Source: Bacteroidota bacterium (lineage in GTDB: Bacteria > Bacteroidota > Bacteroidia > Bacteroidales > FEN-979). From it: a stretch of 64,000 nucleotides of DNA. This document shows positions 1-64,000 of the stretch, piece after piece. The notes beneath the pieces are model-generated. The model did no database searches. It was not told the origin of the DNA and saw only the letters and a list, made by a program, of their open reading frames with translations. The DNA lies in contig VGGL01000002.1 of the NCBI GenBank assembly GCA_016868575.1, positions 1,703-65,702 on the forward strand. The letters are read 5' to 3'. How positions within the stretch are numbered: the stretch's first letter is position 1; each line of letters opens with the position of its first letter. The translations under genes and the position numbers were made by a program.

Positions 1-3000
1 CGTTAGGAAGCGTCACCGTTCAGAATATCAATAGAACAAAGTGTTATCTGGGACATAGTGACTGGCCAGGCGAAGCGAATTTTACGGGGCAGATGGATGA
101 AGTGAGTATCTGGAACGTTGCCCGAACGGCAGCGCAGATCAGATCCGACATGAGCAATACCCTCGCCGGCAATGAAAGCGGTTTACTGGCTTATTATAAC
201 TTCGATGAAGGCACTGCGGGCGGCAACAATGTCAATATCACCGCACTGTTGGATAAAACCGGAAACTACAACGGTATCCTGAGATACTTTGTAAAAACCA
301 ACGGCAATACAACCTCGAATTTTATCACCGGCACGGCAATGACCCCTTATGCTGAAACTTCCCTTACGGCAACCAGCGGCGGAACGGCAAACGGATTGAA
401 CCAGGCCGTATTCATTGCAACCGATGCGGTGGTTACGGGAAGTTCCACGCTTAACGGAGCCAATGTTCAGATTACCAATTTCGTAAGCAGTCAGGACCAG
501 CTTGGCATCAATGGCAGTACCGGCGGCACAACGAACGGGATCACCTATTCGTTCAATGCAACCACAGGAATATTGGCGCTGACGGGTTTTGCTTCTCCTG
601 CCAACTATCAGACGGTATTACGTCTTCTTACCTATAAAAATACTTCGGCCAATCCGACGACGACAGCCCGTAATGTTGCCATCAGCCTGGGAACCGCAAA
701 GTTTAACTATCAGAATGGCCATTTCTACCAGTATGTTTCGGGAAGTTACACAGCCACCGCCTCACTTACCGCTGCATCTAATACATATTATCTGGGAAGG
801 CAAGGTTACCTGGTGACCATCACCTCGGCTAACGAAAACACCCTGGTCGCATCCATTTCTTCCGGAAATACCTGGATGGCAGCAAGTGATCAGCCGGTGA
901 CAGACTGGAAATGGATCGCGGGACCTGAAAACGGAACCCAATTCTGGGAGGGGTATAATCCGGGATCTTCCTATAATGGCGGATACGCGAACTGGTATAG
1001 TGGTGAACCCAATAATGGCGTCGGGGGATATTATGTATATCTCTGGACCTCCCATTGGCCATACTGGGATGATACACAGGGAAGCTCGTTAATGAATTAC
1101 GTAGCAGAATACGGGGGTATGGCAGGCGATCCGACGCTGCCCATTTCCGCCGGTGTGACCGTAAATTTCAATACCCAATACTCCCTCACAGCCACCGTTG
1201 GCGGCAGCACATCGGCAGTGAATACGCTTGTTTATATTGCACAGGATGCAGTGGTCAATGCATGGACGGTCAACTATGCCAATGTTCAGATCACAAACTT
1301 TGTAAGCGGTCAGGACCAGCTTGGGATCGACGGCGCCACAAGCGGAACCATAAACGGTATTGCCTATTCCTTCAATTCCTCAACAGGAATTCTGGCATTG
1401 ACAAACACCGCATCGGCAGCCAATTATCAGGCAACCTTACGTTTGGTAACGTATAAAAATGTCAGCAATTCGCCAAACACTACCACCCGTGCAATCAGCA
1501 TGAGTTTAGGACACTTTTATGAGTACATTTCCGGTGCAATCAACTGGACCAATGCAAACACAGCAGCCGCTGCAAGGACATACTTCGGCTTGCCGGGTTA
1601 TCTCGCCACGATAACATCTGCCACAGAAAACGCAACCTGTCAATCAACTGCATCGGGTAACAATGCATGGATAGGCGCCAGCGATGCAGCTTCGGAAGGC
1701 GTCTGGAGGTGGGTCACAGGTCCGGAAGCAGGCATACAGTTCTGGCAAGGCAACTGGACCGGAAATCCGGTAAACGGTATGTATAGTAACTGGAATTCCG
1801 GAGAACCAAATAATAGTGGTGGTGTTGAACATTATGGACATATCTGGAATACCGGTACCTGGAATGATTACCTTGGCGGTACAAACACCATATCGGGATA
1901 TCTGGCAGAATATGGCGGTATGCCGGGCGATCCGGCTCCGGGTATTTTTGCCAATGGAAATGTTACCCTTGGTTATTCGCAGAGCTGTGCCGGCAATGCC
2001 CTGGCATTCGATGGCGGAGCCAATTATGTGTCATTGCCTGCGATCAATTTTAATTCCACCGGTTTGACGGTAGAAGGCTGGATGCGCTGGAATGTGGTGC
2101 CCGGAAACTGGATGCGCTTCTTTGATTTCGGGAACGGTCAGCAAAATAACAACATACTTGTCACCCGCGAGACAGGCACCAATGACCTGATATTTGATAT
2201 TTATAACGGCGCGACGCAGCAACGTGCCCAGGCTGACAATATCATTCCGGTCGGACAGTTTATCCACATTGCAGCGGTTGTTGAACCCGGCGCCCCCAGC
2301 ACCATGAAACTTTATGTGAACGGAGAACTTAAGGCCACAACCACGGGAGTGACGGTACAGAACATCAACAGAACCAATTGTTATTTAGGTCATAGCAATT
2401 GGGCGACGGAGCCCAACCTGAACGGACAGATGGATGAAGTCTCCATCTGGAACACCGCCCGCACACTCACCCAGATCCAATCGGATATGAATACCCCGTT
2501 GACCGGCAGCGAAGCCGGCTTAATGGCGTACTATAATTTCGACCAGGGAACAGCCGGTGGCGACAATACCTCCATCACTACCTTATTTGATATAAAGGGC
2601 CATTACAACGGCGGTAACATTACCAGCTTTGTGAGAACGAACGGCAACATCACTTCCAACTTTATCACTTCATCCATTGGCACTGTTCCTACGTTGGCTC
2701 CAAGTACCGTTTCAAATATTGCCTATACCTCTGCTACCGTTAGCAGCAATATTACAGACAAAGGCTGGGGAACTGTTACCGTTCGAGGGGTTTGCTACAA
2801 CACCACGGGCACACCCACAATTGCCGACGATAAAGTGAGTGAAACCGGTAATTTCGGAACCGGACCCTTTTCTATGAACCTGATTAACCTGGTAACCGGA
2901 GTTACTTATTATGCACGCGCTTATGCTTCCAACTCCTGCAATACCAGTTATGGCGCTCAAATCATGTTTATTCCTGATTATACTGACCTGGTATGGACAG

Positions 3001-4478
3001 GCGCATTAACTTCCGACTGGAATACGGCCGGGAACTGGGATCCGAATGAGGTCCCGACAATCGGGGATAATGTTACTATCCCCAATACAGGCGTCGTCAA
3101 TGAGCCTGTTGTAAACGAGGCTCCTGCGACACCTGCCGTCTGCCATAGTCTGAGTATCGGGTGGACAAGGACCTTTACCGTTGCCTCCAGCAAAGCGCTG
3201 ACAGTTGATGGAGATCTGACCAATTCCGGAACCGCTGCTTCACTTATCATTGAGAACGGCGCTTCGCTGATCACCCATGGAACTGTGACCGGTAGCGCTA
3301 CAGTGGTCAGCGGCATCGCTGCGAATGACTGGCATTTGATCTCACCTCCCATTTCTGACGCGTTATCAGGTCTGGTTACCGGCGATTACTTACAGGAATT
3401 CAGCGAAGCCACCAACAATTACTCAGATATTATCCCTGTTGATATTCCGCTGCTTCCCATGACCGGCTATGCCCTATGGGGCGGAGTCGCAGGGCTCAAT
3501 GTAAACTATACCGGTGCGCTGAACAACGGACCGATCGGTTCGGATGACAACCTGGCACGGACCAACCAGGGGTGGAACCTGGTCGGTAACCCCTATTCTT
3601 CTTCGCTTGACTGGGATGCATCATCGGGATGGACAAAAACCAATCTCAACAATGCAATCTATATCCATGTGAATGCTTCTACCTGGGCAAGCTATGTAGA
3701 TGGCGTAGGTGTCAATGGAGGAACCCGGTATATTGCCCCCTGTCAGGGTTTCTTTGTCAGGGCATCCTCTTCCGGTTTCGCTACCCTGAAAACGGATAAC
3801 AATACCCGTGTTCACAACAACACCCCATTCTTTAAAGATGCTGTCAGCAACCTTGTCAGGCTGGAACTGTCGGGCAGCAATGTGAAAGATGAAATAGTTG
3901 TTCGCGTTAAGCCACAATCAACAACCGGCTTCGACAGCGACTGTGATGCCTACAAGCTGTTTGCCGATGAAGTGAATGCTGCGCAGCTTTATGCTGTAGG
4001 TAGTGAGCTTTTATCGATCAATGCCATTCCGGAAGCCAAGCCTGTGACGGTCGGCGTCAGAAGCACCCTGCCCGGAGGAACCTATACCATTTCAGCTACC
4101 GAGATCAACAACATCGGGCTTTTGAAGCTGGAAGACAAGAAGACCCAGACTTTCAACGATCTTACAGCGCATGCTTATACCTTCACAACCCAGCCGGGGG
4201 ATGAAGAGACACGGTTTGTCCTGCACTTTACCACCCTGGATGTCCCTGTTTTGGAAGACCAATCCGACATTCATATTTACAGTGACGGAAGCAGCATCTG
4301 CATTGACCAGAGCCTCACAACGAACGGTAAAGTCTTTGTGTATGATCTTTCCGGCAGGCAGTTGATCCAATCGGATATCTCCTGGGGCATGAACCGGATT
4401 GCGGTTCAGGGTAAAGGAATTTACCTGGTCAAGGTGATTGCTGGAGAACAGGTCTCGGTAAAGAAGGTTCTTTTCTGA
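1..4478 (+). CDS. Large T9SS-secreted surface/adhesin-like protein, N-terminus off-window. Domain order: LamG, then (repeat module + C-type lectin domain) x2, LamG, Fn3-like, beta-rich region, Por/T9SS C-terminal sorting domain
   Basis: Frame 3 is open from nt 3. It reads LGSVTVQNINRTKCYLGHSDW..GQMDEVSIWN, duplicating the internal GVTVQNINRTNCYLGHSNW..GQMDEVSIWN, so the CDS continues upstream of the listed Met at 93. It has LamG-like motifs twice, CTLD motifs twice (W.W..GPE..QFW...SGEPNN), and a C-terminal ...GIYLVKVIAGEQVSVKKVLF tail typical of T9SS CTDs. Confidence 0.85.
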   Translation, partial: LGSVTVQNINRTKCYLGHSDWPGEANFTGQMDEVSIWNVARTAAQIRSDMSNTLAGNESGLLAYYNFDEGTAGGNNVNITALLDKTGNYNGILRYFVKTNGNTTSNFITGTAMTPYAETSLTATSGGTANGLNQAVFIATDAVVTGSSTLNGANVQITNFVSSQDQLGINGSTGGTTNGITYSFNATTGILALTGFASPANYQTVLRLLTYKNTSANPTTTARNVAISLGTAKFNYQNGHFYQYVSGSYTATASLTAASNTYYLGRQGYLVTITSANENTLVASISSGNTWMAASDQPVTDWKWIAGPENGTQFWEGYNPGSSYNGGYANWYSGEPNNGVGGYYVYLWTSHWPYWDDTQGSSLMNYVAEYGGMAGDPTLPISAGVTVNFNTQYSLTATVGGSTSAVNTLVYIAQDAVVNAWTVNYANVQITNFVSGQDQLGIDGATSGTINGIAYSFNSSTGILALTNTASAANYQATLRLVTYKNVSNSPNTTTRAISMSLGHFYEYISGAINWTNANTAAAARTYFGLPGYLATITSATENATCQSTASGNNAWIGASDAASEGVWRWVTGPEAGIQFWQGNWTGNPVNGMYSNWNSGEPNNSGGVEHYGHIWNTGTWNDYLGGTNTISGYLAEYGGMPGDPAPGIFANGNVTLGYSQSCAGNALAFDGGANYVSLPAINFNSTGLTVEGWMRWNVVPGNWMRFFDFGNGQQNNNILVTRETGTNDLIFDIYNGATQQRAQADNIIPVGQFIHIAAVVEPGAPSTMKLYVNGELKATTTGVTVQNINRTNCYLGHSNWATEPNLNGQMDEVSIWNTARTLTQIQSDMNTPLTGSEAGLMAYYNFDQGTAGGDNTSITTLFDIKGHYNGGNITSFVRTNGNITSNFITSSIGTVPTLAPSTVSNIAYTSATVSSNITDKGWGTVTVRGVCYNTTGTPTIADDKVSETGNFGTGPFSMNLINLVTGVTYYARAYASNSCNTSYGAQIMFIPDYTDLVWTGALTSDWNTAGNWDPNEVPTIGDNVTIPNTGVVNEPVVNEAPATPAVCHSLSIGWTRTFTVASSKALTVDGDLTNSGTAASLIIENGASLITHGTVTGSATVVSGIAANDWHLISPPISDALSGLVTGDYLQEFSEATNNYSDIIPVDIPLLPMTGYALWGGVAGLNVNYTGALNNGPIGSDDNLARTNQGWNLVGNPYSSSLDWDASSGWTKTNLNNAIYIHVNASTWASYVDGVGVNGGTRYIAPCQGFFVRASSSGFATLKTDNNTRVHNNTPFFKDAVSNLVRLELSGSNVKDEIVVRVKPQSTTGFDSDCDAYKLFADEVNAAQLYAVGSELLSINAIPEAKPVTVGVRSTLPGGTYTISATEINNIGLLKLEDKKTQTFNDLTAHAYTFTTQPGDEETRFVLHFTTLDVPVLEDQSDIHIYSDGSSICIDQSLTTNGKVFVYDLSGRQLIQSDISWGMNRIAVQGKGIYLVKVIAGEQVSVKKVLF

Positions 4479-4488
4479 TGTATTAACA

Positions 4489-4722
4489 ATGAAAACTGGT
4501 AAGAATATGAAAAAAAGAATCATCCTTCTGACAGCGATATTGTCGCTTGGCTTCATAAGCCTCTTTGCACAGCCACCCCATCCCAACAATGGCAGTGGTC
4601 CGGGTCCGGGAAACACCCCGGTGGGAGGCGGCGCTCCGATTGACGGAGGGCTCTCCATCCTGCTTGCGCTCGGCCTGGGATATGGGGCAAAGAGAATCTA
4701 TTCTCTGAAGAAAGAGCAATGA
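4489..4722 (+). CDS. 77-aa miniprotein: signal peptide, Gly/Pro-rich linker, PIDGG motif, hydrophobic helix, basic tail (C-terminal sorting-signal-like)
   Basis: MKKRIILLTAILSLGFISLFAQ signal peptide, then PPHPNNGSGPGPGNTPVGGGA, then PIDGG-LSILLALGLGYGA-KRIY. It starts 10 nt after the upstream stop. The start could also be the ATG at 4507. Confidence 0.5.
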   Translation: MKTGKNMKKRIILLTAILSLGFISLFAQPPHPNNGSGPGPGNTPVGGGAPIDGGLSILLALGLGYGAKRIYSLKKEQ

Positions 4723-4778
4723 GTAATGAGTAATGAGTAATGAGTAATTCTGAAATTTGAATTAATAAGAATTACTCA
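4720..4778 (+). repeat. (TGAGTAA)x4 heptamer array beginning with the stop codon of the miniprotein; the last unit forms an 11-bp hairpin with 4768-4778
   Basis: Units lie at 4720-4726, 4727-4733, 4734-4740 and 4741-4747. TGAGTAATTCT (4741-4751) is the reverse complement of AGAATTACTCA (4768-4778). Stop codons occur in all three frames. Confidence 0.9.
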
Positions 4779-4803
4779 ATGACCTCAAAAGGGTAGTTTC
4801 ATC

Positions 4804-4876
4804 GCGGAGACGCGGAGACGCAGAGAAATGAAGTACTGATTATCACTTCTTTGCGCCTCCGCGTCTTTGCGGTTTT
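4804..4876 (+). terminator. Long imperfect hairpin built from tandem octamers, followed by TTTT (putative intrinsic terminator; member of a repeat family)
   Basis: Left arm is GCGGAGAC GCGGAGAC GCAGAGAA. Right arm is TTCTTTGC GCCTCCGC GTCTTTGC GG. Pairing holds with several G-U wobbles that work only for the + strand RNA. A T-run follows at 4873-4876. Confidence 0.55.
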
Positions 4877-4986
4877 GTTAGATTTCACAGCGTTCCACCA
4901 AGCGTATAACAAAGATATTCAGAGCGTATTCCTGAAACTTTCATTTTTTTTCTTCCATATACCTGATCAGATTCTATGAATGTTTA

Positions 4987-4994
4987 TATATTTG
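4987..4994 (+). promoter_or_regulatory. Bacteroidota -7 promoter box (TATATTTG) for nrfHA
   Basis: Exact match to TAnnTTTG, 22 nt upstream of the nrfH ATG. Confidence 0.5.
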
Positions 4995-5016
4995 CATTCA
5001 GGTATGATGACATGAT

Positions 5017-5610
5017 ATGAATCCAATTTTCCGTGCATTGATTCCTCCTACTCGCTGGCGCAGGCCTGTGGTTGTGGCTTTGGGTATTATCGCCGGTCTT
5101 AGCCTGTTTCTTTTCTATATTTCAAACGCTGCTTCTTACCTGTCGGATAACCCCAAGACCTGCACCAACTGCCATGTGATGAATCCGCAGTTTGCCACCT
5201 GGCAGCACAGTTCCCACCGGGAGGTGACGAATTGCAACGATTGCCATGTGCCCCATGACAATGTCGTCCGGAAGTACTTCTTCAAAACCCAAGACGGGCT
5301 ACGGCATGCTACTATTTTCACGCTTCGGACAGAGCCTGATGTGATCATGATCAAAGAGATGGGGCAGCGTGTGGTTCATGAGAATTGCATCAGATGTCAC
5401 TTGCAAGTACTGGAAAACCCTGAAGAGGTTGAAGAATCTGGCGAAGAGGAAGAAGCGGAAGGGGAAGTAGAATGGATGCAGCGGAAATGCTGGGAATGTC
5501 ACCGGGAGGCACCACATGGAACGGTCAAGGGACTGGCCTCTGTGCCCCATGCCATGATCACGCCGCAGAAGCCTCCGGTGCCTGAATGGTTAAAGAAATT
5601 AGTAAAATGA
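5017..5610 (+). CDS. nrfH: NrfH, membrane-anchored tetraheme cytochrome c (NapC/NirT family) quinol dehydrogenase
   Basis: N-terminal TM helix and four CxxCH motifs (CTNCH, CNDCH, CIRCH, CWECH). It lies directly upstream of nrfA. Confidence 0.9.
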   Translation: MNPIFRALIPPTRWRRPVVVALGIIAGLSLFLFYISNAASYLSDNPKTCTNCHVMNPQFATWQHSSHREVTNCNDCHVPHDNVVRKYFFKTQDGLRHATIFTLRTEPDVIMIKEMGQRVVHENCIRCHLQVLENPEEVEESGEEEEAEGEVEWMQRKCWECHREAPHGTVKGLASVPHAMITPQKPPVPEWLKKLVK

Positions 5611-5613
5611 GGA

Positions 5614-5686
5614 CCCCACCCCTAGCCCCTCCCCCCTGCCCCCTCCCCACTCAGGGGAGGGGGAGAGGGGGGTGGGGCTGGAGGGG
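5614..5686. repeat. G/C-rich palindromic element, copy A (nrfH-nrfA intercistronic)
   Basis: Left arm CCCCACCCCTAGCCCCTCCCCCCTGCCCCCTCCCC, a 4-nt centre, then GGGGAGGGGGAGAGGGGGGTGGGGCTGGAGGGG. The left arm differs at 1 nt from copy B at 8239. Confidence 0.9.
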
Positions 5687-5700
5687 TAAAAAAAGAGTCT

Positions 5701-7173
5701 ATGGAAAACACAAAGAAACGCAAGCCCTGGGTAAACTGGGCCCTGTTCATTGGCACCATGGTGCTGGTCTTTCTGCTGGGATTACTGGCTTCTTCAGTCA
5801 TCCAGCGAAAAGCAGAAAAGGAATATGTGTTCAAACCTACGGTCAAGATCTCCGAATGGGAGGCCAGGAATGAAGTGTGGGGGATGAATTTTCCGCGGGA
5901 ATTTCAGTCCTATATGGGCACTGCTGACACCTCATTCCGGAGCCTTTACAACGGGAATGCTTTCATCGACATGCTGGAGGAGGAGCCCCGGCTGGTGATC
6001 CTTTGGGCAGGCTATGCTTTTTCAAAGGATTATAATCAACCCCGGGGTCATTTTTATGCAGTGGAGGATGTCTATAACTCGCTACGGACAGGCGCCCCCA
6101 AAGGTCCGGATGACGGGCCCCAACCCAATACCTGCTGGACATGCAAGAGTCCCGATGTTCCCCGGATGATGGCTAAACTGGGCGTGGCCGGTTTTTACAA
6201 AGGAAAGTGGGCTTCCCTTGGGAGTGAAATCATCAATCCCATTGGTTGCGGCGATTGCCACGATCCGGAGACCATGGATCTGCGGATCACCCGGCCGGCA
6301 TTGCTCGAAGCATTCACTGCCATGGGAAAGGATCTGTCGAAAGCCACCCACCAGGAGATGCGGTCGCTCGTTTGCGCCCAGTGCCATGTGGAATATTATT
6401 TTGATAAGAAACATCCCGGGGCAGAAGATATCAGCTACCTCACCTTTCCCTGGAAGGATGGAACTTCTGCCGACAGCATGCTGGCCTATTACAATAAAGT
6501 CGGGCATGTGGACTTTGTTCATGCCTTCAGCAAAGCCCCCATCCTGAAAGCACAACATCCCGATTATGAGGCATTCCTGACCGGGGTACATTACGACCGG
6601 GGTGTTGCCTGTGCCGACTGCCATATGCCCTACATGAAAGAAGGAGGACAGAAGTTTACCAGCCACCGGGTTACGAGTCCTTTGGCATATATCAATCAGA
6701 CTTGCCAGGTTTGTCACCGGGAGAGCGAGGAGAAGCTGATTGAAAATGTCTATCAGCGGCAAAGAAAAGTCAAGGAGATACGGGATCAGTCGGAAGTGTT
6801 GCTGGTTCGTGCACACATGGAAGCCAAGGCCGCCTGGGATGCCGGCGCCACGGAACCAGAGATGCAACCGGCCCTCGAACATATCCGCAACGCACAGTGG
6901 TACTGGGATTATGCTGCAGCAGGACACGGAAACTCCTTCCACGCACCCCTGGAGATGGCACGGATCATTGCCAAATCCATTGATGAAACGTCATCAGCGA
7001 GGCTCCTGATCGCCCGGATATTACAAAAACTGAAAAGGAATGCCGATGTTCCTTACCCAGACATTACAACCAAGGAAAAAGCTCAGAAATTGATCGGCCT
7101 GGACACCAAAACGCTTTCTCAGGAGAAAAAAGAATTTCTCAATACAACTGTCAAGTCGTGGACTGGACGATAA
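5701..7173 (+). CDS. nrfA: NrfA, pentaheme cytochrome c nitrite reductase (ammonia-forming)
   Basis: Diagnostic CWTCK (CxxCK) active-site heme motif plus four CxxCH motifs (CGDCH, CAQCH, CADCH, CQVCH). N-terminal signal anchor. Confidence 0.95.
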   Translation: MENTKKRKPWVNWALFIGTMVLVFLLGLLASSVIQRKAEKEYVFKPTVKISEWEARNEVWGMNFPREFQSYMGTADTSFRSLYNGNAFIDMLEEEPRLVILWAGYAFSKDYNQPRGHFYAVEDVYNSLRTGAPKGPDDGPQPNTCWTCKSPDVPRMMAKLGVAGFYKGKWASLGSEIINPIGCGDCHDPETMDLRITRPALLEAFTAMGKDLSKATHQEMRSLVCAQCHVEYYFDKKHPGAEDISYLTFPWKDGTSADSMLAYYNKVGHVDFVHAFSKAPILKAQHPDYEAFLTGVHYDRGVACADCHMPYMKEGGQKFTSHRVTSPLAYINQTCQVCHRESEEKLIENVYQRQRKVKEIRDQSEVLLVRAHMEAKAAWDAGATEPEMQPALEHIRNAQWYWDYAAAGHGNSFHAPLEMARIIAKSIDETSSARLLIARILQKLKRNADVPYPDITTKEKAQKLIGLDTKTLSQEKKEFLNTTVKSWTGR

Positions 7174-7178
7174 CAATC

Positions 7179-7213
7179 TATTAATTAATAATTTATAATT
7201 AATAATTAATAAG
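7179..7213 (+). repeat. AT-only heptamer array (TATTAAT TAATAAT TTATAAT TAATAAT TAATAAG) 5 nt after the nrfA stop
   Basis: Five consecutive 7-nt units read directly. They are followed by a GGGGTTATT GGGGTTTTTCA GGGTTATC mini-repeat. Confidence 0.85.
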
Positions 7214-7285
7214 GGGGTTATTGGGGTTTTTCAGGGTTATCTTAATCCATATTTGAACACCGGACCTTCAGAAGGCTGAAGAAAA

Positions 7286-7411
7286 TCATATTTTTATCAC
7301 TTTGAATGCGGCTTTCCGATCCTTTGTGATGATCATCACATAATAGACTCCCTGGTGGATGACGTCGTTTGCGGGGTTTGGGAATATTATCGACTCAGCA
7401 GATGGTTGGTT
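7286..7411 (-). pseudogene. Remnant of a T9SS C-terminal sorting domain (internally deleted gene fragment)
   Basis: The tail of ORF 7286..7552 reads ...SIIFPNPANDVIHQGVYYVMIITKDRKAAFKVIKI. This keeps the PNPA motif and the terminal beta strands of a Por CTD but lacks the middle of the domain and any upstream cargo. Confidence 0.4.
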
Positions 7412-7550
7412 TTCTCCCATGATGTAAAGTGAAAAGACTATAGATAGCAGGGAATAGTGAACAGAGAAGAGTGAATAGTAATCTGGCATCCGGCAAAGGG
7501 AATGGCTTCTGTATTCAACTTTCCTTGTACCTTTACGCAAACAATCAGAC

Positions 7551-7865
7551 ATGGTTAATCCTGTTATTCATATTGATAGCGCCATCCGGACTTCAACTCT
7601 TTTTGATGCCCGGCAGATGTTTTCTTCTGAAAGATGTGAGGTCATTCATCTTTTACTCCTGCCCGGAGAGAAAATGGAATTACATGTTCAGCCTTTCGAT
7701 GTTGTTTTTTTCATTTTGGAAGGCAGTGGAACCCTGCATCTTGAATCAGAAGCTTCGGTTTTCTCAGAAAACACTTGCATTTCCATTAAGGCCGGTGTGA
7801 TGAGAGCCTGGAAAAACCACACATCGTCTCCATTGCGGTTGTTGGTTATCAAGTTATTATCCTGA
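7551..7865 (+). CDS. Cupin domain protein
   Basis: 104 aa with a cupin_2-like core (LLPGEKMELHVQPFDVVFFILEGSGTL...IKAGVMRAW). Confidence 0.7.
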   Translation: MVNPVIHIDSAIRTSTLFDARQMFSSERCEVIHLLLLPGEKMELHVQPFDVVFFILEGSGTLHLESEASVFSENTCISIKAGVMRAWKNHTSSPLRLLVIKLLS

Positions 7866-7867
7866 AC

Positions 7868-8818
7868 ATGGGCAATTTATCACCTGCGCACTGGCAGGAC
7901 TACGAAATCATTGATTCAGGTGGTCACGAGAAGCTGGAACGTTTCGGCAAATACGTATTACGTCGTCCGGAGCCACAGGCATTATGGCCGAAAGCTTTAA
8001 CGGAAGCCGAGTGGGAAAAACTTTCCGATGCCGCATTTTTTCGTACAAAGGGAAAAGAAGGAAAGCTGAGCGCCTCGGAGAGGGGGGAGTGGAAAACCCG
8101 CAGCAAGATCCCGGAACAATGGAGTATTCTTTACGATCATGATAGCCTGCGGTTGGTTTTCAACCTACGGCTCACCTCGTTTGGTCACGTCGGGATTTTC
8201 CCGGAGCAGGCGGGGAATTGGGAGTGGGTGTGTGCCAGCCCCACCCCCAGCCCCTCCCCCCTGCCCCCTCCCCTGATTGGGGAGGGGGAGAGGGGCCGGG
8301 GGAGAAGGGGAGGGGCTGGAGGGGTTCTCAATCTCTTCGCTTACACCGGTGGGTTTTCGCTTGCTGCACGTGCCGCCGGATATGATGTTGTGCATGTGGA
8401 TGCGGTGCGTAATGTGGTCAACCGGGCAAAAGAAAACATGGTTGCCAGCCACCTGGATCAGATCCACTGGATCGTGGAAGATGCCTTCAAATTCGTTCAA
8501 CGGGAAGTCCGCAGAGGTAAAAAATATACCGGAATTATCCTCGATCCCCCTGCCTATGGCCGGGGGCCGGAAGGTGAAAAATGGCTGCTCAGCGAACAGA
8601 TCGATGAAATGGTTAAGCTTTGCAGCATCCTGTTGGAACCTGAAAAGAGCTTCTTTATCCTGAATTTGTATTCCATGGGCTTTTCTGCAACCATTGCCGA
8701 AAATCTGGTTTTATCTCATTTTTCAGGGATCCGTGAGCTGACCTCAGGCGAACTTTATCTCCCTGACAGGGCTGGTCGGAAGCTCCCGCTTGGGGTATTT
8801 GTTAGGTTTCAGAGATGA
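7868..8818 (+). CDS. Class I SAM-dependent methyltransferase (RlmI-like, PUA-less type) carrying an in-frame palindromic-repeat insertion
   Basis: Motif I VLNLFAYTGGFS and IILDPPAYGRGP (motif IV-like). Residues about 124-152 (SPTPSPSPLPPPLIGEGERGRGRRGGAGG) are encoded by repeat copy B. Confidence 0.8.
   Translation: MGNLSPAHWQDYEIIDSGGHEKLERFGKYVLRRPEPQALWPKALTEAEWEKLSDAAFFRTKGKEGKLSASERGEWKTRSKIPEQWSILYDHDSLRLVFNLRLTSFGHVGIFPEQAGNWEWVCASPTPSPSPLPPPLIGEGERGRGRRGGAGGVLNLFAYTGGFSLAARAAGYDVVHVDAVRNVVNRAKENMVASHLDQIHWIVEDAFKFVQREVRRGKKYTGIILDPPAYGRGPEGEKWLLSEQIDEMVKLCSILLEPEKSFFILNLYSMGFSATIAENLVLSHFSGIRELTSGELYLPDRAGRKLPLGVFVRFQR
8239..8324. repeat. G/C-rich palindromic element, copy B (inside the methyltransferase CDS, reading frame preserved)
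   Basis: CCCCACCCCCAGCCCCTCCCCCCTGCCCCCTCCCC tgatt GGGGAGGGGGAGAGGGGCCGGGGGAGAAGGGGAGGGGCTGGAGGGG. Confidence 0.9.
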
Positions 8819-8854
8819 GGCTGATCTGAAATATCACTATTTTGAGTTTGTTTT

Positions 8855-8942
8855 GGGCTAAAGCCCTGTTTACCAACTCCTTGACTTACCCCGGCCTTAA
8901 GGCCGGGGTTATTGAAAACCATTGTTTTCCGGACTTTAGTCC
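8855..8942. repeat. Three short GC-stem/TA-loop palindromes in a row (GGGCTAAAGCCC; CCCCGGCCTTAAGGCCGGGG; GGACTTTAGTCC)
   Basis: Read directly at 8855-8866, 8889-8908 (a perfect 20-nt palindrome) and 8931-8942, between convergent genes. Confidence 0.8.
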
Positions 8943-8981
8943 AAAATAATATACTTTTTGGGGGGGACGCAGAGATAAGAT

Positions 8982-10115
8982 CTAAAAAAACAGATCACGG
9001 GCGACAGCATCGGCAAACAACAGGCCTTCATCAGAAACTTTGATAGAATTGCCTTCCCTTATCAGATACTTCAGACAATTAGTACTTTCACCCATATTTT
9101 TTATCAGATGGTCATAATAGCTGCTTCCGAAAGTATCTGAAACAACAGAAAGATCACACCCCCAACTGGTTCGCAGGGAAGTCATCACATACTCATTGTA
9201 CCGGTCGGTATCCGACAAGATCTCTTTTTCAAAGACTTCCGTCCCATTTGATATCCCCGCAATGTACTCATTTACAGAAGCCTTGTTCCATTGCCGGGAG
9301 ACGCCGTTGTATGAATGGGCAGATGGCCCCAATCCCAGGTAGTTCACAGCTTTCCAGTATGATGTATTGTGTCTGGACTGAAATCCGGGAAGGCAGTAGC
9401 TTGACACTTCATAGTGTTCAAAAGCATAATCGGTGAGCTGACGACGAATAAGCTCAAATTGTTCAGCAGTGTGGCTCTCTTCCGGAGTTTGTTTATTGCC
9501 AGATTGGATCATTCTATCGAGTACAGTGCAAGATTCCACGGTCAACGCATAGGCAGAAATATGCGGGATCTGCAAAGTGAGGAGGATGTCGAGATTTTCT
9601 TCCAGCTTGCTGTTGCTGAGGGTGGGAATTCCAAAGATCAGGTCAACACTCAGGTTATAAATCCCACAGTGCTGTGCTTTCTCAATGGCTTGTACGGCAT
9701 CCTTCCCGCGGTGCATCCTACCCAGATACGACAGGTCTTCATCTTGAAAACTCTGGATTCCGATGCTCACCCGGTTGATGTCGGTGCAGATGGAAGAAGG
9801 TGGCTGAAATTCACCGGAGATCAGGTCGTCCGGATTGGCTTCAAGGGTGATCTCCGCATCCCTGGAAATATGAAAATGGTGATTGATCGATTCGAGAATC
9901 TTGCTGATTTCGCTTTGTTTAAGCAAAGTCGGTGTTCCCCCGCCAAAATAGATCGTATCAATGGGATCATGATCGAGATAGTCTTTCCGGAGAACCATCT
10001 CTTTGTTCAAGGCAACCAGAAAGTCTTCCTTGTGCCGGAGTCCGGCAATTGAATAGAAGTTACAGTAGTGGCATTTCTTCCTGCAGAAAGGGATATGTAT
10101 GTAGATTCCTGCCAT
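8982..10115 (-). CDS. hemW: Radical SAM heme chaperone HemW (coproporphyrinogen III oxidase-like)
   Basis: N-terminal IHIPFCRKKCHYCNF (CxxxCxxC radical SAM motif). 377 aa with HemN-like architecture lacking the HemN N-terminal extension. Confidence 0.85.
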   Translation of the reverse strand: MAGIYIHIPFCRKKCHYCNFYSIAGLRHKEDFLVALNKEMVLRKDYLDHDPIDTIYFGGGTPTLLKQSEISKILESINHHFHISRDAEITLEANPDDLISGEFQPPSSICTDINRVSIGIQSFQDEDLSYLGRMHRGKDAVQAIEKAQHCGIYNLSVDLIFGIPTLSNSKLEENLDILLTLQIPHISAYALTVESCTVLDRMIQSGNKQTPEESHTAEQFELIRRQLTDYAFEHYEVSSYCLPGFQSRHNTSYWKAVNYLGLGPSAHSYNGVSRQWNKASVNEYIAGISNGTEVFEKEILSDTDRYNEYVMTSLRTSWGCDLSVVSDTFGSSYYDHLIKNMGESTNCLKYLIREGNSIKVSDEGLLFADAVARDLFF

Positions 10116-10117
10116 GA

Positions 10118-11626
10118 TCAGGCTTTTCTCAAAATGATCCGGATGGTTGTACCTTTGTTCAACACAGAGGATTTGACGAAGATCTTCCCGTTATGATAGT
10201 TCTCAATGATCCGTTTCGAAAGGGTCAAACCCAGTCCCCATCCTCTTTGTTTACTGGTAAATCCCGGGTGGAAAATAGTTCTGAATTTAGATTTTGGGAT
10301 GCCTTTTCCGGTATCTGTCACATCAATCCAGATTTGCCGGTTTTCTTCGCCCAGCTGGATATCCACTGTTCCTTGCCCATCCATGGCATCGACGGCGTTC
10401 TTGCAAAGGTTTTCGATGACCCAGGAGAAAAGATGCCGGTTGATGGGGATTTTGATCTCCGCATCAGCAGGTTTGTTGATGATGAAATCCACTTTGGAAG
10501 AGGTGCGAGAACGGATATAGGTGATCGTATCGTAGATGATTGCCACCAGGTTTTCTTCGCCAAGCCGGGAAGCAGAGCCAATCTTCGAAAACCGGTCGGT
10601 AATGGTTTGCAGCCGGTCAATATCTTTTCCAAGTTCATCCACGATCTCCGGGTCAAGGCCTTTCATCTTGAACAATTCTATCCAGGCGATCATCGAAGAA
10701 AGCGGTGTTCCCAGCTGATGGGCTGTTTCCTTGGCCAAGCCGACCCAGACCTGGTTTTGTTCCGATCGCCGAGCCGTGCTGAAAAGAAGATAGGCGATAA
10801 ACAGGAAAATGCCAATGATACCCAGTTGGAAATAAGGATAGTACTGCAGTTGTGTCAGAAGGAAGGAATCCTTGTAATAAATATATCGTACGCCCTGGTT
10901 GGAGAGTTGCACACGGATGGGGGTGTTTTGCGTTTTCATGTGTGCCAGAATCCTGGCGACATTCGCTGTATCCTGCATTTGCTCTTCCTCCAGGTTGCCG
11001 TATTCCAGGACTTTCTTTCCTGTGCTGTCGGTAATGATAACGGGAACGGAAGCCGAGTTGACGACGATCTCTGAAAAAAATGAACTCAACAGGTCATCCA
11101 TCACTTTTTTCAACTCTGAAAAGATGCGGGAATCTTTGTAGTAGAGATGGATTTTCTTACTTCCGTAATAGTTGACAATGATCGGATTGTAGGCAGAAAA
11201 CTCCTGGATCAATGCACCGGTAAGATACTTCACAGAATCGAGGCTAAAATCAACATTCCGGGCATTGATGATGCGGTGGTCTTCATCCACCTGGATCACC
11301 GGAATGGTGGTATTGTCGGCAATGATCGACAGGTAGAAGTTGAGATCCTCATTGTTGGTGGCGGTGATGATCCGTCTCTGCGCCTGGGCAAGGAGGCTGA
11401 CCCTTTTTCGTTCTTCAGACTGCAACTGGGAGAAGAGCCGGTCGGTGTAGTTCACCAGATTGGCTTTCCGGGTAATGGCATCCGCCCAAATCCGGATGTT
11501 TTTGATCTGCTCCTGCCGGATCTCGTTAACCAGGATATTGGAATACCAGAGCGACACCCCAACAATCAGCAGGGCCACCGCGAAGAGGATCCATTTCCAC
11601 CGTTTTTTCCTGATGTAAATATCCAC
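10118..11626 (-). CDS. Membrane sensor histidine kinase
   Basis: Two TM segments flank a periplasmic domain of about 230 aa. H-box ETAHQLGTPLSSM and C-terminal HATPase motifs (NAVDA, DTGKGI, GWGLGL). Confidence 0.85.
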   Translation of the reverse strand: MDIYIRKKRWKWILFAVALLIVGVSLWYSNILVNEIRQEQIKNIRIWADAITRKANLVNYTDRLFSQLQSEERKRVSLLAQAQRRIITATNNEDLNFYLSIIADNTTIPVIQVDEDHRIINARNVDFSLDSVKYLTGALIQEFSAYNPIIVNYYGSKKIHLYYKDSRIFSELKKVMDDLLSSFFSEIVVNSASVPVIITDSTGKKVLEYGNLEEEQMQDTANVARILAHMKTQNTPIRVQLSNQGVRYIYYKDSFLLTQLQYYPYFQLGIIGIFLFIAYLLFSTARRSEQNQVWVGLAKETAHQLGTPLSSMIAWIELFKMKGLDPEIVDELGKDIDRLQTITDRFSKIGSASRLGEENLVAIIYDTITYIRSRTSSKVDFIINKPADAEIKIPINRHLFSWVIENLCKNAVDAMDGQGTVDIQLGEENRQIWIDVTDTGKGIPKSKFRTIFHPGFTSKQRGWGLGLTLSKRIIENYHNGKIFVKSSVLNKGTTIRIILRKA

Positions 11627-11773
11627 TCAATAACCTGAAAAGAAGGGTAAAAGTATATGAAAAACGGATACCGGGGGAATATATTGCATCGGGCTCAATA
11701 TTTCGTGATGCGTGACGGGTGGTCGGATTATTGTATTTTCGCATTTCAGACTTTACCCTTCGCATTTGAACCC

Positions 11774-12532
11774 ATGTGTGCCGAGACAACCAGGAAGATC
11801 ATGCTGGAGATCTGTGCCAACGGATTACAATCTGCTATCCATGCCAGGGATGGCGGTGCAGATCGCATAGAACTTTGTGAAAACCTTCCGCTCGGAGGCA
11901 CAACGCCTTCGCATGGCACGATCGTCCTGGGCCGCCAGCAACTTGACATTCCCATACATGTGTTGGTCCGCCCAAGGCCGGGAAATTTCTGCTATTCTTG
12001 GGAAGAAAAAGAAGTCCTTCTTGAAGATATCCGGTTTTGCCGGGATCAAGGTGTTTCCGGGGTGGTGGTGGGAGCACTAACGCCCGACAACAAGATAGAT
12101 ACGGCGTTTTGCAGAGATATGATCGGGGTCGCACGCCCCTTATCGGTTACCTTTCACCGGGCATTTGATTTTACCGATCATCCCTTCGAGGCAATGGAGG
12201 CCCTGATCAGCCTGGGTTTTAATAGGATCTTAACTTCCGGACAAAAACCCTCAGCGCTTGAAGGCAAGATTTTGATCAGGGAGCTCCATCAGGCAGCCGC
12301 GGGCCGGATCATCCTCCTGCCGGGCGGCGGAATAAATGAGGATAACATCCTGGAACTAATCCGGTTTACCGGCGTAAACGAGGTGCATCTGTCGGCCGGG
12401 AAGTATATTCCGGGAACCAACTATTCTACCGATACTCCTGTTTCATTGACAATGGCAACATCCGGAGAAGAAGGCATCTTTGTGACGGACACGGAGCGGG
12501 TGAAGCGGGTGGTTGATGTGCTGATGTGCTGA
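11774..12532 (+). CDS. cutC: Copper homeostasis protein CutC
   Basis: MLEICANGLQSAIHARDGGADRIELCENLPLGGTTPS matches the CutC N-terminus. Start is ambiguous: 11774 is the first ATG after a TATTTTCG box at 11734, and the alternative is 11801. The listed ORF start at 11657 is unlikely. Confidence 0.8.
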   Translation: MCAETTRKIMLEICANGLQSAIHARDGGADRIELCENLPLGGTTPSHGTIVLGRQQLDIPIHVLVRPRPGNFCYSWEEKEVLLEDIRFCRDQGVSGVVVGALTPDNKIDTAFCRDMIGVARPLSVTFHRAFDFTDHPFEAMEALISLGFNRILTSGQKPSALEGKILIRELHQAAAGRIILLPGGGINEDNILELIRFTGVNEVHLSAGKYIPGTNYSTDTPVSLTMATSGEEGIFVTDTERVKRVVDVLMC

Positions 12533-12548
12533 TGAGTGTAATCTGTTT

Positions 12549-12579
12549 GGGGGGGGTGTTATCGAGAAATCGGGGGGGG
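12549..12579 (+). repeat. Two G8 homopolymer tracts 15 nt apart
   Basis: G8 at 12549-12556 and G8 at 12572-12579, upstream of the S9 peptidase promoter box. Confidence 0.9.
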
Positions 12580-12614
12580 TCACAGAAAATTCATCGGAAA
12601 CCTGCCGGATTTTC

Positions 12615-12622
12615 TACCTTTG
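12615..12622 (+). promoter_or_regulatory. -7 promoter box TACCTTTG
   Basis: Exact TAnnTTTG, 43 nt upstream of the ATG at 12666. Confidence 0.45.
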
Positions 12623-12665
12623 TGCTCCGAAATAACCATATAATCAATTCTTTAATCCAATAACC

Positions 12666-14570
12666 ATGAAACAGTTTGCAGTAATTATGATGATCCTACT
12701 TGGCATGATCGGCCATTCGGGCTGTAAAGACAACAAGCCTGAAGCCGCCAAACAACTTCCTTTGGAAGACTTCTTTAAAAACCCGGAAAGGACAAGATTT
12801 CAAATCTCTCCCGACGGGAAATACTATTCCTACCTTGCTCCTTTCGAAAGCCGGATGAATATCTTCGTCCAGGAGATCGGCAAGGATAGCGCCATCCAGC
12901 TCACCGGCGAAACCGACCGCGACATTGCAGGGTACTTCTGGAAAAACAATACCCGTATCCTCTTCCTGAAAGATACCGGCGGAGATGAAAACTTCCGGCT
13001 CTATGGCGTAGATGTGGACGGGAAAAACCTGATGTGCTTTACTGACTTCCCGGAGGTTAGAACAGAGATCATTGATGATCTTCAAGACATTGACAATGAA
13101 GTGATCATTGGCTTGAACAAGCGTAATCGGCAGGTATTTGATCCTTACCGGCTCGACATCACCACCGGCAAGATGACCATGCTGGCAGAAAACCCCGGTG
13201 ACGTGAGTGGCTGGCTCCTTGACCATGATGGCAAACTCCGCGTGGCCATGGCCGTTGCGGGGGTAGATGCTGAAATCCGGTATCGCGAGAAAGAAACCGA
13301 TCCTTTTAAAACAGTGCTTCGCACCAGCTTCAAGGAAACCGTCAACCCGGTTTTCTTCACCTTCGACAACCAAAATGTGTATGCTGTTTCTAACCTCGGC
13401 AGGGACAAGGCGGCTATTGTCATTTTTGATATTAAGAATGGTAAAGAGATAGAGAAGCTATATGAGAATCCCGATTATGATGTTGAAGGTCTTTACTATT
13501 CCAATAAGCGGAAGGTACTCACCTCTGCCGGTTATACTTCCTGGAAACGGGAAAGAAAGTTCTTTGATGAAGAGATCAAAGGGATCTTTACCCGCATCCA
13601 GAAAGAACTTCCCGATTATGAGATTTCCATTGGTGCCATTACAAAAGAAGAAGACAAGTTTATTGTCCGTACTTACAGCGATCGTTCCCTTGGCGCATAT
13701 TACCTCTATGACAAGAACACCGACAAGATGGAAAAGATCTCCGACGTCAGTCCCTGGTTGGAAGAATCGAACATGGGTCAACAATTCCCCATCGAGTACA
13801 AATCCCGCGATGGTTTAACCATCCATGGATATCTGACCCTTCCGAAGGGATACACCGTTGAGACCGCCGGCGATCTTCCGGTGGTTGTTAATCCTCATGG
13901 CGGACCCTGGGCTCGCGACTCCTGGGGATTCAATCCCGAAGTTCAGTTCCTGGCTAACCGTGGATACGCGATCTTCCAACCCAACTTCCGCGGATCTACC
14001 GGTTATGGTCGTGCTTTCTGGGAAGTTTCTTTCAAACAGTGGGGTAAAACCATGCAGGAAGACATCACCGATGGCGTTAACTGGCTGATATCACAAGGCA
14101 TCGCCGATAAAGACCGCATCGCGATCTATGGTGGCAGCTATGGTGGTTATGCCACCCTGATGGGACTGGTGAAAGATCCCGAGTTGTATGCAGCCGGAGT
14201 GGATTATGTAGGCGTTTCGAATCTTTTCACCTTCATGCAAACCATCCCGCCTTACTGGAAACCTTACCTGGATATGATGTACGAGATGGTTGGCGATCCT
14301 TCAAAAGACAGTCTCCTGATGGCCGAGAATTCACCTGCACTGCAGGCTGAAAAGATCGTTCGTCCGCTCTTCATCGCCCAGGGCGCCAATGATCCCCGCG
14401 TGAACAAGGCTGAATCAGACCAGATGGTTGAAGCCCTGAAAAAGCGTGGTATCACTGTTGAATACCTGGTGAAGGATAACGAAGGTCACGGATTCCATAA
14501 CGAAGAGAACCGTTTCGACTTCTACCGCGCCATGGAGAAATTCCTTGGCCAGCACCTGGCAGAGAAATAA
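12666..14570 (+). CDS. S9 family serine peptidase (prolyl oligopeptidase/dipeptidyl aminopeptidase type), secreted
   Basis: Signal/lipobox-like N-terminus (GHSGC), N-terminal beta-propeller-like region, GGSYGGY nucleophile motif, and downstream Asp (ANDPRV) and His (EGHGF). Confidence 0.9.
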   Translation: MKQFAVIMMILLGMIGHSGCKDNKPEAAKQLPLEDFFKNPERTRFQISPDGKYYSYLAPFESRMNIFVQEIGKDSAIQLTGETDRDIAGYFWKNNTRILFLKDTGGDENFRLYGVDVDGKNLMCFTDFPEVRTEIIDDLQDIDNEVIIGLNKRNRQVFDPYRLDITTGKMTMLAENPGDVSGWLLDHDGKLRVAMAVAGVDAEIRYREKETDPFKTVLRTSFKETVNPVFFTFDNQNVYAVSNLGRDKAAIVIFDIKNGKEIEKLYENPDYDVEGLYYSNKRKVLTSAGYTSWKRERKFFDEEIKGIFTRIQKELPDYEISIGAITKEEDKFIVRTYSDRSLGAYYLYDKNTDKMEKISDVSPWLEESNMGQQFPIEYKSRDGLTIHGYLTLPKGYTVETAGDLPVVVNPHGGPWARDSWGFNPEVQFLANRGYAIFQPNFRGSTGYGRAFWEVSFKQWGKTMQEDITDGVNWLISQGIADKDRIAIYGGSYGGYATLMGLVKDPELYAAGVDYVGVSNLFTFMQTIPPYWKPYLDMMYEMVGDPSKDSLLMAENSPALQAEKIVRPLFIAQGANDPRVNKAESDQMVEALKKRGITVEYLVKDNEGHGFHNEENRFDFYRAMEKFLGQHLAEK

Positions 14571-14616
14571 TTGAAGCTCCACGCCTCGTTGAGGGTGACT
14601 CAAAAGAGCAATTTCA

Positions 14617-14691
14617 CCGCCGAGACACGGAGACGCAGAGAAAAGTTGTTCTGATTATCAATTCTTAGCGCCTTAGCGCCTCAGCGGTTTT
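14617..14691 (+). terminator. Octamer-built imperfect inverted repeat followed by TTTT (same family as 4804)
   Basis: Left arm CCGCCGAGACACGGAGACGCAGAGAA. Right arm TTCTTAGCGCCTTAGCGCCTCAGCGG, then TTTT. About 18 of 26 positions are Watson-Crick plus 2 wobbles. Confidence 0.45.
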
Positions 14692-14711
14692 ATTATAAAA
14701 CATCACTTCGG

Positions 14712-14793
14712 TTGTTTCGCGATATTCTCAAAGGTGTCGGTCGTAACCTAAAGGATGACGGAAAAAAGAAAGGTGGCCTCAAAGTTCATATGC
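14712..14793 (+). mobile_element. Possible short remnant of an IS4-family transposase gene
   Basis: Translation FRDILKGVGRNLKDDGKKKGGLKVHMLSDA resembles, from memory, the GKKKGG(I/L)KVH segment preceding the first catalytic Asp of Bacteroidota IS4-type transposases. Only about 30 codons remain and no inverted repeats are seen. Confidence 0.3.
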
Positions 14794-15933
14794 TCAGTGA
14801 TGCTGACTCCCCTTTGCGGCACGTTCCAGACATTGCCAGAGTTTGTCTGCTGTTTTCTCCCATGAGAATTTCTGCCTCTGTTGTCTGCCGGCATCAATAA
14901 GTTTATCTCTGAAAACCGGATCATCGGTGAGTTTTGTCATAGCGACCGCAATGGAATCAACCGAAAAAGGGTCGACCAGCAGGGCTGCCTCGCCGGCCAC
15001 TTCGGGCATGGAAGTGATGTTTGAGGTTATAACGGGGGTATCGCAGTAAAATGCCTCAAGGATTGGGATTCCGAAGCCCTCGAAATAGGAAACATAGGTG
15101 AGCGCCAGCGCCGACGACATAAGTGCTGCCAGTTCTTCGTCCGAAACACGGCCGGTGAAAATAACATCATCCCTGTGATTCATTGTTTCATACGCAAGCC
15201 TGATCTCCTCGGTCCACCACATTTTCGCACCGGCCATAACCAGTTTTATGCCTTTGGAATCGTTTTCCTTAAACAAGTCGAATGATCGGAACAGGTTGAC
15301 GAGATTTTTACGCGGGTGCAGGGTGCCGATGAAGAAAAAATAGTCTGATCCCCGGCTGTATTTCTGCCTTACCTGCTTTTTGCTTTCTTCATCCAGCGGA
15401 GCAAAGATTTGCCCGGCGCCATTGTAAACCACATCGATTTTTGAAGGATTAATCCGGTAGGTTTTGGCAATATCAGCCTTTGAGTATTCCGAAACGGTTG
15501 CAATTCTCGTGGCTTTCAGGGCGAAGCGCGGATACATCCGTGTAAAATACTGCTTAACCACCCAGGGGAGATCTTCAGGGTGGTGCTCGAAATTCAGGTC
15601 ATGAATGACGCCAACCTGTTTTACAGGGCTGGACAGCGAAAGGTATCCTTCGGGCGACAGAAACAAATCGGGCTTCGAACGCCTGAAATGCCATGGCAGG
15701 GATACCTCGAACCAACCCAGGAACAGCAGGGGATGCCTTGCCGGCGGACCTATGACTACGGGTGTGATGTTGGAGTTATAGATGAACTGCGGATCGAATT
15801 TGCGGTCGAAGTAAAAGATAAACTGGTGTTCCGGATGCCGGGAGGTAATGATTCGCAGCGTTTCATCGGCAAACCGGCCGATCCCGTCGAGCCGGCCGGA
15901 CAGCAATAACCTGGTATTGACTGCGATTTTCAT
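14794..15933 (-). CDS. Glycosyltransferase family 4 (GT-B, GT1/GT4 type)
   Basis: 379 aa with C-terminal EGFGIPILEA motif and typical GT4 architecture. Confidence 0.85.
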   Translation of the reverse strand: MKIAVNTRLLLSGRLDGIGRFADETLRIITSRHPEHQFIFYFDRKFDPQFIYNSNITPVVIGPPARHPLLFLGWFEVSLPWHFRRSKPDLFLSPEGYLSLSSPVKQVGVIHDLNFEHHPEDLPWVVKQYFTRMYPRFALKATRIATVSEYSKADIAKTYRINPSKIDVVYNGAGQIFAPLDEESKKQVRQKYSRGSDYFFFIGTLHPRKNLVNLFRSFDLFKENDSKGIKLVMAGAKMWWTEEIRLAYETMNHRDDVIFTGRVSDEELAALMSSALALTYVSYFEGFGIPILEAFYCDTPVITSNITSMPEVAGEAALLVDPFSVDSIAVAMTKLTDDPVFRDKLIDAGRQQRQKFSWEKTADKLWQCLERAAKGSQHH

Positions 15934-15970
15934 CCTGGGTTGCCCGGTCTGGTGTTTAACATTAGTTACG

Positions 15971-15978
15971 CAAATCTA
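15971..15978 (-). promoter_or_regulatory. -7 promoter box TAGATTTG for the GT4 gene
   Basis: The reverse complement of caaatcta matches TAnnTTTG exactly, 38 nt upstream of the start at 15933. Confidence 0.4.
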
Positions 15979-16070
15979 TGAAATTAATTGTATGCTGAGC
16001 CCGGCCGGGGATCATTTTCTTCGCACCGACATGAGCCGGGGATTCAACTCGCGTTATCTCCAAATAGTTG

Positions 16071-16078
16071 TAATTTTG
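16071..16078 (+). promoter_or_regulatory. -7 promoter box TAATTTTG for the FkbM-type methyltransferase
   Basis: Exact TAnnTTTG, 15 nt upstream of the ATG at 16094. Confidence 0.45.
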
Positions 16079-16093
16079 TCGGCAAATGGCATC

Positions 16094-16852
16094 ATGATGA
16101 AGACGTTGGTTAAGTATGTGCTGCAGAAACTGCTGGGGTTCCGGAACTACCTATTCGTTTTCGCATTATTTAAGACCTATACGCTGAAAAAGGATAAAAA
16201 GGAAGGCGACTTCATTCACTTTCTCTCCATGCTGCCGGGCGATTCGACGATCCTTGACATTGGCGCCAACATCGGGGTAATGACCCTGCACCTGGCACAC
16301 AGGTTCCCCGGATCGCAGGTGTTTTCGTTTGAGCCTGTTCCCGAAAACCTGATTACCCTGCGAAGACTCCTGAAGTTCTTCAGGATCCGCAACGTCACTG
16401 TTTTGAAAACGGCTTTGGGGAGTTACAATGGCACCGCGGATATCATCATGCCGGTTCACGACCGGGTTCGGTTTCACGGACTTAGCCACATCGAAGGGGT
16501 AGAAGGTGCCGAGGGCGATACAGGGAACAAATACAGTATTCCAATGAAACGCCTCGATGATGTGCAGGAGTTAAAAAGCATATCAAAACCGGTTTCAGGC
16601 ATTAAACTCGATGTTGAGAATTACGAGTTCCAGGTTCTGTCGGGGGCGAAAGGATTGCTTTCAAAGTATAAACCGCTAATCTACACCGAACTGTGGGATA
16701 ACCGAAACAGGGCCGGCTGTATGAGCCTGTTAAAAAAACTCGGATATTCGGTTTTTGTGCTCGATTGCGGAGTTTTGGTTAAATTTGAGTCGGACAAACA
16801 CCGCAAACAGAATTTCTTTTTCCAGGTATTGCCTGAATCAAAAGGCGATTGA
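16094..16852 (+). CDS. FkbM family methyltransferase
   Basis: DIGANIGVMTLHLA...FSFEPVPENL motifs. The listed ORF start at 15848 overlaps the divergent GT4 gene. The ATG at 16094 follows the promoter box. Confidence 0.8.
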   Translation: MMKTLVKYVLQKLLGFRNYLFVFALFKTYTLKKDKKEGDFIHFLSMLPGDSTILDIGANIGVMTLHLAHRFPGSQVFSFEPVPENLITLRRLLKFFRIRNVTVLKTALGSYNGTADIIMPVHDRVRFHGLSHIEGVEGAEGDTGNKYSIPMKRLDDVQELKSISKPVSGIKLDVENYEFQVLSGAKGLLSKYKPLIYTELWDNRNRAGCMSLLKKLGYSVFVLDCGVLVKFESDKHRKQNFFFQVLPESKGD

Positions 16853-16854
16853 TG

Positions 16855-17057
16855 AAGCGAAAGTTTATTAACAACCTCGGATTCCTACTTTTCCTTAACC
16901 TGCTGGTTAAGCCGTTCTGGATATTCGGTATCGACCGTACCGTGCAGAATATGGCTGCCCCGGGTTAGTATGGCTTTTATTTTACTATCCTCAATTTTAT
17001 TTTTCTCTTTAATATCCTGCTCGATTTCGGCATCACCAACTTCAACAACCGGTACCG
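16855..17057 (+). pseudogene. Truncated polysaccharide flippase (Wzx-like) N-terminal fragment with an in-frame TAG
   Basis: Reads MKRKFINNLGFLLFLNLLVKPFWIFGIDRTVQNMAAPG*YGFYFTILNFIFLFNILLDFGITNFNNR. TAG is at 16966-16968. Similarity ends at about codon 67, where the convergent manC gene stops. Confidence 0.6.
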
Positions 17058-17060
17058 GGA

Positions 17061-18164
17061 CTACACAAACTTGTCCCCTTTTTCTACCTTCACATCGTTA
17101 ACTATCTGACGTAATTGCTGTTCGTCAGCTTTTTTACAGATCAGCAGCACATGATCTTGTTCCACCACAATGTAATCTTCCAAACCCTGAATGACAACCA
17201 ATTTATTCTTCGGCATGTTGATGATACATTGCCTGGTGTCATAACAAAGAACATTTTTTCCAACGATCGCATTGCCGTGATCATCCTTTTCGCGGGCCTC
17301 GTATAACGACCCCCAGGTTCCCAGATCAGACCACCCGAAATCTGCCGCAAGAACATAAACGTTCTCTGCTTTTTCCATAATTCCGTAGTCAATCGAGATA
17401 TTCCGGCAGATGGTGTATGTGTCAAGAATAAAGGCTTTTTCTTCCGGCGTATCATATTTCCCTATCCCTGAACGGAAGAGGTCATCCACTTCCGGCAGGA
17501 ACTGGCTAAAAGCCTGCTGTATGGATCGCAATTTCCAAATGAAAATACCGGAATTCCAGAGAAATTCACCGGTAGCCAAAAAGCGTTCTGCCAGCTCCCG
17601 ATCGGGCTTTTCCGTGAAGGTCTTCACTTTTCTGAGTTGTTTCTCCTGCGGGTACACCACACCATCCTGAAACTGGATATATCCATAGCCCGTATCCGGG
17701 CGCGTCGGCTTGATCCCCAGGGTGAGAAGCCAGTCGTGTTCTTCGGCTGCCTGAAGCCCAATGAGGATATCTTTTAAAAACTCATCTTCATGGATGATGA
17801 TATGATCCGACGGAGCAACAACCACGGCAGCTTCAGGATTTTTCCCCTGGATCTTGTAATTGGCATACGCGATACATGGAGCCGTGTTTCGTCGTGCCGG
17901 CTCCAGCAGGATCTGAGATTCCGGCAGTTCAGGGATTTGTTCCTTCACCAGCCCAAAGTATTGTTCATTGGTAACGATGTAGATGTTGGAAAGGGGACAG
18001 ATCCGGAGGAAACGCCGAAAAGTTTTCCGGATCAGGGTCTCACCAGTCCCAAGAATATCGATGAATTGCTTGGGGTGATTGGTTTTGCTGAGGGGCCAGA
18101 ACCGAACGCCAATGCCGCCGGCCATGATCACACAATAGTTGTTTTCGTTCTTTTTGATTTCCAT
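17061..18164 (-). CDS. manC: Mannose-1-phosphate guanylyltransferase
   Basis: N-terminal VIMAGGIGVRFWPLSKTNHPKQF nucleotidyltransferase motif. 367 aa, lacking a PMI/cupin bifunctional extension. Confidence 0.85.
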   Translation of the reverse strand: MEIKKNENNYCVIMAGGIGVRFWPLSKTNHPKQFIDILGTGETLIRKTFRRFLRICPLSNIYIVTNEQYFGLVKEQIPELPESQILLEPARRNTAPCIAYANYKIQGKNPEAAVVVAPSDHIIIHEDEFLKDILIGLQAAEEHDWLLTLGIKPTRPDTGYGYIQFQDGVVYPQEKQLRKVKTFTEKPDRELAERFLATGEFLWNSGIFIWKLRSIQQAFSQFLPEVDDLFRSGIGKYDTPEEKAFILDTYTICRNISIDYGIMEKAENVYVLAADFGWSDLGTWGSLYEAREKDDHGNAIVGKNVLCYDTRQCIINMPKNKLVVIQGLEDYIVVEQDHVLLICKKADEQQLRQIVNDVKVEKGDKFV

Positions 18165-18193
18165 GATGCGTTGATTTCAGCGTTATTTTTTTG

Positions 18194-18201
18194 CAAATAT
18201 A
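18194..18201 (-). promoter_or_regulatory. -7 promoter box TATATTTG for manC
   Basis: The reverse complement of caaatata matches exactly, 30 nt upstream of the ATG at 18164. Confidence 0.45.
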
Positions 18202-18235
18202 CCATAGAAGCATAAACCATGCGGGCTTTTTCCTG

Positions 18236-18865
18236 TCAGGCTCTTTTCTCCAGCCAGACCTCGGCAAGGGGGCTGAAAAGATAGAGCCTGCCAGATACCA
18301 GGCACTGGCACTTTAATCTTTTTCGCATTTTTCCGATCACTTTGAAAACCCTGCCATTCTGCGTGCGAAAGGTATCCTGGTCGTTGAGTGAACCTACCGT
18401 GATGGTGGCAGTCACAAGGTCATATTTCCGCAAAGCCTCCAGCAGGGCGGTATCGGCATGTACAGAAGCACGGATGCCGGTAAGATGCACCTGTAGGACC
18501 GCAAGTAGTGGCAACGGAAAAACACTTTCCAGCAGGAATGGGATGAGTAACAGCCGATACTCCTGTTTCCACTGATCTCCGTGCGGTTTGATCTTTCGTC
18601 CATACTTCCGGATGGCCAATATATGCGCCACCTCATGCATGGTGATGATCAGAAAAGCATACCTGTTCAGATTCTCATTCACCGTGATCACATCCCGTCT
18701 ACCGGGTAATGCCGGCCGGGAGTCACCCCATTTGGTACTCCTGGACCGCTTGATCTTGAGCAGGATATCATGTGAAACCAACACTGCCAGCACGGCATCA
18801 GCCGTACCTTCCGGAAGATATTTGGCTAAAATTTCAGCGGCTGAGAGGGTAGGCTTAGCAGGCAT
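18236..18865 (-). CDS. SprT-like zinc metalloprotease domain protein
   Basis: HEVAH (HExxH) motif with a KIKRSRSTKWGD...ITVNENLN context. The start at 18865 (MPAKPTL...) is preferred. The ORF is open to 18913. Confidence 0.75.
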   Translation of the reverse strand: MPAKPTLSAAEILAKYLPEGTADAVLAVLVSHDILLKIKRSRSTKWGDSRPALPGRRDVITVNENLNRYAFLIITMHEVAHILAIRKYGRKIKPHGDQWKQEYRLLLIPFLLESVFPLPLLAVLQVHLTGIRASVHADTALLEALRKYDLVTATITVGSLNDQDTFRTQNGRVFKVIGKMRKRLKCQCLVSGRLYLFSPLAEVWLEKRA

Positions 18866-19020
18866 AAAATGGGAGTTTGGCTGGAGTAGCTGTAAGCGGG
18901 ACAATCCCAGCATCGCCTGGGATGATAACGCTGTTGCGGCCCCCGGGAAGAGTAACAGGATGTTAATCCGAACAGTACGAGAAACAAGATTCCGATGCGC
19001 AGTGATCGCTTGAAAACCAT
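18826..19020 (-). CDS. Possible small lipoprotein ORF (64 aa) overlapping the sprT-like 5' end
   Basis: MVFKRSLRIGILFLVLFGLTSC is a textbook lipoprotein signal plus lipobox. The remaining 42 aa are uninformative, and the 3' 40 nt overlap the next gene in another frame. Confidence 0.2.
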   Translation of the reverse strand: MVFKRSLRIGILFLVLFGLTSCYSSRGPQQRYHPRRCWDCPAYSYSSQTPILCLLSLPSQPLKF

Positions 19021-19095
19021 ATCAGGAAAACGGGACATCCCGGGAAATATTTTTCAAATGTAGTTCTTTTCTGTACCTTCGTAGGGCTATTCCGG

Positions 19096-19836
19096 ATGAA
19101 AATATTTTCTGTCATCGGCGGTTATCTTATCCTGATCCTAAGGGTGTTACGCAAGCCGGAAAAAGGCCCGGTCTTTCGCAAGCAGCTTTTCAATGAATTT
19201 CAGAGCCTGGGGATTGATTCACTGGGTATTGTCGTGATCATCTCCATCTTTATGGGAGCCGTTGTCGCGATTCAAACTGCCTATAATATCGACAGTCCTC
19301 TGATCCCTCTGTCGATGGTCGGTTTTACCACCCGGCAATCGGTGATCCTGGAGTTCTCTCCCACGATCCTTAGCCTGATCCTGGCCGGGAAGGTCGGATC
19401 GCGGATAGCTTCTGAGATTGGAACCATGCGGGTTACCGAGCAGATCGATGCCCTCGACGTGATGGGGATCAACTCGGCCAACTACCTCATCCTCCCAAAG
19501 GTAACGGCTTCCGTGCTGATCAATCCCCTGCTGGTGATCCTCAGCATCGGCTTTGCCATCACCGGCGGTTGGCTGGCCATGGTGATGACCGGGCTGGTTA
19601 CCACGTATGACTATGTGGATGGGCTGCGTTCATATTTCGAAGGATATACCATCTTCTACTGCCTGTCAAAAACAGTGGTGTTTGCCTTTCTGATCTCAAC
19701 GGTATCGGGTTATCACGGCTATATCATCCGGGGCGGGGCCCTCGAAGTGGGACAAGCCAGCACCAAGGCAGTGGTCTATTCCAGCATCCTGATCATCCTG
19801 TTTAACCTCGTCCTCACCCAACTCCTGCTGGCATGA
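19096..19836 (+). CDS. mlaE: MlaE family ABC transporter permease
   Basis: 246 aa multi-TM protein with MlaE-like conserved EIGTMRVTEQIDAL motif. A variant -7 box TACCTTCG lies at 19074. Confidence 0.85.
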   Translation: MKIFSVIGGYLILILRVLRKPEKGPVFRKQLFNEFQSLGIDSLGIVVIISIFMGAVVAIQTAYNIDSPLIPLSMVGFTTRQSVILEFSPTILSLILAGKVGSRIASEIGTMRVTEQIDALDVMGINSANYLILPKVTASVLINPLLVILSIGFAITGGWLAMVMTGLVTTYDYVDGLRSYFEGYTIFYCLSKTVVFAFLISTVSGYHGYIIRGGALEVGQASTKAVVYSSILIILFNLVLTQLLLA

Positions 19837-20579
19837 TCGAAGCACGCAACATATGCAAATCGTTTGACGGGCAGGAAGTACTTTCATCAGTTTCTGCTGT
19901 TTTCGAAAGGGGAAAAACCAACCTGATCATCGGGATGAGCGGATCGGGAAAGACGGTGCTGATGAAATGCCTGGTTGGGCTTTATGACGTCGATTGCGGA
20001 AGCGTGGAATATGATGGGCGAGACTGTACTTCCATGTTGGCAGAAGAGAAAAGATCCCTCCGCAAAGAGGTGGGCATGCTGTTCCAGGGCGGCGCTTTAT
20101 TTGATTCGATGACTGTTGAAGAAAATGTGATGTTCCCGTTGACCATGTTTACCAACCAGTTGTGGGATGAAAAAAAAGAGCGGGTTGATTTTGTATTGAA
20201 ACGGGTGAACCTGGAAGGTACCAATCAGCTGCGGACTTCTCAGCTCAGCGGCGGGATGACCAAGCGGGTAGCCATTGCCCGGGCCATTAGCCTGAATCCC
20301 AGATATCTCTTCTGTGATGAACCCAACTCCGGGCTTGATCCCCAGACTGCCAGCGTGATCGATGAGCTGATCAGCGAGATCACCCACGAATTCGGCATCA
20401 CCACCATCGTGAATACCCACGACATGAATTCGGTGCTCAGCATCGGCGAAAAAGTCGCTTTTATCTACAAGGGACATTTATGGTGGGAAGGGACAAAAGC
20501 CGAAATCCTTGAAAGTGATAACCAGGAACTCCAGGATTTCATCTTTGCCACGGAATTGACAAGAAGGCTGAAAAAGTAA
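19833..20579 (+). CDS. mlaF: ABC transporter ATP-binding protein (MlaF-like)
   Basis: Walker A GMSGSGKT, signature LSGGMTKR, Walker B LFCDEP. Overlaps mlaE by 4 nt. Confidence 0.9.
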   Translation: MIEARNICKSFDGQEVLSSVSAVFERGKTNLIIGMSGSGKTVLMKCLVGLYDVDCGSVEYDGRDCTSMLAEEKRSLRKEVGMLFQGGALFDSMTVEENVMFPLTMFTNQLWDEKKERVDFVLKRVNLEGTNQLRTSQLSGGMTKRVAIARAISLNPRYLFCDEPNSGLDPQTASVIDELISEITHEFGITTIVNTHDMNSVLSIGEKVAFIYKGHLWWEGTKAEILESDNQELQDFIFATELTRRLKK

Positions 20580-20593
20580 ATTATTTCTCACCT

Positions 20594-21136
20594 ATGAACT
20601 ATATTGACCTCATCCTCCTCATCCTTATCCTGATCTCCGGGATCTTTGGGTTTATCAAGGGCTTCATCCGCAGCCTGGGATCGCTGGTATCACTGATCGC
20701 CGGGGTGTGGGCGGCACTGAATCTTTCTTACCTGGTCAGGGATATCATTGTCGATATCTGGGATTACCAGGGGAAGTTCATTCAACCCATCGCATTTATT
20801 ATCACCTTTCTGGTGGTAGCGATCCTGATCCGGTTGATTGCCCGGCTGCTGGATAAAGGCGCTGAAGCGGTAAGCCTGGGGTTTTTCAACGAAATACTGG
20901 GTGCTTTCTTCGGGATGATCAAGGCCTTGCTGATCCTGAGTGTGCTGATTTATCTCATCGAGATGTTCAACCTGGATACCCACATCATCCCGCAGGAGGA
21001 TGCCCAAAAGTCGGTGGTTTACCGGCAAACAAGGAATATCTTTCCGTTTCTGATGAAGATCACCGGCACCCGGATCAAAGGGTGGCAACCGGTGGCGGAT
21101 CCAGCGAAACCGGCTGAACCTGAATCAGCCCTGTAG
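20594..21136 (+). CDS. cvpA: CvpA family membrane protein
   Basis: Four TM helices with a CvpA-like N-terminus, MNYIDLILLILILISGIFGFIKGFIR. Confidence 0.75.
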   Translation: MNYIDLILLILILISGIFGFIKGFIRSLGSLVSLIAGVWAALNLSYLVRDIIVDIWDYQGKFIQPIAFIITFLVVAILIRLIARLLDKGAEAVSLGFFNEILGAFFGMIKALLILSVLIYLIEMFNLDTHIIPQEDAQKSVVYRQTRNIFPFLMKITGTRIKGWQPVADPAKPAEPESAL

Positions 21137-21168
21137 CTTGAAAATGAGAAGGGTTGTTTCAAGGGAGA

Positions 21169-21250
21169 GTCACAGGGTCACAGAGGGACAAGGTGTGATT
21201 GGTTATTCCTTCTTTGCGTGCGTAACGCAATCTTTTGCGCTCTTTGCGTG
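21169..21250 (+). repeat. Composite member of the octamer-word repeat family (GTCACAGGGTCACAGAGGGAC ... CTTTGCGTGCGTAACGCAATCTTTTGCGCTCTTTGCGTG)
   Basis: It uses the same purine-rich left words and TTTGCG-type right words as 4804 and 14617, but the arms are poorly complementary. It lies between convergent cvpA and pgk. Confidence 0.6.
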
Positions 21251-21280
21251 AACTAAAAAAAAGAGAAACAGTAATACGGT

Positions 21281-22471
21281 TTATTGCTCGATAGCCTGGA
21301 TGCCCGGGAGGATATTTCCTTCGATGCATTCGAGCATGGCGCCGCCGCCGGTCGACACATAGCTTACCTTATCTGCCAGGTGGTATTTGTTGATCGCGGC
21401 CACCGAATCCCCTCCGCCGATGAGGGAATAAGCGCCTTTCTCCGATGCTGCAGCCACAGCCAGGGCAATGGCCTTGGTGCCTGCTTCAAACGACGGCATC
21501 TCGAACACGCCCATCGGGCCATTCCACAGGATCGTGGCCGATTTGGCGATCACCTCTTCGAATTTTCCGATGGTCTCCCGACCGATATCCATTCCCATCA
21601 TCTCGTCCGGTATCTCATAGATGTTGCAAAGGCTTTGTTGTGCAGCGTTATCAAACCTATCTGCAATGACCGTATCTGCAGGAAGATGAAAGTTCACGCC
21701 CATCATCTTGGATCCCTCCACGGTATTGGCTGCCAGATCAAGCAGTTCATCTTCGCACAAGGACTTACCAATATGTCCTCCCAGCGCTTTGATGAAAGTA
21801 TAGGCCATTCCTCCGCCGATGATCATGTTGTCGACCTTATCGATGAGGTGGTTGATGATCTCGATCTTTCCCGACACCTTGGCGCCGCCAAGAATGGCTG
21901 TAAAAGGTCTTTTGGCGCTTTTCAGGACATAGTTGATGCTCTCCACCTCTTTCCCCATCAGGTAGCCGAACATTTTCTTTCCGGGGAAGAATTTGGCGAT
22001 GATGGCTGTGGAAGCATGCGGTCTATGGGCCGTCCCAAAAGCATCATTCACGTAAACATCTCCCAGCGAAGCAAGTTCTTTGGCAAAGCTCTCGCCGCCT
22101 TTTTCTTCTTCCTTGTGGAAGCGGAGGTTTTCGAGCAGCAGAATGCCCCCGGGTTTTAGTTCAGCTACGGCATCAAGCGCCGGTTTGCCAATACAATCGG
22201 TAGCAAAGGCTACTTTTAGGCCGAGTTTTTCCGAAAGATATCCGATCAGGTGTTTGAGGGAAAACTTCTCTTCGAAGCCCTCTTTCGGCCTTCCGAGGTG
22301 TGACATCAGGATCACCGACCCGCCTTCATTCAGGATCTTGTTGATGGTCGGTACGGTAGCATCGATACGCGTTGTATCTGTAATTTGGTATTTATCATCC
22401 AGCGGTACATTGTAATCCACCCGGATCAGGGCTTTTAACCCCCTGAAATTAAAGTCATCGATTGTTTTCAT
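21281..22471 (-). CDS. pgk: Phosphoglycerate kinase
   Basis: Full-length 396 aa with RVDYNVPLD and MSHLGRPKEG motifs. Confidence 0.97.
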   Translation of the reverse strand: MKTIDDFNFRGLKALIRVDYNVPLDDKYQITDTTRIDATVPTINKILNEGGSVILMSHLGRPKEGFEEKFSLKHLIGYLSEKLGLKVAFATDCIGKPALDAVAELKPGGILLLENLRFHKEEEKGGESFAKELASLGDVYVNDAFGTAHRPHASTAIIAKFFPGKKMFGYLMGKEVESINYVLKSAKRPFTAILGGAKVSGKIEIINHLIDKVDNMIIGGGMAYTFIKALGGHIGKSLCEDELLDLAANTVEGSKMMGVNFHLPADTVIADRFDNAAQQSLCNIYEIPDEMMGMDIGRETIGKFEEVIAKSATILWNGPMGVFEMPSFEAGTKAIALAVAAASEKGAYSLIGGGDSVAAINKYHLADKVSYVSTGGGAMLECIEGNILPGIQAIEQ

Positions 22472-22494
22472 ATGTTCATGGTTTTAATGGACTA

Positions 22495-22502
22495 CAAACA
22501 TA
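22495..22502 (-). promoter_or_regulatory. -7 promoter box TATGTTTG for pgk
   Basis: The reverse complement of caaacata matches exactly, 24 nt upstream of the ATG at 22471. Confidence 0.45.
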
Positions 22503-22530
22503 TAAAGAAATCCAAGAATAGTTGGAAAAT

Positions 22531-22866
22531 TCAATGGAGCATATTGTAGGCTTCAACATCGAATAACAGGAGTGTTGGAAGAAGGGCTCGGATTTGATCA
22601 ATATCCTTTGAAAGATATACCTCTGCAAGAACCTCCCGAAACCTTCTTATTTCTTTCAATGAACTAATCCACCTGGGGTCTTCTGAAGTCAGATCTATCA
22701 GTTCGAAAGCACGTTCAATACATTTTTCAGCATCTTGCGGATAACCGTCTTTCAGGCAGTTAATGGCTCTGTTCAGTTCGTTTGAGATCATCAGCACCTG
22801 CTGGGTTCTTGCGTTTTTCTCCCATTTCTCCGGGGACAATTGTATATGTTGCTTGAGCGGATACAT
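22531..22866 (-). CDS. Hypothetical 111-aa helical protein
   Basis: Intact ORF, separated by 1 nt from the upstream gene stop. No motif recognised. Confidence 0.6.
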   Translation of the reverse strand: MYPLKQHIQLSPEKWEKNARTQQVLMISNELNRAINCLKDGYPQDAEKCIERAFELIDLTSEDPRWISSLKEIRRFREVLAEVYLSKDIDQIRALLPTLLLFDVEAYNMLH

Positions 22867-22867
22867 A

Positions 22868-23227
22868 CTATTTCAATAGGATTTCAACTATTTCCTTTAT
22901 CTTTTCCCTGATTCTTTGGTCGGATACCTCCATGCTTCTGTTTCCCATCGCTGGTCTGATGTTTATCAAAGATGTGTATTCAAGTTGATCTTGGGGCTTG
23001 CGAAGAGGGAAAATATTAGCTCCCCATAAATTCTGTTGAAACGAACCATGATCAAGTAATAGTTGTTCCAGATCGGCATGCATTTCACCATCAACAGCGA
23101 TAATGTTTTTTCCCAGATCAACGACAATCTTGAGTACTTCATCATATGGCGTTTCCCGTTCTTCCCAAATTTTCAATAAGGATGTTGGTTGAATGATGAT
23201 CTGCATATTAAGTGGCTTATATCGCAA
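22868..23227 (-). CDS. Hypothetical 119-aa protein (possibly DUF5674-like)
   Basis: Intact ORF 9 nt after the GT9 gene. The WGANIFP...SLINIRP..GNRSMEV.D..IR..I motif resembles, from memory, a conserved domain of unknown function. Confidence 0.6.
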   Translation of the reverse strand: MRYKPLNMQIIIQPTSLLKIWEERETPYDEVLKIVVDLGKNIIAVDGEMHADLEQLLLDHGSFQQNLWGANIFPLRKPQDQLEYTSLINIRPAMGNRSMEVSDQRIREKIKEIVEILLK

Positions 23228-23236
23228 AGTTACAGA

Positions 23237-24277
23237 TTAAATCATTGACAATATTCGATAAACGTCTTCCGGTGTAATCGCCTCCATACATTCACAATGC
23301 TGCTGATGACGGCATTTGGAACAAGTCTTATTCAAAACGACAAAAGAAGCTTTTTCACCTAAAGGTTCCCATCGCCCCGGGTGCATGGGGCGGATCGGAG
23401 GATAAATCCCAATAGCTTTTTTACCCAATGCTGCTGCGATGTGTAGCGGACCGGTACTGGCGGCAATAAGGCCGTCAACCCTGGAAAGGAATGCAATGAG
23501 CTCCCGGAGCGAAAATCTGCCTGTCAGGTCAACAACCTCCGCAAATTGTCCAATCAACTCATCCTTAACCAGATCGCCCTCCTCTTTTGTGCCGGTGATA
23601 AAGATCTTGTATTTTTCAGCCGGTAACAAATGGATCAAGGCCTTGAAATTCGCTGTTCCCCATTCTCTTGCACTTCCTTTTGACTTGGGATGAAGCACGA
23701 GATTGAACTTCGTGGGATCGATCAATGCCTGGATTTCATTGGTTGGGAGCGGGATGCGATCGAAATGATAAAGGGTAGGGATCTGGGACGTTGAGTAAGA
23801 CTCCTTGATCCCCAGCCCCTGAAGCAGCTTCAGGTTGAGCTGGGCTTCATGGAGATCTGACCTTTTCCGGGTCATCCAGACGATCCGGTTGCAGGAATAG
23901 AATGGATAGATGCGGGTGCTGCCGGCGATCCGCAGGGGAATCCCGGCTTTTCTGGCCAGGGAGAAGATCTCCCGCCGCGGAAACACGTGCAGGATAACGG
24001 AGGCCTGAATTTTTCTGAAGGCTTCAACCTGTTGATGTACCGGAAGTTCAGCAATGGAATCCCAGGAAAGAAATTCATCCACGGAAGAACAACAAGCCAC
24101 AACCTCACGGGCATATTCCCGGCACAGGAAAACCGTCCGGCAGCCGGGCCAGGTCTGCTTTGCCACTGTGACCAGCGGAAGGGTGAGTATCACGTCGCCA
24201 ATGCTGTCGGTGCGACTGATGAGGAGTGTTTGTCCGTTCAACTTTTCAGTAAAGAAATGATGAAGTGGAAAAAGCAT
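23237..24277 (-). CDS. Glycosyltransferase family 9 (heptosyltransferase-like)
   Basis: N-terminal LLISRTDSIGDVILTLPL and C-terminal GPLHIAAALGKK motifs typical of GT9. Confidence 0.85.
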   Translation of the reverse strand: MLFPLHHFFTEKLNGQTLLISRTDSIGDVILTLPLVTVAKQTWPGCRTVFLCREYAREVVACCSSVDEFLSWDSIAELPVHQQVEAFRKIQASVILHVFPRREIFSLARKAGIPLRIAGSTRIYPFYSCNRIVWMTRKRSDLHEAQLNLKLLQGLGIKESYSTSQIPTLYHFDRIPLPTNEIQALIDPTKFNLVLHPKSKGSAREWGTANFKALIHLLPAEKYKIFITGTKEEGDLVKDELIGQFAEVVDLTGRFSLRELIAFLSRVDGLIAASTGPLHIAAALGKKAIGIYPPIRPMHPGRWEPLGEKASFVVLNKTCSKCRHQQHCECMEAITPEDVYRILSMI

Positions 24278-24281
24278 CCAA

Positions 24282-25592
24282 CTACTCCTTGCGGAACAGG
24301 GATCCCGTAACCCCCTTTTCGGTCAAAACCCTCATCAGGTATATGCCGGCGGGGAATTGATCAACAGCCACAGCTTGCCGGTATATTTGATGGTTGAATT
24401 GTCCGGTTTCCGTAACCATCCTCCCATGAAGATCAAAAATGCAGATGCTTTTGATCGGTTGATGATTTGGTGTTTCAACGGTAACCTGAGTGGTTGCAGG
24501 ATTTGGATAAATCTGCAATGAATTATCTGTCAGTTCATTTGATCCTGCCGCAGATATCTGGTAATCTACTGTCACTGCATCACTGCTGATGCCGGTCGGA
24601 TAGGTGGTGATGGTATCCCCCTGAAGGCTGGTAACCAGGCAAATGCCGGCCGTAACATAATCTCCGATGTTAACATACAGCCGATCATTGATAGAATCCA
24701 CGGCAGCAGACAAGATATAGGTAAAAGCGGCTGATCCCGGGTCCGGAACAACCACAGAATCAGCAATCTGAAGGGTATTAAGGTCAAATGACCCGATCCC
24801 GTAACCAAGTCCAAAGAAGAGCAGATTTTCTTTTATCCCGGCACCGGTAGTGACATTTTTGTCGAAAACGGTATTGATCACAGCATGGCCGGCAAGATCA
24901 TAGCAGGAGATGCTTCCAACGTCGGGTGTTGCATAGGGTGATTTGTTAACCGTGAAAAGTTTATTGTTGTAATGGTAGATATTCATGGTGCCGACTGCTG
25001 CCGCACCGAGGTTGATTTCCCGCTGGACAGTCCATCCTGTCGTTTCGACCACGGCGATCTTTCCTTCGGTTCCCATCCAGCCGCCATTCACGGCAACATA
25101 AACAGAATCCTCAACGACAGTCATGTAGCCACAGTCGCCTGAAATGCCGGCTACGGATGACAGCAGAGACAAGTTGGCGGTGTCGAGCACTTGCAGGAAG
25201 TACACCGCCACCGGCCATTGTTTTGAAACGAGCAACCCGCCATTGAAAAGGAACAACTTATTGACTCCGGAATCGGCGATGGCGGTAATCCGCCGGTGAT
25301 TTTTCAGGTTGATCTTCACGATCGAATCCTGAGCTGCGATGAAGGCCACATCTCCCGACACTAAAATGTCTTGAGCCGACTGTGTATAAATGGTTTGGAT
25401 ATCCGCTGTCAGACCACTCAGGGGGTAATAGGATTGAACAGTCACAAAGTCCTGATAAGGTGGAGAAAACTCAAACTTGCCGCTGTTGGCTGTAAGGATC
25501 TGCCGGACATAGGGTGTTTGCCCGGAAAGCATAAAGGAAAGGGTCAATCCCGGACAAATCAGTAATAACGAATACAACTTCTTCATTTTCAA
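24282..25592 (-). CDS. T9SS C-terminal-target-domain protein (secreted, beta-rich)
   Basis: Signal peptide, then a C-terminal LQIYPNPATTQVTVET...GIYLMRVLTEKGVTGSLFRKE Por sorting domain. Confidence 0.8.
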   Translation of the reverse strand: MKMKKLYSLLLICPGLTLSFMLSGQTPYVRQILTANSGKFEFSPPYQDFVTVQSYYPLSGLTADIQTIYTQSAQDILVSGDVAFIAAQDSIVKINLKNHRRITAIADSGVNKLFLFNGGLLVSKQWPVAVYFLQVLDTANLSLLSSVAGISGDCGYMTVVEDSVYVAVNGGWMGTEGKIAVVETTGWTVQREINLGAAAVGTMNIYHYNNKLFTVNKSPYATPDVGSISCYDLAGHAVINTVFDKNVTTGAGIKENLLFFGLGYGIGSFDLNTLQIADSVVVPDPGSAAFTYILSAAVDSINDRLYVNIGDYVTAGICLVTSLQGDTITTYPTGISSDAVTVDYQISAAGSNELTDNSLQIYPNPATTQVTVETPNHQPIKSICIFDLHGRMVTETGQFNHQIYRQAVAVDQFPAGIYLMRVLTEKGVTGSLFRKE

Positions 25593-25655
25593 TCAATTAT
25601 ATTTATTAATGTATTTCATGATCTGGCAAAATTCCGATTTTTTTCAATTCTTTGT

Positions 25656-25663
25656 TACATTTG
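25656..25663 (+). promoter_or_regulatory. -7 promoter box TACATTTG
   Basis: Exact TAnnTTTG, 13 nt upstream of the ATG at 25677. Confidence 0.45.
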
Positions 25664-25676
25664 GAAAAAATTAACA

Positions 25677-26828
25677 ATGGCATCATCTGTTTCGATCATC
25701 TCCAAGCTTTCCAATACGCCAACGACGATTTTCACCGTGATGTCAAGGCTGGCCGGTGAACACGGAGCCATTAACCTTTCCCAGGGTTTTCCCGATTTTG
25801 AGATATCCGCTGAGCTTATTTCCCTGGTGAACAAATACATGAAGAAAGGCTGCAACCAATACGCACCCATGCAAGGGGTTCCGGCGTTGCGGAGCGCCAT
25901 ATCAGAGAAAGTACGCAAATCGTATGGCGTCATCTTTGATCCGGAAACTGAGATTACCATTACGGCTGGAGGAACACAGGGATTGTTTACAGCCATTGCC
26001 GCATTCATCCGTGAAGGGGATGAGGTGATCGTTTTTGATCCTGCCTATGACAGTTACGATCCGGCGGTTCGTCTGTGTGGGGGTACGGTGAAGCATTACG
26101 AAATGAAGTATCCTGATTTTCAGATTGATTGGCGGGAAGTACAAAAGCTTGTCACAGGTTCTACACGGATGATCATCATCAATACTCCCCACAATCCATC
26201 GGGTTCCATTCTCCGCACCAAAGACATGAAGAGCCTGGAAAAACTCACATCCAAAACCGATATCCTGGTCCTTAGCGATGAGGTCTATGAGCACCTGATC
26301 TTCGATGGCGAGAGCCACCAAAGTCTATGTCGGTATCCTGACCTCCAAAAACGCAGCCTGGTGGTTTATTCTTTTGGCAAGACCTTTCACGCAACAGGCT
26401 GGAAGATCGGTTATGTGCTCGCGCCGGAGTACCTGATGCATGAGTTTCGGAAAGTCCATCAGTTCAATGTGTTTACCTGCAACACCCCCATTCAGTATGC
26501 CCTGGCCGATTTTCTGACAGAAAGGAATTATGAAGGCCTGGGTATCTTCTATCAGCAAAAACGCGATCTCTTTCTGGAGGGGATCAAATCATCCCGTTTC
26601 AAGATCATCCCCTCCTTTGGAACCTATTTCCAGGTGCTGGAATACAATGCCATTACCGACGAGCATGATATGGATTTCGCCCGCAGTCTGACCATCGAGA
26701 AAGGGGTCGCGTCCATCCCGCTCAGCGCTTTTTACAAGGGTGGTATGGATCACCACATGCTCCGGTTTTGTTTCGCCAAGAAAGAGGAAACCCTGAAAAA
26801 AGCGGCGAAAATCCTTTGCACGATTTGA
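25677..26828 (+). CDS. ybdL: PLP-dependent methionine aminotransferase (YbdL-like, class I/II)
   Basis: SKLSNTPTTIFTVMSRLAGEHGAINLSQGFPDF closely parallels the E. coli YbdL N-terminus. SFGKTFHATGWKIGY carries the PLP lysine. Confidence 0.8.
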   Translation: MASSVSIISKLSNTPTTIFTVMSRLAGEHGAINLSQGFPDFEISAELISLVNKYMKKGCNQYAPMQGVPALRSAISEKVRKSYGVIFDPETEITITAGGTQGLFTAIAAFIREGDEVIVFDPAYDSYDPAVRLCGGTVKHYEMKYPDFQIDWREVQKLVTGSTRMIIINTPHNPSGSILRTKDMKSLEKLTSKTDILVLSDEVYEHLIFDGESHQSLCRYPDLQKRSLVVYSFGKTFHATGWKIGYVLAPEYLMHEFRKVHQFNVFTCNTPIQYALADFLTERNYEGLGIFYQQKRDLFLEGIKSSRFKIIPSFGTYFQVLEYNAITDEHDMDFARSLTIEKGVASIPLSAFYKGGMDHHMLRFCFAKKEETLKKAAKILCTI

Positions 26829-26913
26829 TCCTTCGAAAAAGTTCAATAAAAGAATCATTACGCTTCGAAAAGTAGTACTTTCGTGGCCATTTTAGCTCTA
26901 ACCATTTCAATCT

Positions 26914-28254
26914 ATGAATATCATCATTGCCGGAGACGGTGAGGTTGGTTTTCACCTGGCAAAAATCCTTTCGGAAGAGGATCACAATATCACCATTGTG
27001 GATCCGCACAAGGAGTTGCTCGACAAGTTACAGTCGCATACCGATATCATGACCATCACAGGCGATTCAACCCATGTATCGGTACTGGAAAGTGCCAATG
27101 CCCGGCGAGCCGACCTGCTGATTTCCGTCGTTCACTCAGAATACATCAATCTGCTGACCTGCATTGTTGGGAAAAAACTGGGAGCCAAGAGGACCATCGC
27201 CAGGATCTATAACCAGGAGTATCTCACGGATGATTACCTGGAATTTTTTAAAAAGCTTGGTGTGGATGACATGGTTTGCCCGGAACGCATTGCCGCTCAG
27301 GAGATTGCCGAACTGATCGACCAGACAGCCGCTACAGAGATCTATGAGTTTGCCGATGGGAAACTTTCCCTCTTCCTCATCTACCTCGATACCCATGCCC
27401 ATGTGCTGAACAAGTCACTGAATCAGATCGCTGCTGAAAACCCCAACTTAACTTTCCGGGCGGTGGCCATTCACCGGAAATCACAGACCATCATTCCGAA
27501 AGGGGATGATGTATTCCTGGAAAATGACCTGGCCTACGTGATCACCATGCCCGAAGGGATCAACCACCTGCTGAAACTGGGGGGAAAAGAAAAGATTGAA
27601 GTCCGGAATATGATCATTGCCGGCGGCGGTCGCACGGGGCGAAGCGCCTGCCGGGAGCTGCAGCGGAAATATAACATCAAGTTGATTGAGATCAATGAAG
27701 AACGGTGCGAATACCTATCAGGCGTTCTGGATAAAACACTTGTGATCCGGGGAGATGCCCGGGACATCCAACTTCTTGAGGATGAGGGTATTCGCGACAT
27801 GGATGCTTTTGTGGCGCTGACCGACAGCTCAGAAACCAACATCCTTACCTGTCTTCATGCCCGGAAAATGGGAGTGAAAAGAACCATCGCCCTGGTTGAA
27901 AACATCGACTACATTGATCTTTCACAGCATATCGGCATCAACACGATCGTCAACAAGAAACTGATCACTGCCAGCCACATTGCCCGATATACCAAGGAAG
28001 AACACGTTACCTCCCTGAAAATGCTTAGCGGTATTGATGCCGAAGTATTGGAGTTCGTGGTGAAACCCCATACGCCGGTGTTGAAAAAACCCATTGCCCG
28101 GTTAAATTTTCCGCAAGGGGCCATCATCGCAGGCATTATCAGGAAAGACAAGGGATTCATTGCATTGGGTAGTTTCCAGATTGAAGAGAACGACAAAGTG
28201 GTGGTTTTTGCCCTTCCCAACGCCATCCACAAGGTTGAAAAATTCTTTGAATAA
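26914..28254 (+). CDS. trkA: Trk system potassium uptake protein TrkA (tandem RCK/NAD-binding domains)
   Basis: Two GxGxxG Rossmann motifs (IIIAGDGEVG; IIAGGGRTG), each followed by an RCK_C domain. Confidence 0.92.
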   Translation: MNIIIAGDGEVGFHLAKILSEEDHNITIVDPHKELLDKLQSHTDIMTITGDSTHVSVLESANARRADLLISVVHSEYINLLTCIVGKKLGAKRTIARIYNQEYLTDDYLEFFKKLGVDDMVCPERIAAQEIAELIDQTAATEIYEFADGKLSLFLIYLDTHAHVLNKSLNQIAAENPNLTFRAVAIHRKSQTIIPKGDDVFLENDLAYVITMPEGINHLLKLGGKEKIEVRNMIIAGGGRTGRSACRELQRKYNIKLIEINEERCEYLSGVLDKTLVIRGDARDIQLLEDEGIRDMDAFVALTDSSETNILTCLHARKMGVKRTIALVENIDYIDLSQHIGINTIVNKKLITASHIARYTKEEHVTSLKMLSGIDAEVLEFVVKPHTPVLKKPIARLNFPQGAIIAGIIRKDKGFIALGSFQIEENDKVVVFALPNAIHKVEKFFE

Positions 28255-28278
28255 TCCGCAGAAAGGAACCATTTCCCG

Positions 28279-29724
28279 ATGAAAATCAGCATGCTTGCCA
28301 AAGCGGTAGGGATCATGATGATGCTGGAAAGCATTGCCCTGCTGGCTTGTTTCATCATCTCCCTGATCATTCCTGATGGGGGGATGGATGCCTTTGCATT
28401 TTCTTCGGTTTCTATTTTCCTGGTCGGCTTTTTCCTTTGGCTGGCCTACCGGAGAGCCAAGTTTGCCAGCACCGCAAGGAGGGAGGGATACCTGATGGCG
28501 CCCGTTTCCCTTATCGTGGTCATCCTGGGTGGCGCCTTACCTTATCTCCTGAGTGGCACCCTTACCCATTTTTCCGATGCCTTTTTCGAGAGCACTTCCG
28601 GTTTCACAACCACGGGTGCAACGGTTATCAATGATGTTGAATGCTTGCCCCACAGTATCGTCTTTTGGAGAAGTATGACCCAGTGGCTGGGTGGTTTGGG
28701 AATTCTATTCCTGGTCACCGGCATCTTTCCTTACATCAACCTTGCAGGGATGCAGTTGTTTTCAATGGAAATACCCGGGGTCATCAAGGACAGGGTTCAC
28801 CCGCACCTGGCGGGAGTTGCCAAGCGCCTGTTTGCCCTCTATTTTCTTTTTACGATCCTGGAAGTGGTTGTTTTGATGATGATGAAAATACCCTGGTTTG
28901 AATCTGTATGTTTTTCTTTTTCAACCATTTCCACAGGAGGATTTTCACCATTTAACGACAGTGTGATGTCCCTTGCCCCCTCGGTTCAATGGATATTGAT
29001 TATCTTTATGTTGTTGGCCGGAATGAGTTTTCCGTTACACTATTTTGTATTGAAGGGAAAATTTATAAAGATCTGGGAAGATGAGGAATTCAGGTATTAT
29101 TTTTCACTGATCTTTTTCATCTCAATGGTCACGGCAGTTGTGCTGTGGTATGCTGCCGACAAAACCCTGATCGTGTCCATCAGGGATGCAGTTTTTCAAG
29201 TCGTATCCATTGTTTCAACCACCGGTTTTATCTCTTTGGATGTGGCGTTTTGGCCTCCTTTTCTCTGGTTCATGATATTGCTCTTGCTGTTCGTTGGGGG
29301 ATGTTCCGGTTCACCTTCCGGAGGTATTAAAACCCTCCGGCATATCATCCTGTTTAATAATGCGCGGGCAGAATTCCGTAAACTCCTGCATCCCAATGCC
29401 GTCATCTGCGTGAGGTACAATGATAAGCCTGTCACCAAGGAATTCATTTTCAACACCCTGGTTTTCTTTCTGGTGTATCTCATGATTTTTGCCCTGGGCT
29501 CACTGGCGCTGTCGTTGTTTGGAATGGATTTCATCTCTTCTCTCACCACAGCAGCATCTACCCTTGGTAATGTTGGCCCCGGTTTTACGAAAGATATTCA
29601 GAACTATTTGTTTATTTCCCATCCCATCCCCATCAAGTGGGTCATGGTTTTGCTTATGATCGCAGGCCGTCTTGAATTATTTGCCTTTTTTATCATTTTC
29701 TCACCCATCTTCTGGAGAAAATAA
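28279..29724 (+). CDS. trkH: TrkH family potassium transporter, paralogue 1 (most divergent)
   Basis: 481 aa with four pore-loop glycine motifs (TTTGATV, STGGFSP, TTGFIS, GNVGPG). Confidence 0.9.
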   Translation: MKISMLAKAVGIMMMLESIALLACFIISLIIPDGGMDAFAFSSVSIFLVGFFLWLAYRRAKFASTARREGYLMAPVSLIVVILGGALPYLLSGTLTHFSDAFFESTSGFTTTGATVINDVECLPHSIVFWRSMTQWLGGLGILFLVTGIFPYINLAGMQLFSMEIPGVIKDRVHPHLAGVAKRLFALYFLFTILEVVVLMMMKIPWFESVCFSFSTISTGGFSPFNDSVMSLAPSVQWILIIFMLLAGMSFPLHYFVLKGKFIKIWEDEEFRYYFSLIFFISMVTAVVLWYAADKTLIVSIRDAVFQVVSIVSTTGFISLDVAFWPPFLWFMILLLLFVGGCSGSPSGGIKTLRHIILFNNARAEFRKLLHPNAVICVRYNDKPVTKEFIFNTLVFFLVYLMIFALGSLALSLFGMDFISSLTTAASTLGNVGPGFTKDIQNYLFISHPIPIKWVMVLLMIAGRLELFAFFIIFSPIFWRK

Positions 29725-29730
29725 TATCCC

Positions 29731-31176
29731 ATGAACTGGAAAATCATCCTTCGGACGATTGGTATTCTGCTTCTGATTGAGGGCGGGTTTATTTTTACCT
29801 GCTTGCCCTTTTCTTATTATTATGGTGGGGATGATGCCCGGGCGCTGATCATTTCCGGGGTTATTACGCTTCTTTCCGGATTTTCTCTGCTTGCCCTGTT
29901 CAAGTCAAGCAAAGCCGCTGATGTTGGCAAAAAAGAAGGATATTTTATTGTGGCTTCAACCTGGATGATCATGTCCCTCTTCGGCGGTTTGCCTTACATG
30001 ATCCATGGCAGCATACCATCACTTGCGGATGCCTTTTTTGAAGCGATGTCAGGCTTTACCACCACCGGGGCTTCCATCTTAACCGATGTTGAAGCGCTTC
30101 CCAAAGGTTTATTATTCTGGCGAGCGATGACCCATTGGATTGGAGGCATGGGAATTATCGTATTTACCATCGCCATTCTCCCCATTTTCGGTTTCGGAGG
30201 GATGCAGTTATTTGCGGCGGAGTCACCGGGTCCGACCAAAGACAAGCTTCAGCCACGCATTAAGGAGACAGCCCGGCTGCTCTGGGGTATCTATGTGTTT
30301 ATGACTTTTCTGGAGACCATTTTACTTATGCTCGGCGGAATGAATCTTTGGGAATCCCTTTGTTTGACTTTTTCTACGGTTGCAACCGGCGGATTTGGAA
30401 CGAGAAATACAAGTATTGGGGATTTCTCTCCATTTATACAGTACGTCATTACTATTTTTATGATCCTTGCCGGAACCCATTTCTCTCTCCATTACTTCAT
30501 GATTCGGGGGAAATTCAAGCTTGTTTGGAGAAACCAGGAGTTCCGGTTCTACCTTTTCCTTATCCTGATCTCCACTTTGGTGATCTGGACCGCATTAGGG
30601 GTTTTGTCCGAAACAGGCATAGAATCCTCTTTCCGCTTGGCGCTCTTTCAGGTTGTGAGCATCCTTACCACCACGGGGTTCGCCACGGCTGATTACCTGT
30701 TGTGGCCTCCATTTACCTGGTTTCTGCTGTTCCTGCTGATGTTCATTGGCGGCATGGCCGGATCCACAGCCGGAAGTGTGAAAGTGGTCAGGGTGCTGTT
30801 GTTTTTAAAAGTTTTCCGCCAGCAGATCAGGAAGAGTATCCACCCCAACATGATCAGAAACATTATGTTCAACGACCAGCCGGTGCAGCAGACCATCCTG
30901 GGTGGGGCGCTGACCATGATCTTGCTGTATCTGATCACCTTTGCCGGAGGAACCCTGGCGCTAATAATAACCAATGTGCCTTTCCTGGATGCAGCCGGGT
31001 CTGCAGCAGCCTGTCTTGGAAATGTTGGACCGGGATTGGGCGCCGAAGGGCCTGTGGGCAATTATGCTCATCTGACTGCCCTCTCCAAATGGATTTTATC
31101 CATACTCATGTATATGGGACGCCTTGAGCTTTTTTCTGTCTTAATCTTGTTTGCACCTTCTTTCTGGAAAAAATGA
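29731..31176 (+). CDS. trkH: TrkH family potassium transporter, paralogue 2
   Basis: 481 aa with all four pore loops. Roughly two-thirds identical to paralogue 3 by eye. Confidence 0.9.
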   Translation: MNWKIILRTIGILLLIEGGFIFTCLPFSYYYGGDDARALIISGVITLLSGFSLLALFKSSKAADVGKKEGYFIVASTWMIMSLFGGLPYMIHGSIPSLADAFFEAMSGFTTTGASILTDVEALPKGLLFWRAMTHWIGGMGIIVFTIAILPIFGFGGMQLFAAESPGPTKDKLQPRIKETARLLWGIYVFMTFLETILLMLGGMNLWESLCLTFSTVATGGFGTRNTSIGDFSPFIQYVITIFMILAGTHFSLHYFMIRGKFKLVWRNQEFRFYLFLILISTLVIWTALGVLSETGIESSFRLALFQVVSILTTTGFATADYLLWPPFTWFLLFLLMFIGGMAGSTAGSVKVVRVLLFLKVFRQQIRKSIHPNMIRNIMFNDQPVQQTILGGALTMILLYLITFAGGTLALIITNVPFLDAAGSAAACLGNVGPGLGAEGPVGNYAHLTALSKWILSILMYMGRLELFSVLILFAPSFWKK

Positions 31177-31183
31177 TCTGTCC

Positions 31184-32629
31184 TTGAACTGGAAAATAAT
31201 TTTACGAACATTAGGACTTTTGTTGCTCATTGAAGGTGGATTTATCTTCCTCTCTTTGCCATTTTCTTTCTATTATAGCGGTGATGACTCCTTTGCCCTG
31301 ATTGTATCCGGATCAATCACCTGTATTATTGGGTTGGCCTTATTTTTTCTTTTTAAGAAAAGGCATGCCTCCGAAATTGGGAAAAAAGAGGGGTATTTCA
31401 TCGTCAGTGCAGCCTGGCTGATCATGGCCTTGTTTGGGGCGTTTCCATATATGATCCATGGCTGTATTCCTTCTTTCACCGATGCCTACTTCGAATCCAT
31501 TTCAGGGTTTTCAACGACCGGAGCATCCATTCTGACCGATGTGGAGGTCATTCCGCATGGACTTCTTTTCTGGAGAGCGCTGACGCATTGGATCGGAGGT
31601 ATGGGGATCATTGTATTTACCATCGCCATTTTACCCATTTTTGGTTTTGGGGGCATGCAACTTTTCGTCGCTGAATCTCCCGGACCAACAAAAGACAAAC
31701 TTCATCCCCGCATCAAGGAAACAGCGAGGTTGTTGTGGGGAATGTATTTGTTGCTAACTTTTCTTGAAACAGGTTTATTGATGTTGGGTGGAATGAGCTT
31801 GTGGGAAGCGCTGTGTCACTCATTTGCTACCGTAGCTACCGGAGGTTTTGGAACCAAAAACTCAAGTATCATTGGCTTTTCTCCTTATATTCAATATATC
31901 ATAACCATTTTCATGTTCCTTGCAGCAACGAATTTTTCCCTCTACTACTTTGCCTTCCGAGGCAGACCTGGCAAGCTTATTAAAAATCAGGAATATTGGC
32001 TCTATCTGATGATCCTGATCATTCCTTCCCTGATCATCACCGGATTTCTGATGGCCAAGATGAACATGGATATTGAAAAAGCATTCAGACTCGCGATTTT
32101 CCAGGTTACAAGCATTGTCTCTTGTACCGGATTTGCAACAGCAGATTATATGCTTTGGGATCCCTTTTGCTGGTTTCTCTTATTCATCCTGATGTTCTCC
32201 GGGGGTATGGCCGGTTCCACCACCGGGAGCATCAAAGTGGTTCGACATCTGTTACTGCTGAAAACACTCAGGTATTCGATCAGGAAAGTCATCCATCCCA
32301 ACCTTATAACCCATGTAAGGTTGGATAACTTTCCTATCCCTTCAGGGGTAATTTTCGGAGCGCTTAATTTCATCCTTCTTTACCTGATCACATTCCTCAC
32401 CGGTTCGGTGCTACTATTACTATTACAAGTCCCTGTGATTGAGTCATTTGGTTCTGTCGCAACCTGTATGGGCGGCATTGGTCCCGGACTGGGAGCTACT
32501 GGCCCGGTTGGGAATTTTGCCCATCTGCCTGCCGCAGCAAAATGGACCCTGGATGCCATGATGTACCTGGGACGCCTTGAGCTTTTTTCTGTCTTAATCT
32601 TGTTTGCACCTTCTTTCTGGAAAAAGTAA
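31184..32629 (+). CDS. trkH: TrkH family potassium transporter, paralogue 3 (probable TTG start)
   Basis: The TTG at 31184 gives (M)NWKIILRTLG, colinear with paralogue 2 MNWKIILRTIG, and the same 481-aa length. The listed start at 31151 would overlap paralogue 2. Confidence 0.85.
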   Translation: MNWKIILRTLGLLLLIEGGFIFLSLPFSFYYSGDDSFALIVSGSITCIIGLALFFLFKKRHASEIGKKEGYFIVSAAWLIMALFGAFPYMIHGCIPSFTDAYFESISGFSTTGASILTDVEVIPHGLLFWRALTHWIGGMGIIVFTIAILPIFGFGGMQLFVAESPGPTKDKLHPRIKETARLLWGMYLLLTFLETGLLMLGGMSLWEALCHSFATVATGGFGTKNSSIIGFSPYIQYIITIFMFLAATNFSLYYFAFRGRPGKLIKNQEYWLYLMILIIPSLIITGFLMAKMNMDIEKAFRLAIFQVTSIVSCTGFATADYMLWDPFCWFLLFILMFSGGMAGSTTGSIKVVRHLLLLKTLRYSIRKVIHPNLITHVRLDNFPIPSGVIFGALNFILLYLITFLTGSVLLLLLQVPVIESFGSVATCMGGIGPGLGATGPVGNFAHLPAAAKWTLDAMMYLGRLELFSVLILFAPSFWKK

Positions 32630-32679
32630 ATTGTGGTACAATTTGTCTATTTTTACTTCGCTGAAAACAAGAACGAACC

Positions 32680-34401
32680 ATGACCTTTATCCGGCGGATT
32701 TTTGATTATTCCGAAGCGTTTATCCACTGGAACTATCTCTTTGCCCTCGCGATGATGATGGTGGCGCTCACCTCCTCCAAATTCTTCATGAGTGTGAGTG
32801 AATTCTGGCTCCTTGGCGTTTTTTTGCTACAGGGGATGAAGAAAGATCGGTTCATCCGCTTTTTTGAATCATTCCCCGGCTGGAAAATAGGCCTGTACCT
32901 GATCCCGTACCTGTTGGTACAAATTGGCAACAGCATTTGGAAACAACTGCGGGTATTTTTTCAAAACAAACCTGCCTTGATCTTCAGTTCCTTGTTTTTG
33001 CTCCACCTCCTGGGACTTCTGTATACTACCGATTTTTCCTATGCCTTCAAAGATCTCCGTACCAAGCTTCCACTCCTGATCCTTCCGATTTTCTTTGCAG
33101 CCCTGCCCAAAATCAACAGAAAGACCTTTGGCTTCATCATGCTCTTCTTTATCGGCGCCCTGTTGCTGGTAAGCATCAAGAATATCTCCTATTACGCCTT
33201 GTATCCTATTGCCGATCTCCGCGAAATATCTTCCTTTATCTCTCATATCATTTTTGGAATCCTGATGGGTCTTGGGGTCTATTACCCGGGGTATTTCATC
33301 TTCCGCAACAGCTTCGAGAAAAATTGGATCAGATTGATATTCGTGCTGATCATCGGCTGGTTCATCTTCTACCTGATCCTGTCGGAATCGGTTACCGGCA
33401 TCATCATTTCCATCATGTCATCAGGGGTATTGCTTCTTCTCTTTCTTATCCACGGGAGAAGCTACCGGCTTATTGCCATCCTGTCCCTGGCATATCTTGC
33501 GGCATTAACTGCATCTGTTCTATATATCCGGAGTATCTATCTTGAATCGGAGAAAGTCAATCCTATAGACCTGACCAAACTGGATTCGGTCACTGCGCTG
33601 GGTAATCCCTATGTCCATAATCTTTTGGAAAAACAAACCGAGAACGGTTATTATCTGTGGATATTCATTTCCTGGGAAGAGCTCAGAAGTGCCTGGAATT
33701 CACGCAGTAACTTCGACTTCGATGGGGTTGATCAAAAAAAACAGGTATTAAAAAACACCTTGGTACGGTTCCTTACCTCCAAAGGATTGCGCAAGGATGC
33801 AGAAGGAGTGAATACACTCACTGACAAGGAGATTCTGGCTATTGAATCAGGTATTGCAAATGTTAAATGCCTGGAAGACTGGGGCATCCGTAACCGGATC
33901 CGGGAGACTATTTTTGAGATTAAGGATTATCAGCGCACCCATGATCCTTCGGGACATTCGCTCATCCAACGGATGGAATTCTGGCGCGCCTCCATTGGGA
34001 TTATTGGCGAACATCCCTGGATTGGTGTCGGAACAGGAGATATGAACGTTGCTTTTCAACACCAATATGAGAAGATGAATACCATGCTGGCTCCTGATCA
34101 GCGATGGCGGTCGCACAACCAGTTTCTTTCCATCACGGTTGGGTTTGGCCTCATCGGCTTAACCTGGTTCCTCCTGAGCATCTTTGTCCCCGTGTATCTT
34201 TACCGACGGAAAGTGGATTTCTTTTTTACGATTTTTCTGATCTTTATCCTCCTGGCCATGTTGACGGAAGATACCATTGAATCACAGGCAGGAGTAACCC
34301 TGTATGCCTTTTTCTATTGCTTTTTCCTGTTTGGGAGGGAAGCCCCGAAAGAGGTTAGTGATCCGCTTTCCAATCACCACCTTCCCGGATCAGTTGGATA
34401 A
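32680..34401 (+). CDS. O-antigen ligase/polymerase family membrane protein (Wzy_C type)
   Basis: 573 aa, more than 10 TM helices, a large periplasmic loop, and RSHNQFLSITVGFGLIGL-type motif. Its 3' end overlaps convergent ispG by 47 nt. Confidence 0.75.
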   Translation: MTFIRRIFDYSEAFIHWNYLFALAMMMVALTSSKFFMSVSEFWLLGVFLLQGMKKDRFIRFFESFPGWKIGLYLIPYLLVQIGNSIWKQLRVFFQNKPALIFSSLFLLHLLGLLYTTDFSYAFKDLRTKLPLLILPIFFAALPKINRKTFGFIMLFFIGALLLVSIKNISYYALYPIADLREISSFISHIIFGILMGLGVYYPGYFIFRNSFEKNWIRLIFVLIIGWFIFYLILSESVTGIIISIMSSGVLLLLFLIHGRSYRLIAILSLAYLAALTASVLYIRSIYLESEKVNPIDLTKLDSVTALGNPYVHNLLEKQTENGYYLWIFISWEELRSAWNSRSNFDFDGVDQKKQVLKNTLVRFLTSKGLRKDAEGVNTLTDKEILAIESGIANVKCLEDWGIRNRIRETIFEIKDYQRTHDPSGHSLIQRMEFWRASIGIIGEHPWIGVGTGDMNVAFQHQYEKMNTMLAPDQRWRSHNQFLSITVGFGLIGLTWFLLSIFVPVYLYRRKVDFFFTIFLIFILLAMLTEDTIESQAGVTLYAFFYCFFLFGREAPKEVSDPLSNHHLPGSVG

Positions 34402-35527
34402 GCTCTTGGAGTGCTTCTTTTTCCGGGATATTTTTCCGTTCCAGTTTTTGTTTCCGGTATAGGTTCACTTTCCCACCAACCCCTCCAACATAACCATAAT
34501 CAGCATCTGCCATCTCTCCGGGTCCATTCACCACACAACCCATGACGGCTATCTTCAACCCTGGCAAATGACTCATTGCAGCTTTTACCTGCTGAAGAAC
34601 CTGTTGGATGTCGAAATGTGTCCTGGCACAGGAAGGGCAGGCAATAAAGGTTGTCCGGGTAACCCTTACACCGACAGATTGAAGAATGTTGTAGGCAACC
34701 GGAATTTCGTTCACCGGATCTTCCGTGAGGGAAACCCTTATCGTATTGCCAATGCCATTTACGAGCAGACTCCCGATCCCGATGGCTGATCGGATCCTTC
34801 CATCTTCTCCATCTCCGGCCTCCGTGACCCCCAGATGCAATGGAAAATCCAACTGCTCTTTCTTCATCTGCCTGACCAGTAGCCTGTTGGCCTGGATCAT
34901 CAACCGGGTACTACTGGATTTGATCGACAACACCAGGTTATTAAAGCCCTGGTCGCGGCAAATCCGGGCATACTCCAGTGCCGATTCAACCATCCCTTCA
35001 GGGGTATCTCCAAAGCGTTCCAGGATCCGGGGTGATAACGACCCATGGTTGGTGCCGATCCGTATGGCTGTCCCGTTTTCCCGGCAAATGCGCAGCAGCG
35101 GTTGTATACGGGTAGCAATGCGTTCCAGTTCTGCTGAATATTCCGATGCATGGAAGCTTCGGCGTCTGGTAACAGCCTGTTTATCAGCATAATTACCCGG
35201 GTTCACCCGGACCTTTTCAACAATCGTAGCAGCGATTTCCGCGATTTTCGAATTGAAGTGGACATCTGCAATCAACGGTACGTTACAGCCGGCTTTCTTT
35301 AACTGCTTCCGGATGTTTTTAAGGTTCTCAGCTTCTTTCAAACCCGGCACACTGATCCTGACCAATTCGCATCCGGCTTCTTTTAACCGGATCACCTGCT
35401 CCACCGTTGACGACGTATCCATGGTATCCGTATTGGTCATCGACTGTACCCGAACCGGATATGTCCCTCCCACCGGAACATCCCCGATATTAACAACCCT
35501 TGTCCGAAATCGTTTGTATGATGTCAT
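34355..35527 (-). CDS. ispG: 4-hydroxy-3-methylbut-2-en-1-yl diphosphate synthase IspG
   Basis: VRVQSMTNTDT, IGTNHGSL and the CPSCAR...GCVVNGPGE Fe-S cysteine motifs. Confidence 0.95.
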   Translation of the reverse strand: MTSYKRFRTRVVNIGDVPVGGTYPVRVQSMTNTDTMDTSSTVEQVIRLKEAGCELVRISVPGLKEAENLKNIRKQLKKAGCNVPLIADVHFNSKIAEIAATIVEKVRVNPGNYADKQAVTRRRSFHASEYSAELERIATRIQPLLRICRENGTAIRIGTNHGSLSPRILERFGDTPEGMVESALEYARICRDQGFNNLVLSIKSSSTRLMIQANRLLVRQMKKEQLDFPLHLGVTEAGDGEDGRIRSAIGIGSLLVNGIGNTIRVSLTEDPVNEIPVAYNILQSVGVRVTRTTFIACPSCARTHFDIQQVLQQVKAAMSHLPGLKIAVMGCVVNGPGEMADADYGYVGGVGGKVNLYRKQKLERKNIPEKEALQELIQLIREGGDWKADH

Positions 35528-35623
35528 TCGCTGTTCGTTGCTCGTTGCTCGTTGCTCGTTATTTCGCTACTTCGCTACCTCATATCAAATCATCTTCGTC
35601 CTTCGTACCTCGTACTTCGTACT
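35528..35623. repeat. Intergenic spacer made almost entirely of three micro-arrays: (TTGCTCG-type 7-mer)x4, (TTCGCTAC)x2, (CTTCGTA-type 7-mer)x4
   Basis: Arrays lie at 35531-35558, 35563-35578 and 35594-35621. This is pyrimidine-rich on the + strand, so purine-rich in the tsaB-ispG transcript. Confidence 0.9.
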
Positions 35624-36343
35624 TTAAAGTAGTCCTTTAACCTTCGGTTTCCCGGCAACAAACTCTTTCAGGTAGTACGGTTCAAAACTGGCTAAATCTT
35701 CAAACAAGCCATCCTGGAGTAATTGATCTGCCTGTTCAGCCATATGGGCTGCCGAGATAAACTCTTTCTCGGGAAACAAGGCATTCGGATGTTCCTGGAA
35801 TAGCTCTCTGCATTTGGTGGCTCCGGTTCCAAAAAAGGCTGTTTTTCCTCTTTCAAGAAATGCATCAAAGGAATGCCGATCAACAATTTCTGCACAGATC
35901 TGCCGGACGAGGTTGACTTGCTGGTCATACACAGCGGAGTAAACTTCCATTCGCCGGGCATCAATCATTGGAATGATAAACTGAGCCTCTTTTATTTCCC
36001 GGGCGGCTCCCCATGCCATGCCCCGCAGTGTTGATATTGACAGGAGTGGAATGTCATGGGCAAAACAGAAGCCCTTGGCTACAGAAACGCCTATTCTGAG
36101 ACCCGTATATGACCCCGGGCCTTTGCTGACAATCACAGCAGCCGTTTCAGCAAATGATTTTCCTGTTTCACTGAAAACCTCTTGAATAAAGATTGTAAGC
36201 AGGGATGAATGGGCGTTTTTACCCGTATCTTCTTTCAGGGCTAAGATATCCCGGCCTTGCGCCAACGCCACCGAGCAAACAGGGGTGGCTGTTTCAATAC
36301 ACAGGATGAGGTCACTCTTTGGTGAAGAGTTCTTTTTTATCAA
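35624..36343 (-). CDS. tsaB: tRNA threonylcarbamoyladenosine biosynthesis protein TsaB
   Basis: ILCIETATPVCSVAL...GPGSYTGLRIGVS motifs. The only in-frame initiator is the TTG at 36343, which overlaps the upstream gene by 32 nt. Confidence 0.85.
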   Translation of the reverse strand: MIKKNSSPKSDLILCIETATPVCSVALAQGRDILALKEDTGKNAHSSLLTIFIQEVFSETGKSFAETAAVIVSKGPGSYTGLRIGVSVAKGFCFAHDIPLLSISTLRGMAWGAAREIKEAQFIIPMIDARRMEVYSAVYDQQVNLVRQICAEIVDRHSFDAFLERGKTAFFGTGATKCRELFQEHPNALFPEKEFISAAHMAEQADQLLQDGLFEDLASFEPYYLKEFVAGKPKVKGLL

Positions 36344-37679
36344 CTTTCTTAACTTTATCCTTGTCTTTCAGCTTTTTGGAGACCGCCGTATAGGGCGCTG
36401 TGATGATCTCGTCGCCCTCTTTAACCCCTTCTATGATTTCGATATAGGTGTTATCCTGTATGCCGGTTTTCACTTTCTGCATTTTGGCAATTCCATTCTC
36501 AAAAATATAAATGCACTCTTCAACTTCCTGGTTATCGGCATTGGTCTTTGTATACACCATCTCTTCTCCCTGTCCGCTGCTTTCTGCTTTGGGCTCATTT
36601 TTTATTTCGGTTGAATCTTTTTCAGTACGGGTCGTCACAGCCTGGATAGGTATGGATAGTACTTTCTCAACCCGCCGGGTCTGGATATCTACCGTACACG
36701 ACATGCCTGGCCTGAAGGGAGAGTATTCGGGATTTTCTTTAGGTATCAGGTCCTGATAGGAATCCTTCAGCAAGTGGATTTTCACATTAAAGTTGGTAAC
36801 CTGATCTGCCGAGGTTCCGACGGTGTTGGCTGAAGTGGCAATTTCCCTGACGACACCTTTGAATTTCCTGTTGAGGTAGGCATCGACTTCGATCAGCGCC
36901 GTGTCGCCTAATTTCACACGGATAATATCACTTTCGCTTACTTCAACAAGCGCCTCCATTTCATTCAGGTTCGAAATCCGCATGATCTCCGTGCCGCTTG
37001 AAAACTGTGAAGCGCCTGTAACCCGTTCTCCTTTTTCAACGCTGAGCCGGGAGACACGGCCATCACCGGGCGCTACAATCGTGGTCCGGGTCAGGTCATC
37101 CTTGGCTCGCTTTAAGGCTGCTTCGGAATTCTTGATCATGTATTCGGCTGCCCTGGCATCTTGCTGAGCGGATTCCAACTGGGCTTTGGCAACCTCGAAA
37201 TTGGCTTTGGCCACGTCATAATCGGCCTGTGAGATGACTCCCTGGTCAAACAGTTTTTTCTGCCGGTCAAAAGTCACCCGGGCATTCTCGTATTGCGCGT
37301 TGACTTGTGCCGTACGTGCCTCTGCATTCGACAGATTGGCTTTTTGTGTATTTAACGACGCAACGCTTTGATCATAAACAGCAACGTAGATTTCCGGATC
37401 GATCTTCGCCAGTAAGTCTCCCGCCTTGATCCGGTCCCCCTCCTTGACGTAAAGTTGTACTACTTCACCCGAAATGTAAGGACTGATCTTAACATCATTC
37501 TCGGGTTGGATTTTGCCATTGGCCGAGACGGTTTGCACGATGGTCCGTTTTTCCACTTTTTCGGTGCTTACATTGATCTCAACGCCAGATTTCTTTTTTA
37601 CAATAGCAATGATGATCAATACGGCAACCAGCAGACAGGAAACAAGGATGATCCATGTTTTTTTCTTCATCTTTTTCAT
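36312..37679 (-). CDS. Efflux transporter periplasmic adaptor (HlyD/MacA-like membrane fusion protein)
   Basis: N-terminal TM anchor, lipoyl/barrel-sandwich motifs, and a long coiled-coil hairpin (AQVNAQYENARVTFDRQKKLFDQGVISQADYD...). Confidence 0.85.
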   Translation of the reverse strand: MKKMKKKTWIILVSCLLVAVLIIIAIVKKKSGVEINVSTEKVEKRTIVQTVSANGKIQPENDVKISPYISGEVVQLYVKEGDRIKAGDLLAKIDPEIYVAVYDQSVASLNTQKANLSNAEARTAQVNAQYENARVTFDRQKKLFDQGVISQADYDVAKANFEVAKAQLESAQQDARAAEYMIKNSEAALKRAKDDLTRTTIVAPGDGRVSRLSVEKGERVTGASQFSSGTEIMRISNLNEMEALVEVSESDIIRVKLGDTALIEVDAYLNRKFKGVVREIATSANTVGTSADQVTNFNVKIHLLKDSYQDLIPKENPEYSPFRPGMSCTVDIQTRRVEKVLSIPIQAVTTRTEKDSTEIKNEPKAESSGQGEEMVYTKTNADNQEVEECIYIFENGIAKMQKVKTGIQDNTYIEIIEGVKEGDEIITAPYTAVSKKLKDKDKVKKVDKKELFTKE

Positions 37680-37703
37680 CGGCAGGAATGCTTTAAACTG
37701 TTA

Positions 37704-39140
37704 TCAATTCAGGGAAATGGGTTTGCCCATGTAGAAGTCGAGAATGGTTGTTTTAAATACAAAGTCATACCTGGCCTGGAGCAGCTCCAGTTGTGCCTGG
37801 GTCAGATCTTTCTTCGAGGTATTATAGTCGAAGGCGGTTATCATCCCGACCTCAAATTTCTGTTGGGCATATTTGTAGGCTTCCTCCTGGGCATCCACCC
37901 GGGACAAGGCGGCTTTGTGCTTTTTCTGGGCAGAGAGGGCGTCAGTGTATGCCTGTTCTATGGATTTGCGTAGGGTGTTTTTTTGCTGCTGAAGCGTATG
38001 CTCTGCCATGTCGGTGTATATCTTGGCCTGGCTGATGGCATTCCGGCTTTGCCAGCCATTGAAGATCGGGATACTTAAATAAAAGCCAAGTGTTTTGTTT
38101 TCATTATCTTTCAATTGATCTGAAAACGATTTTGTCCGCAGGGTTGGCAGGTAGTCAAAACCCATTACCGTATCCCCTGTTTGCCGTGTGATGCCGATGG
38201 GGTACATGTAGAGGCTGCTGGAGGCTACCTCTTTGCTGGCGCCGGAATAGCCGGTACCCCACGACCCTCCCACAGAAATGATAGGATATTGTGAACCTCT
38301 GGCAATGGCAATGGATCGTCTGGCGCTCTCCAGCTTCATCTCCGCGCTCTGGATCTCCGGACGATTTCCCAGGGCATATTGATAAATGGCCTCAGGAGGA
38401 AGGATTCCACGCTGATCTTCGACCGATCGCAACTGCGGCTTTACAATCCGGAATGAAGTATCCAAGGGCAGGTCGATGAGTTGCATCAGGCTAAGGTAAG
38501 AGATCCATAACCGATTTTGATTTTCAACAACTTGCATTTCTTCAGCCGTGGCCTGGGCTTCGATGTTGAGCAAATCACCGCGGGCAACAGCGCCGGCATC
38601 AACCAGCTGCCTGACCCGTCGCACCTGTTGCTTTGAAATATCAGCCTGGTTGTGAGCGATCTCTACCAGCTCCATGTTCATCAGGATTTCCAGGTAAAAA
38701 CCGGCCACCGCTAGGGAGATGTCATTTTCCAGGACACCAAGATCATACTGGGTGGCCATGAGGTCGATCTTCTTCTGCCGCATGGTGTTGATCTTTTGCA
38801 GCCCGTCAAACACCGTCAGGTTGCTTTGGATGGAAAAGCTGTTGGAGCGTACTTCGTTGACTGCAAAGGTGTTGGTGTACTGGTCGATGGTCTTACCCCA
38901 GTTATACACATGGGTAGCCCCGGCATTCAGGTCGGGTAGCAGGTTCAACTGGCTTTGCAACAGGTTGGCGCGGTTGACCTTGACGTTCAGTAGTTGCTTC
39001 TTGATGTCCAGGTTGTTCTCAATCGCATAGGTAATACAGTCGTTCAGCGTCCAGAGCTTTTGCGCCCTTAGACCGGAATGGAGAAGAAATGACAGGAAAA
39101 CGAAGAAGGATGCCAGAAAAAGGTTAACTGAAAATTTCAT
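37704..39140 (-). CDS. TolC family outer-membrane efflux protein
   Basis: Signal peptide and two OEP repeats (LTLNDCITYAIENNLDIK...). 478 aa. Confidence 0.85.
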   Translation of the reverse strand: MKFSVNLFLASFFVFLSFLLHSGLRAQKLWTLNDCITYAIENNLDIKKQLLNVKVNRANLLQSQLNLLPDLNAGATHVYNWGKTIDQYTNTFAVNEVRSNSFSIQSNLTVFDGLQKINTMRQKKIDLMATQYDLGVLENDISLAVAGFYLEILMNMELVEIAHNQADISKQQVRRVRQLVDAGAVARGDLLNIEAQATAEEMQVVENQNRLWISYLSLMQLIDLPLDTSFRIVKPQLRSVEDQRGILPPEAIYQYALGNRPEIQSAEMKLESARRSIAIARGSQYPIISVGGSWGTGYSGASKEVASSSLYMYPIGITRQTGDTVMGFDYLPTLRTKSFSDQLKDNENKTLGFYLSIPIFNGWQSRNAISQAKIYTDMAEHTLQQQKNTLRKSIEQAYTDALSAQKKHKAALSRVDAQEEAYKYAQQKFEVGMITAFDYNTSKKDLTQAQLELLQARYDFVFKTTILDFYMGKPISLN

Positions 39141-39268
39141 TGCTTGATCGCATTGATGATGTGGGAAAAACGAAAATATTTCCGTTTTGTTTCAATGGTC
39201 AAAAATATAGATAATCTTGATATGTGCAACCTGAAATCTTTCTACCTTCGTGGAAAAATCAAACCATC

Positions 39269-39619
39269 ATGAAAAGAATTGCATATTTGATCCTCGGGAT
39301 GCTTTTGGTTTCATCGTCCGTTTTGTGGATTACAGCCTGTGCAGATGAAGATGAAACAACCGGTGGGATCACGATCACAGTCGTTGACCGTTATGGGGTT
39401 CCTATTGTGGGTGAGGCCGTTTACCTGGCAAAGTCCATTGGGGCACTTTCTGATGGCAATTATTACGGCATTTACTATACCGATGCCGAAGGCAAAGTAA
39501 AGATCGTCGAGTTACCTCCCCATTATTACTGGTACGACACAGAGCACTATGACATCTACGGCGCCGCCCAGGTCCATGCCGGGATCATGACGTTTGTAAC
39601 GCTGTACGTAGTAGAGTGA
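39269..39619 (+). CDS. Small lipoprotein with an Ig/carboxypeptidase-regulatory-like beta domain
   Basis: MKRIAYLILGMLLVSSSVLWITAC lipobox, then ITITVVDRYGVPIVGEAVYL. A variant -7 box TACCTTCG lies at 39243. Confidence 0.65.
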   Translation: MKRIAYLILGMLLVSSSVLWITACADEDETTGGITITVVDRYGVPIVGEAVYLAKSIGALSDGNYYGIYYTDAEGKVKIVELPPHYYWYDTEHYDIYGAAQVHAGIMTFVTLYVVE

Positions 39620-39646
39620 ATAGTGAATAGTGAATAGTGAATAGTG
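39615..39646 (+). repeat. (AGTGAAT)x4.5 heptamer array that includes the lipoprotein stop codon
   Basis: Units start at 39615. The TGA stop (39617-39619) lies in unit 1. Stops occur in all three frames, and TTTTT follows. Confidence 0.9.
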
Positions 39647-39696
39647 TTTTTACAACTCTTCTCCTTTCAGGTAATTGTTCTTCTCCCTATTTAGCC

Positions 39697-39751
39697 AAGT
39701 CTGAAACCAAAAGTGCAAAGTGCAATATATTACACTTTGCACTTTAGACTT
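39697..39751. terminator. Long hairpin (arms contain AAGTGCA AAGTGCA heptamers), 8 nt downstream of the tRNA-Arg 3' end
   Basis: AAGTGCAAAGTGCAAT (39711-39726) pairs with ATTACACTTTGCACTT (39729-39744) with one C-A mismatch. There is an outer AAGTCT/AGACTT stem and no U-tract on either strand. Confidence 0.4.
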
Positions 39752-39758
39752 GTCGTCG

Positions 39759-39830
39759 TAGCCCCGCCGGGAATCGAACCTGGATCTGAAGTTTAGGAAA
39801 CGTCTGTTCTATCCGTTGAACTACAGGGCC
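39759..39830 (-). tRNA. tRNA-Arg (anticodon CCU), with two non-Watson-Crick stem pairs
   Basis: GGCCCTG TA GTTC AACGGATA GAAC A GACGT TTCCTAA ACTTC AGAT CCAGG TTCGATT CCCGG CGGGGCT A. The cloverleaf folds, but there is a C-U pair in the anticodon stem, an A-C pair in the T stem, and two G-U pairs in the acceptor stem. Confidence 0.7.
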
Positions 39831-39835
39831 GTTTA

Positions 39836-39887
39836 CCCCCACCCCCAAACCCCTCCCCCAATTGGGGGAGGGGCAGGGGAGGGGGTG
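39836..39887. repeat. G/C-rich palindromic element, copy C (short form) between the promoter box and tRNA-Arg
   Basis: CCCCCACCCCCAAACCCCTCCCCCAA TTGGGGGAGGGGCAGGGGAGGGGGTG. The inner 12 bp are perfectly palindromic. Confidence 0.85.
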
Positions 39888-39895
39888 CAAAGGTA
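39888..39895 (-). promoter_or_regulatory. -7 promoter box TACCTTTG, displaced 58 nt from the tRNA-Arg 5' end by repeat copy C
   Basis: The reverse complement of caaaggta matches exactly. The other two tRNAs have their box 11-14 nt from the mature 5' end. Confidence 0.45.
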
Positions 39896-39933
39896 TAAAA
39901 ATTGAATCGAAGGGTTTGAGGTGAAAATACGAA

Positions 39934-41565
39934 TTACTTCCCTTCCGCCGGCAGCAGATCTTTCGTCTTCAGCTTTGCCGGCTTGAATATGCCAAGCGCC
40001 CCGTTAATTCCAACGCTCATGATGATATTATAGAGGAAAGCAAGAAATGCCAACAGCAGAAATACCCCGCAAATGCCAGCAAGGATCATGTAAATATTGA
40101 ATTCTCCATCGACATAGATTGCACGCCTCAGCATACCTTTCAAACCAGCCATACCCATAAAAGCCCCCATGCCGATCCCCCCAAGAAGATGTGCCCAAAA
40201 GTGGAAATTGGCGAGTTTCTGACTATACCATTTCGCCCCGTTGGTAAGGATAGGGAATAAGAAGTATATCGCAGCATAAAGAGTCATGGTCAAGCCGACC
40301 AGCACGGCAACATGCACATGTGGACCTACTACCCATTGGGTGTTGTGAAGAATCCGGTTCAACCCGAGATCAGCCTGCAAAATTCCACAGGGAACAGCTA
40401 GGGCAAACCCCAGTAAGCCCCCAAGTAGGAACTTCAATGGGTTGGTCATCTTTAAAGGCCGGGCACTCCATAAAGTAACCAGGGTAATGAAAAACGCCAA
40501 CCCCTGGGTGACTAGCTCGAAAGCAGTAACCATTTCGCCGGAGACAACCTTCAGGATGCCCGGTTGTGCCTGATCCGATAACAGGTGATGAGACCAAACG
40601 GTCCATGAAACAACCAGTTCCACAAACAAAGCTGCACGCGCCCAATTCTCCATAAATAACTTCTTTCCGGTGATAAGCGTGGCAAGAAGATACCAGGCAC
40701 CGGCCACGAAAATCAGCACCGCACCGTCTGCGATCAGATCCAACCCCCACCAAAACCAGTTCTTGTATAGCAATGCATCAATGGCCGTAGATTTCAGGCT
40801 AATGCCTCCAATTTCCCAAAGCATGTAAATAAGAATAAGTACGCCGGTAAAAGTGATGATCAGCGCATTGAGCAGAATATCGACCGTCCCTCTTGCGATA
40901 GCCGCCACCGGAAGTGGTACCAGGTGTTCTTTTTTGTTCTTTCGGAAAATATTCTGTGAACCACTTATCCCAAGCGCCGATATCAATAACGCCCCGGCAG
41001 GTTGTTTATCCCACCCATCAGGTGTGTAGACGATGGTTTTAAAAATATTCACCACAAAAATCAGCGTGCCAACCATGATCAGCGCAATTCCAAAGATGAA
41101 AACCGCTCCGCCAACTGCACTGAACTGGGTGAAATCTGCCGGTAAAGGCCAGTAGAGGGTGTATAAGGGGGCATAGTGTGAGAGGAAACCGGCAGACCAC
41201 ATCACAATAGTTCCAATGGTAATCAGAAAGAAAGTCCAGTTGGCCGCTTTGATACTCCACAACGGCTTCTTCATCAGAAAAGGAACCAGGAATAAAAACG
41301 CACCAAAAACAATCATATATGTAGACCCAAAAATGCCGACCAGCGGATGGGCGGTCATCATGGCAAAGAAATGTTTCTCGTTCATTATCGGAATGGGCGT
41401 GATCTCATAGATCCGCATGATCATCCCTTCAATGGCCGCAAACGCATAGTAAACAAGTCCAACCACCACAAACCGGAGGGTGATCTTCTGCATAGGGGTA
41501 AGTGTATCTGCCTTGAATATCCCCTGTTCTCCATTTAGCAAAGTATTTATGTAATTCATATTCAT
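39934..41565 (-). CDS. Heme-copper oxidase superfamily subunit I homologue with a non-canonical active site (putative gNOR-like NO reductase)
   Basis: 12-TM protein. It has H73 (TAHPLVG), H326-H327 (VWSHHLL) and H416/H418 (GPHVHV). Helix VI reads WFWWGLDLIADG instead of W(F/W)xGHP(E/I)VY. No His occurs between residues 254 and 325. Confidence 0.8.
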   Translation of the reverse strand: MNMNYINTLLNGEQGIFKADTLTPMQKITLRFVVVGLVYYAFAAIEGMIMRIYEITPIPIMNEKHFFAMMTAHPLVGIFGSTYMIVFGAFLFLVPFLMKKPLWSIKAANWTFFLITIGTIVMWSAGFLSHYAPLYTLYWPLPADFTQFSAVGGAVFIFGIALIMVGTLIFVVNIFKTIVYTPDGWDKQPAGALLISALGISGSQNIFRKNKKEHLVPLPVAAIARGTVDILLNALIITFTGVLILIYMLWEIGGISLKSTAIDALLYKNWFWWGLDLIADGAVLIFVAGAWYLLATLITGKKLFMENWARAALFVELVVSWTVWSHHLLSDQAQPGILKVVSGEMVTAFELVTQGLAFFITLVTLWSARPLKMTNPLKFLLGGLLGFALAVPCGILQADLGLNRILHNTQWVVGPHVHVAVLVGLTMTLYAAIYFLFPILTNGAKWYSQKLANFHFWAHLLGGIGMGAFMGMAGLKGMLRRAIYVDGEFNIYMILAGICGVFLLLAFLAFLYNIIMSVGINGALGIFKPAKLKTKDLLPAEGK

Positions 41566-41594
41566 ATACTTTTAATCGTTCATAATTCTTTTGA

Positions 41595-42143
41595 TCACTC
41601 TGTGACTTCCACAGCATCTTTAACAACCATGTATGCACCTTTGGGACCTGAATACTCCGTTGAACGGATGCTATAAATCCCGGGTTCCCCGAATTGCCAA
41701 AGGATATCGTTGATATGTCCCGGGAGAACCTGCATTTGGAGTACCATGGTATGATCCGGGCGGAAGAGTCCGAAACCATACGTGAGATCGGTTGAAGTAA
41801 CCTTGAAAAGGACTTTTTCGCTGGTTTTTATGATCATCTTTTCAGCAGGCAGCTGAAATTGATGGTTGCTAACCGTGATCTCGAAGACCTTATCCGGTTT
41901 TATATCCGCCCGGTTCAGGTCCATCGGTGACCACGGAATCGTGTTATAGGTGAAGAGATGCAGCGTAACGCCCAGAACTGCCAGCATGATCACCCATGTG
42001 TAGAATATGGATGGTTTAACCAGTCCACCTCTTCCCTGACGTGTAATCCGGTAACTGAACCACGCAACCAGGGAAATAATAAGAATGGAGTAAGTGGTGT
42101 AAACCACGATTAATCCATTCAGTACGTCATTTGAATCTGCCAT
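41595..42143 (-). CDS. Heme-copper oxidase subunit II-like cupredoxin protein lacking CuA ligands
   Basis: Two N-terminal TM helices plus a cupredoxin domain. The site aligning to CxExCGxxHxxM reads STEYSGPKGAYM, and the upstream His is replaced (TYGFG). It is preceded by an AGGAGGT Shine-Dalgarno sequence. Confidence 0.75.
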   Translation of the reverse strand: MADSNDVLNGLIVVYTTYSILIISLVAWFSYRITRQGRGGLVKPSIFYTWVIMLAVLGVTLHLFTYNTIPWSPMDLNRADIKPDKVFEITVSNHQFQLPAEKMIIKTSEKVLFKVTSTDLTYGFGLFRPDHTMVLQMQVLPGHINDILWQFGEPGIYSIRSTEYSGPKGAYMVVKDAVEVTE

Positions 42144-42176
42144 AGAGACCTCCTTTTGTATTTATTAAATGGTGAA

Positions 42177-42608
42177 TTATTTATTACTCATTTCCGTTTG
42201 AATATTTCCAGGTGATTTTGCCAGATCTTGTATGGTTGTGGAGGAAGAAGTATTCAGCATGGTTTTTCTGATCTCCCCCCAGACATCGTGCATGGCACAT
42301 ACAGGGGAGAGCCGGCAGTCGGTAACACCCAGAATGCATGCATTGAATGATTCTAGTCCTTCAACGGCCTCAATAACGCCAGAAAGAAATATTTGATTGG
42401 CCGGACGGGCCAGGATAAACCCGCCACTTCTTCCACGTTTCCCCTTGATAAACCCTTGCTTCGCCAAGGTCGTCATCAACCGTTTCAGGTAACGCTCTTT
42501 GATCTTGAGTTGTCGGAACAGGATTGTCGCGGTAGTGGCCTCCTTTTCATTTCTTGCCATGGCTTGGAGAATCCTGATAGCGTAAGATGTTGTTTTTGAG
42601 ATAATCAT
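42177..42608 (-). CDS. Rrf2 family transcriptional regulator (IscR/NsrR-like, probable Fe-S cluster ligands)
   Basis: N-terminal wHTH (TSYAIRIL...) and C91-x6-C98-x5-C104-x2-H107, like the IscR ligand set. Confidence 0.85.
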   Translation of the reverse strand: MIISKTTSYAIRILQAMARNEKEATTATILFRQLKIKERYLKRLMTTLAKQGFIKGKRGRSGGFILARPANQIFLSGVIEAVEGLESFNACILGVTDCRLSPVCAMHDVWGEIRKTMLNTSSSTTIQDLAKSPGNIQTEMSNK

Positions 42609-42611
42609 AAA

Positions 42612-42629
42612 TAATACCTTCAGGTATTA
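42612..42629. promoter_or_regulatory. Perfect 8+8 palindrome TAATACCT-tc-AGGTATTA (candidate Rrf2 operator)
   Basis: It lies between the -7 box (42638-42645) and the Rrf2 ATG (42608), at about the transcription start. Confidence 0.5.
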
Positions 42630-42637
42630 ATATTTGA

Positions 42638-42645
42638 CAAATATA
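42638..42645 (-). promoter_or_regulatory. -7 promoter box TATATTTG for the Rrf2/oxidase-like operon
   Basis: The reverse complement of caaatata matches exactly, 30 nt upstream of the ATG at 42608. Confidence 0.45.
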
Positions 42646-42687
42646 TCACTTTTTTTAAAAGACAAGAAAAAAATAAAAAAATCTGAA

Positions 42688-43164
42688 TTATTTAATTGCT
42701 CTCAGGGTTGCACGCTGAAAACCATCAGCCGCCATCTTAGGATACAAATTCTCGATCTCCACCCTGCATGTCCCTTGCTTTTCCATGTACAGCTTTTTTT
42801 GCAATACCAGCTCCAGCTTGCATTGCTCCCCTTCGCACTTCCGGATTTGCTGCCTGACCTCCCGGCCCGAAAAGAACAATTCATGTTCCTGAATCCGCTC
42901 TTCCCCGTCCGGGGTAAGGATGATTACATGGATCGGCAGAATATCCATCTCGATTTCCCTCAAATAGTCTAACTCGAGAATCAGGTCATAGGAACCGTCT
43001 CCCTGAATTGGAATCTCAAAATTCAATTTGCGGAACCGATCCCAGGATCCCTGCTCAAAAACAACCTCTTGTCTGAATACCTCCTTTCTGCCACATCCTG
43101 AAAAGAGCAGGAGGAATAGCACCCCTATCGAGAGAAATGAATATCTGTGCATGACTTTTTTCAT
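42688..43164 (-). CDS. Lipoprotein (tentatively GldH-like)
   Basis: MKKVMHRYSFLSIGVLFLLLFSGC lipobox. Size and pattern (W..F..L.F......YDL.L.L...) are reminiscent of GldH but unverified. The start overlaps the kinase stop (ATGA). Confidence 0.6.
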   Translation of the reverse strand: MKKVMHRYSFLSIGVLFLLLFSGCGRKEVFRQEVVFEQGSWDRFRKLNFEIPIQGDGSYDLILELDYLREIEMDILPIHVIILTPDGEERIQEHELFFSGREVRQQIRKCEGEQCKLELVLQKKLYMEKQGTCRVEIENLYPKMAADGFQRATLRAIK

Positions 43165-46100
43165 TGGTTTTTCTTTTCCTGGTACGCCGGAATTCTAACG
43201 GCAAACACACATCCCCGGGAAGATGATTCTTCCAGGGAAACCGTTCCTCCCATACTGTGTAAAATACTCCTCACAATGGCAAGGCCCAAACCGGTGCCCC
43301 CTGATTTAGTGGTAAAGTTTGGCATAAAGACTTTTGTCATCAACGCTGCGGGCACACCGGGTCCATTATCCCGGATTCTGATCTCATGCATCGCCGACCC
43401 TGGGATCATTAGGATCCGGATGTGTCCGTCAGGCTGACCGGTCAAAGCTTCCAGAGAATTGTTAATCAGGTTATTGAGTACCCGCATCACCTGGTTACGG
43501 TCAGCATAAATCCACGCCGGAATATCTGTTTCTTTACTGAATTCCAGCCGAATGTGCTTGAGCCCTGTATATAAATCCAGCGTTTGACGTATCACCTCAT
43601 CCAGCAAAATGGGCTGATTTTTGGTCTGGGGCATTTTGGCAAAGTCAGAAAATTCTCCGGCGATAGCGGTCAGGGAATCGATCTGTTCAATGATGGTACA
43701 AGTGAGTTTTTCCAACTTTTCAGGATAGCCCGGATCGTTTTCCTGCCAAGCTTTTCGCAAGAGCTGGACACTGAGTTTCATCGGTGTCAGCGGGTTCTTG
43801 ATCTCATGGGCCACCTGCATGGCCATCTCCCGCCAGGCACTTTCCCGTTCCGATGCCGCTAACCGTTCAGCGCTTAACGTCAATTCATCCACCAGCTTGT
43901 TGTACTCAGTAATCAGATTCCCAATCTCATCCGGATGTTTCCACTCAATTTTTTCATTCACATTGCCCAGCCGGAAAGAACCGATCTTCTCCTGCAGTAT
44001 TCGCAAGGGCCTTGTGAGATACCTGGAAATCAGCAATGTGAGAAACAACACCATTCCCAGAAGAATGAGATAGACATTGATGTAGGCTACCAGGAATACA
44101 AAGACCTCTTTCCGCATTTGGTCCTGACGGGCAAAATAGGGAAGGTTCAGGTAAGCGATCACATTCCCGTCGTTGTTGATCAGGGGAAGGTATGCCGACA
44201 AATAGGCATATCTCCCAATTTGTTCCTCCTGAATGTATTGCATTTTCTTCTGATCTCGTAAATGACCCAAAGCCACCGGATCAAGAAGCCCTGAAATCAA
44301 TCCCTCATCAAAGATCTGTTGCCGTGAAGAGGCCAGCAAATATCCCCCTGGATTATACAAGTTTATATCGGAGAAAAAGACATTGGAAAACTTGACCAGT
44401 AACCCTTCCAGGTAATCGTGCATCGAAGGATCCAGCACCTGTTTGTCAGCCAGTTTGTGCTGCAGTTCAATGAGGATGGAATGGGATTTTTCCGATAAAT
44501 TCTCTTTGTTCTTGTTTTGATTGACCTGGTAAAAATAAACGATTGAGCCGATCCCGATCAGGAAAAAAGAGAAGATCATCACCCCCGTTAAGACGGCCTG
44601 GAAACGTTCACGAAAAGTGAGTTGAACCGGTAGTTTTACGATCTGCCTGAACCGGATCAAAAGCAGGAATAGAAATGAGAGCAAGGCATAGAAAACAGAC
44701 AGATAGGAAAAGGGAGCCGCTACCGACATCAGGCTCTCTTTCTTCCTGCTAACCAGTACCTCGGTATTTCCAAAACGGGTATAAAAATGCCGGACATCAT
44801 CCAATGTGAAAACACCGGAATTTCCTTCAGGCAAAGGATATACGGAACATTTATAAGCATAGGCCACCAACCCGTACCGGCGCATCAGCTCACCGTCTTT
44901 GTAAACCGCGTAAGCGTAATTGCCAATATCCGGGATAAAAGCCTGCCGGCGATCCACCAGGAGTTCGGGGTAGCCCAGATCTTTGGGAGTAAACCGGTAA
45001 TTCAATTCCAGGATGAGGGTAACTTTTCCACCTCCAAAACGGAACATGCTCAGGTAGTTGATCTGCCCATTCCCGTAATCCATGAAATAGAGGTCTTCCG
45101 TGGCAGTCTTTTCCCCGAACTGTCCAACCAGGGAATTGAAATAATCTTCACAGGGAACCAGGGTATCAAGAGGGCGGATGTTCAGCAGCTCATTGGGATT
45201 GCACAAGGTTGCGGTGATATCGTAGCGGTTCCAGGTGCCGAAAAAATAGTTCTCATTAAGGTATTCCTGTAGGTTTTCACGGTTGAAGTTGGTCTCCTTT
45301 AAAGCAAACTTCATAATCCTCGAAGAATCATTCAGCAACTGTTCTTTCAGGTCAGTGAACATCAGTTCAGTCAGTGGATCCCGTTCGGCCATCACCTTGA
45401 GCGCCAATAATTCCTGTCTTTCTCGCTCCTCCTTGTTCAGACTGCCCCGCATCACAAGCGTTGAAAACAGGGCAAACAGCAAGATATAAAACCCCGATTG
45501 CGATAAAGAAATGGATTGCCCCTTTTGCCTCATAAACATCAGGGCAAACAACATGAAAAACAAACAGAAGACCGAAGGAATAAGACTGTCAGAAACATCA
45601 TCATCAATGAAATAAGCGGATAATATCGCAGAAACCAGGATAAGCAGGATGATCAAATAGGGATTGTGAGAAAGATGCTCAATCCAGCGGATCAACTTTA
45701 ATCCAACCAGCACAAATGATAAAAGAAGAAGGCCAATCACTGCGTAGGTAATGGCGGTAAGCCAGGAAACAGCAGGGATATCGTTGAGGTTTAGTGTTAT
45801 TCCGGAATTCAACACAAGTGCCTGGATCAACCAGGTAAGTCCGTGGAAAGTGATGAAAAGGAACAGGACCAAAATCCAGGTGATGATAACCTCCCGGGCT
45901 TTATTTTTCAACTTTCCGGGATCATTTCGGGTCCACCGGAAAAAGGCATAACAGAAGGCTAAAAGGAACAAGACGTGTAGCAAAAGATCGCCGAGAGAAG
46001 GTATCCATGCGGAGATTGCAATGCCTGCCGGAGAAAACAAGGAGCTGTCAAACAAGCCAGCCGGAAATTTCAGCCACGCCAGAATCAACCGGAGAATCAC

Positions 46101-46844
46101 AAGGTCCAGAAAAAACATCAACAGAAACAGGGATGTGCGGGAGAAGTACTTTCTGAATTTGATATAAAGCTGGTAGCCGGCTGAAAGCAATAGGATCAAC
46201 CCCAACAGATCGAGGAGAGCCATGAATGTCAACACCCGGGATGGGGTTTCCGGTTTCCGGGGTAAGGAATAGGAAAAAAGAAAGCCGCCTGTTGCACTGA
46301 GAATATTGTATTTCCCCCTTTCTCCGGAAATTTCAATCCCTGACACATCAGGTAATCCTCTTCCCATTTTCGTTTCCAGAAAGTCATTTTGATATCTGTA
46401 TTGTTGCCTGATCTGATACAAGCCCAGGAATGTTTCTGAACCGTTTTTCAACACCTCCTGCCGATACACGCCATTACGGTAAAAGGTAACCGGCAGCAGC
46501 AAGGAGGTATCGGAAATGACCAGCGGGACGGGAACCGAGGCGCTGTTCCAGGCTTGCAGGCTATCGTCCCGGTAAAGAAATAGCATGATCTCCCTGTCAT
46601 CCCTGTCGGAATTTTCGAATATCGGGGAGATCGTTTTGATACCCTTTTCATCAGCCAAAGAAGAAATCTCAATGAGCCGTTCATGCAGCATCCGGTCATA
46701 TTCCAGGATTGCTTGCTGAAGCCGCTGATGATAATGTACCGGATCGGCTGTTTTCCGTGAAAGATAACCTGTCAGATAAGAGGAAAAGAAGAGGACTGCT
46801 GCAAGAAGAAACAGCCAAAAGACGGTATGACGGATGAGATGCAT
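43161..46844 (-). CDS. Very large polytopic sensor histidine kinase (about 1227 aa)
   Basis: N-terminal TM, a multi-TM block, a second extracytoplasmic region, HAMP-like linker, H-box AHEIKNPLTPM, and HATPase (NNSLEA, DNGPGV, GTGLGL). The start at 46844 is chosen because the longer ORF runs into tRNA-Val. Confidence 0.85.
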   Translation of the reverse strand: MHLIRHTVFWLFLLAAVLFFSSYLTGYLSRKTADPVHYHQRLQQAILEYDRMLHERLIEISSLADEKGIKTISPIFENSDRDDREIMLFLYRDDSLQAWNSASVPVPLVISDTSLLLPVTFYRNGVYRQEVLKNGSETFLGLYQIRQQYRYQNDFLETKMGRGLPDVSGIEISGERGKYNILSATGGFLFSYSLPRKPETPSRVLTFMALLDLLGLILLLSAGYQLYIKFRKYFSRTSLFLLMFFLDLVILRLILAWLKFPAGLFDSSLFSPAGIAISAWIPSLGDLLLHVLFLLAFCYAFFRWTRNDPGKLKNKAREVIITWILVLFLFITFHGLTWLIQALVLNSGITLNLNDIPAVSWLTAITYAVIGLLLLSFVLVGLKLIRWIEHLSHNPYLIILLILVSAILSAYFIDDDVSDSLIPSVFCLFFMLFALMFMRQKGQSISLSQSGFYILLFALFSTLVMRGSLNKEERERQELLALKVMAERDPLTELMFTDLKEQLLNDSSRIMKFALKETNFNRENLQEYLNENYFFGTWNRYDITATLCNPNELLNIRPLDTLVPCEDYFNSLVGQFGEKTATEDLYFMDYGNGQINYLSMFRFGGGKVTLILELNYRFTPKDLGYPELLVDRRQAFIPDIGNYAYAVYKDGELMRRYGLVAYAYKCSVYPLPEGNSGVFTLDDVRHFYTRFGNTEVLVSRKKESLMSVAAPFSYLSVFYALLSFLFLLLIRFRQIVKLPVQLTFRERFQAVLTGVMIFSFFLIGIGSIVYFYQVNQNKNKENLSEKSHSILIELQHKLADKQVLDPSMHDYLEGLLVKFSNVFFSDINLYNPGGYLLASSRQQIFDEGLISGLLDPVALGHLRDQKKMQYIQEEQIGRYAYLSAYLPLINNDGNVIAYLNLPYFARQDQMRKEVFVFLVAYINVYLILLGMVLFLTLLISRYLTRPLRILQEKIGSFRLGNVNEKIEWKHPDEIGNLITEYNKLVDELTLSAERLAASERESAWREMAMQVAHEIKNPLTPMKLSVQLLRKAWQENDPGYPEKLEKLTCTIIEQIDSLTAIAGEFSDFAKMPQTKNQPILLDEVIRQTLDLYTGLKHIRLEFSKETDIPAWIYADRNQVMRVLNNLINNSLEALTGQPDGHIRILMIPGSAMHEIRIRDNGPGVPAALMTKVFMPNFTTKSGGTGLGLAIVRSILHSMGGTVSLEESSSRGCVFAVRIPAYQEKKNQ

Positions 46845-46894
46845 AGGATTCCTTCGGTACGGGCTGCCATTTCTCTTGCTTCCTCCCCCGGGAG

Positions 46895-46969
46895 TGGGAC
46901 GTGCAGGATTCGAACCAGCGACCTCATGCGTGTGAAGCATGCGCTCTGAACCGACTGAGCTAACGTCCC
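46895..46969 (-). tRNA. tRNA-Val (anticodon CAC)
   Basis: GGGACGT TA GCTC AGTCGGTTCA GAGC G CATGC TTCACAC GCATG AGGTC GCTGG TTCGAAT CCTGC ACGTCCC A. There is one U-U pair in the T stem. Confidence 0.85.
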
Positions 46970-46983
46970 CTTAATGACATCTA

Positions 46984-46991
46984 CAAAATTA
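46984..46991 (-). promoter_or_regulatory. -7 promoter box TAATTTTG for tRNA-Val
   Basis: The reverse complement of caaaatta matches exactly, 14 nt upstream of the tRNA 5' end. Confidence 0.5.
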
Positions 46992-47246
46992 ATATGTTTT
47001 TCAACATACCCATTAGCAGTATTACCAATTATGTTTCACCGTGTTGTCATTGCGAGCCGCAATGCGGCGTGGCAATGGCGAGCTCCCTGACTTTTTGACT
47101 CTGCCAACCTATTCACCTGAAAACCAACCAATTAAACAACAACCCATTTATAGCCCCGCCATTAAATGATCTCCTCCAAATCAACATTTGGTACTAAAAA
47201 GGGCTTAGGATAGCTTATGTCGTTTGTAAGGGGCTAAATTTGGTCT

Positions 47247-48146
47247 TTAGCCTTTCGGGGAGGTTTTCTTTTGCAGCATGTAAATCAGGCTGGAATAATT
47301 TTGATCGTTCCTGCGTCCTCTTCGGTTGGAATGCAGTCCATTTTTGATAGCCCGAAGAAAATCACTTTTTCCTGATTGATGTTTTTCACTCAACAGCGAA
47401 ATATAATACGCATCAAATTTCATGGGGATGATCCCGGAGATCTTCCATCCCGCATTTTCGACAAAAAGTCGAAAGGTGGACGGAGAAAAGTGGTGGAGAT
47501 GCCGGGGGAGGTCATAGGCTGCCCAATGTTTCTTATATATCCGGGCATCTTCCGAGGCGATGTTCGGCAAGGCAATAAAGAGCTTCCCGTCGTCATGCAG
47601 TAGATGACTCAACCTGATCATCAGTGCCCGCGCATCAGGTATATGTTCCAGCACATGCCAAAGGGTGATGACATCCAGAGTATCCGGTTGAAAGTTCCAA
47701 TCATCCAATGTGTATTTCACCTCAACCCGGTTTTTTTCATTGGCGTGGTTTCTCGCTTTTTCATTTGGTTCCACGCCAAATGTTTTCCATCTGTGGCGTT
47801 TGAAGTGAGCTAGAAGGTCCCCGGTTCCGCACCCGATATCCAATATTGTGTTACCCCATACAGCCCGATTGACGATCTTGAATTTATGGCGAATGTTCAT
47901 TTTTCTGACCAGCCGATAGATCAATTGGATGGGAGAAAATCCTGCCGATGTATGTGAATGATAATCTTCGGAAAGATAATACCGGGTTAGATCTGATGCT
48001 TCGGGCCTGGGATTTAAAAACACGAAACCACATGTGCAACACTTAACTAGCTGAAATGGTTCCCCGGTTACCAGAAAGTCCATGCACTGAAGATAGGCTT
48101 CTGTCTTCTCTCCGTTACAAACCATGCATCGATGAACTTGTTCCAT
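47247..48146 (-). CDS. Class I SAM-dependent methyltransferase with an N-terminal zinc-ribbon
   Basis: CMVCNGEK...CCTCGF four-Cys ribbon, followed by ILDIGCGTGDL motif I. Confidence 0.8.
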   Translation of the reverse strand: MEQVHRCMVCNGEKTEAYLQCMDFLVTGEPFQLVKCCTCGFVFLNPRPEASDLTRYYLSEDYHSHTSAGFSPIQLIYRLVRKMNIRHKFKIVNRAVWGNTILDIGCGTGDLLAHFKRHRWKTFGVEPNEKARNHANEKNRVEVKYTLDDWNFQPDTLDVITLWHVLEHIPDARALMIRLSHLLHDDGKLFIALPNIASEDARIYKKHWAAYDLPRHLHHFSPSTFRLFVENAGWKISGIIPMKFDAYYISLLSEKHQSGKSDFLRAIKNGLHSNRRGRRNDQNYSSLIYMLQKKTSPKG

Positions 48147-48152
48147 GTTATC

Positions 48153-48169
48153 GTTCCACGTGAAACATT
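48153..48169. repeat. 17-nt GTTCCACGTGAAACATT, exact inverted partner of 50045-50061
   Basis: It sits in the 21-nt spacer between the mnmG stop and the methyltransferase ATG and overlaps the stop by 2 nt. Confidence 0.9.
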
Positions 48170-50039
48170 ATCGGCTTATATAAACGATCAGAACCGAGAT
48201 ATCGGCAGGGGAAACACCCGGAATCCTGGAAGCCTGACCGATGGTTCGTGGCTTGATCCGGCTCAGTTTTTCCCTGGCCTCAAAAGAGATAGATGTGAGC
48301 TGCTGATAGTCAAAATCATCCTTCAGTACCAGGTCCTCAAACTTTGTGAGCTTGTCAGCCATCTCTTGTTCTTTGATGATGTAAGTCTCATATTTCACCA
48401 GGATCTCCATTTTCTCCAGTGATTCTTTATCTGAAATGCCAAACGAGCGGATCTTTGAAGAGGCATTGGGGAGCACCTCCAGCAAACCCTGTAGACTCAC
48501 CTCTGGGCGAAGAAGAATCTGGAATATTTTTATCTTTTGGCTAATGGGAGCACTTTTGATGGTTTCCAGGTGTGGGTTGATCTGTTCCGGGGATACCGAT
48601 TCTCCTTTCATCCATTTAACAACCTCATCAATTTGTTCCTGCTTATGCAACACCTGTTCGTTTCTTTCCTTCGAAATCAATCCCAGGTCAAAACCTTTAG
48701 GGGTTAATCTGAAATCAGCGTTATCCTGGCGGAGGAGGATCCGGAATTCTGCCCGGGAAGTGAACATCCGGTAGGGTTCGTCAACGCCTTTGGTGACCAG
48801 GTCATCGATGAGTACACCGATATATGCTTCTGAGCGTTTGAGAACAAACTCATTCCCCTTATGCAATTTCAGGTGGGCATTGATCCCGGCCATCAGACCC
48901 TGGGCGGCGGCTTCTTCATATCCCGTTGTTCCATTGATCTGGCCGGCGAAATACAGGCGCTCCACAATTTTCGTTTCCAATGTTGGCAACAACTGAACCG
49001 GTGGGAAATAATCATATTCAATGGCATATCCCGGTCTGAATATCCGGGCATGCTCAAACCCTTTGATCTTTCGCAAAGCTTCATATTGAATATCCTCAGG
49101 CAAGGAGGAAGAAAAACCATTCAGATAGTATTCGGCCGTATTCCAGCCTTCCGGTTCCACAAAAAGCTGGTGGCGGTCGCGGTGGGAGAACCGTTCAATT
49201 TTATCTTCGATGGAAGGGCAATAACGGGGCCCACGACCTTTGATCCTGCCCGTAAACAACGGTGATTTATCAAAACCTTTCCGAAGTACGTCATGCACAT
49301 CCGGATCGGTATAGGCTACATAACAACTACGCTGACGCAGCAACGGTGGGGTATCGGTATAAGAGAATTTTCCCGGTTGTTCATCTCCTTTTTGTTCTTC
49401 CAGCCTGGAGAAATCAATGCTTCTTCCATCCACCCTGACCGGGGTTCCGGTTTTCATACGGGCATGTTCAAAGCCAAGTTCGTTCAGGTTTTCTGTCAAA
49501 TGAAAAGCGGATGATTCACCTATTCTTCCCCCTGAAAATGTTTTTTCTCCAATGTGAATGGTACCGTTTAAAAAGGTTCCATTGGTCAGGATCAGGGCAT
49601 CAGCATCGATCTCCATTCTCAAAGCCGTAAATACACCAACTACTTTCCCTTCGTTGCAGCGAATGCCGGTAACCAGATCCTGCCAGAAGTCCAGGTTCGG
49701 GATACTTTCAAGTAATTCTCTCCATTTCTCTGAAAACCGCATCCTGTCACTCTGTGCCCTTGGGCTCCACATAGCAGGACCCTTTGACCGGTTCAGCATC
49801 CGGAATTGGATCATTGTATGATCGGTGACGATACCACTTAATCCACCCAACGCATCAATTTCCCGCACAATTTGTCCTTTGGCTATTCCTCCCATAGATG
49901 GATTACAAGACATCTGCGCCATGTTGGTCATGCTCATCGTGATCAGCAGCACCGATGAGCCCATCCGGGCTGCAGCAGCTGCAGCTTCACATCCGGCGTG
50001 GCCGGCACCGACTACGATGATGTCATACTTCTTAAACAT
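48168..50039 (-). CDS. mnmG: tRNA uridine 5-carboxymethylaminomethyl modification enzyme MnmG (GidA)
   Basis: N-terminal YDIIVVGAGHAGCEAA FAD motif. Full-length 623 aa. Confidence 0.97.
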   Translation of the reverse strand: MFKKYDIIVVGAGHAGCEAAAAAARMGSSVLLITMSMTNMAQMSCNPSMGGIAKGQIVREIDALGGLSGIVTDHTMIQFRMLNRSKGPAMWSPRAQSDRMRFSEKWRELLESIPNLDFWQDLVTGIRCNEGKVVGVFTALRMEIDADALILTNGTFLNGTIHIGEKTFSGGRIGESSAFHLTENLNELGFEHARMKTGTPVRVDGRSIDFSRLEEQKGDEQPGKFSYTDTPPLLRQRSCYVAYTDPDVHDVLRKGFDKSPLFTGRIKGRGPRYCPSIEDKIERFSHRDRHQLFVEPEGWNTAEYYLNGFSSSLPEDIQYEALRKIKGFEHARIFRPGYAIEYDYFPPVQLLPTLETKIVERLYFAGQINGTTGYEEAAAQGLMAGINAHLKLHKGNEFVLKRSEAYIGVLIDDLVTKGVDEPYRMFTSRAEFRILLRQDNADFRLTPKGFDLGLISKERNEQVLHKQEQIDEVVKWMKGESVSPEQINPHLETIKSAPISQKIKIFQILLRPEVSLQGLLEVLPNASSKIRSFGISDKESLEKMEILVKYETYIIKEQEMADKLTKFEDLVLKDDFDYQQLTSISFEAREKLSRIKPRTIGQASRIPGVSPADISVLIVYISR

Positions 50040-50044
50040 CTACG

Positions 50045-50061
50045 AATGTTTCACGTGGAAC
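50045..50061. repeat. 17-nt AATGTTTCACGTGGAAC, the reverse complement of 48153-48169
   Basis: 5 nt upstream of the mnmG ATG. Confidence 0.9.
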
Positions 50062-50195
50062 ACTGATGTAAAAAACATATAACTCATTATATAACAAGCA
50101 ATTGTGATTCGTTTCCGCATATTGAATCATCAAAATTAAGAAAACCACATTAACCGGGTGGAATTAACCCTCCTAAATAGAAAAAGAAAGGTTGA

Positions 50196-50633
50196 TTATC
50201 TGTTTGGAAGGAGCGCAAGATAATAATTCTCTTTCCGAGTCATTAACACCTTGTCTTTCTTGGTTTTATCCTTGTATCCGATGATATGAAGGATCCCGTG
50301 GGCCATGACGCGGTGCAGTTCATCCTGGAAATTGGTCTTGTATTTTTCTGCGTTTTCCCGAACACTTGGAACGCTGATGAAAATGTCGGCAGAGACATAC
50401 CCTTCCTCATCTGAATTGTTAAAGGCGATGACATCTGTCAGGGTATCACTCTTGAGGTATTTCTGGTTTAACTCAAGGAGGTATTCATCATCACAAAAAA
50501 TGAAGTTGATGCTTCCGGGGATCTTGTCTTCAAACAAGGCGATGCTTTTCAACCAGTTGCGAAGCGTCTCGCGCCCCCTGATGGCAAAAGTAACCTGCTC
50601 CTTGAAGAAGTATATTTGCCCGGGACCCTTCAT
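50196..50633 (-). CDS. ybeY: rRNA maturation endoribonuclease YbeY
   Basis: HRVMAHGILHIIGY zinc-binding H..H.....H motif. Confidence 0.9.
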   Translation of the reverse strand: MKGPGQIYFFKEQVTFAIRGRETLRNWLKSIALFEDKIPGSINFIFCDDEYLLELNQKYLKSDTLTDVIAFNNSDEEGYVSADIFISVPSVRENAEKYKTNFQDELHRVMAHGILHIIGYKDKTKKDKVLMTRKENYYLALLPNR

Positions 50634-51127
50634 GTTTGACGATATTTCGATTGAACAACCTGCCGGTCTTTGCTGAAGTATTTTTCCAGTTGATCAATTC
50701 GGATTTTACTTATCTGCCGGTTGATGCCGGATACCTTGAAGAGTATATCAATTCTGTTCCCCTTCTTGTTGAAACGCACCGAATCTCCAAGGCGCCGGAT
50801 CAGGAACAAACCTCTGCCCGGATATTCTCCTTCTGCTGCATCAAGGATATCCGGGATATGTCGAAAATTGAATCCATTGCCCTCATCCTGCACCGAAAAA
50901 ACAAGACCATCAGGTACCGTGTTGAACCGGATCTTGATGGTCTTTTCCGAATCTGATTGATTACCGTGCACCATGGCATTCTGTACCGCTTCGCTTACGG
51001 CGATCAGGATGTTTCCAAAATAGGAGTTGTTGACATTATATTCATCGCAAATCTCTTCAATGAATTTCTCCATTTTCCACATTTCATCGGGCCGGGAGAA
51101 AATCTCTGCGCTGCTGCCTCTTTTCAT
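50630..51127 (-). CDS. RsbW-like ATP-binding protein (anti-sigma regulatory factor/HATPase_c_2 type)
   Basis: AVSEAVQNAMVHGN ... DEGNGF ... GRGLFLIRRL. The start at 51127 (MKRGSS) is preferred. Its stop overlaps the ybeY start by 4 nt. Confidence 0.75.
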   Translation of the reverse strand: MKRGSSAEIFSRPDEMWKMEKFIEEICDEYNVNNSYFGNILIAVSEAVQNAMVHGNQSDSEKTIKIRFNTVPDGLVFSVQDEGNGFNFRHIPDILDAAEGEYPGRGLFLIRRLGDSVRFNKKGNRIDILFKVSGINRQISKIRIDQLEKYFSKDRQVVQSKYRQT

Positions 51128-51267
51128 GGTTCGGGAAGTTTTTTTCGTTATAGTCTTTATACTGAAATAATTCCAATTTGTTTCAAATCGTGGATTGAAA
51201 ATCATAAACAACTGATTAACTGCAAAATGTTTAAGAAAAAGGGTGGGAAGGCCGGCTGCGTGCCGAC

Positions 51268-54200
51268 TTATTTTTGGTTTTGCAAATTCAGGAAATAACT
51301 ATTGATCCTATCTCTGTAATAAGGACGGTAAGCGGGAGATACCCTTTTCAGTTGCTCCCGGTTGCCCGTTTTTCCTGATTTTTCATCGAAGAACTCTTTG
51401 GGTGGTTTCACTTCGTACACTCCGCCTTCTCTGGATTCACGTTTCTCCTCGAATTCTCTCCTCATCTCCGCTTTTTCGGATTCAAGCAAGCGGGTTAGAA
51501 TATCTTGTTGTCTTCTCAGGGTTACACTGGAGATCCGTTTGTTGATCAGGTCATTTTCGATCTTCTCCATTTCTTTCACGGCATTTGCACTGTTGCCGCC
51601 ATCGTTGATCCCCTGTTCTTTCAGCATTTCCGAATACTTCTGCATCATGTTCCGGATGGCCTCCTGCTCAGCGGCCAATCGTGCCATTTGTTCACTCATC
51701 TGGCGCCCTTCACTGCTCCGCTGGCCAGGTTTGCCCGACTTTTCAAGTTGTTCCTTTAACCCCTGTAATTGTTTGGATAATCCCTCCTGCATCTTCTTCA
51801 ATGACTTTGCACCAATTTTTCCGCTTTTGGAAGGATTCGGGCATGATTTTCCCGACTTTCCGGAAGCCTGCATCGACATGTTTTGTTCCATGTTTTTCAG
51901 GGCTTCTGCAAGCATCAAAGCCAGGTTATTGATGGAGGTCATGATATATTGCTGCCGGGTATTTGATGCAGGGATGTTTCTTTGATGGAGCATCTCCATG
52001 ACTGCATCCATGTTCTGGGCTACAGAAGTCAATTCCCTGGAAATCATTGGTTTTACCTCTACCTGCCGTTTTCCGAGGGCAGTCAGAGAATCCTCAACCA
52101 CCTTCAGGTCATCTTTGATCTCCTTCTGTTCCTGCACCAGTTTGATGTAGCGGGGATCTCCGGCTGCGACTTTTTTCAGTTGCAACATGACCTCTTCCTG
52201 GCTGATCGACAGATTGACCAGATCTTCCAGCAGGGAACGGATTTGATCCATGTCTTCAGCATTTTGCTCCATTTCCATCTGATCGGCCATTTCCTGCATC
52301 TCCTCTGCCATGGATTTCATCTTCTCCGATGCGTTTTTCTGGTTCCCGGAAGCATTTTTCATTTTGTTCTGGCGCATGTTTTCCATGCTGTTTTCCTGCT
52401 CCCGGTTGATCTCATTTTCCTGTTGGTCTGTATTCTTCAGATCTGCCGGTTCTTCCAACTCCTTGTTCATCTTTTCCAGGTCGTCCAAATCTTTTCTGAT
52501 ATCCTGAAATTCGTTGTTTAGCTTATCTTGCTTTTCAATCAATGACTCTTTTTCCGCTTTCTTGTCCTGCGTTTGTTCTGAAAGTTCTTCTTGTTTTTTT
52601 GCGAGGTCTTCAAGTTTGCTGATCGCATCCTTGAGTTTTTTATCAAATTCGAGTTGTTTAAACAGCTCAAGACCCCGATCAAGCTGTTTCTCCAGGTCTT
52701 TGTTTTGGAACTGGATCTTTTCCAGCATCTCGTTGACTTTGTTTTTGTCGATCTTATCAAGCATTGCTTTGAGTTCCTCGATCATCTTTTTCATCTCATC
52801 TGTCAGCAACTCATTGAACAGATCCTGCAGTTGCTTCTGTTTCTCCAGGATGGCCGGATCCATCTCCTTGTACTGCTGTTCCTGGAACGTTTTCATCTCG
52901 TTTTCTTTTTCTATTTTTTCAAACCTGTCCTGAAGATCCTTCTGATCCTCCAGGAATTCATCCAATTGTTTCTTCTCCATCCAGGAAAGACTTGGCTTAT
53001 CCAGCATTTTCCGGCTGAATTCCTCCACTTTTTTCTGAAGCGCCCTGCTTTCCTGAAGGATGTTTTCCATCTCCGATTTGATCTGGTCATTCATAGCCTC
53101 TTCCCGCTCTTCCATGTCTTCGAGCGTTGGAACCTTCAGGATCATTTTTTCCGAAACGGTTGCTTTGGCTCCATGGATGGCATCATTATCCCAAACGGTG
53201 AAGTACGACTCAACGTAGTCGCCCGGTTGAATGTCAAGGCTCTTCAAATCCAGGAAATGATAATATGATTGTTGGTTGCTCTTGCGGTCTATGTCGAGGT
53301 CATTGACTGAAAGAATAGGTTCTGATGTTGCCTCTCCCCGGGTAATAACGGTATGAAACGTGAGCCTGGAGAACCCATAATCATCCCGGATGAGGCCACG
53401 GTAATAGATACGGTTATCGAAGATGGAATCACGCAGTTGCTCCACGTTGATGGCAGGATAGGCATCTTTGATCACGTGAATGGAGTAGTTCAGTATATCC
53501 TGGTTGGCCATATACTTGTTTTTAACTGCGATGGAATATTTCTCTGCCTCCAGGCAGGTTTTCTCATAAGATGCTTTTTGGTTCCGGCCAACGGCGAAAG
53601 CTGCTATTTCTTCCCCCATGGTCATTCTGATTGAGTCGGCATCCCTTGCATAGAATATCCATGAAGTTTTGGTCCCTTCCGGCACAAGCAGATCTCCATT
53701 GTTCTGGATTTCTTCTCCTTCCCGCTGCGTGTAGGCAGGATAAGCAAGGGTGACGGAAAAATTGAGGATCACCGGTTTGGGGATCACCGAAAGGAAATAC
53801 TCTTCCGAAACAAATTTTCCGGCAAGGAGGCGGAAAGAAATATCCTTCTGAACCGATTTAAAGACGTAATGAAATCTTATCGTATTGTCTTTTAATAATT
53901 TATACCTGGTTCCGGCTGATTCAAGAAATACCTCGTCGGGTATCCTGTCTCCGGAAAGGCCCACATTAAGTCGGAAATCTTCCTGCTGGATACCGGTTAA
54001 TGGTTGATTCAGAACACTCAACTTAAACGGGAAGGTTTCTGCGAAGTGTGTATTGTACTTAACGATCCGGGTGGTTGGATCGGTGACCATGGAAGGAGCT
54101 ACTACTATTACGATGATCAGAAACAGCAACGGGAAAGCCAGGTACTTCAGGTACTTTTTATTCCGCTTATAGTCGATTGCCCGGGGAAAGTGAACGGGTT

Positions 54201-54621
54201 TGATCTCTTTGATCTTCTGGGTGATCCCTGCCGGCAACAGCTCCGGTTTCGGCCCTGGTCCTTGCTGCATTTTCCAAAGTTGCAGCGTGTTGAGCAATTT
54301 ATCCGCTACTTCATGAAAATGAGTTCCTATGATCCGTGCGGCCTCCTCATGAGAGAGGGTTTTTCCCAACCTGAAAAGCTTCAGTAACGGGATGAAAAGG
54401 TAACGGATAACGATACCCGTGTTGATCAGCAAATAGGCGTAGAAGAAAATCAGGCGGACCGTAGAATTGAAATGGCCAAAGTGCTCCAGGATGGTGAACA
54501 GCAGGAAAAAGGCGATCAACACCGACAAGCAATAGATCCCTCCCCGGATCAACCGGTTTTTGTAGTATTTCCGGATAAACTGATCGAGTTTATTTAGCAG
54601 CTGCCGGTACTGGTTATCCAT
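51268..54621 (-). CDS. Giant (about 1117 aa) membrane-anchored protein with a very long E/K/Q/M-rich coiled coil (DUF4175-like)
   Basis: The start at 54621 (MDNQYRQLLNKL...) is supported by a -7 box at 54640. It has N-terminal TM helices, a beta-rich middle and about 450 aa of low-complexity coiled coil. The DUF4175 assignment is from memory. Confidence 0.75.
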   Translation of the reverse strand: MDNQYRQLLNKLDQFIRKYYKNRLIRGGIYCLSVLIAFFLLFTILEHFGHFNSTVRLIFFYAYLLINTGIVIRYLFIPLLKLFRLGKTLSHEEAARIIGTHFHEVADKLLNTLQLWKMQQGPGPKPELLPAGITQKIKEIKPVHFPRAIDYKRNKKYLKYLAFPLLFLIIVIVVAPSMVTDPTTRIVKYNTHFAETFPFKLSVLNQPLTGIQQEDFRLNVGLSGDRIPDEVFLESAGTRYKLLKDNTIRFHYVFKSVQKDISFRLLAGKFVSEEYFLSVIPKPVILNFSVTLAYPAYTQREGEEIQNNGDLLVPEGTKTSWIFYARDADSIRMTMGEEIAAFAVGRNQKASYEKTCLEAEKYSIAVKNKYMANQDILNYSIHVIKDAYPAINVEQLRDSIFDNRIYYRGLIRDDYGFSRLTFHTVITRGEATSEPILSVNDLDIDRKSNQQSYYHFLDLKSLDIQPGDYVESYFTVWDNDAIHGAKATVSEKMILKVPTLEDMEEREEAMNDQIKSEMENILQESRALQKKVEEFSRKMLDKPSLSWMEKKQLDEFLEDQKDLQDRFEKIEKENEMKTFQEQQYKEMDPAILEKQKQLQDLFNELLTDEMKKMIEELKAMLDKIDKNKVNEMLEKIQFQNKDLEKQLDRGLELFKQLEFDKKLKDAISKLEDLAKKQEELSEQTQDKKAEKESLIEKQDKLNNEFQDIRKDLDDLEKMNKELEEPADLKNTDQQENEINREQENSMENMRQNKMKNASGNQKNASEKMKSMAEEMQEMADQMEMEQNAEDMDQIRSLLEDLVNLSISQEEVMLQLKKVAAGDPRYIKLVQEQKEIKDDLKVVEDSLTALGKRQVEVKPMISRELTSVAQNMDAVMEMLHQRNIPASNTRQQYIMTSINNLALMLAEALKNMEQNMSMQASGKSGKSCPNPSKSGKIGAKSLKKMQEGLSKQLQGLKEQLEKSGKPGQRSSEGRQMSEQMARLAAEQEAIRNMMQKYSEMLKEQGINDGGNSANAVKEMEKIENDLINKRISSVTLRRQQDILTRLLESEKAEMRREFEEKRESREGGVYEVKPPKEFFDEKSGKTGNREQLKRVSPAYRPYYRDRINSYFLNLQNQK

Positions 54622-54639
54622 CGGTCTCGTTATCTTCAG

Positions 54640-54647
54640 CAAAATTA
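54640..54647 (-). promoter_or_regulatory. -7 promoter box TAATTTTG for the DUF4175-like gene
   Basis: The reverse complement of caaaatta matches exactly, 18 nt upstream of the ATG at 54621. Confidence 0.45.
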
Positions 54648-54739
54648 CGCATATCTGATGAACGGAATCCCGTGATGAATAGTGTATGATCCAGGCCATA
54701 CTTTCTTCCGGAATTTTCTCTTGTTTGGTCAAATTCGGG

Positions 54740-54747
54740 TATTTTTG
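54740..54747 (+). promoter_or_regulatory. -7 promoter box TATTTTTG for cysC
   Basis: Exact TAnnTTTG. The first in-frame ATG downstream is 54811. Confidence 0.4.
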
Positions 54748-54810
54748 ATCTCTGATAAGATATGTTACCTTCCGACGATCGATGATACAAACCCGACAAA
54801 ACCCACTTGT

Positions 54811-55383
54811 ATGCATATAGAAACTACCCGGGAGCGCAAGGAAAAAAGGCTTCGACAGCGGGCGAAGGCCATCTGGTTCACCGGTCTTTCCGGTTCCGGG
54901 AAAACCACCCTGGGAACCCGGTTGGAGCAATCGCTTTCAAACCAGGGTTTTCTGATACAACTGCTTGATGGCGATGTGATCCGCGCCGGCATAAACAACA
55001 ACCTGGGTTTTTCCGTGGTGGACCGAACCGAGAATATCCGCCGGGTTGCAGAGGTCAACCGGCTTTTTATTGATTGCGGGATCATTACCATCAACTGTTT
55101 CATTTCTCCAACCGTTGAAATACGTGAGCTGGCCAAAAGGATTATTGGAGAAACAGATTTCCTGGAGATCTACCTGGACTCTTCCCTGGAGGTTTGCGAA
55201 CAAAGGGACGTCAAAGGATTATACAGCAAGGCCCGGAAAGGGTTGATCCCGGAATTTACCGGCATCACCTCGCCCTATGAAATCCCTCTCAACCCGTTTC
55301 TCCGGCTCGATACTGCAACCGACACCAAAGATTATAATTCAGAAATACTGATAAATACCCTGATTTCCAAGATTAAATACTGA
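54811..55383 (+). CDS. cysC: Adenylyl-sulfate (APS) kinase
   Basis: AIWFTGLSGSGKTTLG P-loop and LDGDVIR motif. About 190 aa from the ATG at 54811. Confidence 0.9.
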   Translation: MHIETTRERKEKRLRQRAKAIWFTGLSGSGKTTLGTRLEQSLSNQGFLIQLLDGDVIRAGINNNLGFSVVDRTENIRRVAEVNRLFIDCGIITINCFISPTVEIRELAKRIIGETDFLEIYLDSSLEVCEQRDVKGLYSKARKGLIPEFTGITSPYEIPLNPFLRLDTATDTKDYNSEILINTLISKIKY

Positions 55384-55413
55384 GCCTGCTCCGATAATGC
55401 CATCATTCATTTC

Positions 55414-55505
55414 GCCACTAAACCACAAAAACTCAAAGAAACACAAAATGCTGTTAATCACATAAATAAAATTTGTGCAATTTTGTGAGTTAGTGCCTTA
55501 GTGGC
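55414..55505 (+). repeat. Octamer-word imperfect inverted repeat (GCCACTAA ACCACAAAA ACTCAAAG AAACACAAAA ... TTTGTGCA ATTTTGTGAG TTAGTGCC TTAGTGGC)
   Basis: The outer 8 bp are perfect (GCCACTAA/TTAGTGGC) and the inner arms partly complementary. It lies between cysC and gltX. Confidence 0.7.
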
Positions 55506-55550
55506 ATAAAAAGACTTTTCAGAGGGGACTCATAACTGAAACTTCAAACA

Positions 55551-57074
55551 ATGGAAAAACGTCATATTCGTGTCCGTTTTGCCCCAAGTCCCACCGGCCC
55601 ACTGCACATCGGTGGAGTGAGGACAGCATTGTACAATTTTCTCTTTGCCCGTAAGCATGGAGGAACGTGCATTCTGCGCATTGAAGATACCGATCAGAAC
55701 CGTTTTGTTCCAGGGGCAGAAGCTTATATTGCTGAATCATTTAAATGGTGTGGAATTGCGTTTGATGAAAGCCCGGAAAAGGGCGGACCTTTTGCGCCAT
55801 ACCGTCAATCGGATCGAAAAACACTGTACCGTGACTATGCCGAATCCCTGGTAGAAAAGGGATTTGCCTATTATGCCTTCGATTCAGAAGAAGAACTGGA
55901 GAAAGCCCGGCAGGATTTATCTGTGAAGGGGACTTTTCAATACGATGGGGCTACCCGCAAAAGGATGAAGAACTCCCTTACGATCCCACCATCTGAAGTC
56001 CAGGAATTACTGGATTCGGGTAAAGATCATGTGATCCGATTGAAAATCCAAGAAAATGAAGAAGTACGGTTCCACGACCTGATCCGCGGGGAAGTTGTTG
56101 TTCATACAGCCAATCTGGATGACAAGGTGCTGTTCAAATCTGATGGATGGCCCACCTACCATTTGGCCAATGTGGTGGATGATCACCTGATGGAGATCTC
56201 CCATGTGATCCGGGGCGAGGAATGGCTCCCGTCAGCGCCGCTGCATGTACTGCTGTACCGTGCCTTTGGTTGGGAAATGCCCGAATTTGCCCATTTACCC
56301 TTGCTTCTTAAACCCGATGGCAATGGAAAGCTCAGCAAGCGGGATGGGGATAAATTGGGCTTCCCGGTGTTTCCGCTTCAATGGAAAGATCAGGCTACTG
56401 GTGAATTATCCTGTGGTTATCGGGAATCGGGTTACCTGCCGGAGGCCTTCATCAACATGCTGGCATTCCTGGGATGGAACCCAGGAACAACGCAGGAACT
56501 CTTTTCGATGGATGAGATGATCCAGGTGTTTTCCCTTGAGCATGTAGGCAAATCAGGATCCCGTTTTGATCCGGCCAAAGCCAGATGGTTCAATCACCAG
56601 TATATGCTCCGGAAAAACCCCGCAGAACTTGCCGTTTTCCTTCAAAAAGAACTTACTGCCAGAAGCTTATCGTTCCCGGACAAGTATGTAGAATCGGTTT
56701 CTGCCCTGATCCACGACCGGGCCGAACTGATCCCTGACCTCTGGAAACAAAGCTGGTTCTTCTTCAAGCCGCCGGAATCGTATGATGAAGAAACAGTAAA
56801 GAAAAAGTGGAAACCAGAAACCCCGGCGTTGTTAACAGACCTGGTGAATCTCTATAGATCCCTTCCGGACTTTTCTGCTCATACTGTTGAAGCAGCCACG
56901 AAAGAATTTCTGGTAGCCCTTAATCTGGGTATGGGACAGATCATGAACCCCCTGCGGTTATGTGTGGTAGGCTCAGGCATGGGTCCCGGAATGTTTGATA
57001 TCGCTGCGCTGCTTGGGATAGAGGAGATCATCCGGCGAATTGAAAAAGGCATTCAAACCATCAAATCGATATAG
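55551..57074 (+). CDS. gltX: Glutamate--tRNA ligase
   Basis: HIGGVRTALYN (HIGH) and KLSKR (KMSKS) motifs. 507 aa. Confidence 0.95.
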   Translation: MEKRHIRVRFAPSPTGPLHIGGVRTALYNFLFARKHGGTCILRIEDTDQNRFVPGAEAYIAESFKWCGIAFDESPEKGGPFAPYRQSDRKTLYRDYAESLVEKGFAYYAFDSEEELEKARQDLSVKGTFQYDGATRKRMKNSLTIPPSEVQELLDSGKDHVIRLKIQENEEVRFHDLIRGEVVVHTANLDDKVLFKSDGWPTYHLANVVDDHLMEISHVIRGEEWLPSAPLHVLLYRAFGWEMPEFAHLPLLLKPDGNGKLSKRDGDKLGFPVFPLQWKDQATGELSCGYRESGYLPEAFINMLAFLGWNPGTTQELFSMDEMIQVFSLEHVGKSGSRFDPAKARWFNHQYMLRKNPAELAVFLQKELTARSLSFPDKYVESVSALIHDRAELIPDLWKQSWFFFKPPESYDEETVKKKWKPETPALLTDLVNLYRSLPDFSAHTVEAATKEFLVALNLGMGQIMNPLRLCVVGSGMGPGMFDIAALLGIEEIIRRIEKGIQTIKSI

Positions 57075-57077
57075 ATC

Positions 57078-57434
57078 ATGGCTACCATTGCACTCGAAGG
57101 AATGGAATTCTATGCCTACTATGGATGCATGGAAGAAGAAAGGATCATCGGCGCCCGGTTCATCATTGATGTCTATCTTGAAGCCGATACCTCCAAGGCG
57201 GAAATATCTGATCATCTGAAAGATACCGTCAACTACCAACAGGTGTATCAGTCGGTTAAAAAATCAATGGAAGGTAAATCCAAACTTCTGGAACATGTTG
57301 CCCGGCGTGTCCTGGATGGAATCATGAAGGAGTTTCCCGGTATCACATCAGCTAAAGTCAGTATTGCGAAGCTTCACCCGGCCTTGGGTGGAAAGATGGA
57401 GAGTGTGAGGGTGATGCTGGAGGAGCGGCGGTAG
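57078..57434 (+). CDS. folB: Dihydroneopterin aldolase
   Basis: 118 aa. The LEGMEFYAYYGCMEEERIIG...DTVNYQQVY pattern is typical of FolB. Confidence 0.85.
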   Translation: MATIALEGMEFYAYYGCMEEERIIGARFIIDVYLEADTSKAEISDHLKDTVNYQQVYQSVKKSMEGKSKLLEHVARRVLDGIMKEFPGITSAKVSIAKLHPALGGKMESVRVMLEERR

Positions 57435-57435
57435 A

Positions 57436-57471
57436 CGAACTCACCCCCGGCCTTCGGGCAGAGGGTGAGTT
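57436..57471. terminator. 10-bp GC-rich hairpin between convergent folB and glnS
   Basis: GAACTCACCC (57436-57445) pairs with GGGTGAGTTC (57462-57471). No clear U-tract. Confidence 0.45.
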
Positions 57472-57477
57472 CATAAA

Positions 57478-59166
57478 TTAATTCTTCACCTTCCCATACG
57501 AATCCTTCAAAGACACCACCCGGTTGAAAACCGGCTTTTCTGCAGTGGTGTCGGGGTCAACACTGAAATACCCCAGCCGTTCAAACTGGAATTTATCCGG
57601 CGGTTTCACCTCGTCCATGGCAGGATCGGCACACCCGGTGATCACTTTCAGCGAATCAGGGTTCAGGTTTGATTTGAAGTCTTTGCCTTCTTCCACTTCA
57701 TCCGGATTTTCCTTGATGAATAACCGGTCAAACAGACGCACTTCCACCGGGATACAATGACGGGCAGATATCCAGTGCAAGGTCGATTTGACCTTCCGGT
57801 TGCTTCCCGACATGCCGCTCCGTGATTCGGGATCATAGGTACAATGCACCTCCGTAACCTCTGCGGTACCCGTATCACGTATCACCTTATCACACTTGAT
57901 GATATAGGCATATTTCAGTCGCACCTCATTGCCGGGGAAAAGCCTGAAAAACTGCTTGGGCGGATCTTCCATAAAATCCTCCCGCTCAATGAACAACTCC
58001 CGGGAAAATGGTACTTTCCGGGTGCCGGAAGAAGGATCTTCAGGATTGACCACGGCTTCCATCTCTTCGGTTTTTCCTTCCGGGTAATTGGTGATGACGA
58101 CCTTCAGCGGATTCAACGCCACCATGGTTCGGGGGGCCCGTTTGTTCAGGTCTTCCCGGATGCTGAATTCAAGCAGGGCAACATCGATGACGTTATCCCG
58201 TTTGGCAACGCCCACTTTTTCGGCAAAGAAGCGGATCGCTTCAGGCGTATAGCCCCTGCGGCGAAGTCCGGAGAGGGTAGGCAGACGGGGATCGTCCCAG
58301 CCGCTTACATACTTTCCTTCCACCAATTCCAGAAGTTTTCTTTTGCTCATGATGGTGTAGCTCAGGTTGAGCCTGGCAAATTCGATCTGCTGTGGGTGGT
58401 AGATATCGATGGTATCGAGAAACCAGTTATAGAGTGGCCGGTGGACCTCAAATTCAAGGGTACAGATCGAATGGGTGATCCGTTCGATCGAATCCGACTG
58501 GCCGTGGGCATAGTCATACATCGGATAGATGCACCAATTGTCGCCGGTACGGTGGTGATGCTCATGGATGATACGGTACAAAATAGGATCCCGCATATGC
58601 ATGTTGGGTGAAGCCATGTCGATCTTGGCCCGGAGAACCTTCGATCCGTCAGGGAACTCGCCGGCTTTCATTCTCCGGAAAAGATCCAGGTTCTCTTCCA
58701 CCGGACGGTTGCGGTAAGGGCTTTCCTTTCCCGGGCGGGTGGGTGTTCCCCGTTGTTCGCTGATCTCTTCAGCGGCAAGGTCGCAAACATAGGCTTTTCC
58801 GATCATGATCAGCTTCTCGGCCCAGTCGTAGAGTTGCTGGAAATAGTCAGAAGCGTAATATTCCCGGCCAGCCCAGTCGAAACCAAGCCAGTGGATATCT
58901 TCCTTAATGGAATCGACATATTCGATATCCTCGGTAGAGGGATTGGTATCATCAAATCGGAGGTTGCAGAGGCCGTTGTATTTCTTTGCCAGTCCGAAGT
59001 TCAGGCAGATCGATTTGGCGTGGCCGATGTGGAGGTACCCGTTGGGTTCCGGCGGGAAACGGGTGTGTACCCGGCCGTCGTTCTTGCCGGTCTTAAGGTG
59101 TTCTTCAATGATCTCTTCGATAAAGTTCAGGGAAGCCGGTTTATCTGTTTCATTCATATCCTGCAT
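57478..59166 (-). CDS. glnS: Glutamine--tRNA ligase
   Basis: [14 protein letters not shown] (HIGH) and IMSKR motifs. The start at 59166 is supported by a -7 box at 59181. The listed 59256 start is unlikely. Confidence 0.93.
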
Positions 59167-59180
59167 CGCATTTTGACCGG

Positions 59181-59188
59181 CAAAGGTA
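59181..59188 (-). promoter_or_regulatory. -7 promoter box TACCTTTG for glnS
   Basis: The reverse complement of caaaggta matches exactly, 15 nt upstream of the ATG at 59166. Confidence 0.45.
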
Positions 59189-59232
59189 CGATCAATTTGA
59201 AAATGATGAGCCCCTTCGGAAATGCCTTTAAT

Positions 59233-59324
59233 GCCGCCAAGACACGAAATCACCAAGTTGCACTAATAACAATAACCTGATTAACAGTATTTTGTGCTCC
59301 TTTGTGTTTTCGTGTCTTTGTGGC
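59233..59324 (+). repeat. Octamer-word inverted repeat: GCCGCCAAGACACGAAA (59233-59249) with TTTCGTGTCTTTGTGGC (59308-59324)
   Basis: 15 of 17 positions are complementary plus one G-U wobble, with a 58-nt loop. The right-hand side continues with TTTGTGCTCCTTTGTG words. Confidence 0.65.
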
Positions 59325-59499
59325 AGAAACCAAAGATTGCATAATCGGCGTATGCTTCCTGATAAGAATTTCCATCTTCTCAGCCTGGGGATCTCTACAG
59401 ATGATCAGGAAGAATACCCGAAAAATCGATAAAAGGACTCTGAAATCAGATAGGGAGGTGTTGATAATTTCAGAGGTTTCATGTAACCAAACCTGAAAG

Positions 59500-59706
59500 C
59501 TACTCCAATGCGGATATATCAATGCCGGCATGCTTCAGAATAGCATAGAATGTTACCTTGGGAAGGTCTTTTTTCCCATGAACAGGAACTGTGACCATTT
59601 TATTCTTTTGGGGATTGTAAAATAAGAAATGGCTTCCATTAGAACGTCGAAAGCCATAACCATTTTTTTCAAGAATTTTTATCAAATATTTGGCAGAATA
59701 GTTCAA
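59500..59706 (-). CDS. hicA: HicA family mRNA interferase toxin
   Basis: 68 aa. The NGYGFRRSNGSHFLFYNP...VTVPVHGKKDLPKVTFYAILKHAG pattern is typical of HicA. Confidence 0.85.
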   Translation of the reverse strand: MNYSAKYLIKILEKNGYGFRRSNGSHFLFYNPQKNKMVTVPVHGKKDLPKVTFYAILKHAGIDISALE

Positions 59707-59942
59707 GAATTTGTAAGATTGAGAGAATATTCCAGCGTGGTACTGTCATCATAAATTTCCTGCCCATTTTCTTTAACTTCAGAAATGTAGAGCTCGATTG
59801 CCTCTTTTGCCATACTTATGGCATGATCTACGTTTTCGCCATAGGTTATACACCCCGGTAATGCCGGAACATTAACCATATAGGTACCGTCAGGCTCCTT
59901 ATGAAGAAAAAGTTTGAAGGTCAATGTCTTTGCATTATCCAT
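59703..59942 (-). CDS. hicB: HicB family antitoxin (short form, RNase-H-like fold only)
   Basis: 79 aa. Contains YMVNVPALPGCITYGENVDHAISMAKEAIELY. Overlaps hicA by 4 nt. No C-terminal DNA-binding domain. Confidence 0.8.
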   Translation of the reverse strand: MDNAKTLTFKLFLHKEPDGTYMVNVPALPGCITYGENVDHAISMAKEAIELYISEVKENGQEIYDDSTTLEYSLNLTNS

Positions 59943-60095
59943 AAAGAGGATTTGTTAAATGCCAGAAGCAAAGATACAAAAAAAGTCATTATATTAATAC
60001 CCGGGCAACCGACCAACGAACCGTGAAATCTGATCGAAGTCCGAAGTGAGTTCATTTGAGAATCCACAATACAATCGACCAAAAAGAAAAATCAC

Positions 60096-60103
60096 TATCT
60101 TTG
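60096..60103 (+). promoter_or_regulatory. -7 promoter box TATCTTTG for tRNA-Cys
   Basis: Exact TAnnTTTG, 11 nt upstream of the tRNA 5' end. Confidence 0.5.
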
Positions 60104-60114
60104 CATCCCTGTAC

Positions 60115-60185
60115 GGTACCATGGCCGAGTGGCTAGGCAACGGTCTGCAAAACCGTGTACAGCGGTTCGACTCCGCTTGGTACCT
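60115..60185 (+). tRNA. tRNA-Cys (anticodon GCA)
   Basis: GGTACCA TG GCCG AGTGGCTA GGC A ACGGT CTGCAAA ACCGT GTAC AGCGG TTCGACT CCGCT TGGTACC T. All stems are perfect, and the U73 discriminator is typical of tRNA-Cys. Confidence 0.92.
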
Positions 60186-60202
60186 CATCTGAAGGCCAAA
60201 CA

Positions 60203-60233
60203 CCGACAGGTCTTATAGACACTGTCGGGTTTT
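60203..60233 (+). terminator. Intrinsic terminator of tRNA-Cys
   Basis: CCGACAG (60203-60209) pairs with CTGTCGG (60222-60228), followed by GTTTT. Confidence 0.6.
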
Positions 60234-60252
60234 CCCAAACCAAGCTTTTTTA

Positions 60253-60302
60253 CCCCAGAGACACAGAGATGAGATAATCCCTGCGCCTCCGCGCCTCTGC
60301 GG
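60253..60302 (+). repeat. Octamer-word repeat (CCCCAGAGACACAGAGA ... CTGCGCCTCCGCGCCTCTGCGG)
   Basis: Same word family. The arms pair only if G-U wobbles are allowed in the minus-strand RNA, that is downstream of mreD. Confidence 0.6.
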
Positions 60303-60330
60303 TTCATAAGGATAGCCGGAAACAATCTCT

Positions 60331-60834
60331 TTATTTCTTCCTGTATAACAGGTGCTCGCTGATCAAAATCAGGATCATGGTGAATACGATGCTCAGGACA
60401 GCCCGGAAAAATGTCTGAAAGAATTCACTAAACCGGAAAATCTCAATATAGAAAAGCAGCAAGTGGTGAATGGTAATCAGGATCAGGGAATAGGTGATAA
60501 ACCACCGCAGTCCGTTGATAACGATCGAAGGCCTTGCCCTGGGATCAAACTCCTCAGCCGGAGAGATCCGCTTGATCAGGTATGGTCGAATGAACGCAAC
60601 GGCAAGCGATGCGGCTGCATGCATGCCGGGTGTATTTGAGAAAATGTCCACGCCCAATCCCAGGAAGAATGCCAGAATCAGCAACAACCAGCGGGGTGTG
60701 GCAAAGGGCAGCATCAGCAGAAAATAAATGTAGAGATACGGGTTGATGTATCCCAGAAAATGAATCCTGTTGAGGATCAGCACCTGAAGTAAGATCAGGA
60801 ATACGAACCGGACGGTATTTTTCAGTATCAGCAC
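60331..60834 (-). CDS. mreD: Rod shape-determining protein MreD
   Basis: 167-aa polytopic membrane protein directly downstream of mreC. Confidence 0.85.
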   Translation of the reverse strand: MLILKNTVRFVFLILLQVLILNRIHFLGYINPYLYIYFLLMLPFATPRWLLLILAFFLGLGVDIFSNTPGMHAAASLAVAFIRPYLIKRISPAEEFDPRARPSIVINGLRWFITYSLILITIHHLLLFYIEIFRFSEFFQTFFRAVLSIVFTMILILISEHLLYRKK

Positions 60835-60846
60835 GTATTTCCAGGT

Positions 60847-61683
60847 TTATTTTTCTCCGGGTAATTTCTGGTTCATCAGGTTTTCCTTCTCTTCCCGCAT
60901 CAGGTCAATGACAACCTGTACATAAGCCAATCTATTGTAATCAATCGTGAACATCAACGTGGCTGAATTGAAATTCTCCGCTTTGTTGTCAACGAAATCG
61001 GATATCTGCCCGATGATGATCCCGCCGGGGAAGATGTTCGAATTCCCGCTAGTCACAATGGTATCACCGGCTTTCACCTGTACATGTTTGGGGATCTCCC
61101 TCACCTCTCCTTTCCGGTAGCTCCCTCCTGTCCATTCAACATTCACCAACTGATTGTTTTTCTGAAACTTGGCGGAAATTTTACTGTCTTTATGCAGCAC
61201 CGACATCACCCAGGAAAAATTATCAGAGACGGCGATCACCTGGCCGACGATGGCCTGTTCGGCAATGACGGCCATGTGATTCCGGATGCCTTGCTTGGAG
61301 CCCTTATTCAGCAGCAGGTAATTATCTCTGAAACTCGTGGTATTGCTAATTACTTCAGCATTAATGTATTGATAATGGAGCCGGTAGAGGGTATCATTCA
61401 GGACAAATTGCTTCGAATCGGACTTCAGGAATGCAGGGTGGATATGCTCCCGAAGCCAGGCATTTTCGATAGCCAGTTTTTCATTGGCATCCTTGAGATA
61501 AATGTAGGAGGTGAAATAATGATAGGATTTCAGGACTGCTCCGGAGAATTTTCCGGTCACATTCACAAAGACGGTTTGCTGGTATCTGTTGTGTGCAAAT
61601 ATCAAATACAGGGAAAGGATTTCCAGAAGCAGGAAGAGAAAGAAGAAGTTGTGCTTCCAGATAAAAGCAAACAGGTTTCGCAT
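60847..61683 (-). CDS. mreC: Rod shape-determining protein MreC
   Basis: N-terminal TM, coiled coil, and beta domains with GDTIVTSG and FPGGIIIGQI motifs. Confidence 0.9.
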   Translation of the reverse strand: MRNLFAFIWKHNFFFLFLLLEILSLYLIFAHNRYQQTVFVNVTGKFSGAVLKSYHYFTSYIYLKDANEKLAIENAWLREHIHPAFLKSDSKQFVLNDTLYRLHYQYINAEVISNTTSFRDNYLLLNKGSKQGIRNHMAVIAEQAIVGQVIAVSDNFSWVMSVLHKDSKISAKFQKNNQLVNVEWTGGSYRKGEVREIPKHVQVKAGDTIVTSGNSNIFPGGIIIGQISDFVDNKAENFNSATLMFTIDYNRLAYVQVVIDLMREEKENLMNQKLPGEK

Positions 61684-61691
61684 GGATGCGA

Positions 61692-62705
61692 TTACTTGAT
61701 GAGGAAAGTGAACTTATCGTAGTTCTTGAGGGCGATACCGGTTCCGCGGGCAACTGCACGCAGCGGATCTTCAGCCACGTGGACAGGCAGTTTGGTTTTC
61801 TGATGCAGCCGTTTGTCAAGCCCCCGGAGGAGGGATCCGCCTCCGGCCAGGTAGATGCCGGTTTTGTAGATGTCTGCTGACAGCTCCGGCGGGGTCATTT
61901 CAAGGGCGTTCAGGACCGCGGTTTCGATTTTGGAAATGGATTTGTCGAGTGCATGAGCAATTTCGGCATAATTGACCACGATCTCCTTGGGAACGCCGGT
62001 GAGCATATCCCTGCCATGAACCGGGTAGTCCTCAGGCGGGTTATCCAGTTCGGTAGTGGCTGCTCCCACTTCGATCTTTATTTTCTCCGCAGTCCGTTCC
62101 CCGACATGGATATTGTGTTGCTTCCGCATGTATTCTTCGATGTCGGAGTTGAAGTCATCACCTGCCACGCGGATTGACTTGTTGTTAACGATACCTCCCA
62201 GTGCAATAACAGCAATTTCACTCGTTCCGCCACCAATGTCAATCACCATATTGCCCACAGGTTCAAGCACATCGATACCAATACCAATGGCCGCAGCCAT
62301 GGGTTCATGGATCAGCCGCACTTCCTTGGCACCGGCTTGTTCGGCACTGTCTTTTACCGCCCGTTCCTCAACTTCCGTGATACCCGAGGGGATGCAGATC
62401 ACCATCCTGAGTGCAGGAGGGAAGAGCGAACGCCGGAATTCGATCATCTTGATCATCTCCCGGATCATGTATTCAGCCGCATGAAAATCGGCAATCACTC
62501 CGCTGCGCAAAGGACGGATCGTCTTGATGTTTTCGTGGGTTTTTCCATGCATCATCTGGGCTTTCTTGCCAACGGCAATGATCTTGCCCGTGTTTCGTTC
62601 AATGGCCACAATAGAAGGTTCGTCCACAACCACCATATCATTGAAAATGATGATGGTGTTGGCCGTTCCCAAATCGATGGCTATCTCTTTCGTGAAAAAT
62701 CCCAT
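61692..62705 (-). CDS. mreB: Rod shape-determining protein MreB (actin homologue)
   Basis: IAIDLGTANT, DIGGGT and LAGGGSLLRGLD motifs. Confidence 0.97.
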   Translation of the reverse strand: MGFFTKEIAIDLGTANTIIIFNDMVVVDEPSIVAIERNTGKIIAVGKKAQMMHGKTHENIKTIRPLRSGVIADFHAAEYMIREMIKMIEFRRSLFPPALRMVICIPSGITEVEERAVKDSAEQAGAKEVRLIHEPMAAAIGIGIDVLEPVGNMVIDIGGGTSEIAVIALGGIVNNKSIRVAGDDFNSDIEEYMRKQHNIHVGERTAEKIKIEVGAATTELDNPPEDYPVHGRDMLTGVPKEIVVNYAEIAHALDKSISKIETAVLNALEMTPPELSADIYKTGIYLAGGGSLLRGLDKRLHQKTKLPVHVAEDPLRAVARGTGIALKNYDKFTFLIK

Positions 62706-62714
62706 ATGCGCTGA

Positions 62715-64000
62715 TCAATGTTTAAAATGCCTGTACCCCGTGAACACCATTGCCATTTCATGTTCGTCGCAATAACGGATAGAGTCTTCATCTCTCACCG
62801 ATCCACCGGGCTGGATCACGGCGGTGATGCCTGCCTGATGGGCGATCTCAACACAATCGGCAAAGGGGAAGAATGCATCCGACGCCATTACTGCCCCGCG
62901 AAGGTCAAAGCCAAAAGATTGTGCTTTGGCAATGGCCTGTTTCAGGGCATCCACCCGCGAGGTTTGACCGGTTCCGCTGGCCAGCAACTGCCTGTTTTTT
63001 GCCAGAACAATGGCATTTGACTTGGTATGCTTGACCAACAAACCGGCAAACAACAAATCATCCACTTCGGCTTTGGAGGGCTGTTTGCGGGTAACCGCCT
63101 TCAGATCCTCCGGAGTCTCTTTTTTCAGGTCTTTTTCCTGCCAGAGTACCCCGCCAAGTGCTGATTTGTATTGAAATCCCGACGTCGGATATTTCTTCTT
63201 CTGCAAAATTATTCTATTTTTCTTTGCCTGAAGTACCTCAAGCGCTTTATTTTCATACCCTTCTGCCAAAATAATCTCAAAAAACAACTTGTTGATCTCT
63301 TCTGCGGTATCCGCATCAATGATCGAATTGGTAATAAGAACCCCGCCAAAGGCGGATACCGGATCCCCGGCAAGGGCATCTTTCCAGGCATCCGGCAACT
63401 TTGGACGGCAGGCAAACCCGCAGACATTGTTGTGCTTCAGGATGGCAAAGGCGGTTTCTTCAAATTCATTGATCAGGCCTATGGCAGCATCAAGGTCGAG
63501 CAGGTTGTTATAGGAAATCTCTTTCCCATGCAACCGGGTAAACACTTCATCAAGGTGTCCATAGAACACCCCTTTCTGATGGGGGTTTTCCCCATACCGG
63601 AGTGATTGGATCCCATCTGCAAACGCCCGGAATGAAGGGATTTGTAGCTCCTTATTGAAATAATTGAAGATCAGGCTGTCGTAGGCGGAGGAGACAGCAA
63701 AGGCAGCCGCAGCATAGCGCTTCCGGTCTTCCGGTGTGGTCTGTCCTCCCTTTTCATCCAGCAACCGGATAAAATCTGTATAATAGGCACTAGAAGGGAC
63801 AATGACAACATCGTTGAAATTCTTAGCCGCAGCGCGGATCAGCGAAATCCCGCCGATATCGATCATTTCAATGATCTCTTCTTCCACCGAGGTCTTTTCC
63901 AGTGTTTTTTCGAAGGGATAAAGATCGACGATCACCGCATCAATCCATGGTATCTCATAGCTTTTTACCTGCTCCTGGTCTCCGGTGTGCTCCCTGCGCG
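62715..64000 (-). CDS. purH: Bifunctional AICAR transformylase/IMP cyclohydrolase PurH, N-terminus off-window
   Basis: The frame is open to the window edge (...YEIPWIDAVIVDLYPFEKT). C-terminal GGSVRD...FTGYRHFKH. Confidence 0.93.
   Translation of the reverse strand, partial: RREHTGDQEQVKSYEIPWIDAVIVDLYPFEKTLEKTSVEEEIIEMIDIGGISLIRAAAKNFNDVVIVPSSAYYTDFIRLLDEKGGQTTPEDRKRYAAAAFAVSSAYDSLIFNYFNKELQIPSFRAFADGIQSLRYGENPHQKGVFYGHLDEVFTRLHGKEISYNNLLDLDAAIGLINEFEETAFAILKHNNVCGFACRPKLPDAWKDALAGDPVSAFGGVLITNSIIDADTAEEINKLFFEIILAEGYENKALEVLQAKKNRIILQKKKYPTSGFQYKSALGGVLWQEKDLKKETPEDLKAVTRKQPSKAEVDDLLFAGLLVKHTKSNAIVLAKNRQLLASGTGQTSRVDALKQAIAKAQSFGFDLRGAVMASDAFFPFADCVEIAHQAGITAVIQPGGSVRDEDSIRYCDEHEMAMVFTGYRHFKH

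Follow-up and report, generated by a model that had tools for sequence, protein, structure and literature searches.

An 86-nt palindrome composed of C- and G-tracts is located in frame within a methyltransferase gene of a Bacteroidota genome, and it is probably a REP/RPE-like dispersed palindromic repeat that entered a permissive interdomain linker by copying and is now translated as a disordered loop. This reading is built on the presence of a repeat family in the window (the whole stretch of 64,000 nt analysed here), the in-frame position of the intragenic copy, an intact host protein, independent assemblies with the same sequence, the length tolerance of the linker, its recurrent occupancy by repeats, and the like behaviour of such elements elsewhere.

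Copies of the palindrome in the window

The intragenic copy, named element B, occupies positions 8239-8324 on the plus strand and consists of a 35-nt C-arm (8239-8273), the loop TGATT (8274-8278), and a 46-nt G-arm (8279-8324). Its sister copy, element A (5614-5686, plus strand), which has a C-arm at 5614-5648, the loop ACTCA, and a G-arm at 5654-5686, is found at a distance of 2.6 kb and fills the spacer between nrfH and nrfA, starting 3 nt past the nrfH stop codon (5608-5610) and ending 14 nt ahead of the nrfA start (5701). Element C (39836-39887) is a shorter, diverged copy, for which the alignment scores leave the orientation with respect to A and B ambiguous, and it lies 5 nt from the 5′ end of a minus-strand tRNA-Arg(CCT) gene (39758-39830). 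The original prediction had described element B as nearly identical to the nrfH-nrfA element, and the alignment bears this out: the left arms are equal at 34 of 35 positions, and 66 of 73 aligned positions are identical overall, or 66 of 68 when the loop is left out. Five of the seven mismatches fall in the loop, where B is the reverse complement of A with one mismatch. In addition, the G-arm of B contains an extra block of 13 nt, which resembles a duplicated GGGGGAGAGGGG unit.

The 23-mer CCCCTCCCCCCTGCCCCCTCCCC, common to A and B, occurs twice in the window, compared to zero occurrences expected from shuffled sequences, and GGGGAGGGG shows 10 matches, compared to 1.3 expected, all of which are inside A, B, and C. 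The window thus holds a dispersed, multi-copy palindromic repeat family with three copies, where none is expected by chance. The copy count for the source genome refers to the 64-kb window only, in which two of the three copies are non-coding; the palindrome had been regarded as a translated repeat rather than an intergenic one, a distinction that does not hold for a family which is not so confined. The five nucleotides on either side of each copy (GAGGA and TAAAA for A, GCCAG and TTCTC for B, and GTTTA and CAAAG for C) contain no direct repeat as a sign of target-site duplication, and neither a GTAG nor a CGTC tag is present at or beside either end of the three elements. There was no match to Y1_Tnp or another mobilising enzyme among 20 window ORFs of 111-436 aa. 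A scan of metagenome contigs with a 25-mer of the element returned only two unrelated contigs, and full-text searches of the literature found no description of a G/C-tract hairpin family. The idea of a common orientation of A, B, and C relative to transcription was dropped, a C-arm/G-arm palindrome being C-rich and then G-rich on both strands.

As RNA, each of the three elements is predicted to form a single long hairpin, with free energies of −73.4 kcal/mol for B, −67.6 kcal/mol for A, and −51.4 kcal/mol for C; shuffled sequences of the same base composition are also strong folders, with a mean of −61.6 kcal/mol. The G-arm of B has seven G-tracts of at least 4 nt. Five of the six reading frames of B are free of stop codons and, in any frame, the C-arm encodes Pro, Ser, Thr, and Leu, and the G-arm Gly, Arg, and Glu. 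A protein-database search with the translations of these five frames matched no entry, the host protein included, presumably an effect of the composition filter in HMMER. An intrinsic (rho-independent) terminator was rejected, as the GC hairpin lacks a following U-run; the tails after the hairpins, TTCTCAAT for B and TAAAAAAA for A, are not terminator-like. The terminator scan made no call over element B, its total in the window equals the shuffled expectation, and its sole call touching element A, on the minus strand, covers a 6-bp sub-stem. No family in Rfam 15 reached its gathering score, the animal miRNA precursor hairpins giving 22-35 bits against cut-offs of 55-107. Terminator, promoter, and Rfam-RNA readings of the element were rejected on the basis of the terminator scan and Rfam. 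The repair of a stop codon in B was rejected as well; the TAG of copy A falls out of frame in B, and the single left-arm difference is synonymous.

The host methyltransferase

The host gene (7868-8818, plus strand) encodes a 316-aa class I SAM-dependent methyltransferase of the 2IGT/RlmI-like type (PF10672), and the exact protein is deposited at NCBI as MBM3403347.1 from a Bacteroidota MAG. It scores 45 bits against PF10672, for which the Pfam cut-off is 27, and matches PDB 2IGT (2IGT_A) over its full length with an E value of 4.7e-63 (profile positions 6-290). None of the NCBIfam equivalog cut-offs is reached. The Pfam and PDB matches flank or span the insert. In line with the position originally proposed within this coding sequence, the ORF is open straight across element B, reading ...NWEWVCA-SPTPSPSPLPPPLIGEGERGRGRRGGAGG-VLNLFAYTGG, in which the encoded segment comprises residues 124-152. 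The 86 nt of the element are not divisible by three, and the 29 codons correspond to 87 nt, from 8237 to 8323.

In the AlphaFold model of the protein (pLDDT 85, pTM 0.84), a helix at residues 112-123 is followed by a coil at 124-152, with pLDDT below 50 at 134-148, and by strand β1 at 153-156. This placement between helix and strand coincides with the exact junction of the N-terminal domain and SAM motif I to which the element had been assigned. On the left side, EWVCA (8222-8238, plus strand), the C-terminal end of the helix, is a remnant of the native linker, with 5 aa kept compared to 10-18 aa in homologues; on the right side, SAM motif I with β1, VLNLFAYTGGFS (8324-8359, plus strand), begins right after element B. 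All columns that are invariant over 29 aligned sequences are kept in the window protein, including VLNLFAYTGG (motif I) and DPPAYG, and the host gene, as claimed, is otherwise intact. An R or K before VLNLF, present in nearly all homologues, is missing.

The linker among homologous proteins

The homologue search scored 8000 homologues from 5.8 billion proteins, and the nearest of these are 59-66% identical to the window protein outside the linker. The stretch from NW to VLNLF usually has 10-18 aa, and the equivalent linker in PDB 2IGT has 15 aa; the window protein has 34 aa. Because only EWVCA among these 34 aa looks native, element B has replaced most of the native linker and was not added to it as a clean gain of 29 aa. 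The statement that the element adds about 29 residues is right as to the number of encoded codons, but the net gain is about 16-24 aa, the native linker being mostly lost. The search for a precise empty site in orthologues, which the original prediction had suggested, gave none: public data contain no empty-site allele or close orthologue, the nearest being 59-66% identical. Positional orthologues with linkers of 10-18 aa do exist, none of which is closer than 66% identity; in the positional orthologues, the gene order nrfH-nrfA-cupin-methyltransferase-radical SAM-histidine kinase is kept partly or wholly.

Length variation in this protein family is concentrated at the linker. In 105 homologues, seven of nine inter-anchor segments are of constant length and one varies slightly (37-52 residues), while the segment from FPEQ to LNLF, i.e., the linker, takes 31 distinct lengths between 19 and 79 residues. 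Judged from these alignments, the linker is a permissive site, and essentially the only place in which the family tolerates indels; such tolerance suffices to explain its recurrent occupancy by repeats. A DNA target motif at NWEWV was considered and rejected, since the codons there are G-rich in the window but AT-rich in other insert-bearing clades, and the permissiveness of the loop is the simpler explanation.

The linker is longer than 19 aa in 46 of the 120 closest homologues, and many of these linkers read as translated repeats, either Pro-then-Gly palindromes or repeats of SQKPEAR, IQHPASS, TENREPR, and HHLTTSP. At the DNA level, L005, L178, L179, and L184 each carry a different C-arm/G-arm palindrome at the linker, L182 has a palindrome with heptamer-periodic arms, and L181 has heptamer tandem repeats; (CGCGTCA)n codes for the common 18-aa linker (..SRVTRHASR). 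G/C palindromes are found in at least five separate clades, which are interleaved with short-linker relatives, and one clade (77-87% identity) contains filled sites, apparent G-arm remnants, and short sites together. In the best-matching clade, P0002, P0005, and P0007 have G/C palindromes at nearly the same codon position as element B, and P0004 and P0006 seem to retain a leftover G-arm; the window protein branches alone, outside the P0002/P0005/P0007 clade. These linkers show that repeats of this sort either arrive at the site again and again or have long resided there. Orthologues do bear Pro/Gly-rich linkers. The point at issue in the original prediction was whether orthologues free of this repeat family have a homologous Pro/Gly linker of the same length; the linkers examined at the DNA level are each a different DNA palindrome with a different length, and thus do not refute the insertion.

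In the syntenic L177, L179, and L184, the nrfH-nrfA spacer carries other repeats and element A is absent; element A is thus not ancestral at this site.

Related genomes and other phyla

The genome L179 (GCA_964455285.1) has a 38-nt element in the methyltransferase linker, and the HemW-like gene next to it contains another in-frame copy, with 97% identity over 38 nt. These copies use different reading frames, giving SPPDPLSPGRGG and PHPPTPSPRGEGE, which argues for an element at the DNA level and against selection for a peptide. In the HemW-like protein, the copy takes the place of a loop that is of invariant length in five orthologues, and the HemW-like gene of L184 contains a different, longer repeat patch at the same place. 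Between L179 and L184, which show 67% identity at third codon positions, the methyltransferase element is identical at 36 of 38 positions, and no part of the gene has diverged more than the linker codons beside it; this conservation may reflect constraint or concerted evolution and not neutral junk. In L183, a Y1_Tnp gene lies beside the methyltransferase orthologue and is flanked by REP-like sequence unrelated to the element.

A scan of genome contigs with the exact C-arm 23-mer returned 47 genome stretches, including those from Chloroflexota, Armatimonadota, Cyanobacteria, Planctomycetota, and Bacteroidota, and none from the source genome. In other genomes, the 23-mer usually belongs to a C-tract tail accompanied by a short hairpin. 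Of 53 occurrences, at least six are in frame in genes with Pfam support, the hosts being alpha-2-macroglobulin, a GlcN6P-isomerase/PIG-L linker, hydantoinase B, FemAB, amine oxidase, and DUF218. This spread over phyla could be due to either common descent or convergence of low-complexity hairpins. In viral contigs, the core hairpin pattern gave at least 120 matches, mostly in high-GC contigs, and ORFs spanning the element there were set aside as unreliable evidence.

Proposed origin and alternative explanations

In the proposed mechanism, the source would be a dispersed non-coding repeat with C-tracts in one arm and G-tracts in the other, behaving as selfish or copy-paste-like DNA. A copy would enter the short helix-to-β1 linker between the N-terminal and the Rossmann SAM-binding domains, and the native linker would be largely overwritten. 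Provided that the net length keeps the frame, the copy would simply be translated into a Pro-rich and then Gly/Arg-rich disordered loop, because its arms encode Pro/Ser/Thr/Leu and Gly/Arg/Glu and five of the six frames have no stop. The copy would survive because the linker is one of only two length-tolerant places in the protein family, and the same tolerance would lead to unrelated repeats at the same spot in other lineages. From the observations above, we infer that element B is recent, neutral or at least tolerated, and translated, and that its mode of arrival was copying. A recent copying event is favoured by the near-identity to the copy 2.6 kb away together with the absence of copy A from orthologous spacers; the original prediction had left the choice between a recent insertion and an exapted linker, and the former now seems the likelier of the two. 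Several observations go against the copying of a dispersed repeat into the linker. The insertion event itself was not observed, the nearest relative being 59-66% identical; an old resident element is possible, in view of the P0002/P0005/P0007 palindromes at almost the same codon position; and the 20 window ORFs include no mobilising enzyme, with neither a target-site duplication nor a GTAG/CGTC tag at the element.

The idea of an old resident can be developed into an explanation in which the linker is ancient and the palindrome entered it before the split from the P0002/P0005/P0007 clade, gene conversion or hairpin-templated correction keeping both the palindrome and its similarity to other genomic copies; the palindrome would then be a disordered linker of long standing that was exapted, and the nrfH-nrfA copy may derive from it. 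This explanation could account for the insertion nucleotide, along with the element's first 10 nt, being shared by P0002 and P0005, for the window element beginning within two codons of their insertion position, and for P0004 and P0006, which look like partial deletions keeping the G-arm. The 36 of 38 identical positions in L179 and L184 despite 67% identity at third codon positions, as well as the location of the sister copies merely 1.4-2.6 kb off in both the window and L179, point in the same direction. However, the clades differ in the sequence, length, and loop of their elements, and the window copy is nearly identical to a local intergenic copy; the window protein branches on its own and not from within the clade concerned. 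Moreover, the filled P0007 and the short P0006 are 87% identical as proteins, indicating fast turnover, and wholly different repeat classes are found at the same site elsewhere. An ancient origin is therefore considered unlikely. A selected cis-acting structure in the coding sequence, either a stable mRNA or DNA hairpin or a G-quadruplex in the G-arm, which might serve in ribosome pausing for co-translational folding, in mRNA stability, or as a recombination or replication signal, would be consistent with the folding energy of about −73 kcal/mol, the seven G-tracts, the perfect inner stems seen in every orthologue despite differing sequences, and the conservation of the element over its flanking linker codons in L179 and L184. 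It is very unlikely, given that most homologues, including the solved 2IGT, have a short palindrome-free linker and that non-palindromic heptamer tandem repeats fill the site in other lineages. Family members are also found in non-coding spacers and beside a tRNA, Rfam and the terminator scan gave no family at threshold and no terminator-like signal over B, and shuffles of this composition are strong folders too (mean −61.6 kcal/mol).

The segment might also be absent from the mature protein, cut out of the mRNA or bypassed by the ribosome like the byp elements. GC-rich palindromes in coding regions are indeed bypassed in one yeast mitochondrion (PMC8811140), and the hairpin is extremely stable; nevertheless, the frame stays open and matches that of both flanks, which makes a bypass unnecessary, homologous inserts elsewhere are also in frame with one element used in two frames, and no signal of an intron or a known RNA family is seen, all of which makes this loss highly improbable. 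As for an artefact of assembly or binning, by which the gene would be a chimeric join via a low-complexity repeat, G/C homopolymer-rich palindromes are hard for short-read sequencing, and the original prediction had named this as a way in which it could fail. The gene including all 86 nt of the element is found with 0 mismatches in a JGI metagenome contig and in three Logan assemblies from different SRA runs; every one of these four contigs crosses both junctions, and the JGI contig also bears copy A. With identical sequences in four independent assemblies beside the window, the element is not an artefact, and the chance of a chimeric join is negligible.

There is also a broader reading, according to which C/G-tract hairpins form a multi-phylum class that overwrites permissive protein loops by hairpin-templated or ectopic copying and is then maintained as DNA sequence through selection or concerted evolution. 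Such a class would be an undescribed general driver of the turnover of linkers and disordered loops, and the mRNA hairpin between the domain-coding halves may function. As a whole, this reading is distinctly doubtful, although some observations fit it: native residues are replaced in both the methyltransferase and the HemW-like protein, the element is identical at 36 of 38 positions in the sister genomes with scrambled linker codons beside it, the loop is flipped between copies A and B, and in-frame copies exist in Armatimonadota, Chloroflexota, Planctomycetota, and others.

Implications

If element B is indeed a dispersed repeat copied into the linker, non-coding hairpin repeats would be routinely absorbed into proteins outside Rickettsia and organelles, wherever a loop tolerates them, and a single interdomain linker could be refilled repeatedly by whichever repeat family a genome has. 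For annotation, this means that "linkers" of Bacteroidota proteins that are Pro/Gly-rich or have a 7-aa period may stem from the translation of repeat DNA and not be functional motifs. For protein evolution, translated repeats would represent a ready supply of disordered linkers, and for the study of mobile DNA, the G/C-tract hairpin class is present in many phyla and has no known mobilising enzyme. The conclusion leaves existing knowledge of this kind of process unchanged. What remains of interest is that the element replaces native residues, that it is conserved as DNA sequence, and that it reaches across phyla.

Comparison with known systems

Intragenic, in-frame REP and RPE elements are documented (PMC3733652; PMC10969869). 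The Rickettsia RPEs are about 150 bp long, belong to a CGTC-tagged class, and encode a conserved peptide (PMC10969869, PMC3733652). The window element resembles them in being a palindrome dispersed between genes and in frame in unrelated housekeeping genes, with an insert that is compatible with the fold and host proteins that stay intact. In contrast to the RPEs, it has 73-86 nt with C- and G-tracts, no CGTC tag, different reading frames, and no sequence relationship, and the hosts of RPEs are reduced intracellular genomes whereas that of the window element belongs to a free-living Bacteroidota lineage.

REPs of the GTAG and CGTC superfamilies have a conserved end tetranucleotide and are located mostly downstream of or between ORFs, with some inside ORFs (PMC3733652). 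The window element is similar to the intragenic REPs as a short, GC-rich, multi-copy stem-loop, and a precedent for a recurrent site is provided by Xanthomonas recB (PMC3733652), which has different REPs at about the same site in two Xanthomonas species (PMC3733652; PMC10969869). Unlike REPs and REPINs, the window element has no GTAG or CGTC tag and consists of one hairpin of 73-86 nt instead of units of 20-40 bp or doublets, and unlike the RAYT/REPIN system, it is accompanied by no RAYT among the 20 ORFs tested in the window. Among bacterial MITEs, ERIC, Coxiella QMITE1, and the Anabaena MITEs are likewise small, non-autonomous inverted-repeat elements that add peptide segments (PMC10969869, PMC5896051). 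MITEs have terminal inverted repeats around a core, whereas the window element is a hairpin throughout and has no target-site duplication and no identifiable parent insertion sequence within the 64-kb window. The defining end tag of the REP-RAYT system and the defining target duplication of MITEs were thus both tested for, and both are absent.

The GC clusters of yeast mitochondria include in-frame insertions in var1, and byp elements are found in Magnusiomyces mitochondrial genes (PMC8811140). Like the family in the window, GC clusters are GC-rich palindromes that are mostly intergenic and occasionally in frame, with change concentrated in the loop (PMC8811140), and in Neurospora mitochondria, GC-rich palindromes flank tRNA genes (PMC8811140), comparable to copy C at tRNA-Arg. 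GC clusters, however, belong to organelles, carry AG/TAG terminal repeats interpreted as target duplications, and in one lineage are skipped during translation; none of these features is seen here. Tandem repeats in Borg elements create intrinsically disordered protein regions (PMC9879509), and heptamer repeats have been noted in Bacteroidetes and Cyanobacteria (PMC4679880). In these cases, too, repeat DNA is translated into disordered segments, and such heptamers fill the same methyltransferase linker in other lineages; the Borg and heptamer repeats are direct tandem repeats arising in place, whereas the window element is palindromic and recurs almost unchanged at other loci. A DNA hairpin inside a protein is therefore of a kind already known from Rickettsia and other bacteria, and the G/C-tract family is a new example of it.

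Repeats at orthologous sites

The nrfH-nrfA spacer, which holds copy A of the G/C-tract palindrome in the window, contains other repeats in the orthologous loci of three relatives. L177 has (GAGTGAA)n at 1568-1619, and each of the two sister genomes, L179 (GCA_964455285.1; 8022-8135) and L184 (8052-8133), has a palindrome whose arms are heptamer-periodic. Since other repeats occupy these three spacers, the nrfH-nrfA spacer, too, is a recurrent home for repeats. In both sister genomes, repeat DNA is also found in a HemW-like radical SAM gene, in place of the loop preceding EITLE(A/I)NP, a segment with a constant length of 27 aa across five orthologues, the window gene (8982-10115) among them. 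The patch in L179 (11848-11885) is the 38-nt G/C palindrome that also occupies the methyltransferase linker of this genome, and the longer patch in L184 (about 12000-12130) consists of a heptamer-like repeat and a different G/C palindrome.

The methyltransferase-linker palindromes of L179 and L184 (10384-10421 in both loci) are identical at 36 of 38 positions. The two methyltransferase genes share 84% identity overall and 67% at third codon positions, and divergence within the gene is greatest in the linker codons flanking the palindrome. The similarity of the palindromes may stem from constraint, from concerted evolution or from parallel insertion. Besides the linker, which carries copy B in the window, only one other loop of the methyltransferase varies in length, corresponding to window residues about 60-70. 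Two homologues, P0005 and P0007, bear repeat-like inserts in this loop (..HQLINSSPHQL.. and ..HHLSTSPPHHL.., respectively; alignment columns about 75-95), and residues 63-69 of the window enzyme show pLDDT values below 50 in its AlphaFold model.

Palindromes and other repeats in the window

The loop of copy B, TGATT (8274-8278), is the reverse complement of that of copy A, ACTCA (5649-5653), with one mismatch, for which the chance probability is ~0.016. The arms of the two copies have the same orientation despite the reverse-complemented loops, and the difference between the loops looks like a flip through recombination inside the palindrome.

A second kind of palindrome, having arms with 8-nt periodicity (CGCGGAGA repeats), lies at 4803-4871 between a small PID_CTERM ORF (4489-4722) and nrfH; a terminator-like stem with a T-run is seen in this region at 4859-4872. 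At the junction of two minus-strand ORFs (57478-59256 and 59250-59531) there is an inverted repeat (59232-59325), whose arms are 35 nt long, show 80% complementarity and are separated by 24 nt. Just 3′ of ORF 39224-39619, the heptamer AGTGAAT is repeated in tandem at 39620-39650, and a AAAGTGCAAAGTGCAATA palindrome is located at 39706-39756. Heptamer repeats of this sort are already known in Bacteroidetes (PMC4679880).

Copy C of the G/C palindrome (39836-39887) precedes tRNA-Arg(CCT) (39758-39830, minus strand), 5 nt from its 5′ end, and on the minus strand copy C directly follows a TACCTTTG box. The TACCTTTG box fits the Bacteroidetes -7 consensus, TAnnTTTG. If TACCTTTG serves as the -7 box, the hairpin would form part of the pre-tRNA leader. 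The tRNA genes of Neurospora mitochondria are likewise flanked by GC-rich palindromes, according to work cited in PMC8811140.

Comparison with REP systems

Immediately upstream of the methyltransferase orthologue in L183 (the genome of homologue P0057) lies a 166-aa Y1_Tnp gene of the IS200/RAYT type (9375-9875, minus strand). At a distance of 8 kb (17790-17891) lie two REP-like units in tandem, to which its 3′ flank (9339-9391) shows ~78% complementarity, and the gene and units are probably a RAYT/REP system; the REP-like sequence in L183 has no sequence relationship with the G/C element. The exact 23-nt core of the C-arm is present in at least seven phyla (genome_contigs matches L126-L172), where several copies lie in frame within Pfam-supported genes. 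In Armatimonadota MAG63, the core makes up both ends of ~130-nt palindromes, which resemble REP doublets.

Follow-up and report, generated by a model that had tools for sequence, protein, structure and literature searches.

In this work we have analysed the locus of a tRNA-Arg(CCU) gene together with the G/C-rich palindrome which separates it from its putative promoter box. The locus lies in a stretch of 64,000 nucleotides (the window, positions 1703-65702 of contig C2) of a 2.84-Mb MAG with 224 contigs, labelled G000 in the comparisons with other genomes. The features at the locus, listed in the direction of the tRNA gene, and two further copies of the palindrome in the window are as follows:

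39888-39895, minus strand: Bacteroidota-type -7 box TACCTTTG (TAnnTTTG) assigned to tRNA-Arg(CCU), read from the sequence
39836-39887, no strand: double-sided G/C triplex-motif palindrome, 52 nt
39876-39885, plus-strand reading: outer G arm of the palindrome (G2)
39864-39873, plus-strand reading: inner G arm (G1), followed by CA, which joins it to G2
39860-39863, plus-strand reading: loop AATT
39850-39859, plus-strand reading: inner C arm (C1)
39836-39846, plus-strand reading: outer C arm (C2), followed by AAA, which joins it to C1
39831-39835, minus strand: TAAAC, a 5-nt link joining the hairpin to the mature 5' end of the tRNA; the predicted fold leaves 4 nt of it unpaired
39758-39830, minus strand: tRNA-Arg(CCU) gene, found by ARAGORN (as CCT) and by Rfam RF00005 (53 bits)
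39710-39746, minus strand: hairpin with arms of the (AGTGCAA)n type, then TTTT, 3' of tRNA-Arg(CCU)
5612-5688, no strand: long copy of the palindrome in the nrfH-nrfA intercistronic spacer, which it fills; fold -67.6 kcal/mol
8238-8325, no strand: long copy in frame within the gene of a SAM-dependent methyltransferase (7868-8818, plus strand)

On the minus strand the order is TATACCTTTG, then CACCCCCTCCCC TG CCCCTCCCCC AATT GGGGGAGGGG TTT GGGGGTGGGGG, then TAAAC and the tRNA. The initial annotation had placed a TAnnTTTG box 14 nt upstream of tRNA-Val(CAC) and 11 nt upstream of tRNA-Cys, and had noted that the box of tRNA-Arg(CCU) is distant, with the palindrome filling the gap. These distances and coordinates were confirmed on re-reading; the box and the mature tRNA-Arg(CCU) are 57 nt apart and the palindrome occupies this gap. 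From its sequence, the TACCTTTG box is likely to be the promoter of tRNA-Arg(CCU), and the hairpin at 39710-39746 its probable terminator. The latter hairpin represents a repeat class distinct from the G/C palindrome and is found after at least nine tRNAs of the genome. A TAnnTTTG box lies no more than 130 nt upstream of 29 tRNAs of the genome, in 23 of them at a distance of 7-24 nt. The longest plausible leaders are those of Ser-GGA (59 nt) and Arg-CCU (57 nt); both contain the palindrome, and without it they would measure 11 and 12 nt, respectively, which is the norm of this genome. As RNA, the Arg-CCU leader is predicted to fold at -50 kcal/mol into a hairpin of 22 bp (z = -5.2 in a comparison with 200 dinucleotide shuffles, none of which was as good), and the predicted acceptor stem of the tRNA is left undisturbed. 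When the energies of the hairpin and of a G-quadruplex were computed with ViennaRNA, the hairpin was preferred with the C arms present. Searching the window against Rfam at gathering thresholds returned three tRNAs and nothing else.

The palindrome is far from alone. Within the window, GGGGGAGGGG with at most one mismatch occurs 22 times against 7.4 expected, and a scan of the whole genome for hairpins (perfect 8-bp stems whose left arm has at least six C, with loops of 3-8 nt) found 36 with C on the left and G on the right versus a single one of the opposite orientation. The pattern is therefore not a product of chance. The lone G-left/C-right hairpin is the junction between two neighbouring copies. 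The census thus extends the element well beyond the three window sites from which the initial annotation had started, and the contexts given there for these three, an intercistronic spacer, a coding sequence and a tRNA leader, were all borne out. The two long copies in the window have 57 nt in common at 89% identity. Two subfamilies can be told apart: (i) CCCCCTCTCC-N4-GGAGAGGGGG with the flanks GACCTCACCCCC and GGGGGTGAGGTC, whose ends are often CAATGACC...GGTCATTG, and (ii) CCCCTCCCC-N4-GGGGAGGGG with the flanks CCCCACCCC and GGGGTGGGG. Most copies in the genome are double-sided (C2-C1-loop-G1-G2), so that the whole element is a palindrome with the motif on both strands. A census of the terminal motifs allowing one mismatch gave more than 100 matches, many of them by chance in coding DNA, and its totals were not used. 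Single-arm arrays are present on contigs C23, C17 and C114.

Contexts were assigned to the 36 hairpins from a crude ORF map: 14 lie between tandem genes, 7 are tail-to-tail, 2 head-to-head, 2 at contig edges, 7 within ORF calls and 4 adjacent to tRNAs. Only two sites represented among the seven ORF-call copies are clearly internal, namely the methyltransferase, where the copy encodes about 29 amino acids directly ahead of motif I (VLNLFAYTGG), and imidazolonepropionase hutI on contig C58, which holds two neighbouring copies in frame. The four tRNA-adjacent copies form the Arg-CCU leader, the Ser-GGA leader (built as TACCTTTG-cagcccg-palindrome-actt-tRNA), the entire Pro(CGG)-Thr(CGU) spacer and the entire Tyr-Gly(UCC) spacer; random placement in non-coding DNA would give 0.37 such copies (binomial P ~5e-4). 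Their loops are AATT in three cases and ATTT in one, and TTGCA occurs three times elsewhere in the genome.

What kind of repeat is it? We conclude that the 52-nt palindrome represents a single copy within a dispersed family, a Bacteroidales variant of the repeats named successively BoxC, PIT (potential intrastrand triplex) and TMECO (PMC4666352, and Hoyne et al. 2000 as cited there). Holder et al. (2015, NAR 43:10126, PMC4666352) describe the TMECO pattern as CCCTCNCCC N3-6 GGGNGAGGG N3 GGGNGAGGG and count 23 copies in E. coli K-12, five as inverted pairs, and 3610 copies in total across 262 proteobacterial genomes; related G/C motifs are also present in cyanobacteria. According to the same paper, copies in E. 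coli are 'always intergenic', their neighbourhoods have never yielded a transposase, the loci are hypervariable between strains, and PIT elements in E. coli have neither promoter nor terminator activity (Hoyne & Maher 2002, as cited in PMC4666352). The likeness begins with the architecture, a C-rich stem of 9-10 nt, a loop of 3-6 nt, a complementary G stem, a loop of 2-3 nt and a mirror G stem, which would supply the third strand of a purine-motif triplex. At Arg-CCU the C stem-loop-G stem unit is CCCCTCCCCC AATT GGGGGAGGGG (39850-39873), and the mirror G stem reads GGGGGAGGGG TTT GGGGGTGGGGG on the minus strand and GGGGGAGGGG CA GGGGAGGGGG on the plus strand, the one-sided pattern C1-loop-G1-N-G2 being matched on both strands. 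The strict polarity with C at the 5' side, the dispersal in many copies, the inverted pairs, the words TCTC/GAGA and TGAG (the same in subfamily (i) as in E. coli), the lack of an adjoining transposase, the patchy copy number among close relatives and the hypervariability of the loci are also shared. However, the stems here are laid out 4-1-4 (GGGGAGGGG/GGGGTGGGG) or 2-3-5 (GGAGAGGGGG/GGGGGTGAGG), as against 3-3-3 in TMECO. The majority of copies are double-sided, which turns the entire element into a single long palindrome, some copies are located in the leaders of tRNAs, in tRNA spacers or, at two sites, in frame within genes, and the host belongs to the Bacteroidales, an order absent from PMC4666352. 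The exact TMECO pattern has a single match in the genome, on contig C121 and thus away from the tRNA-Arg site, while the 4-1-4 and 2-3-5 patterns give 16 + 16 strand-instances versus none for a mirrored control. Because the exact pattern occurs only once and the stem layouts are different, we regard the Bacteroidales repeat as a variant and not as the E. coli family proper.

The distribution of the motif is wide. The core on its own, CCCCTCCCC N3-7 GGGGAGGGG, was sought in GTDB, one genome per species, with no demand for the outer tract, and among the matches listed it occurs in Sphingomonadaceae, Rhizobiales, Nostoc, Chloroflexus, Anaerolineae, Clostridia, Prevotella, Bacteroides, Hymenobacter and others. 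Most of the listed matches, from many phyla, have the outer tract CCCCACCCC or GGGGTGGGG and inverted pairs are frequent among them. Since the listed matches come from so many phyla, the G/C repeat family is not lineage-specific. A search of the literature for end words of the ATGACCTCACCC type found nothing. Repetitive elements combining a PQS with a C-tract are known in Methanomicrobiaceae, in which hairpin, triplex and G-quadruplex forms compete in vitro (Chashchina et al. 2021, PMC8044849). They share with our repeat the words GGGGTGGGG, GGGGAGGGG and CCCCTCCCC, the four G-runs beside a complementary C tract and a dispersed, intergenic distribution, but their polarity is reversed (the C tract lies on the 3' side of the G runs), they are one-sided and their hosts are archaea. 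Another comparison is offered by the Rickettsia palindromic elements (RPE), AT-rich repeats of 100-150 nt known from Rickettsia only, which lie in frame in protein genes, where they are tolerated in surface loops, and beside RNA genes. The G/C palindrome resembles them in being a palindromic repeat with copies in frame inside genes and beside RNA genes, yet the two have no sequence or architecture in common.

A search of 81 genomes from the same family gave 149 occurrences of the core, against one for a control read backwards, and 40 of the 81 genomes have it. The number of copies per genome ranges from 0 to 12, with the maximum in G000, and from 0 to 8 inside a single genus; nine of the eleven genomes of genus g7 and none of the eleven of genus g12 are positive. 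Loops recur within a genome: all seven copies in G095 have TTCAA, and TTGGA occurs three times in G088. The seven G095 copies belong to a composite unit of about 150 nt, alike at about 90% identity, with sharp borders and unrelated flanks, in which the palindrome occupies one end. Together with the recurrent loops, this unit shows that the repeat is copied within genomes. The tail of the unit was not found in G000, and with permissive Rfam thresholds the unit gave only sub-threshold matches to generic hairpins.

Comparison of orthologous sites shows that most of the G000 copies which could be so compared are lineage-specific gains. The palindrome in the Arg-CCU leader is found in G000 only (none of 27 other genomes with a readable locus), as are those in the Ser-GGA leader (none of 23 others), the Tyr-Gly spacer and the nrfH-nrfA spacer (none of nine relatives). 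The methyltransferase-loop palindrome is shared by G000 and G001. The Pro-Thr spacer palindrome is present at 55-57 nt in G000, G013, G008 and G004, which represent four genera, and also in G064; it is missing in the congeners G001, which has a 14-nt spacer, and G015, which has a different hairpin. As the set has no other genome from the genus of G000, the compared loci include no recent empty site. A mobile element in transcribed DNA, as the initial annotation had proposed, is thus upheld as far as dispersal, copying, gain and transcribed contexts are concerned, but the marks of a classical MITE or of a RAYT-driven REP were not found.

More questions are raised by the spacing itself. The initial annotation had taken the long distance between box and tRNA as a sign of insertion, which would fail if orthologous loci in relatives lacking the repeat had the same spacing. 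In many related genera the Arg-CCU leader measures 35-114 nt, lacks the palindrome and holds heptamer arrays of the (AATCGTA)n type instead; in G010 it is exactly 58 nt, again without the palindrome. Other genomes have leaders of 4-18 nt, among them G020 of the repeat-free genus g12 with 10 nt. The argument from spacing is thus weakened, since long palindrome-free leaders are common among the relatives, and the distance alone cannot be taken as evidence of this insertion. The same instability is seen elsewhere: the Ser-GGA leader varies from 13 to 109 nt across relatives, the Tyr-Gly spacer from 12 to 224 nt with assorted 7-8-mer arrays and hairpins, and the methyltransferase loop holds tandem 7-8-mer arrays in six relatives and is short in four. 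Folding of the relatives' leaders revealed significant structure in some only, and many of the arrays have z values of about 0. These positions, the Arg-CCU leader among them, behave as permissive, hypervariable slots in which differing repeats come and go, much like the 'genomic instability' which has been tied to triplex-motif loci (PMC4666352). A long leader predates the palindrome in the family, and the palindrome may just as well have taken the place of an older repeat as have been cleanly inserted.

How, then, did the palindrome come to lie here? A BoxC-like repeat, a permissive leader slot, copying independent of Y1 transposases and a near-neutral effect together make up the explanation which we hold, with some reserve, to be the probable one. 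The palindrome would have arrived by copying which leaves no target duplication and needs no Y1 transposase. We conjecture that the likeliest route would be driven by structure or microhomology, i.e. template switching or recombination at C-tracts. Most tRNA promoters of the genome read TAnnTTTGCACCC(C), and CACCCC follows most tRNA -7 boxes; it also lies 3' of the tRNA-Pro and tRNA-Tyr ends, and in the spacer copies CACCCCC comes first, directly behind the discriminator base. It may be that CACCCC acts as an anchor and that C-tract microhomology guides the insertion. Transcription would start a few nucleotides past the box, at a point within the outer C-tract. The resulting leader would adopt a highly stable hairpin, to be cut off by RNase P along with the 5-nt link. 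If the gNOR operon upstream (stop at 39934) is read through, the RNase P cut would leave the hairpin at the 3' end of the mRNA, which it could protect. The effect of the palindrome on tRNA-Arg(CCU) is probably neutral or mildly modulatory. A terminator reading of the palindrome was rejected, because it has no T-run and sits within operons and tRNA operons, which is in line with the finding cited above that PIT elements do not act as terminators.

Could the hairpins beside tRNAs instead be selected RNA structures, functional in the precursors, for which this family is the lineage's preferred building material? They might insulate the folding of neighbouring tRNAs, help processing by RNase III or RNase P, or provide a GC-rich start of the transcript that tunes promoter output. 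The roughly ten-fold enrichment beside tRNAs points this way, and so does the placement of the hairpins, which begin 1 nt past the discriminator base or just past the box and stop 4-9 nt before the tRNA. A box followed by the palindrome also occurs in G021 (tRNA-Leu-CAA) and in G041/G010, other hairpins occupy the same slots in several relatives, and the retention of the Pro-Thr copy in four genera, taken with the tRNA enrichment, could indicate selection and not mere tolerance. However, relatives, some of them from the same family, have these slots at 3-18 nt without any hairpin (Pro-Thr in G001, G003 and G010; the Arg leader in G004, G013, G020 and G023; the Ser leader in G004 and G011), and many of their long leaders are the unstructured arrays mentioned above. 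The element is also found in protein-coding frames and mRNA spacers, and the inactivity of PIT elements as promoters or terminators in E. coli, as cited in PMC4666352, also argues against such roles. We consider selection for RNA structure unlikely, though it deserves to be kept in mind.

A bolder reading, to which we give a somewhat smaller chance again, is that the repeat is spread by an unrecognised, transposase-independent and structure-templated copying directed to C-tracts next to promoters and tRNA ends, or that it is retained for a universal machine such as RNA polymerase, a helicase or an RNase. It has its basis in the observation that, among the matches listed, the motif is alike as far as the outer CCCCACCCC in Bacteroidota, Alphaproteobacteria, Cyanobacteria, Chloroflexota and Clostridia. 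If retention for a universal machine were true, the copies beside tRNAs would contribute actively to the expression of precursor tRNAs and would not be passengers.

Turning to known types of mobile element, a classical MITE would be non-autonomous, bounded by terminal inverted repeats and target-site duplications, and moved by a DDE transposase. Many G000 copies do end CAATGACC[T/C]CACCCC ... GGGGTGAGGTCATTG, and the 150-nt unit of G095 has, besides its sharp borders, weakly similar ends, ATGACCTCTCC and (reverse-complemented) AATGAATCTCC. The candidate terminal repeats CAATGACCTCACCCC and GGGGTGAGGTCATTG are themselves the palindrome. The ATGACC ends, however, are missing from the tRNA-adjacent copies. 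The duplications which the initial annotation had suggested looking for were not seen by eye at six G000 sites or at the borders of the seven G095 copies, where fuzzy borders could hide short ones. No full-length parent element was found in a search which covered Y1 transposases only, and the spread of the core over many phyla, among the matches listed, would be surprising for a single transposase family. A MITE origin therefore appears improbable to us.

REP/BIME elements, which are short dispersed GC palindromes in transcribed spacers with occasional arrays, are associated with RAYT transposases, and an element of this type could be moved in trans by a RAYT (Y1, IS200/IS605-like) encoded elsewhere in the genome. 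The initial annotation rightly saw no RAYT/IS200-type transposase in the window, where no Y1 gene lies, and proposed to search the genome for one. Three Y1_Tnp homologues are indeed present, on contigs C47, C69 and C28, the G/C palindrome is short and GC-rich, and the single-arm arrays recall BIME clusters. Yet no copy of the palindrome lies within 450 nt of any of the three genes, and the gene on C47 is flanked by its own, different repeats. Over the 81 genomes, Y1 presence is not associated with the repeat (odds ratio 0.84, p 0.79, in a test that is descriptive as the genomes are related), and the two genera contrasted above show opposite patterns, Y1 being present in only one of the eleven genomes of the repeat-rich g7 and in all eleven of the repeat-free g12. 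Nor was the GTAG/CGTC tag of REP elements seen at the ends of the palindrome. On the evidence of the flanks and of the 81-genome co-occurrence we reject the RAYT hypothesis, which we hold to be very improbable, and the element shows none of the testable defining features of either a RAYT-driven REP or a classical MITE. Finally, local de novo origin by C-tract slippage and hairpin-templated copying in place, with the copies being convergent, would suit the short C-tract units of the arms, the wealth of hairpins and arrays made of tandem 7-8-mers of many sequences in this genome and its relatives, and the CACCCC already present at tRNA promoters, but it is hardly credible in view of the recurrence of unconstrained loop sequences within genomes, the long stretches shared between copies (57 nt at 89% identity in G000 and, in G095, 150 nt at about 90%) and the strict polarity and specific outer-arm sequence found across phyla among the matches listed.

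Repeats with the BoxC/PIT/triplex motif have been known for about 30 years. The Bacteroidales family adds several things to what the E. coli system offers: copies at defined positions of transcripts (tRNA leaders, tRNA-tRNA spacers and the nrfH-nrfA spacer), in-frame copies in two enzymes, clear contrasts of presence and absence among congeners, and a composite unit of 150 nt with sharp borders. Y1 (RAYT) transposases are not the explanation for the Bacteroidales G/C repeat. The Bacteroidales copies provide concrete handles on the effects of these repeats on transcription and RNA processing and on the route by which they are copied.

Besides the full G/C palindrome, we observed its parts in other arrangements. 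At three more loci in related genomes, the motif in one-sided form (C1-loop-G1-N-G2 only) comes within 5-7 nt after a TACCTTTG box: L229 (G021), L231 (G041) and L233 (G010); one of these lies 5' of tRNA-Leu(CAA), and the other two are orthologous to each other and both lie 5' of a gene. In the source genome, G000, the outer arm by itself (GGGGGGTGAGGTCATTG or its complement) is repeated in tandem roughly every 23-30 nt, in arrays which adjoin full palindromes and resemble in layout the BIME clusters of REP elements:

C23:12600-12665, outer-arm array
C17:28460-28525, outer-arm array
C114:4403-4495, outer-arm array

The related genome G095 carries a composite repeat of about 150 nt in seven copies of about 90% identity (loci L281-L291), in which the palindrome is followed by TTAATTCCCCGTTGCTTGCAGCGGATTATAAAATAGAATTCAATTGATACCTCGCTGCTCTGCGGCGAGGAGATTCATT, a segment with two more small hairpins within it. 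An Rfam search with this composite gave no match, and its tail was not found in G000.

We also inspected the 450-nt flanks of a Y1 (IS200/RAYT-like) transposase gene of G000 (C47:6216-6689, 157 aa). The gene has its own repeat, AAGCCCCGAAGGGGCGGGAC, on each side and tandem CACAGGGCTTCGCCCTGGGTTCA units in the downstream flank; it looks like a distinct REP/RAYT-like system with no relation to the G/C palindrome.

Heptamer arrays of the (AATCGTA)n type lie directly 5' of tRNAs in at least 10 genera of the family, and this pre-tRNA tandem heptamer is conserved at the sequence level:

L002-L007, L015, L019, L021 and L026, upstream of tRNA-Arg-CCT in relatives
L261, at tRNA-Ser-GGA
G000 C11:38672-38720, upstream of tRNA-Ile

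On the 3' side of at least nine tRNA genes of G000 there are near-identical hairpins with arms built from (AGTGCAA)n-type heptamers in tandem, ending in TTTT. They probably represent a tRNA-specific module, common to these genes, that terminates transcription in both directions:

39710-39746 of the window
C4:24550, C12:41500, C24:11330 and C36:16885
C46:11390, C47:14000 and C68:3520

Repeats were found inside protein-coding genes as well. In the imidazolonepropionase gene hutI of G000 (TIGR01224, 419 bits), two adjacent palindromes lie in frame at C58:4826-4905 and encode about 28 aa, PHPLPPPLQGRAGEGSSPPQAGRGRGGA, placed after the N-terminal strand and before the metal-binding HTH motif. In the PF10672 methyltransferase, the loop preceding motif I is a hotspot (window 8238-8325; orthologues L034-L041). 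In relatives this loop contains in-frame tandem arrays of 7-8-mers of unrelated sequence, with units including GTCACGC, CTCACCA, GTCCCGC and GGCGGAAT, so that the loop differs between genera in both length and sequence.

Follow-up and report, generated by a model that had tools for sequence, protein, structure and literature searches.

Here we describe a three-gene operon, in a window of 64 kb (the whole stretch of DNA analysed), that we read as a norGH-type (gNOR) locus encoding a putative nitric oxide (NO) reductase under an Rrf2 repressor, with a role in NO removal; we place the probability of this reading at about 0.62. The operon combines the ligand set of its family, a cupredoxin subunit stripped of its CuA site, a conserved gene order, and a conserved regulator and operator, and NO would be both its substrate and its signal. 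What this locus adds to the knowledge of gNOR is the Rrf2 gene and its conserved operator.

Operon layout

A check of open reading frames placed Rrf2, subunit II, and subunit I, in that order, on the minus strand (Table 1). Subunit II lies directly upstream of subunit I, as an intact gene pair, in 80 of 83 related loci. Of the 83 loci, 57 have the Rrf2 gene ahead of the enzyme genes. Subunit I sequences are 75-83% identical across the 83 loci, including between Bacteroidales and Ignavibacteria bins, and together with the intact pair this identity argues, at the level of sequence, for purifying selection.

Table 1. Coordinates (positions in the window) of the operon, its predicted signals and active-site codons, and the nitrite reductase genes.
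Feature	Position	Strand	Evidence or remark
Rrf2-family regulator, 143 aa	42177-42608	-	Pfam Rrf2, 1.7e-29
gNOR subunit II (NorH-like), 182 aa	41595-42143	-	two N-terminal hydrophobic helices and cupredoxin domain, without CuA site
gNOR subunit I (NorG-like), 543 aa	39934-41565	-	Pfam COX1, E = 2.3e-56; heme-copper-oxidase fold
-7 promoter box of operon, TATATTTG (TAnnTTTG), Bacteroidota-type	42638-42645	-	sequence read
Operator, TAATACCT-N2-AGGTATTA (42612-42629) within family consensus	42610-42631	.	inverted repeat, predicted
Shine-Dalgarno AGGAGGT of subunit II	42148-42154	-	sequence read
CuA-loop remnant STEYSGPKGAYM, subunit II residues 161-172	41628-41663	-	alignment to ba3 CuA domain
Helix VI codons D276-L-I-A-D280, subunit I	40726-40740	-	CuB His position / cross-linked Tyr position (MAFFT)
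H326-H327 codons, subunit I	40585-40590	-	two retained non-heme metal ligands
H416-V-H418 codons, helix X, subunit I	40312-40320	-	proximal high-spin heme ligand and one low-spin heme ligand
H73 codon, subunit I	41347-41349	-	other low-spin heme ligand; sequence
nrfH	5017-5610		same window
nrfA, CWTCK heme motif	5701-7173		same window

Active site and fold of subunit I

The heme and HH ligands named in the earlier note are present in the motifs TAHPLVG (starting at residue 71; H73), VWSHHLL (residue 323; H326/H327), and GPHVHV (residue 414; H416/H418), and helix VI reads FWWGLDLIAD from residue 271 (D276, D280). All seven of these residues, as well as W272, R480, and R481, are conserved without exception in the 340 homologues, and the motif GLD(L/M)(I/V)ADG is invariant in these relatives from Bacteria and Archaea. 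The histidines of the protein are at positions 65, 73, 130, 214, 326, 327, 407, 416, 418, 455, and 459; the His-free stretch, originally given as 254-325, therefore extends from 215 to 325.

A MAFFT alignment against GHPVVY-type oxidases matches D276 with the CuB His and D280 with the Tyr. HMMER and hhalign gap the helix-VI stretch differently; each of the three aligners places W272 as the conserved Trp that precedes the CuB His by four residues. In the AlphaFold model the helix at 264-299 is continuous, and because this modelled helix is unbroken, the ungapped register (D276 at the CuB His, D280 at the Tyr position) is the best reading, in agreement with the placement first suggested. Metal ligation by D276, as predicted from the sequence, depends on a register that differs between aligners, which is a point against the NO reading.

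The AlphaFold2 model of subunit I (pLDDT 87.2, pTM 0.89) matches bo3/aa3 subunit I in Foldseek with a TM of about 0.77. Among solved oxidases, the subunit I profile scores higher for the A-family than for the B-family, and the published affinity of gNOR, which is B-family, was therefore not reproduced for subunit I. At E <= 0.001 the family profile matched none of the cNOR/qNOR chains.

Subunit II

The partner protein had been described as a cupredoxin lacking every CuA ligand. This holds for the cysteines, of which there are none in the whole 182-aa sequence, and for the upstream His, which is Y122, but not for the Met ligand, which is kept as M172. The Pfam COX2 match is weak (19.4 bits, under the cut-off), and a profile built from 32 orthologues finds its best match in the CuA domains of Thermus thermophilus ba3 (E = 2e-6 to 1e-4). 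In the resulting profile alignment, H114, C149, C153, and H157 of ba3 are replaced by Y122, S161, S165, and G169, and M160 corresponds to M172, such that within the remnant loop both Cys have become Ser, the His has become Gly, and only the Met is retained. The loop STEYSGPKGAYM is identical in subunit II of Persephonella and Nitrosophilus; the alignment of the 32 orthologues shows no variation in STEYSG and has R160 in at least 90% of sequences.

Family membership and distribution

The gNOR family is defined, in PMC11214002 and a table of PMC8756737, by an Asp in place of an active-site His, a D at the Tyr position, and a cupredoxin subunit without CuA ligands, with members in Bacteria and Archaea; these sources and PMC8906906 also describe possible quinol oxidation. 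The first reports of the family concern Sulfurimonas, Sulfurovum, and Persephonella (Sievert et al. 2008, cited by PMC8756737); Ca. Methylomirabilis oxyfera has it as DAMO_1118-1119 (PMC6094997), and Murali et al. 2024 (PMC11214002) surveyed it. One preprint gives a His-to-Glu heme ligand in gNOR, a substitution that was not seen among the 340 homologues. Among the newer NOR clades, NO-reductase activity had, as of 2026, been measured for eNOR only.

Every testable published trait of gNOR is found at this locus, in line with the gNOR-like identity first proposed. Subunit I is 62% identical to Persephonella P0477, with which it shares the helix-VI motif FWWGLDLIADG, and relatives are encoded by at least 588 GTDB species genomes. 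Named homologues include proteins from Bacteroidota, Ignavibacteriota, Chloroflexota, Actinobacteria, Nitrospirota, Nitrospinota, Aquificota (Persephonella), Campylobacterota (Nitrosophilus), Thermoprotei, and Methanomethylicia. Given these traits, the identity to Persephonella, the 340 invariant relatives, and the number of species, the protein is best classed, by its match to published traits, as a further member of a known and common family and not as a new kind. The novelty of the enzyme had been overrated, as gNOR has been known since 2008, curated HMMs exist, and the family is routinely counted in metagenome surveys.

Regulator, operator, and translation signals

The putative Fe-S ligands of the Rrf2 protein recognized in the earlier note are conserved, with C91, C98, and C104 invariant in all 58 orthologues and H107 present in 57; their spacing, C-x6-C-x5-C-x2-H, is one residue longer than in IscR. 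In NCBIfam the protein lies above the rrf2_super cut-off and reaches none of the NsrR, IscR, RirA, and CymR equivalog cut-offs, its sub-cut-off scores being 67.6 for the SUF regulator, 63.0 for RirA, 61.8 for IscR, and 48.3 for NsrR (48 bits against a cut-off of 182). Among solved structures it is closest to a generic Rrf2 protein, CymR, RsrR, and IscR, and NsrR is the weakest relative. That the protein is unassignable to NsrR and has an IscR-like Cys3-His pattern speaks against NO sensing.

We predict that the Rrf2 protein is an autoregulated repressor of the operon. Its candidate operator, TAATACCT-N2-AGGTATTA, is a perfect inverted repeat that stops 3 nt short of the Rrf2 ATG and is the sole match in the window, even allowing up to 3 mismatches; at the same tolerance, 15 of 100 shuffled sequences contained one or more matches. 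The family consensus, AATRMTAY-N6-RTAKYATT, overlaps the predicted transcription start. Both promoter elements pointed out before Rrf2, the -7 box and the palindrome, recur in relatives: of 53 related loci, 30 have TAnnTTTG 36-40 nt ahead of the Rrf2 ATG (1.3% expected), and 35 have the operator core TAy-N6-rTA 6-10 nt (mostly 6-7) from this ATG (about 4% expected). Across 1.09 Mb of related loci the operator motif has 109 matches, 43 just upstream of Rrf2 and 23 of subunit II. A second operator copy is seen ahead of subunit II in many related loci. The suggested link between Rrf2 and the enzyme is strengthened by this conservation, which spans dozens of species, and by the recurrent Rrf2 gene.

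The strong Shine-Dalgarno (SD) sequence of subunit II and the scarcity of others were correctly noted: of the 45 gene starts in the window, 33 have no SD-like match, and AGGAGGT is the longest of the matches present. Its distance from the ATG is 4 nt, and the 5 nt given earlier applies only to the core AGGAGG.

Genomic neighbourhood

The nrfHA genes, previously placed 34 kb away, lie about 33-35 kb from the operon. Directly after nrfA is a homologue of a cupin gene that, with DUF438/hemerythrin/PAS and DUF1858 genes, stands beside the module in about 10 related loci. Only one of the 83 loci (L001) has nrfHA adjoining the module, divergently and together with a NapH-like gene. In about 13 of the 83, the module is adjoined by two unknown genes, two rhodanese genes, and genes for YeeE/YedE (TsuA-like) transporter halves. 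These are downstream in L019, L026, L033, L036, L059, L073, and L083; in L039, L041, and L064 they are inverted and lie upstream. Within the window there are no such YeeE/YedE-rhodanese genes. Three related loci have the sulfur genes on one side of the module and the cupin/hemerythrin/DUF1858 genes on the other. The nrfHA genes of the window, the nrfHA and NapH-like neighbours in L001, and the cupin gene set give the NO reading a nitrogen-oxide context. The rarity of direct nrfHA adjacency counts against that reading, as do the thiosulfate-transporter-like and rhodanese neighbours, which point to sulfur and not nitrogen chemistry. In the window, L002, and L003 the three-gene module stands between unrelated flanking genes.

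Proposed mechanism

In subunit I, the low-spin heme would be held by H73 and H418 and the high-spin heme by H416, beside which H326, H327, and the carboxylate of D276 would form a non-heme metal site. D280 would lie one helical turn beyond D276, at the place of the redox-active tyrosine of oxygen reductases. A two-His-plus-carboxylate site without tyrosine favours iron over copper, and two-electron NO chemistry over four-electron O2 reduction; the proposed reaction is 2 NO + 2 e- + 2 H+ -> N2O + H2O. Since the CuA ligands of subunit II are gone except for the Met, electrons most probably come straight from membrane quinol, by analogy with cytochrome bo3. The quinol of Bacteroidota is menaquinol.

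The repressor encoded by the first gene, with its Cys3-His iron-sulfur site, would bind the start-overlapping palindrome as a holo-dimer and shut its own operon, and NO damage or nitrosylation of the cluster would release it. In a nitrite-ammonifying (NrfHA) Bacteroidota host, the enzyme would likely clear the NO that arises as a side product when nitrite is reduced.

Alternative explanations

An active gNOR-family oxidoreductase might instead use a substrate other than NO and serve sulfide-rich, low-oxygen life, either as a sulfide-tolerant quinol oxidase or peroxidase or as a sulfur-linked small-molecule reductase. We consider this unlikely, although sulfur genes adjoin the module in two arrangements, gNOR occurs mainly in sulfidic habitats according to the literature, and the literature as of 2026 contains no biochemical gNOR assay. 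None of the 340 homologues has the cross-linked Tyr that four-electron O2 reduction requires, and the sulfur link may amount to a shared stress island or inherited synteny, as in the three two-sided loci. Many sulfur-linked loci have rSAM and pseudouridine-synthase genes in common on their upstream side and therefore represent few independent events, and the window lacks such neighbours. A separate possibility, which we consider less likely than not and which is compatible with an NO-reductase enzyme, is that Rrf2 controls the operon but senses Fe-S or iron status (as do IscR and RirA) or oxygen/redox (RsrR), so that the enzyme is switched by oxygen or iron and not by nitrosative stress. IscR is a sensor of Fe-S status, and the IscR-type ligand pattern, the higher sub-cut-off scores of the SUF, RirA, and IscR models, and the last place of NsrR among solved relatives all lean this way. 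Against this, the regulator lies in the enzyme's own operon and 66 of the 109 operator matches are directly before Rrf2 or subunit II, which suggests a dedicated local circuit, like that of Streptomyces NsrR, and not a global Fe-S regulator; to our knowledge, moreover, NO reacts with every Fe-S Rrf2 cluster.

Recent acquisition of the operon as a foreign cassette, in line with the earlier hint from the SD of subunit II, is improbable. The SD is indeed the strongest in the window, but one of at least 5 nt precedes subunit II in 41 of 77 related Bacteroidota loci (the 8-mer AAGGAGGT in 19), the operon has a native -7 promoter box of Bacteroidota type, and the G+C content of 40001-42000 (0.469) falls within the window range of 0.436-0.505. 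Some 100 nt beyond the subunit I gene, on its downstream side, is a tRNA-Arg(CCT) gene; a tRNA directly downstream of the module was found in 0 of 60 related loci, and no integrase or repeat boundary was seen. The unrelated flanking genes and the high identity between Bacteroidales and Ignavibacteria bins are consistent with transfer. Decay into an inactive oxidase, which would account for the loss of one CuB His, the Tyr, and the CuA ligands (all but M172), deserves scarcely any weight: the replacement residues are 100% invariant in 340 sequences from two domains of life, the gene pair is intact with subunit I about 80% conserved, and a conserved regulator and operator belong to the module.

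Comparison with known systems

The regulator resembles NsrR and IscR in its Rrf2 winged-helix fold, in the three conserved Cys of its C-terminal half, in His107 (as in IscR), and in its predicted autoregulation from a promoter-overlapping palindromic operator. It differs in scoring below every equivalog cut-off and in its C-x6-C-x5-C spacing, and we know of no described NsrR or IscR box that corresponds to its operator consensus. With cNOR/qNOR (NorBC, NorZ) the enzyme shares the proposed reaction and a predicted carboxylate-containing non-heme metal site without Tyr, and with qNOR the proposed quinol donor; in those enzymes the partner is either a cytochrome c or fused, whereas here it is a cupredoxin.

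E. coli bo3 is the top Foldseek match (7n9z_F, TM 0.77) and likewise has a subunit II cupredoxin without CuA and a quinol donor, the latter only proposed here. In bo3, however, all three CuB histidines and the cross-linked Tyr are retained and O2 is reduced, and the sequence identity is only about 18%. T. thermophilus ba3 (PDB 1EHK, 1XME, 3S8F) resembles the enzyme in subunit I fold, in the helix-VI W-x3-(ligand)-x3-(Tyr position) spacing, in the HH pair and H-x-H motif, and in its subunit II cupredoxin, the best solved match. Where ba3 has His233, Tyr237, and a full CuA site, the protein described here has D276, D280, and the substituted loop. The subunit II of ba3 has one transmembrane helix, compared with two hydrophobic segments here, and its electron source is cytochrome c.

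The closest counterparts are other gNOR (NorGH) systems, which share Asp at the active-site His and Tyr positions, a CuA-less cupredoxin subunit II, and a two-gene core, with helix-VI and subunit II motifs identical to those of Persephonella. The loci of Persephonella and Nitrosophilus are without Rrf2 and have instead a conserved 196-aa membrane-protein gene downstream, whereas the Bacteroidota/Ignavibacteriota clade adds the Rrf2 gene, a conserved operator, and a strong subunit II SD.

Organization of the operon

The operon comprises an Rrf2-family regulator gene followed by genes for a NorH-like subunit II and a NorG-like subunit I (Table). An earlier note on this DNA had read it as a gNOR-type putative NO reductase controlled by Rrf2, and the sequence comparisons presented here support that core reading. 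The subunit I motifs on which the note relied, namely TAHPLVG (H73), VWSHHLL (H326/H327), GPHVHV (H416/H418), and FWWGLDLIAD (D276, D280), are present with the residues as stated, and the stretch around helix VI described as lacking histidine contains none across residues 215-325. The operon DNA elements (palindrome, upstream TATATTTG, and AGGAGGT before subunit II) and the nrfHA nitrite reductase genes, 33-35 kb from the operon in the same window, were likewise found. None of the Rrf2 protein, subunit II, and subunit I reached an NCBIfam equivalog cut-off.

Features of the window, with positions in nucleotides
Feature	Position	Strand	Remarks
Rrf2-family gene	42177-42608	minus	143 aa; Pfam Rrf2, E = 1.7e-29
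Subunit II gene	41595-42143	minus	182 aa; Pfam COX2 weak (19.4 bits, under cut-off)
Subunit I gene	39934-41565	minus	543 aa; Pfam COX1, E = 2.3e-56
Perfect palindrome TAATACCT-N2-AGGTATTA	42612-42629		ends 3 nt ahead of Rrf2 ATG
TATATTTG	42638-42645		upstream of palindrome
AGGAGGT			4 nt ahead of subunit II ATG
tRNA-Arg(CCT)	39758-39830	minus	about 100 nt past subunit I stop codon
nrfH	5017-5610
nrfA	5701-7173		CWTCK heme motif
Cupin gene	7551-7865	plus	104 aa; about 380 nt past nrfA
Secreted protein gene	93-4478	plus	1461 aa; C-type lectin and Laminin_G_3
Histidine kinase ORF	43161-46940		1259 aa as mechanically listed; begins MLHTHEVAGSNPARPT
tRNA-Val(CAC)	46894-46969	minus	overlaps first codons of histidine kinase ORF

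Two other window genes deserve brief mention. The true start of the histidine kinase must lie further downstream than listed, given its overlap with tRNA-Val(CAC), and the secreted protein, whose N-terminal half is internally duplicated, is unrelated to gNOR.

Active site of subunit I

The heme-copper-oxidase fold and both heme sites (H73, H416, H418) are present in subunit I. With distant homologues bearing the oxygen-reductase motif GHPVVY as alignment partners, MAFFT aligned W272-x3-D276-x3-D280 with W-x3-His-x3-Tyr, and gaps were inserted across helix VI both by HMMER, run on B. subtilis aa3-600, and by hhalign, run on a small profile of B-type; W272 falls on the conserved Trp, four residues ahead of the CuB His, in all three. 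An AlphaFold2 model built from 65 diverse homologues (pLDDT 87.2, pTM 0.89) contains a single unbroken helix across residues 264-299 and matches bo3/aa3 subunit I in Foldseek with a TM of about 0.77. Given the W272 anchor shared by all methods and this uninterrupted helix, the gapped registers, which yield no Asp/His pairing, were rejected, and the ungapped register, in which D276 would occupy the His position and D280 the Tyr position with a side-chain geometry that is itself predicted, is the most parsimonious. The only tyrosines within residues 251-340 are Y267 and Y292.

Among 340 full-length homologues, H73, W272, D276, D280, H326, H327, H407, H416, H418, H455, E350, R480, and R481 are 100% invariant, and E46 is kept in 339. 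Judged by this conservation, the substitutions at D276 and D280 are not decay.

Loss of CuA from subunit II

A profile of 32 subunit II orthologues, searched against solved structures, found its best relative in the CuA domain of Thermus thermophilus ba3. In the profile alignment, the ba3 residues H114, C149, Q151, C153, H157, and M160 correspond to Y122, S161, E163, S165, G169, and M172, respectively, and subunit II contains no Cys at all. The sequence STEYSG, which replaces the CuA sequence, is invariant among the 32 aligned orthologues, R160 is found in at least 90% of them, and Persephonella and Nitrosophilus share the full STEYSGPKGAYM unchanged. With its Cys and His ligands replaced, CuA has been lost from subunit II, but the loop remains strongly constrained.

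Family assignment and distribution

According to Murali et al. (PNAS 2024, PMC11214002), gNOR is the sole heme-copper family in which an active-site His is replaced, by Asp; its cupredoxin subunit lacks the CuA residues and possibly oxidizes quinol, and the family occurs in Bacteria and Archaea with enrichment in sulfidic habitats. A published table lists "D" at the tyrosine position of gNOR, whose original carriers were Sulfurimonas, Sulfurovum, and Persephonella (PMC8756737), and its genes have been named norGH (PMC8906906). The window's subunit I shares 62% identity and 79% positives over 544 aa with its Persephonella homologue P0477, including the same helix-VI motif. The best 80 relatives in the genome scan were all Bacteroidota-like MAGs. 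Across all searches, relatives extend through Bacteroidota, Ignavibacteriota, Chloroflexota, Actinobacteria, Nitrospirota, Nitrospinota, Thermoprotei, Methanomethylicia, Persephonella, and Nitrosophilus alvini. A motif scan identified at least 588 carriers among GTDB species genomes, and 156 gNOR genomes had been counted in a smaller, earlier GTDB release (PMC11214002). A tblastn search against plasmids returned no match to subunit I.

Based on the Asp-for-His site, the CuA-less subunit, the spread of lineages, and the identity to Persephonella, we assign the window protein to gNOR with a probability of roughly 0.9. Earlier publications already describe the family, its Asp-for-His site, and the subunit without CuA. 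In the published superfamily tree, gNOR branches with the B-family. A single-sequence PDB search with subunit I gave only a weak cbb3 match; a family profile, used thereafter, gave 55 PDB matches, with A-family chains at E = 5e-27 versus 1e-16 for ba3, and the subunit II profile was nearest ba3. The His-to-Glu heme ligand described for gNOR in one preprint is absent among the 340 full-length homologues of the window's subunit I.

Homologues are named mostly "cbb3-type cytochrome c oxidase subunit I" by NCBI and "cytochrome c oxidase subunit 1" by JGI, both misleading names for a protein without one CuB His and Tyr. Helix VI of a distant heme-copper-oxidase relative, P0240 (462 aa), reads WVALRFYLQG and so contains no His or Asp, and HWQH stands in place of the HH pair; the P0240 sequence marks another family with a reworked metal site.

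Rrf2 regulator and operator

Subunit II precedes subunit I in 80 of 83 related loci, and in 57 of the 83 an Rrf2 orthologue precedes subunit II. These orthologues are only about 35-50% identical to one another, and C91, C98, and C104 are kept in all 58 examined, with H107 in 57. The distance from a core TAy-N6-rTA (with flanks, AAATrmTAC-N6-GTAkyATTT) to the Rrf2 ATG downstream of it is 6-10 nt, mostly 6-7, in 35 of 53 loci versus about 4% expected, and a TAnnTTTG -7 box is located 36-40 nt before the same ATG in 30 of 53 (1.3% expected). In this AT-rich DNA a generic inverted-repeat score could not tell the operator region apart from controls (5.68 vs 5.30), whereas a motif-specific count did: searching 1.09 Mb of related loci for AATRMTAY-N6-RTAKYATT with up to 2 mismatches gave 109 sites, 43 of them immediately ahead of Rrf2 and 23 immediately ahead of subunit II. 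The palindrome is a conserved operator and, given the spacings of operator and -7 box from the ATG, it overlaps the predicted transcription start, which is placed some 20-25 nt ahead of the Rrf2 ATG. An operator placed over the transcription start is the classic geometry of a repressor. Since the motif occurs only once in the window, there is no visible sign that nrfHA belongs to this regulon.

The second operator copy before subunit II, in 23 related loci, is positioned 14-78 nt (mostly 20-40) from the start codon, for example in L021 (7367-7388, a perfect palindrome, AATGCTACGTTTAGGTAGCATT), L052 (7383-7404), and L081 (7374-7395). It is also present in L053 and L081, where no Rrf2 gene was detected, and is absent from the 33-nt spacer between Rrf2 and subunit II in the window.

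At the Persephonella (L084/L085) and Nitrosophilus alvini (L086) loci the Rrf2 gene is absent, and a conserved protein of 196-197 aa is encoded directly after subunit I (8665-9255 and 8705-9298, respectively). It has no Pfam match and no homologue in the window or the Bacteroidota loci; its N-terminal part is charged and its C-terminal half apparently contains two hydrophobic segments. A third subunit specific to these lineages, or an assembly factor, is a possible role for it.

Origin of the module

The Shine-Dalgarno sequence before subunit II, from which the earlier note had suspected foreign origin, is indeed the strongest in the window, where 33 of 45 gene starts lack such a sequence. The data do not indicate recent acquisition: the G+C content of the operon is unremarkable, the -7 box is native, and the Shine-Dalgarno sequence is conserved, reaching at least 5 nt before subunit II in 41 of 77 related Bacteroidota loci. 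The nearby tRNA-Arg(CCT) was considered as an integration site and dismissed, since no tRNA adjacency recurs in 60 related loci. Different neighbours flank the module in different genomes, which makes an ancient, cassette-like spread plausible.

Physiological function

In the literature searched, we found no demonstration of NO to N2O catalysis for a gNOR, and 2026 reviews cite eNOR alone as verified among the new clades. We consider NO reduction the probable physiological reaction of the window's gNOR. Pointing towards nitrogen oxides are the nrfHA genes within the same window, the nrfHA and NapH-like genes divergently adjacent to the gene pair in one Ignavibacteriota locus (L001), and a gene set of cupin, DUF438/hemerythrin/PAS, and DUF1858 proteins that adjoins the module in about ten loci. 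Pointing towards sulfur are halves of a YeeE/YedE (TsuA-like) transporter and rhodaneses, which adjoin the module in about 13 loci in two arrangements; upstream synteny is common to many of these loci, which are thus not independent. On another reading, the invariant site of two His and two Asp beside the high-spin heme may not be an NO-reducing FeB and could serve some other reaction tied to sulfur-rich anoxic life. Examples would be a sulfide-insensitive removal of trace oxidants or the turnover of a sulfur or sulfur-nitrogen species; the dedicated Rrf2 switch would then report that signal instead of NO. Such a reaction would account for the concentration of the family in sulfidic habitats, for the repeated adjacency of thiosulfate-transporter-like and rhodanese genes, and for the coexistence of gNOR with other NO reductases (e.g. 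in Methylomirabilis); we regard it as improbable. For the regulator, the odds that NO is the signal appear about even.

The neighbouring genes have features of their own. DUF438/hemerythrin/PAS_10 and DUF1858 genes occur in L001 (9756-11627), in L039, L041, L047, and L064 (about 10100-11900), and in L044, L038, L068, and L031; the DUF1858 genes are sometimes fused to Fer4 and DUF2249, and the similarity of the hemerythrin part to the Fe-S repair protein RIC/YtfE stays below threshold. A literature search linking DUF438/DUF1858 with NO found NsrR papers only, and none of the neighbour genes (DUF438/hemerythrin, DUF1858, cupin, and unknown) received an informative NCBIfam name. The window cupin is 32% identical (E = 5e-16) to the cupin found directly after the gNOR genes in L039, L041, L064, L014, and L038, a similarity that ties an uncharacterized cupin to both nitrite ammonification and gNOR. 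The sulfur cluster lies downstream of subunit I in L019, L026, L033, L036, L059, L073, and L083, and upstream and inverted in L039, L041, and L064. It consists of split YeeE/YedE genes (TsuA-like, for thiosulfate or selenium transport), two rhodaneses, and two genes, for proteins of 177 aa and 355 aa, that match nothing in Pfam (the longer one has a weak NCBIfam YD-repeat match). This cluster may be connected with the sulfidic habitats reported for gNOR.

Significance

Metagenome surveys include gNOR, a putative NO reductase, among N2O sources, and it is very common in Bacteroidota and Ignavibacteriota, as this locus shows. If NO is indeed reduced, many nitrite-ammonifying anaerobes would count as N2O producers. 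In these two phyla the enzyme genes are accompanied by a predicted Fe-S Rrf2 repressor of their own and by a well-defined operator, and this circuit makes the proposed function simple to probe at the level of regulation. Regulation is the part that goes beyond the literature consulted. The present analysis adds the conserved circuit of Rrf2 and operator, the further operator copy ahead of subunit II, and the sets of neighbours that recur, which together bring gNOR function within reach of experiment. Homologues in cultured Nitrosophilus alvini and Persephonella atlantica, and in other Persephonella genomes, are a pointer to material for purification.

Comparison with known systems

The O2-reducing A, B, and C families carry CuB on three His together with a cross-linked His-Tyr cofactor, whereas in the window protein the CuB His and Tyr positions are both invariant Asp. 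In cNOR and qNOR, FeB is held by three His and a Glu, and the partner is a cytochrome c or a fused N-terminal part; the window protein keeps only two of the site His, its partner is a cupredoxin, and the 55 PDB matches to the family profile include no cNOR or qNOR chain. Readings of the protein as a cNOR/qNOR, an O2 reductase, or a pseudoenzyme were rejected because of its ligands and their invariance. The regulator shares the Rrf2 fold and three Cys with NsrR, but it scores 48.3 bits against the NF008240 cut-off of 182, and Streptomyces NsrR (5n07) is its weakest solved match (E = 8e-4), so that its sequence does not justify the name NsrR. As for IscR, the C91/C98/C104/H107 pattern is there but with the first two Cys spaced one residue further apart, and the score is 61.8 bits against the TIGR02010 cut-off of 207.55.
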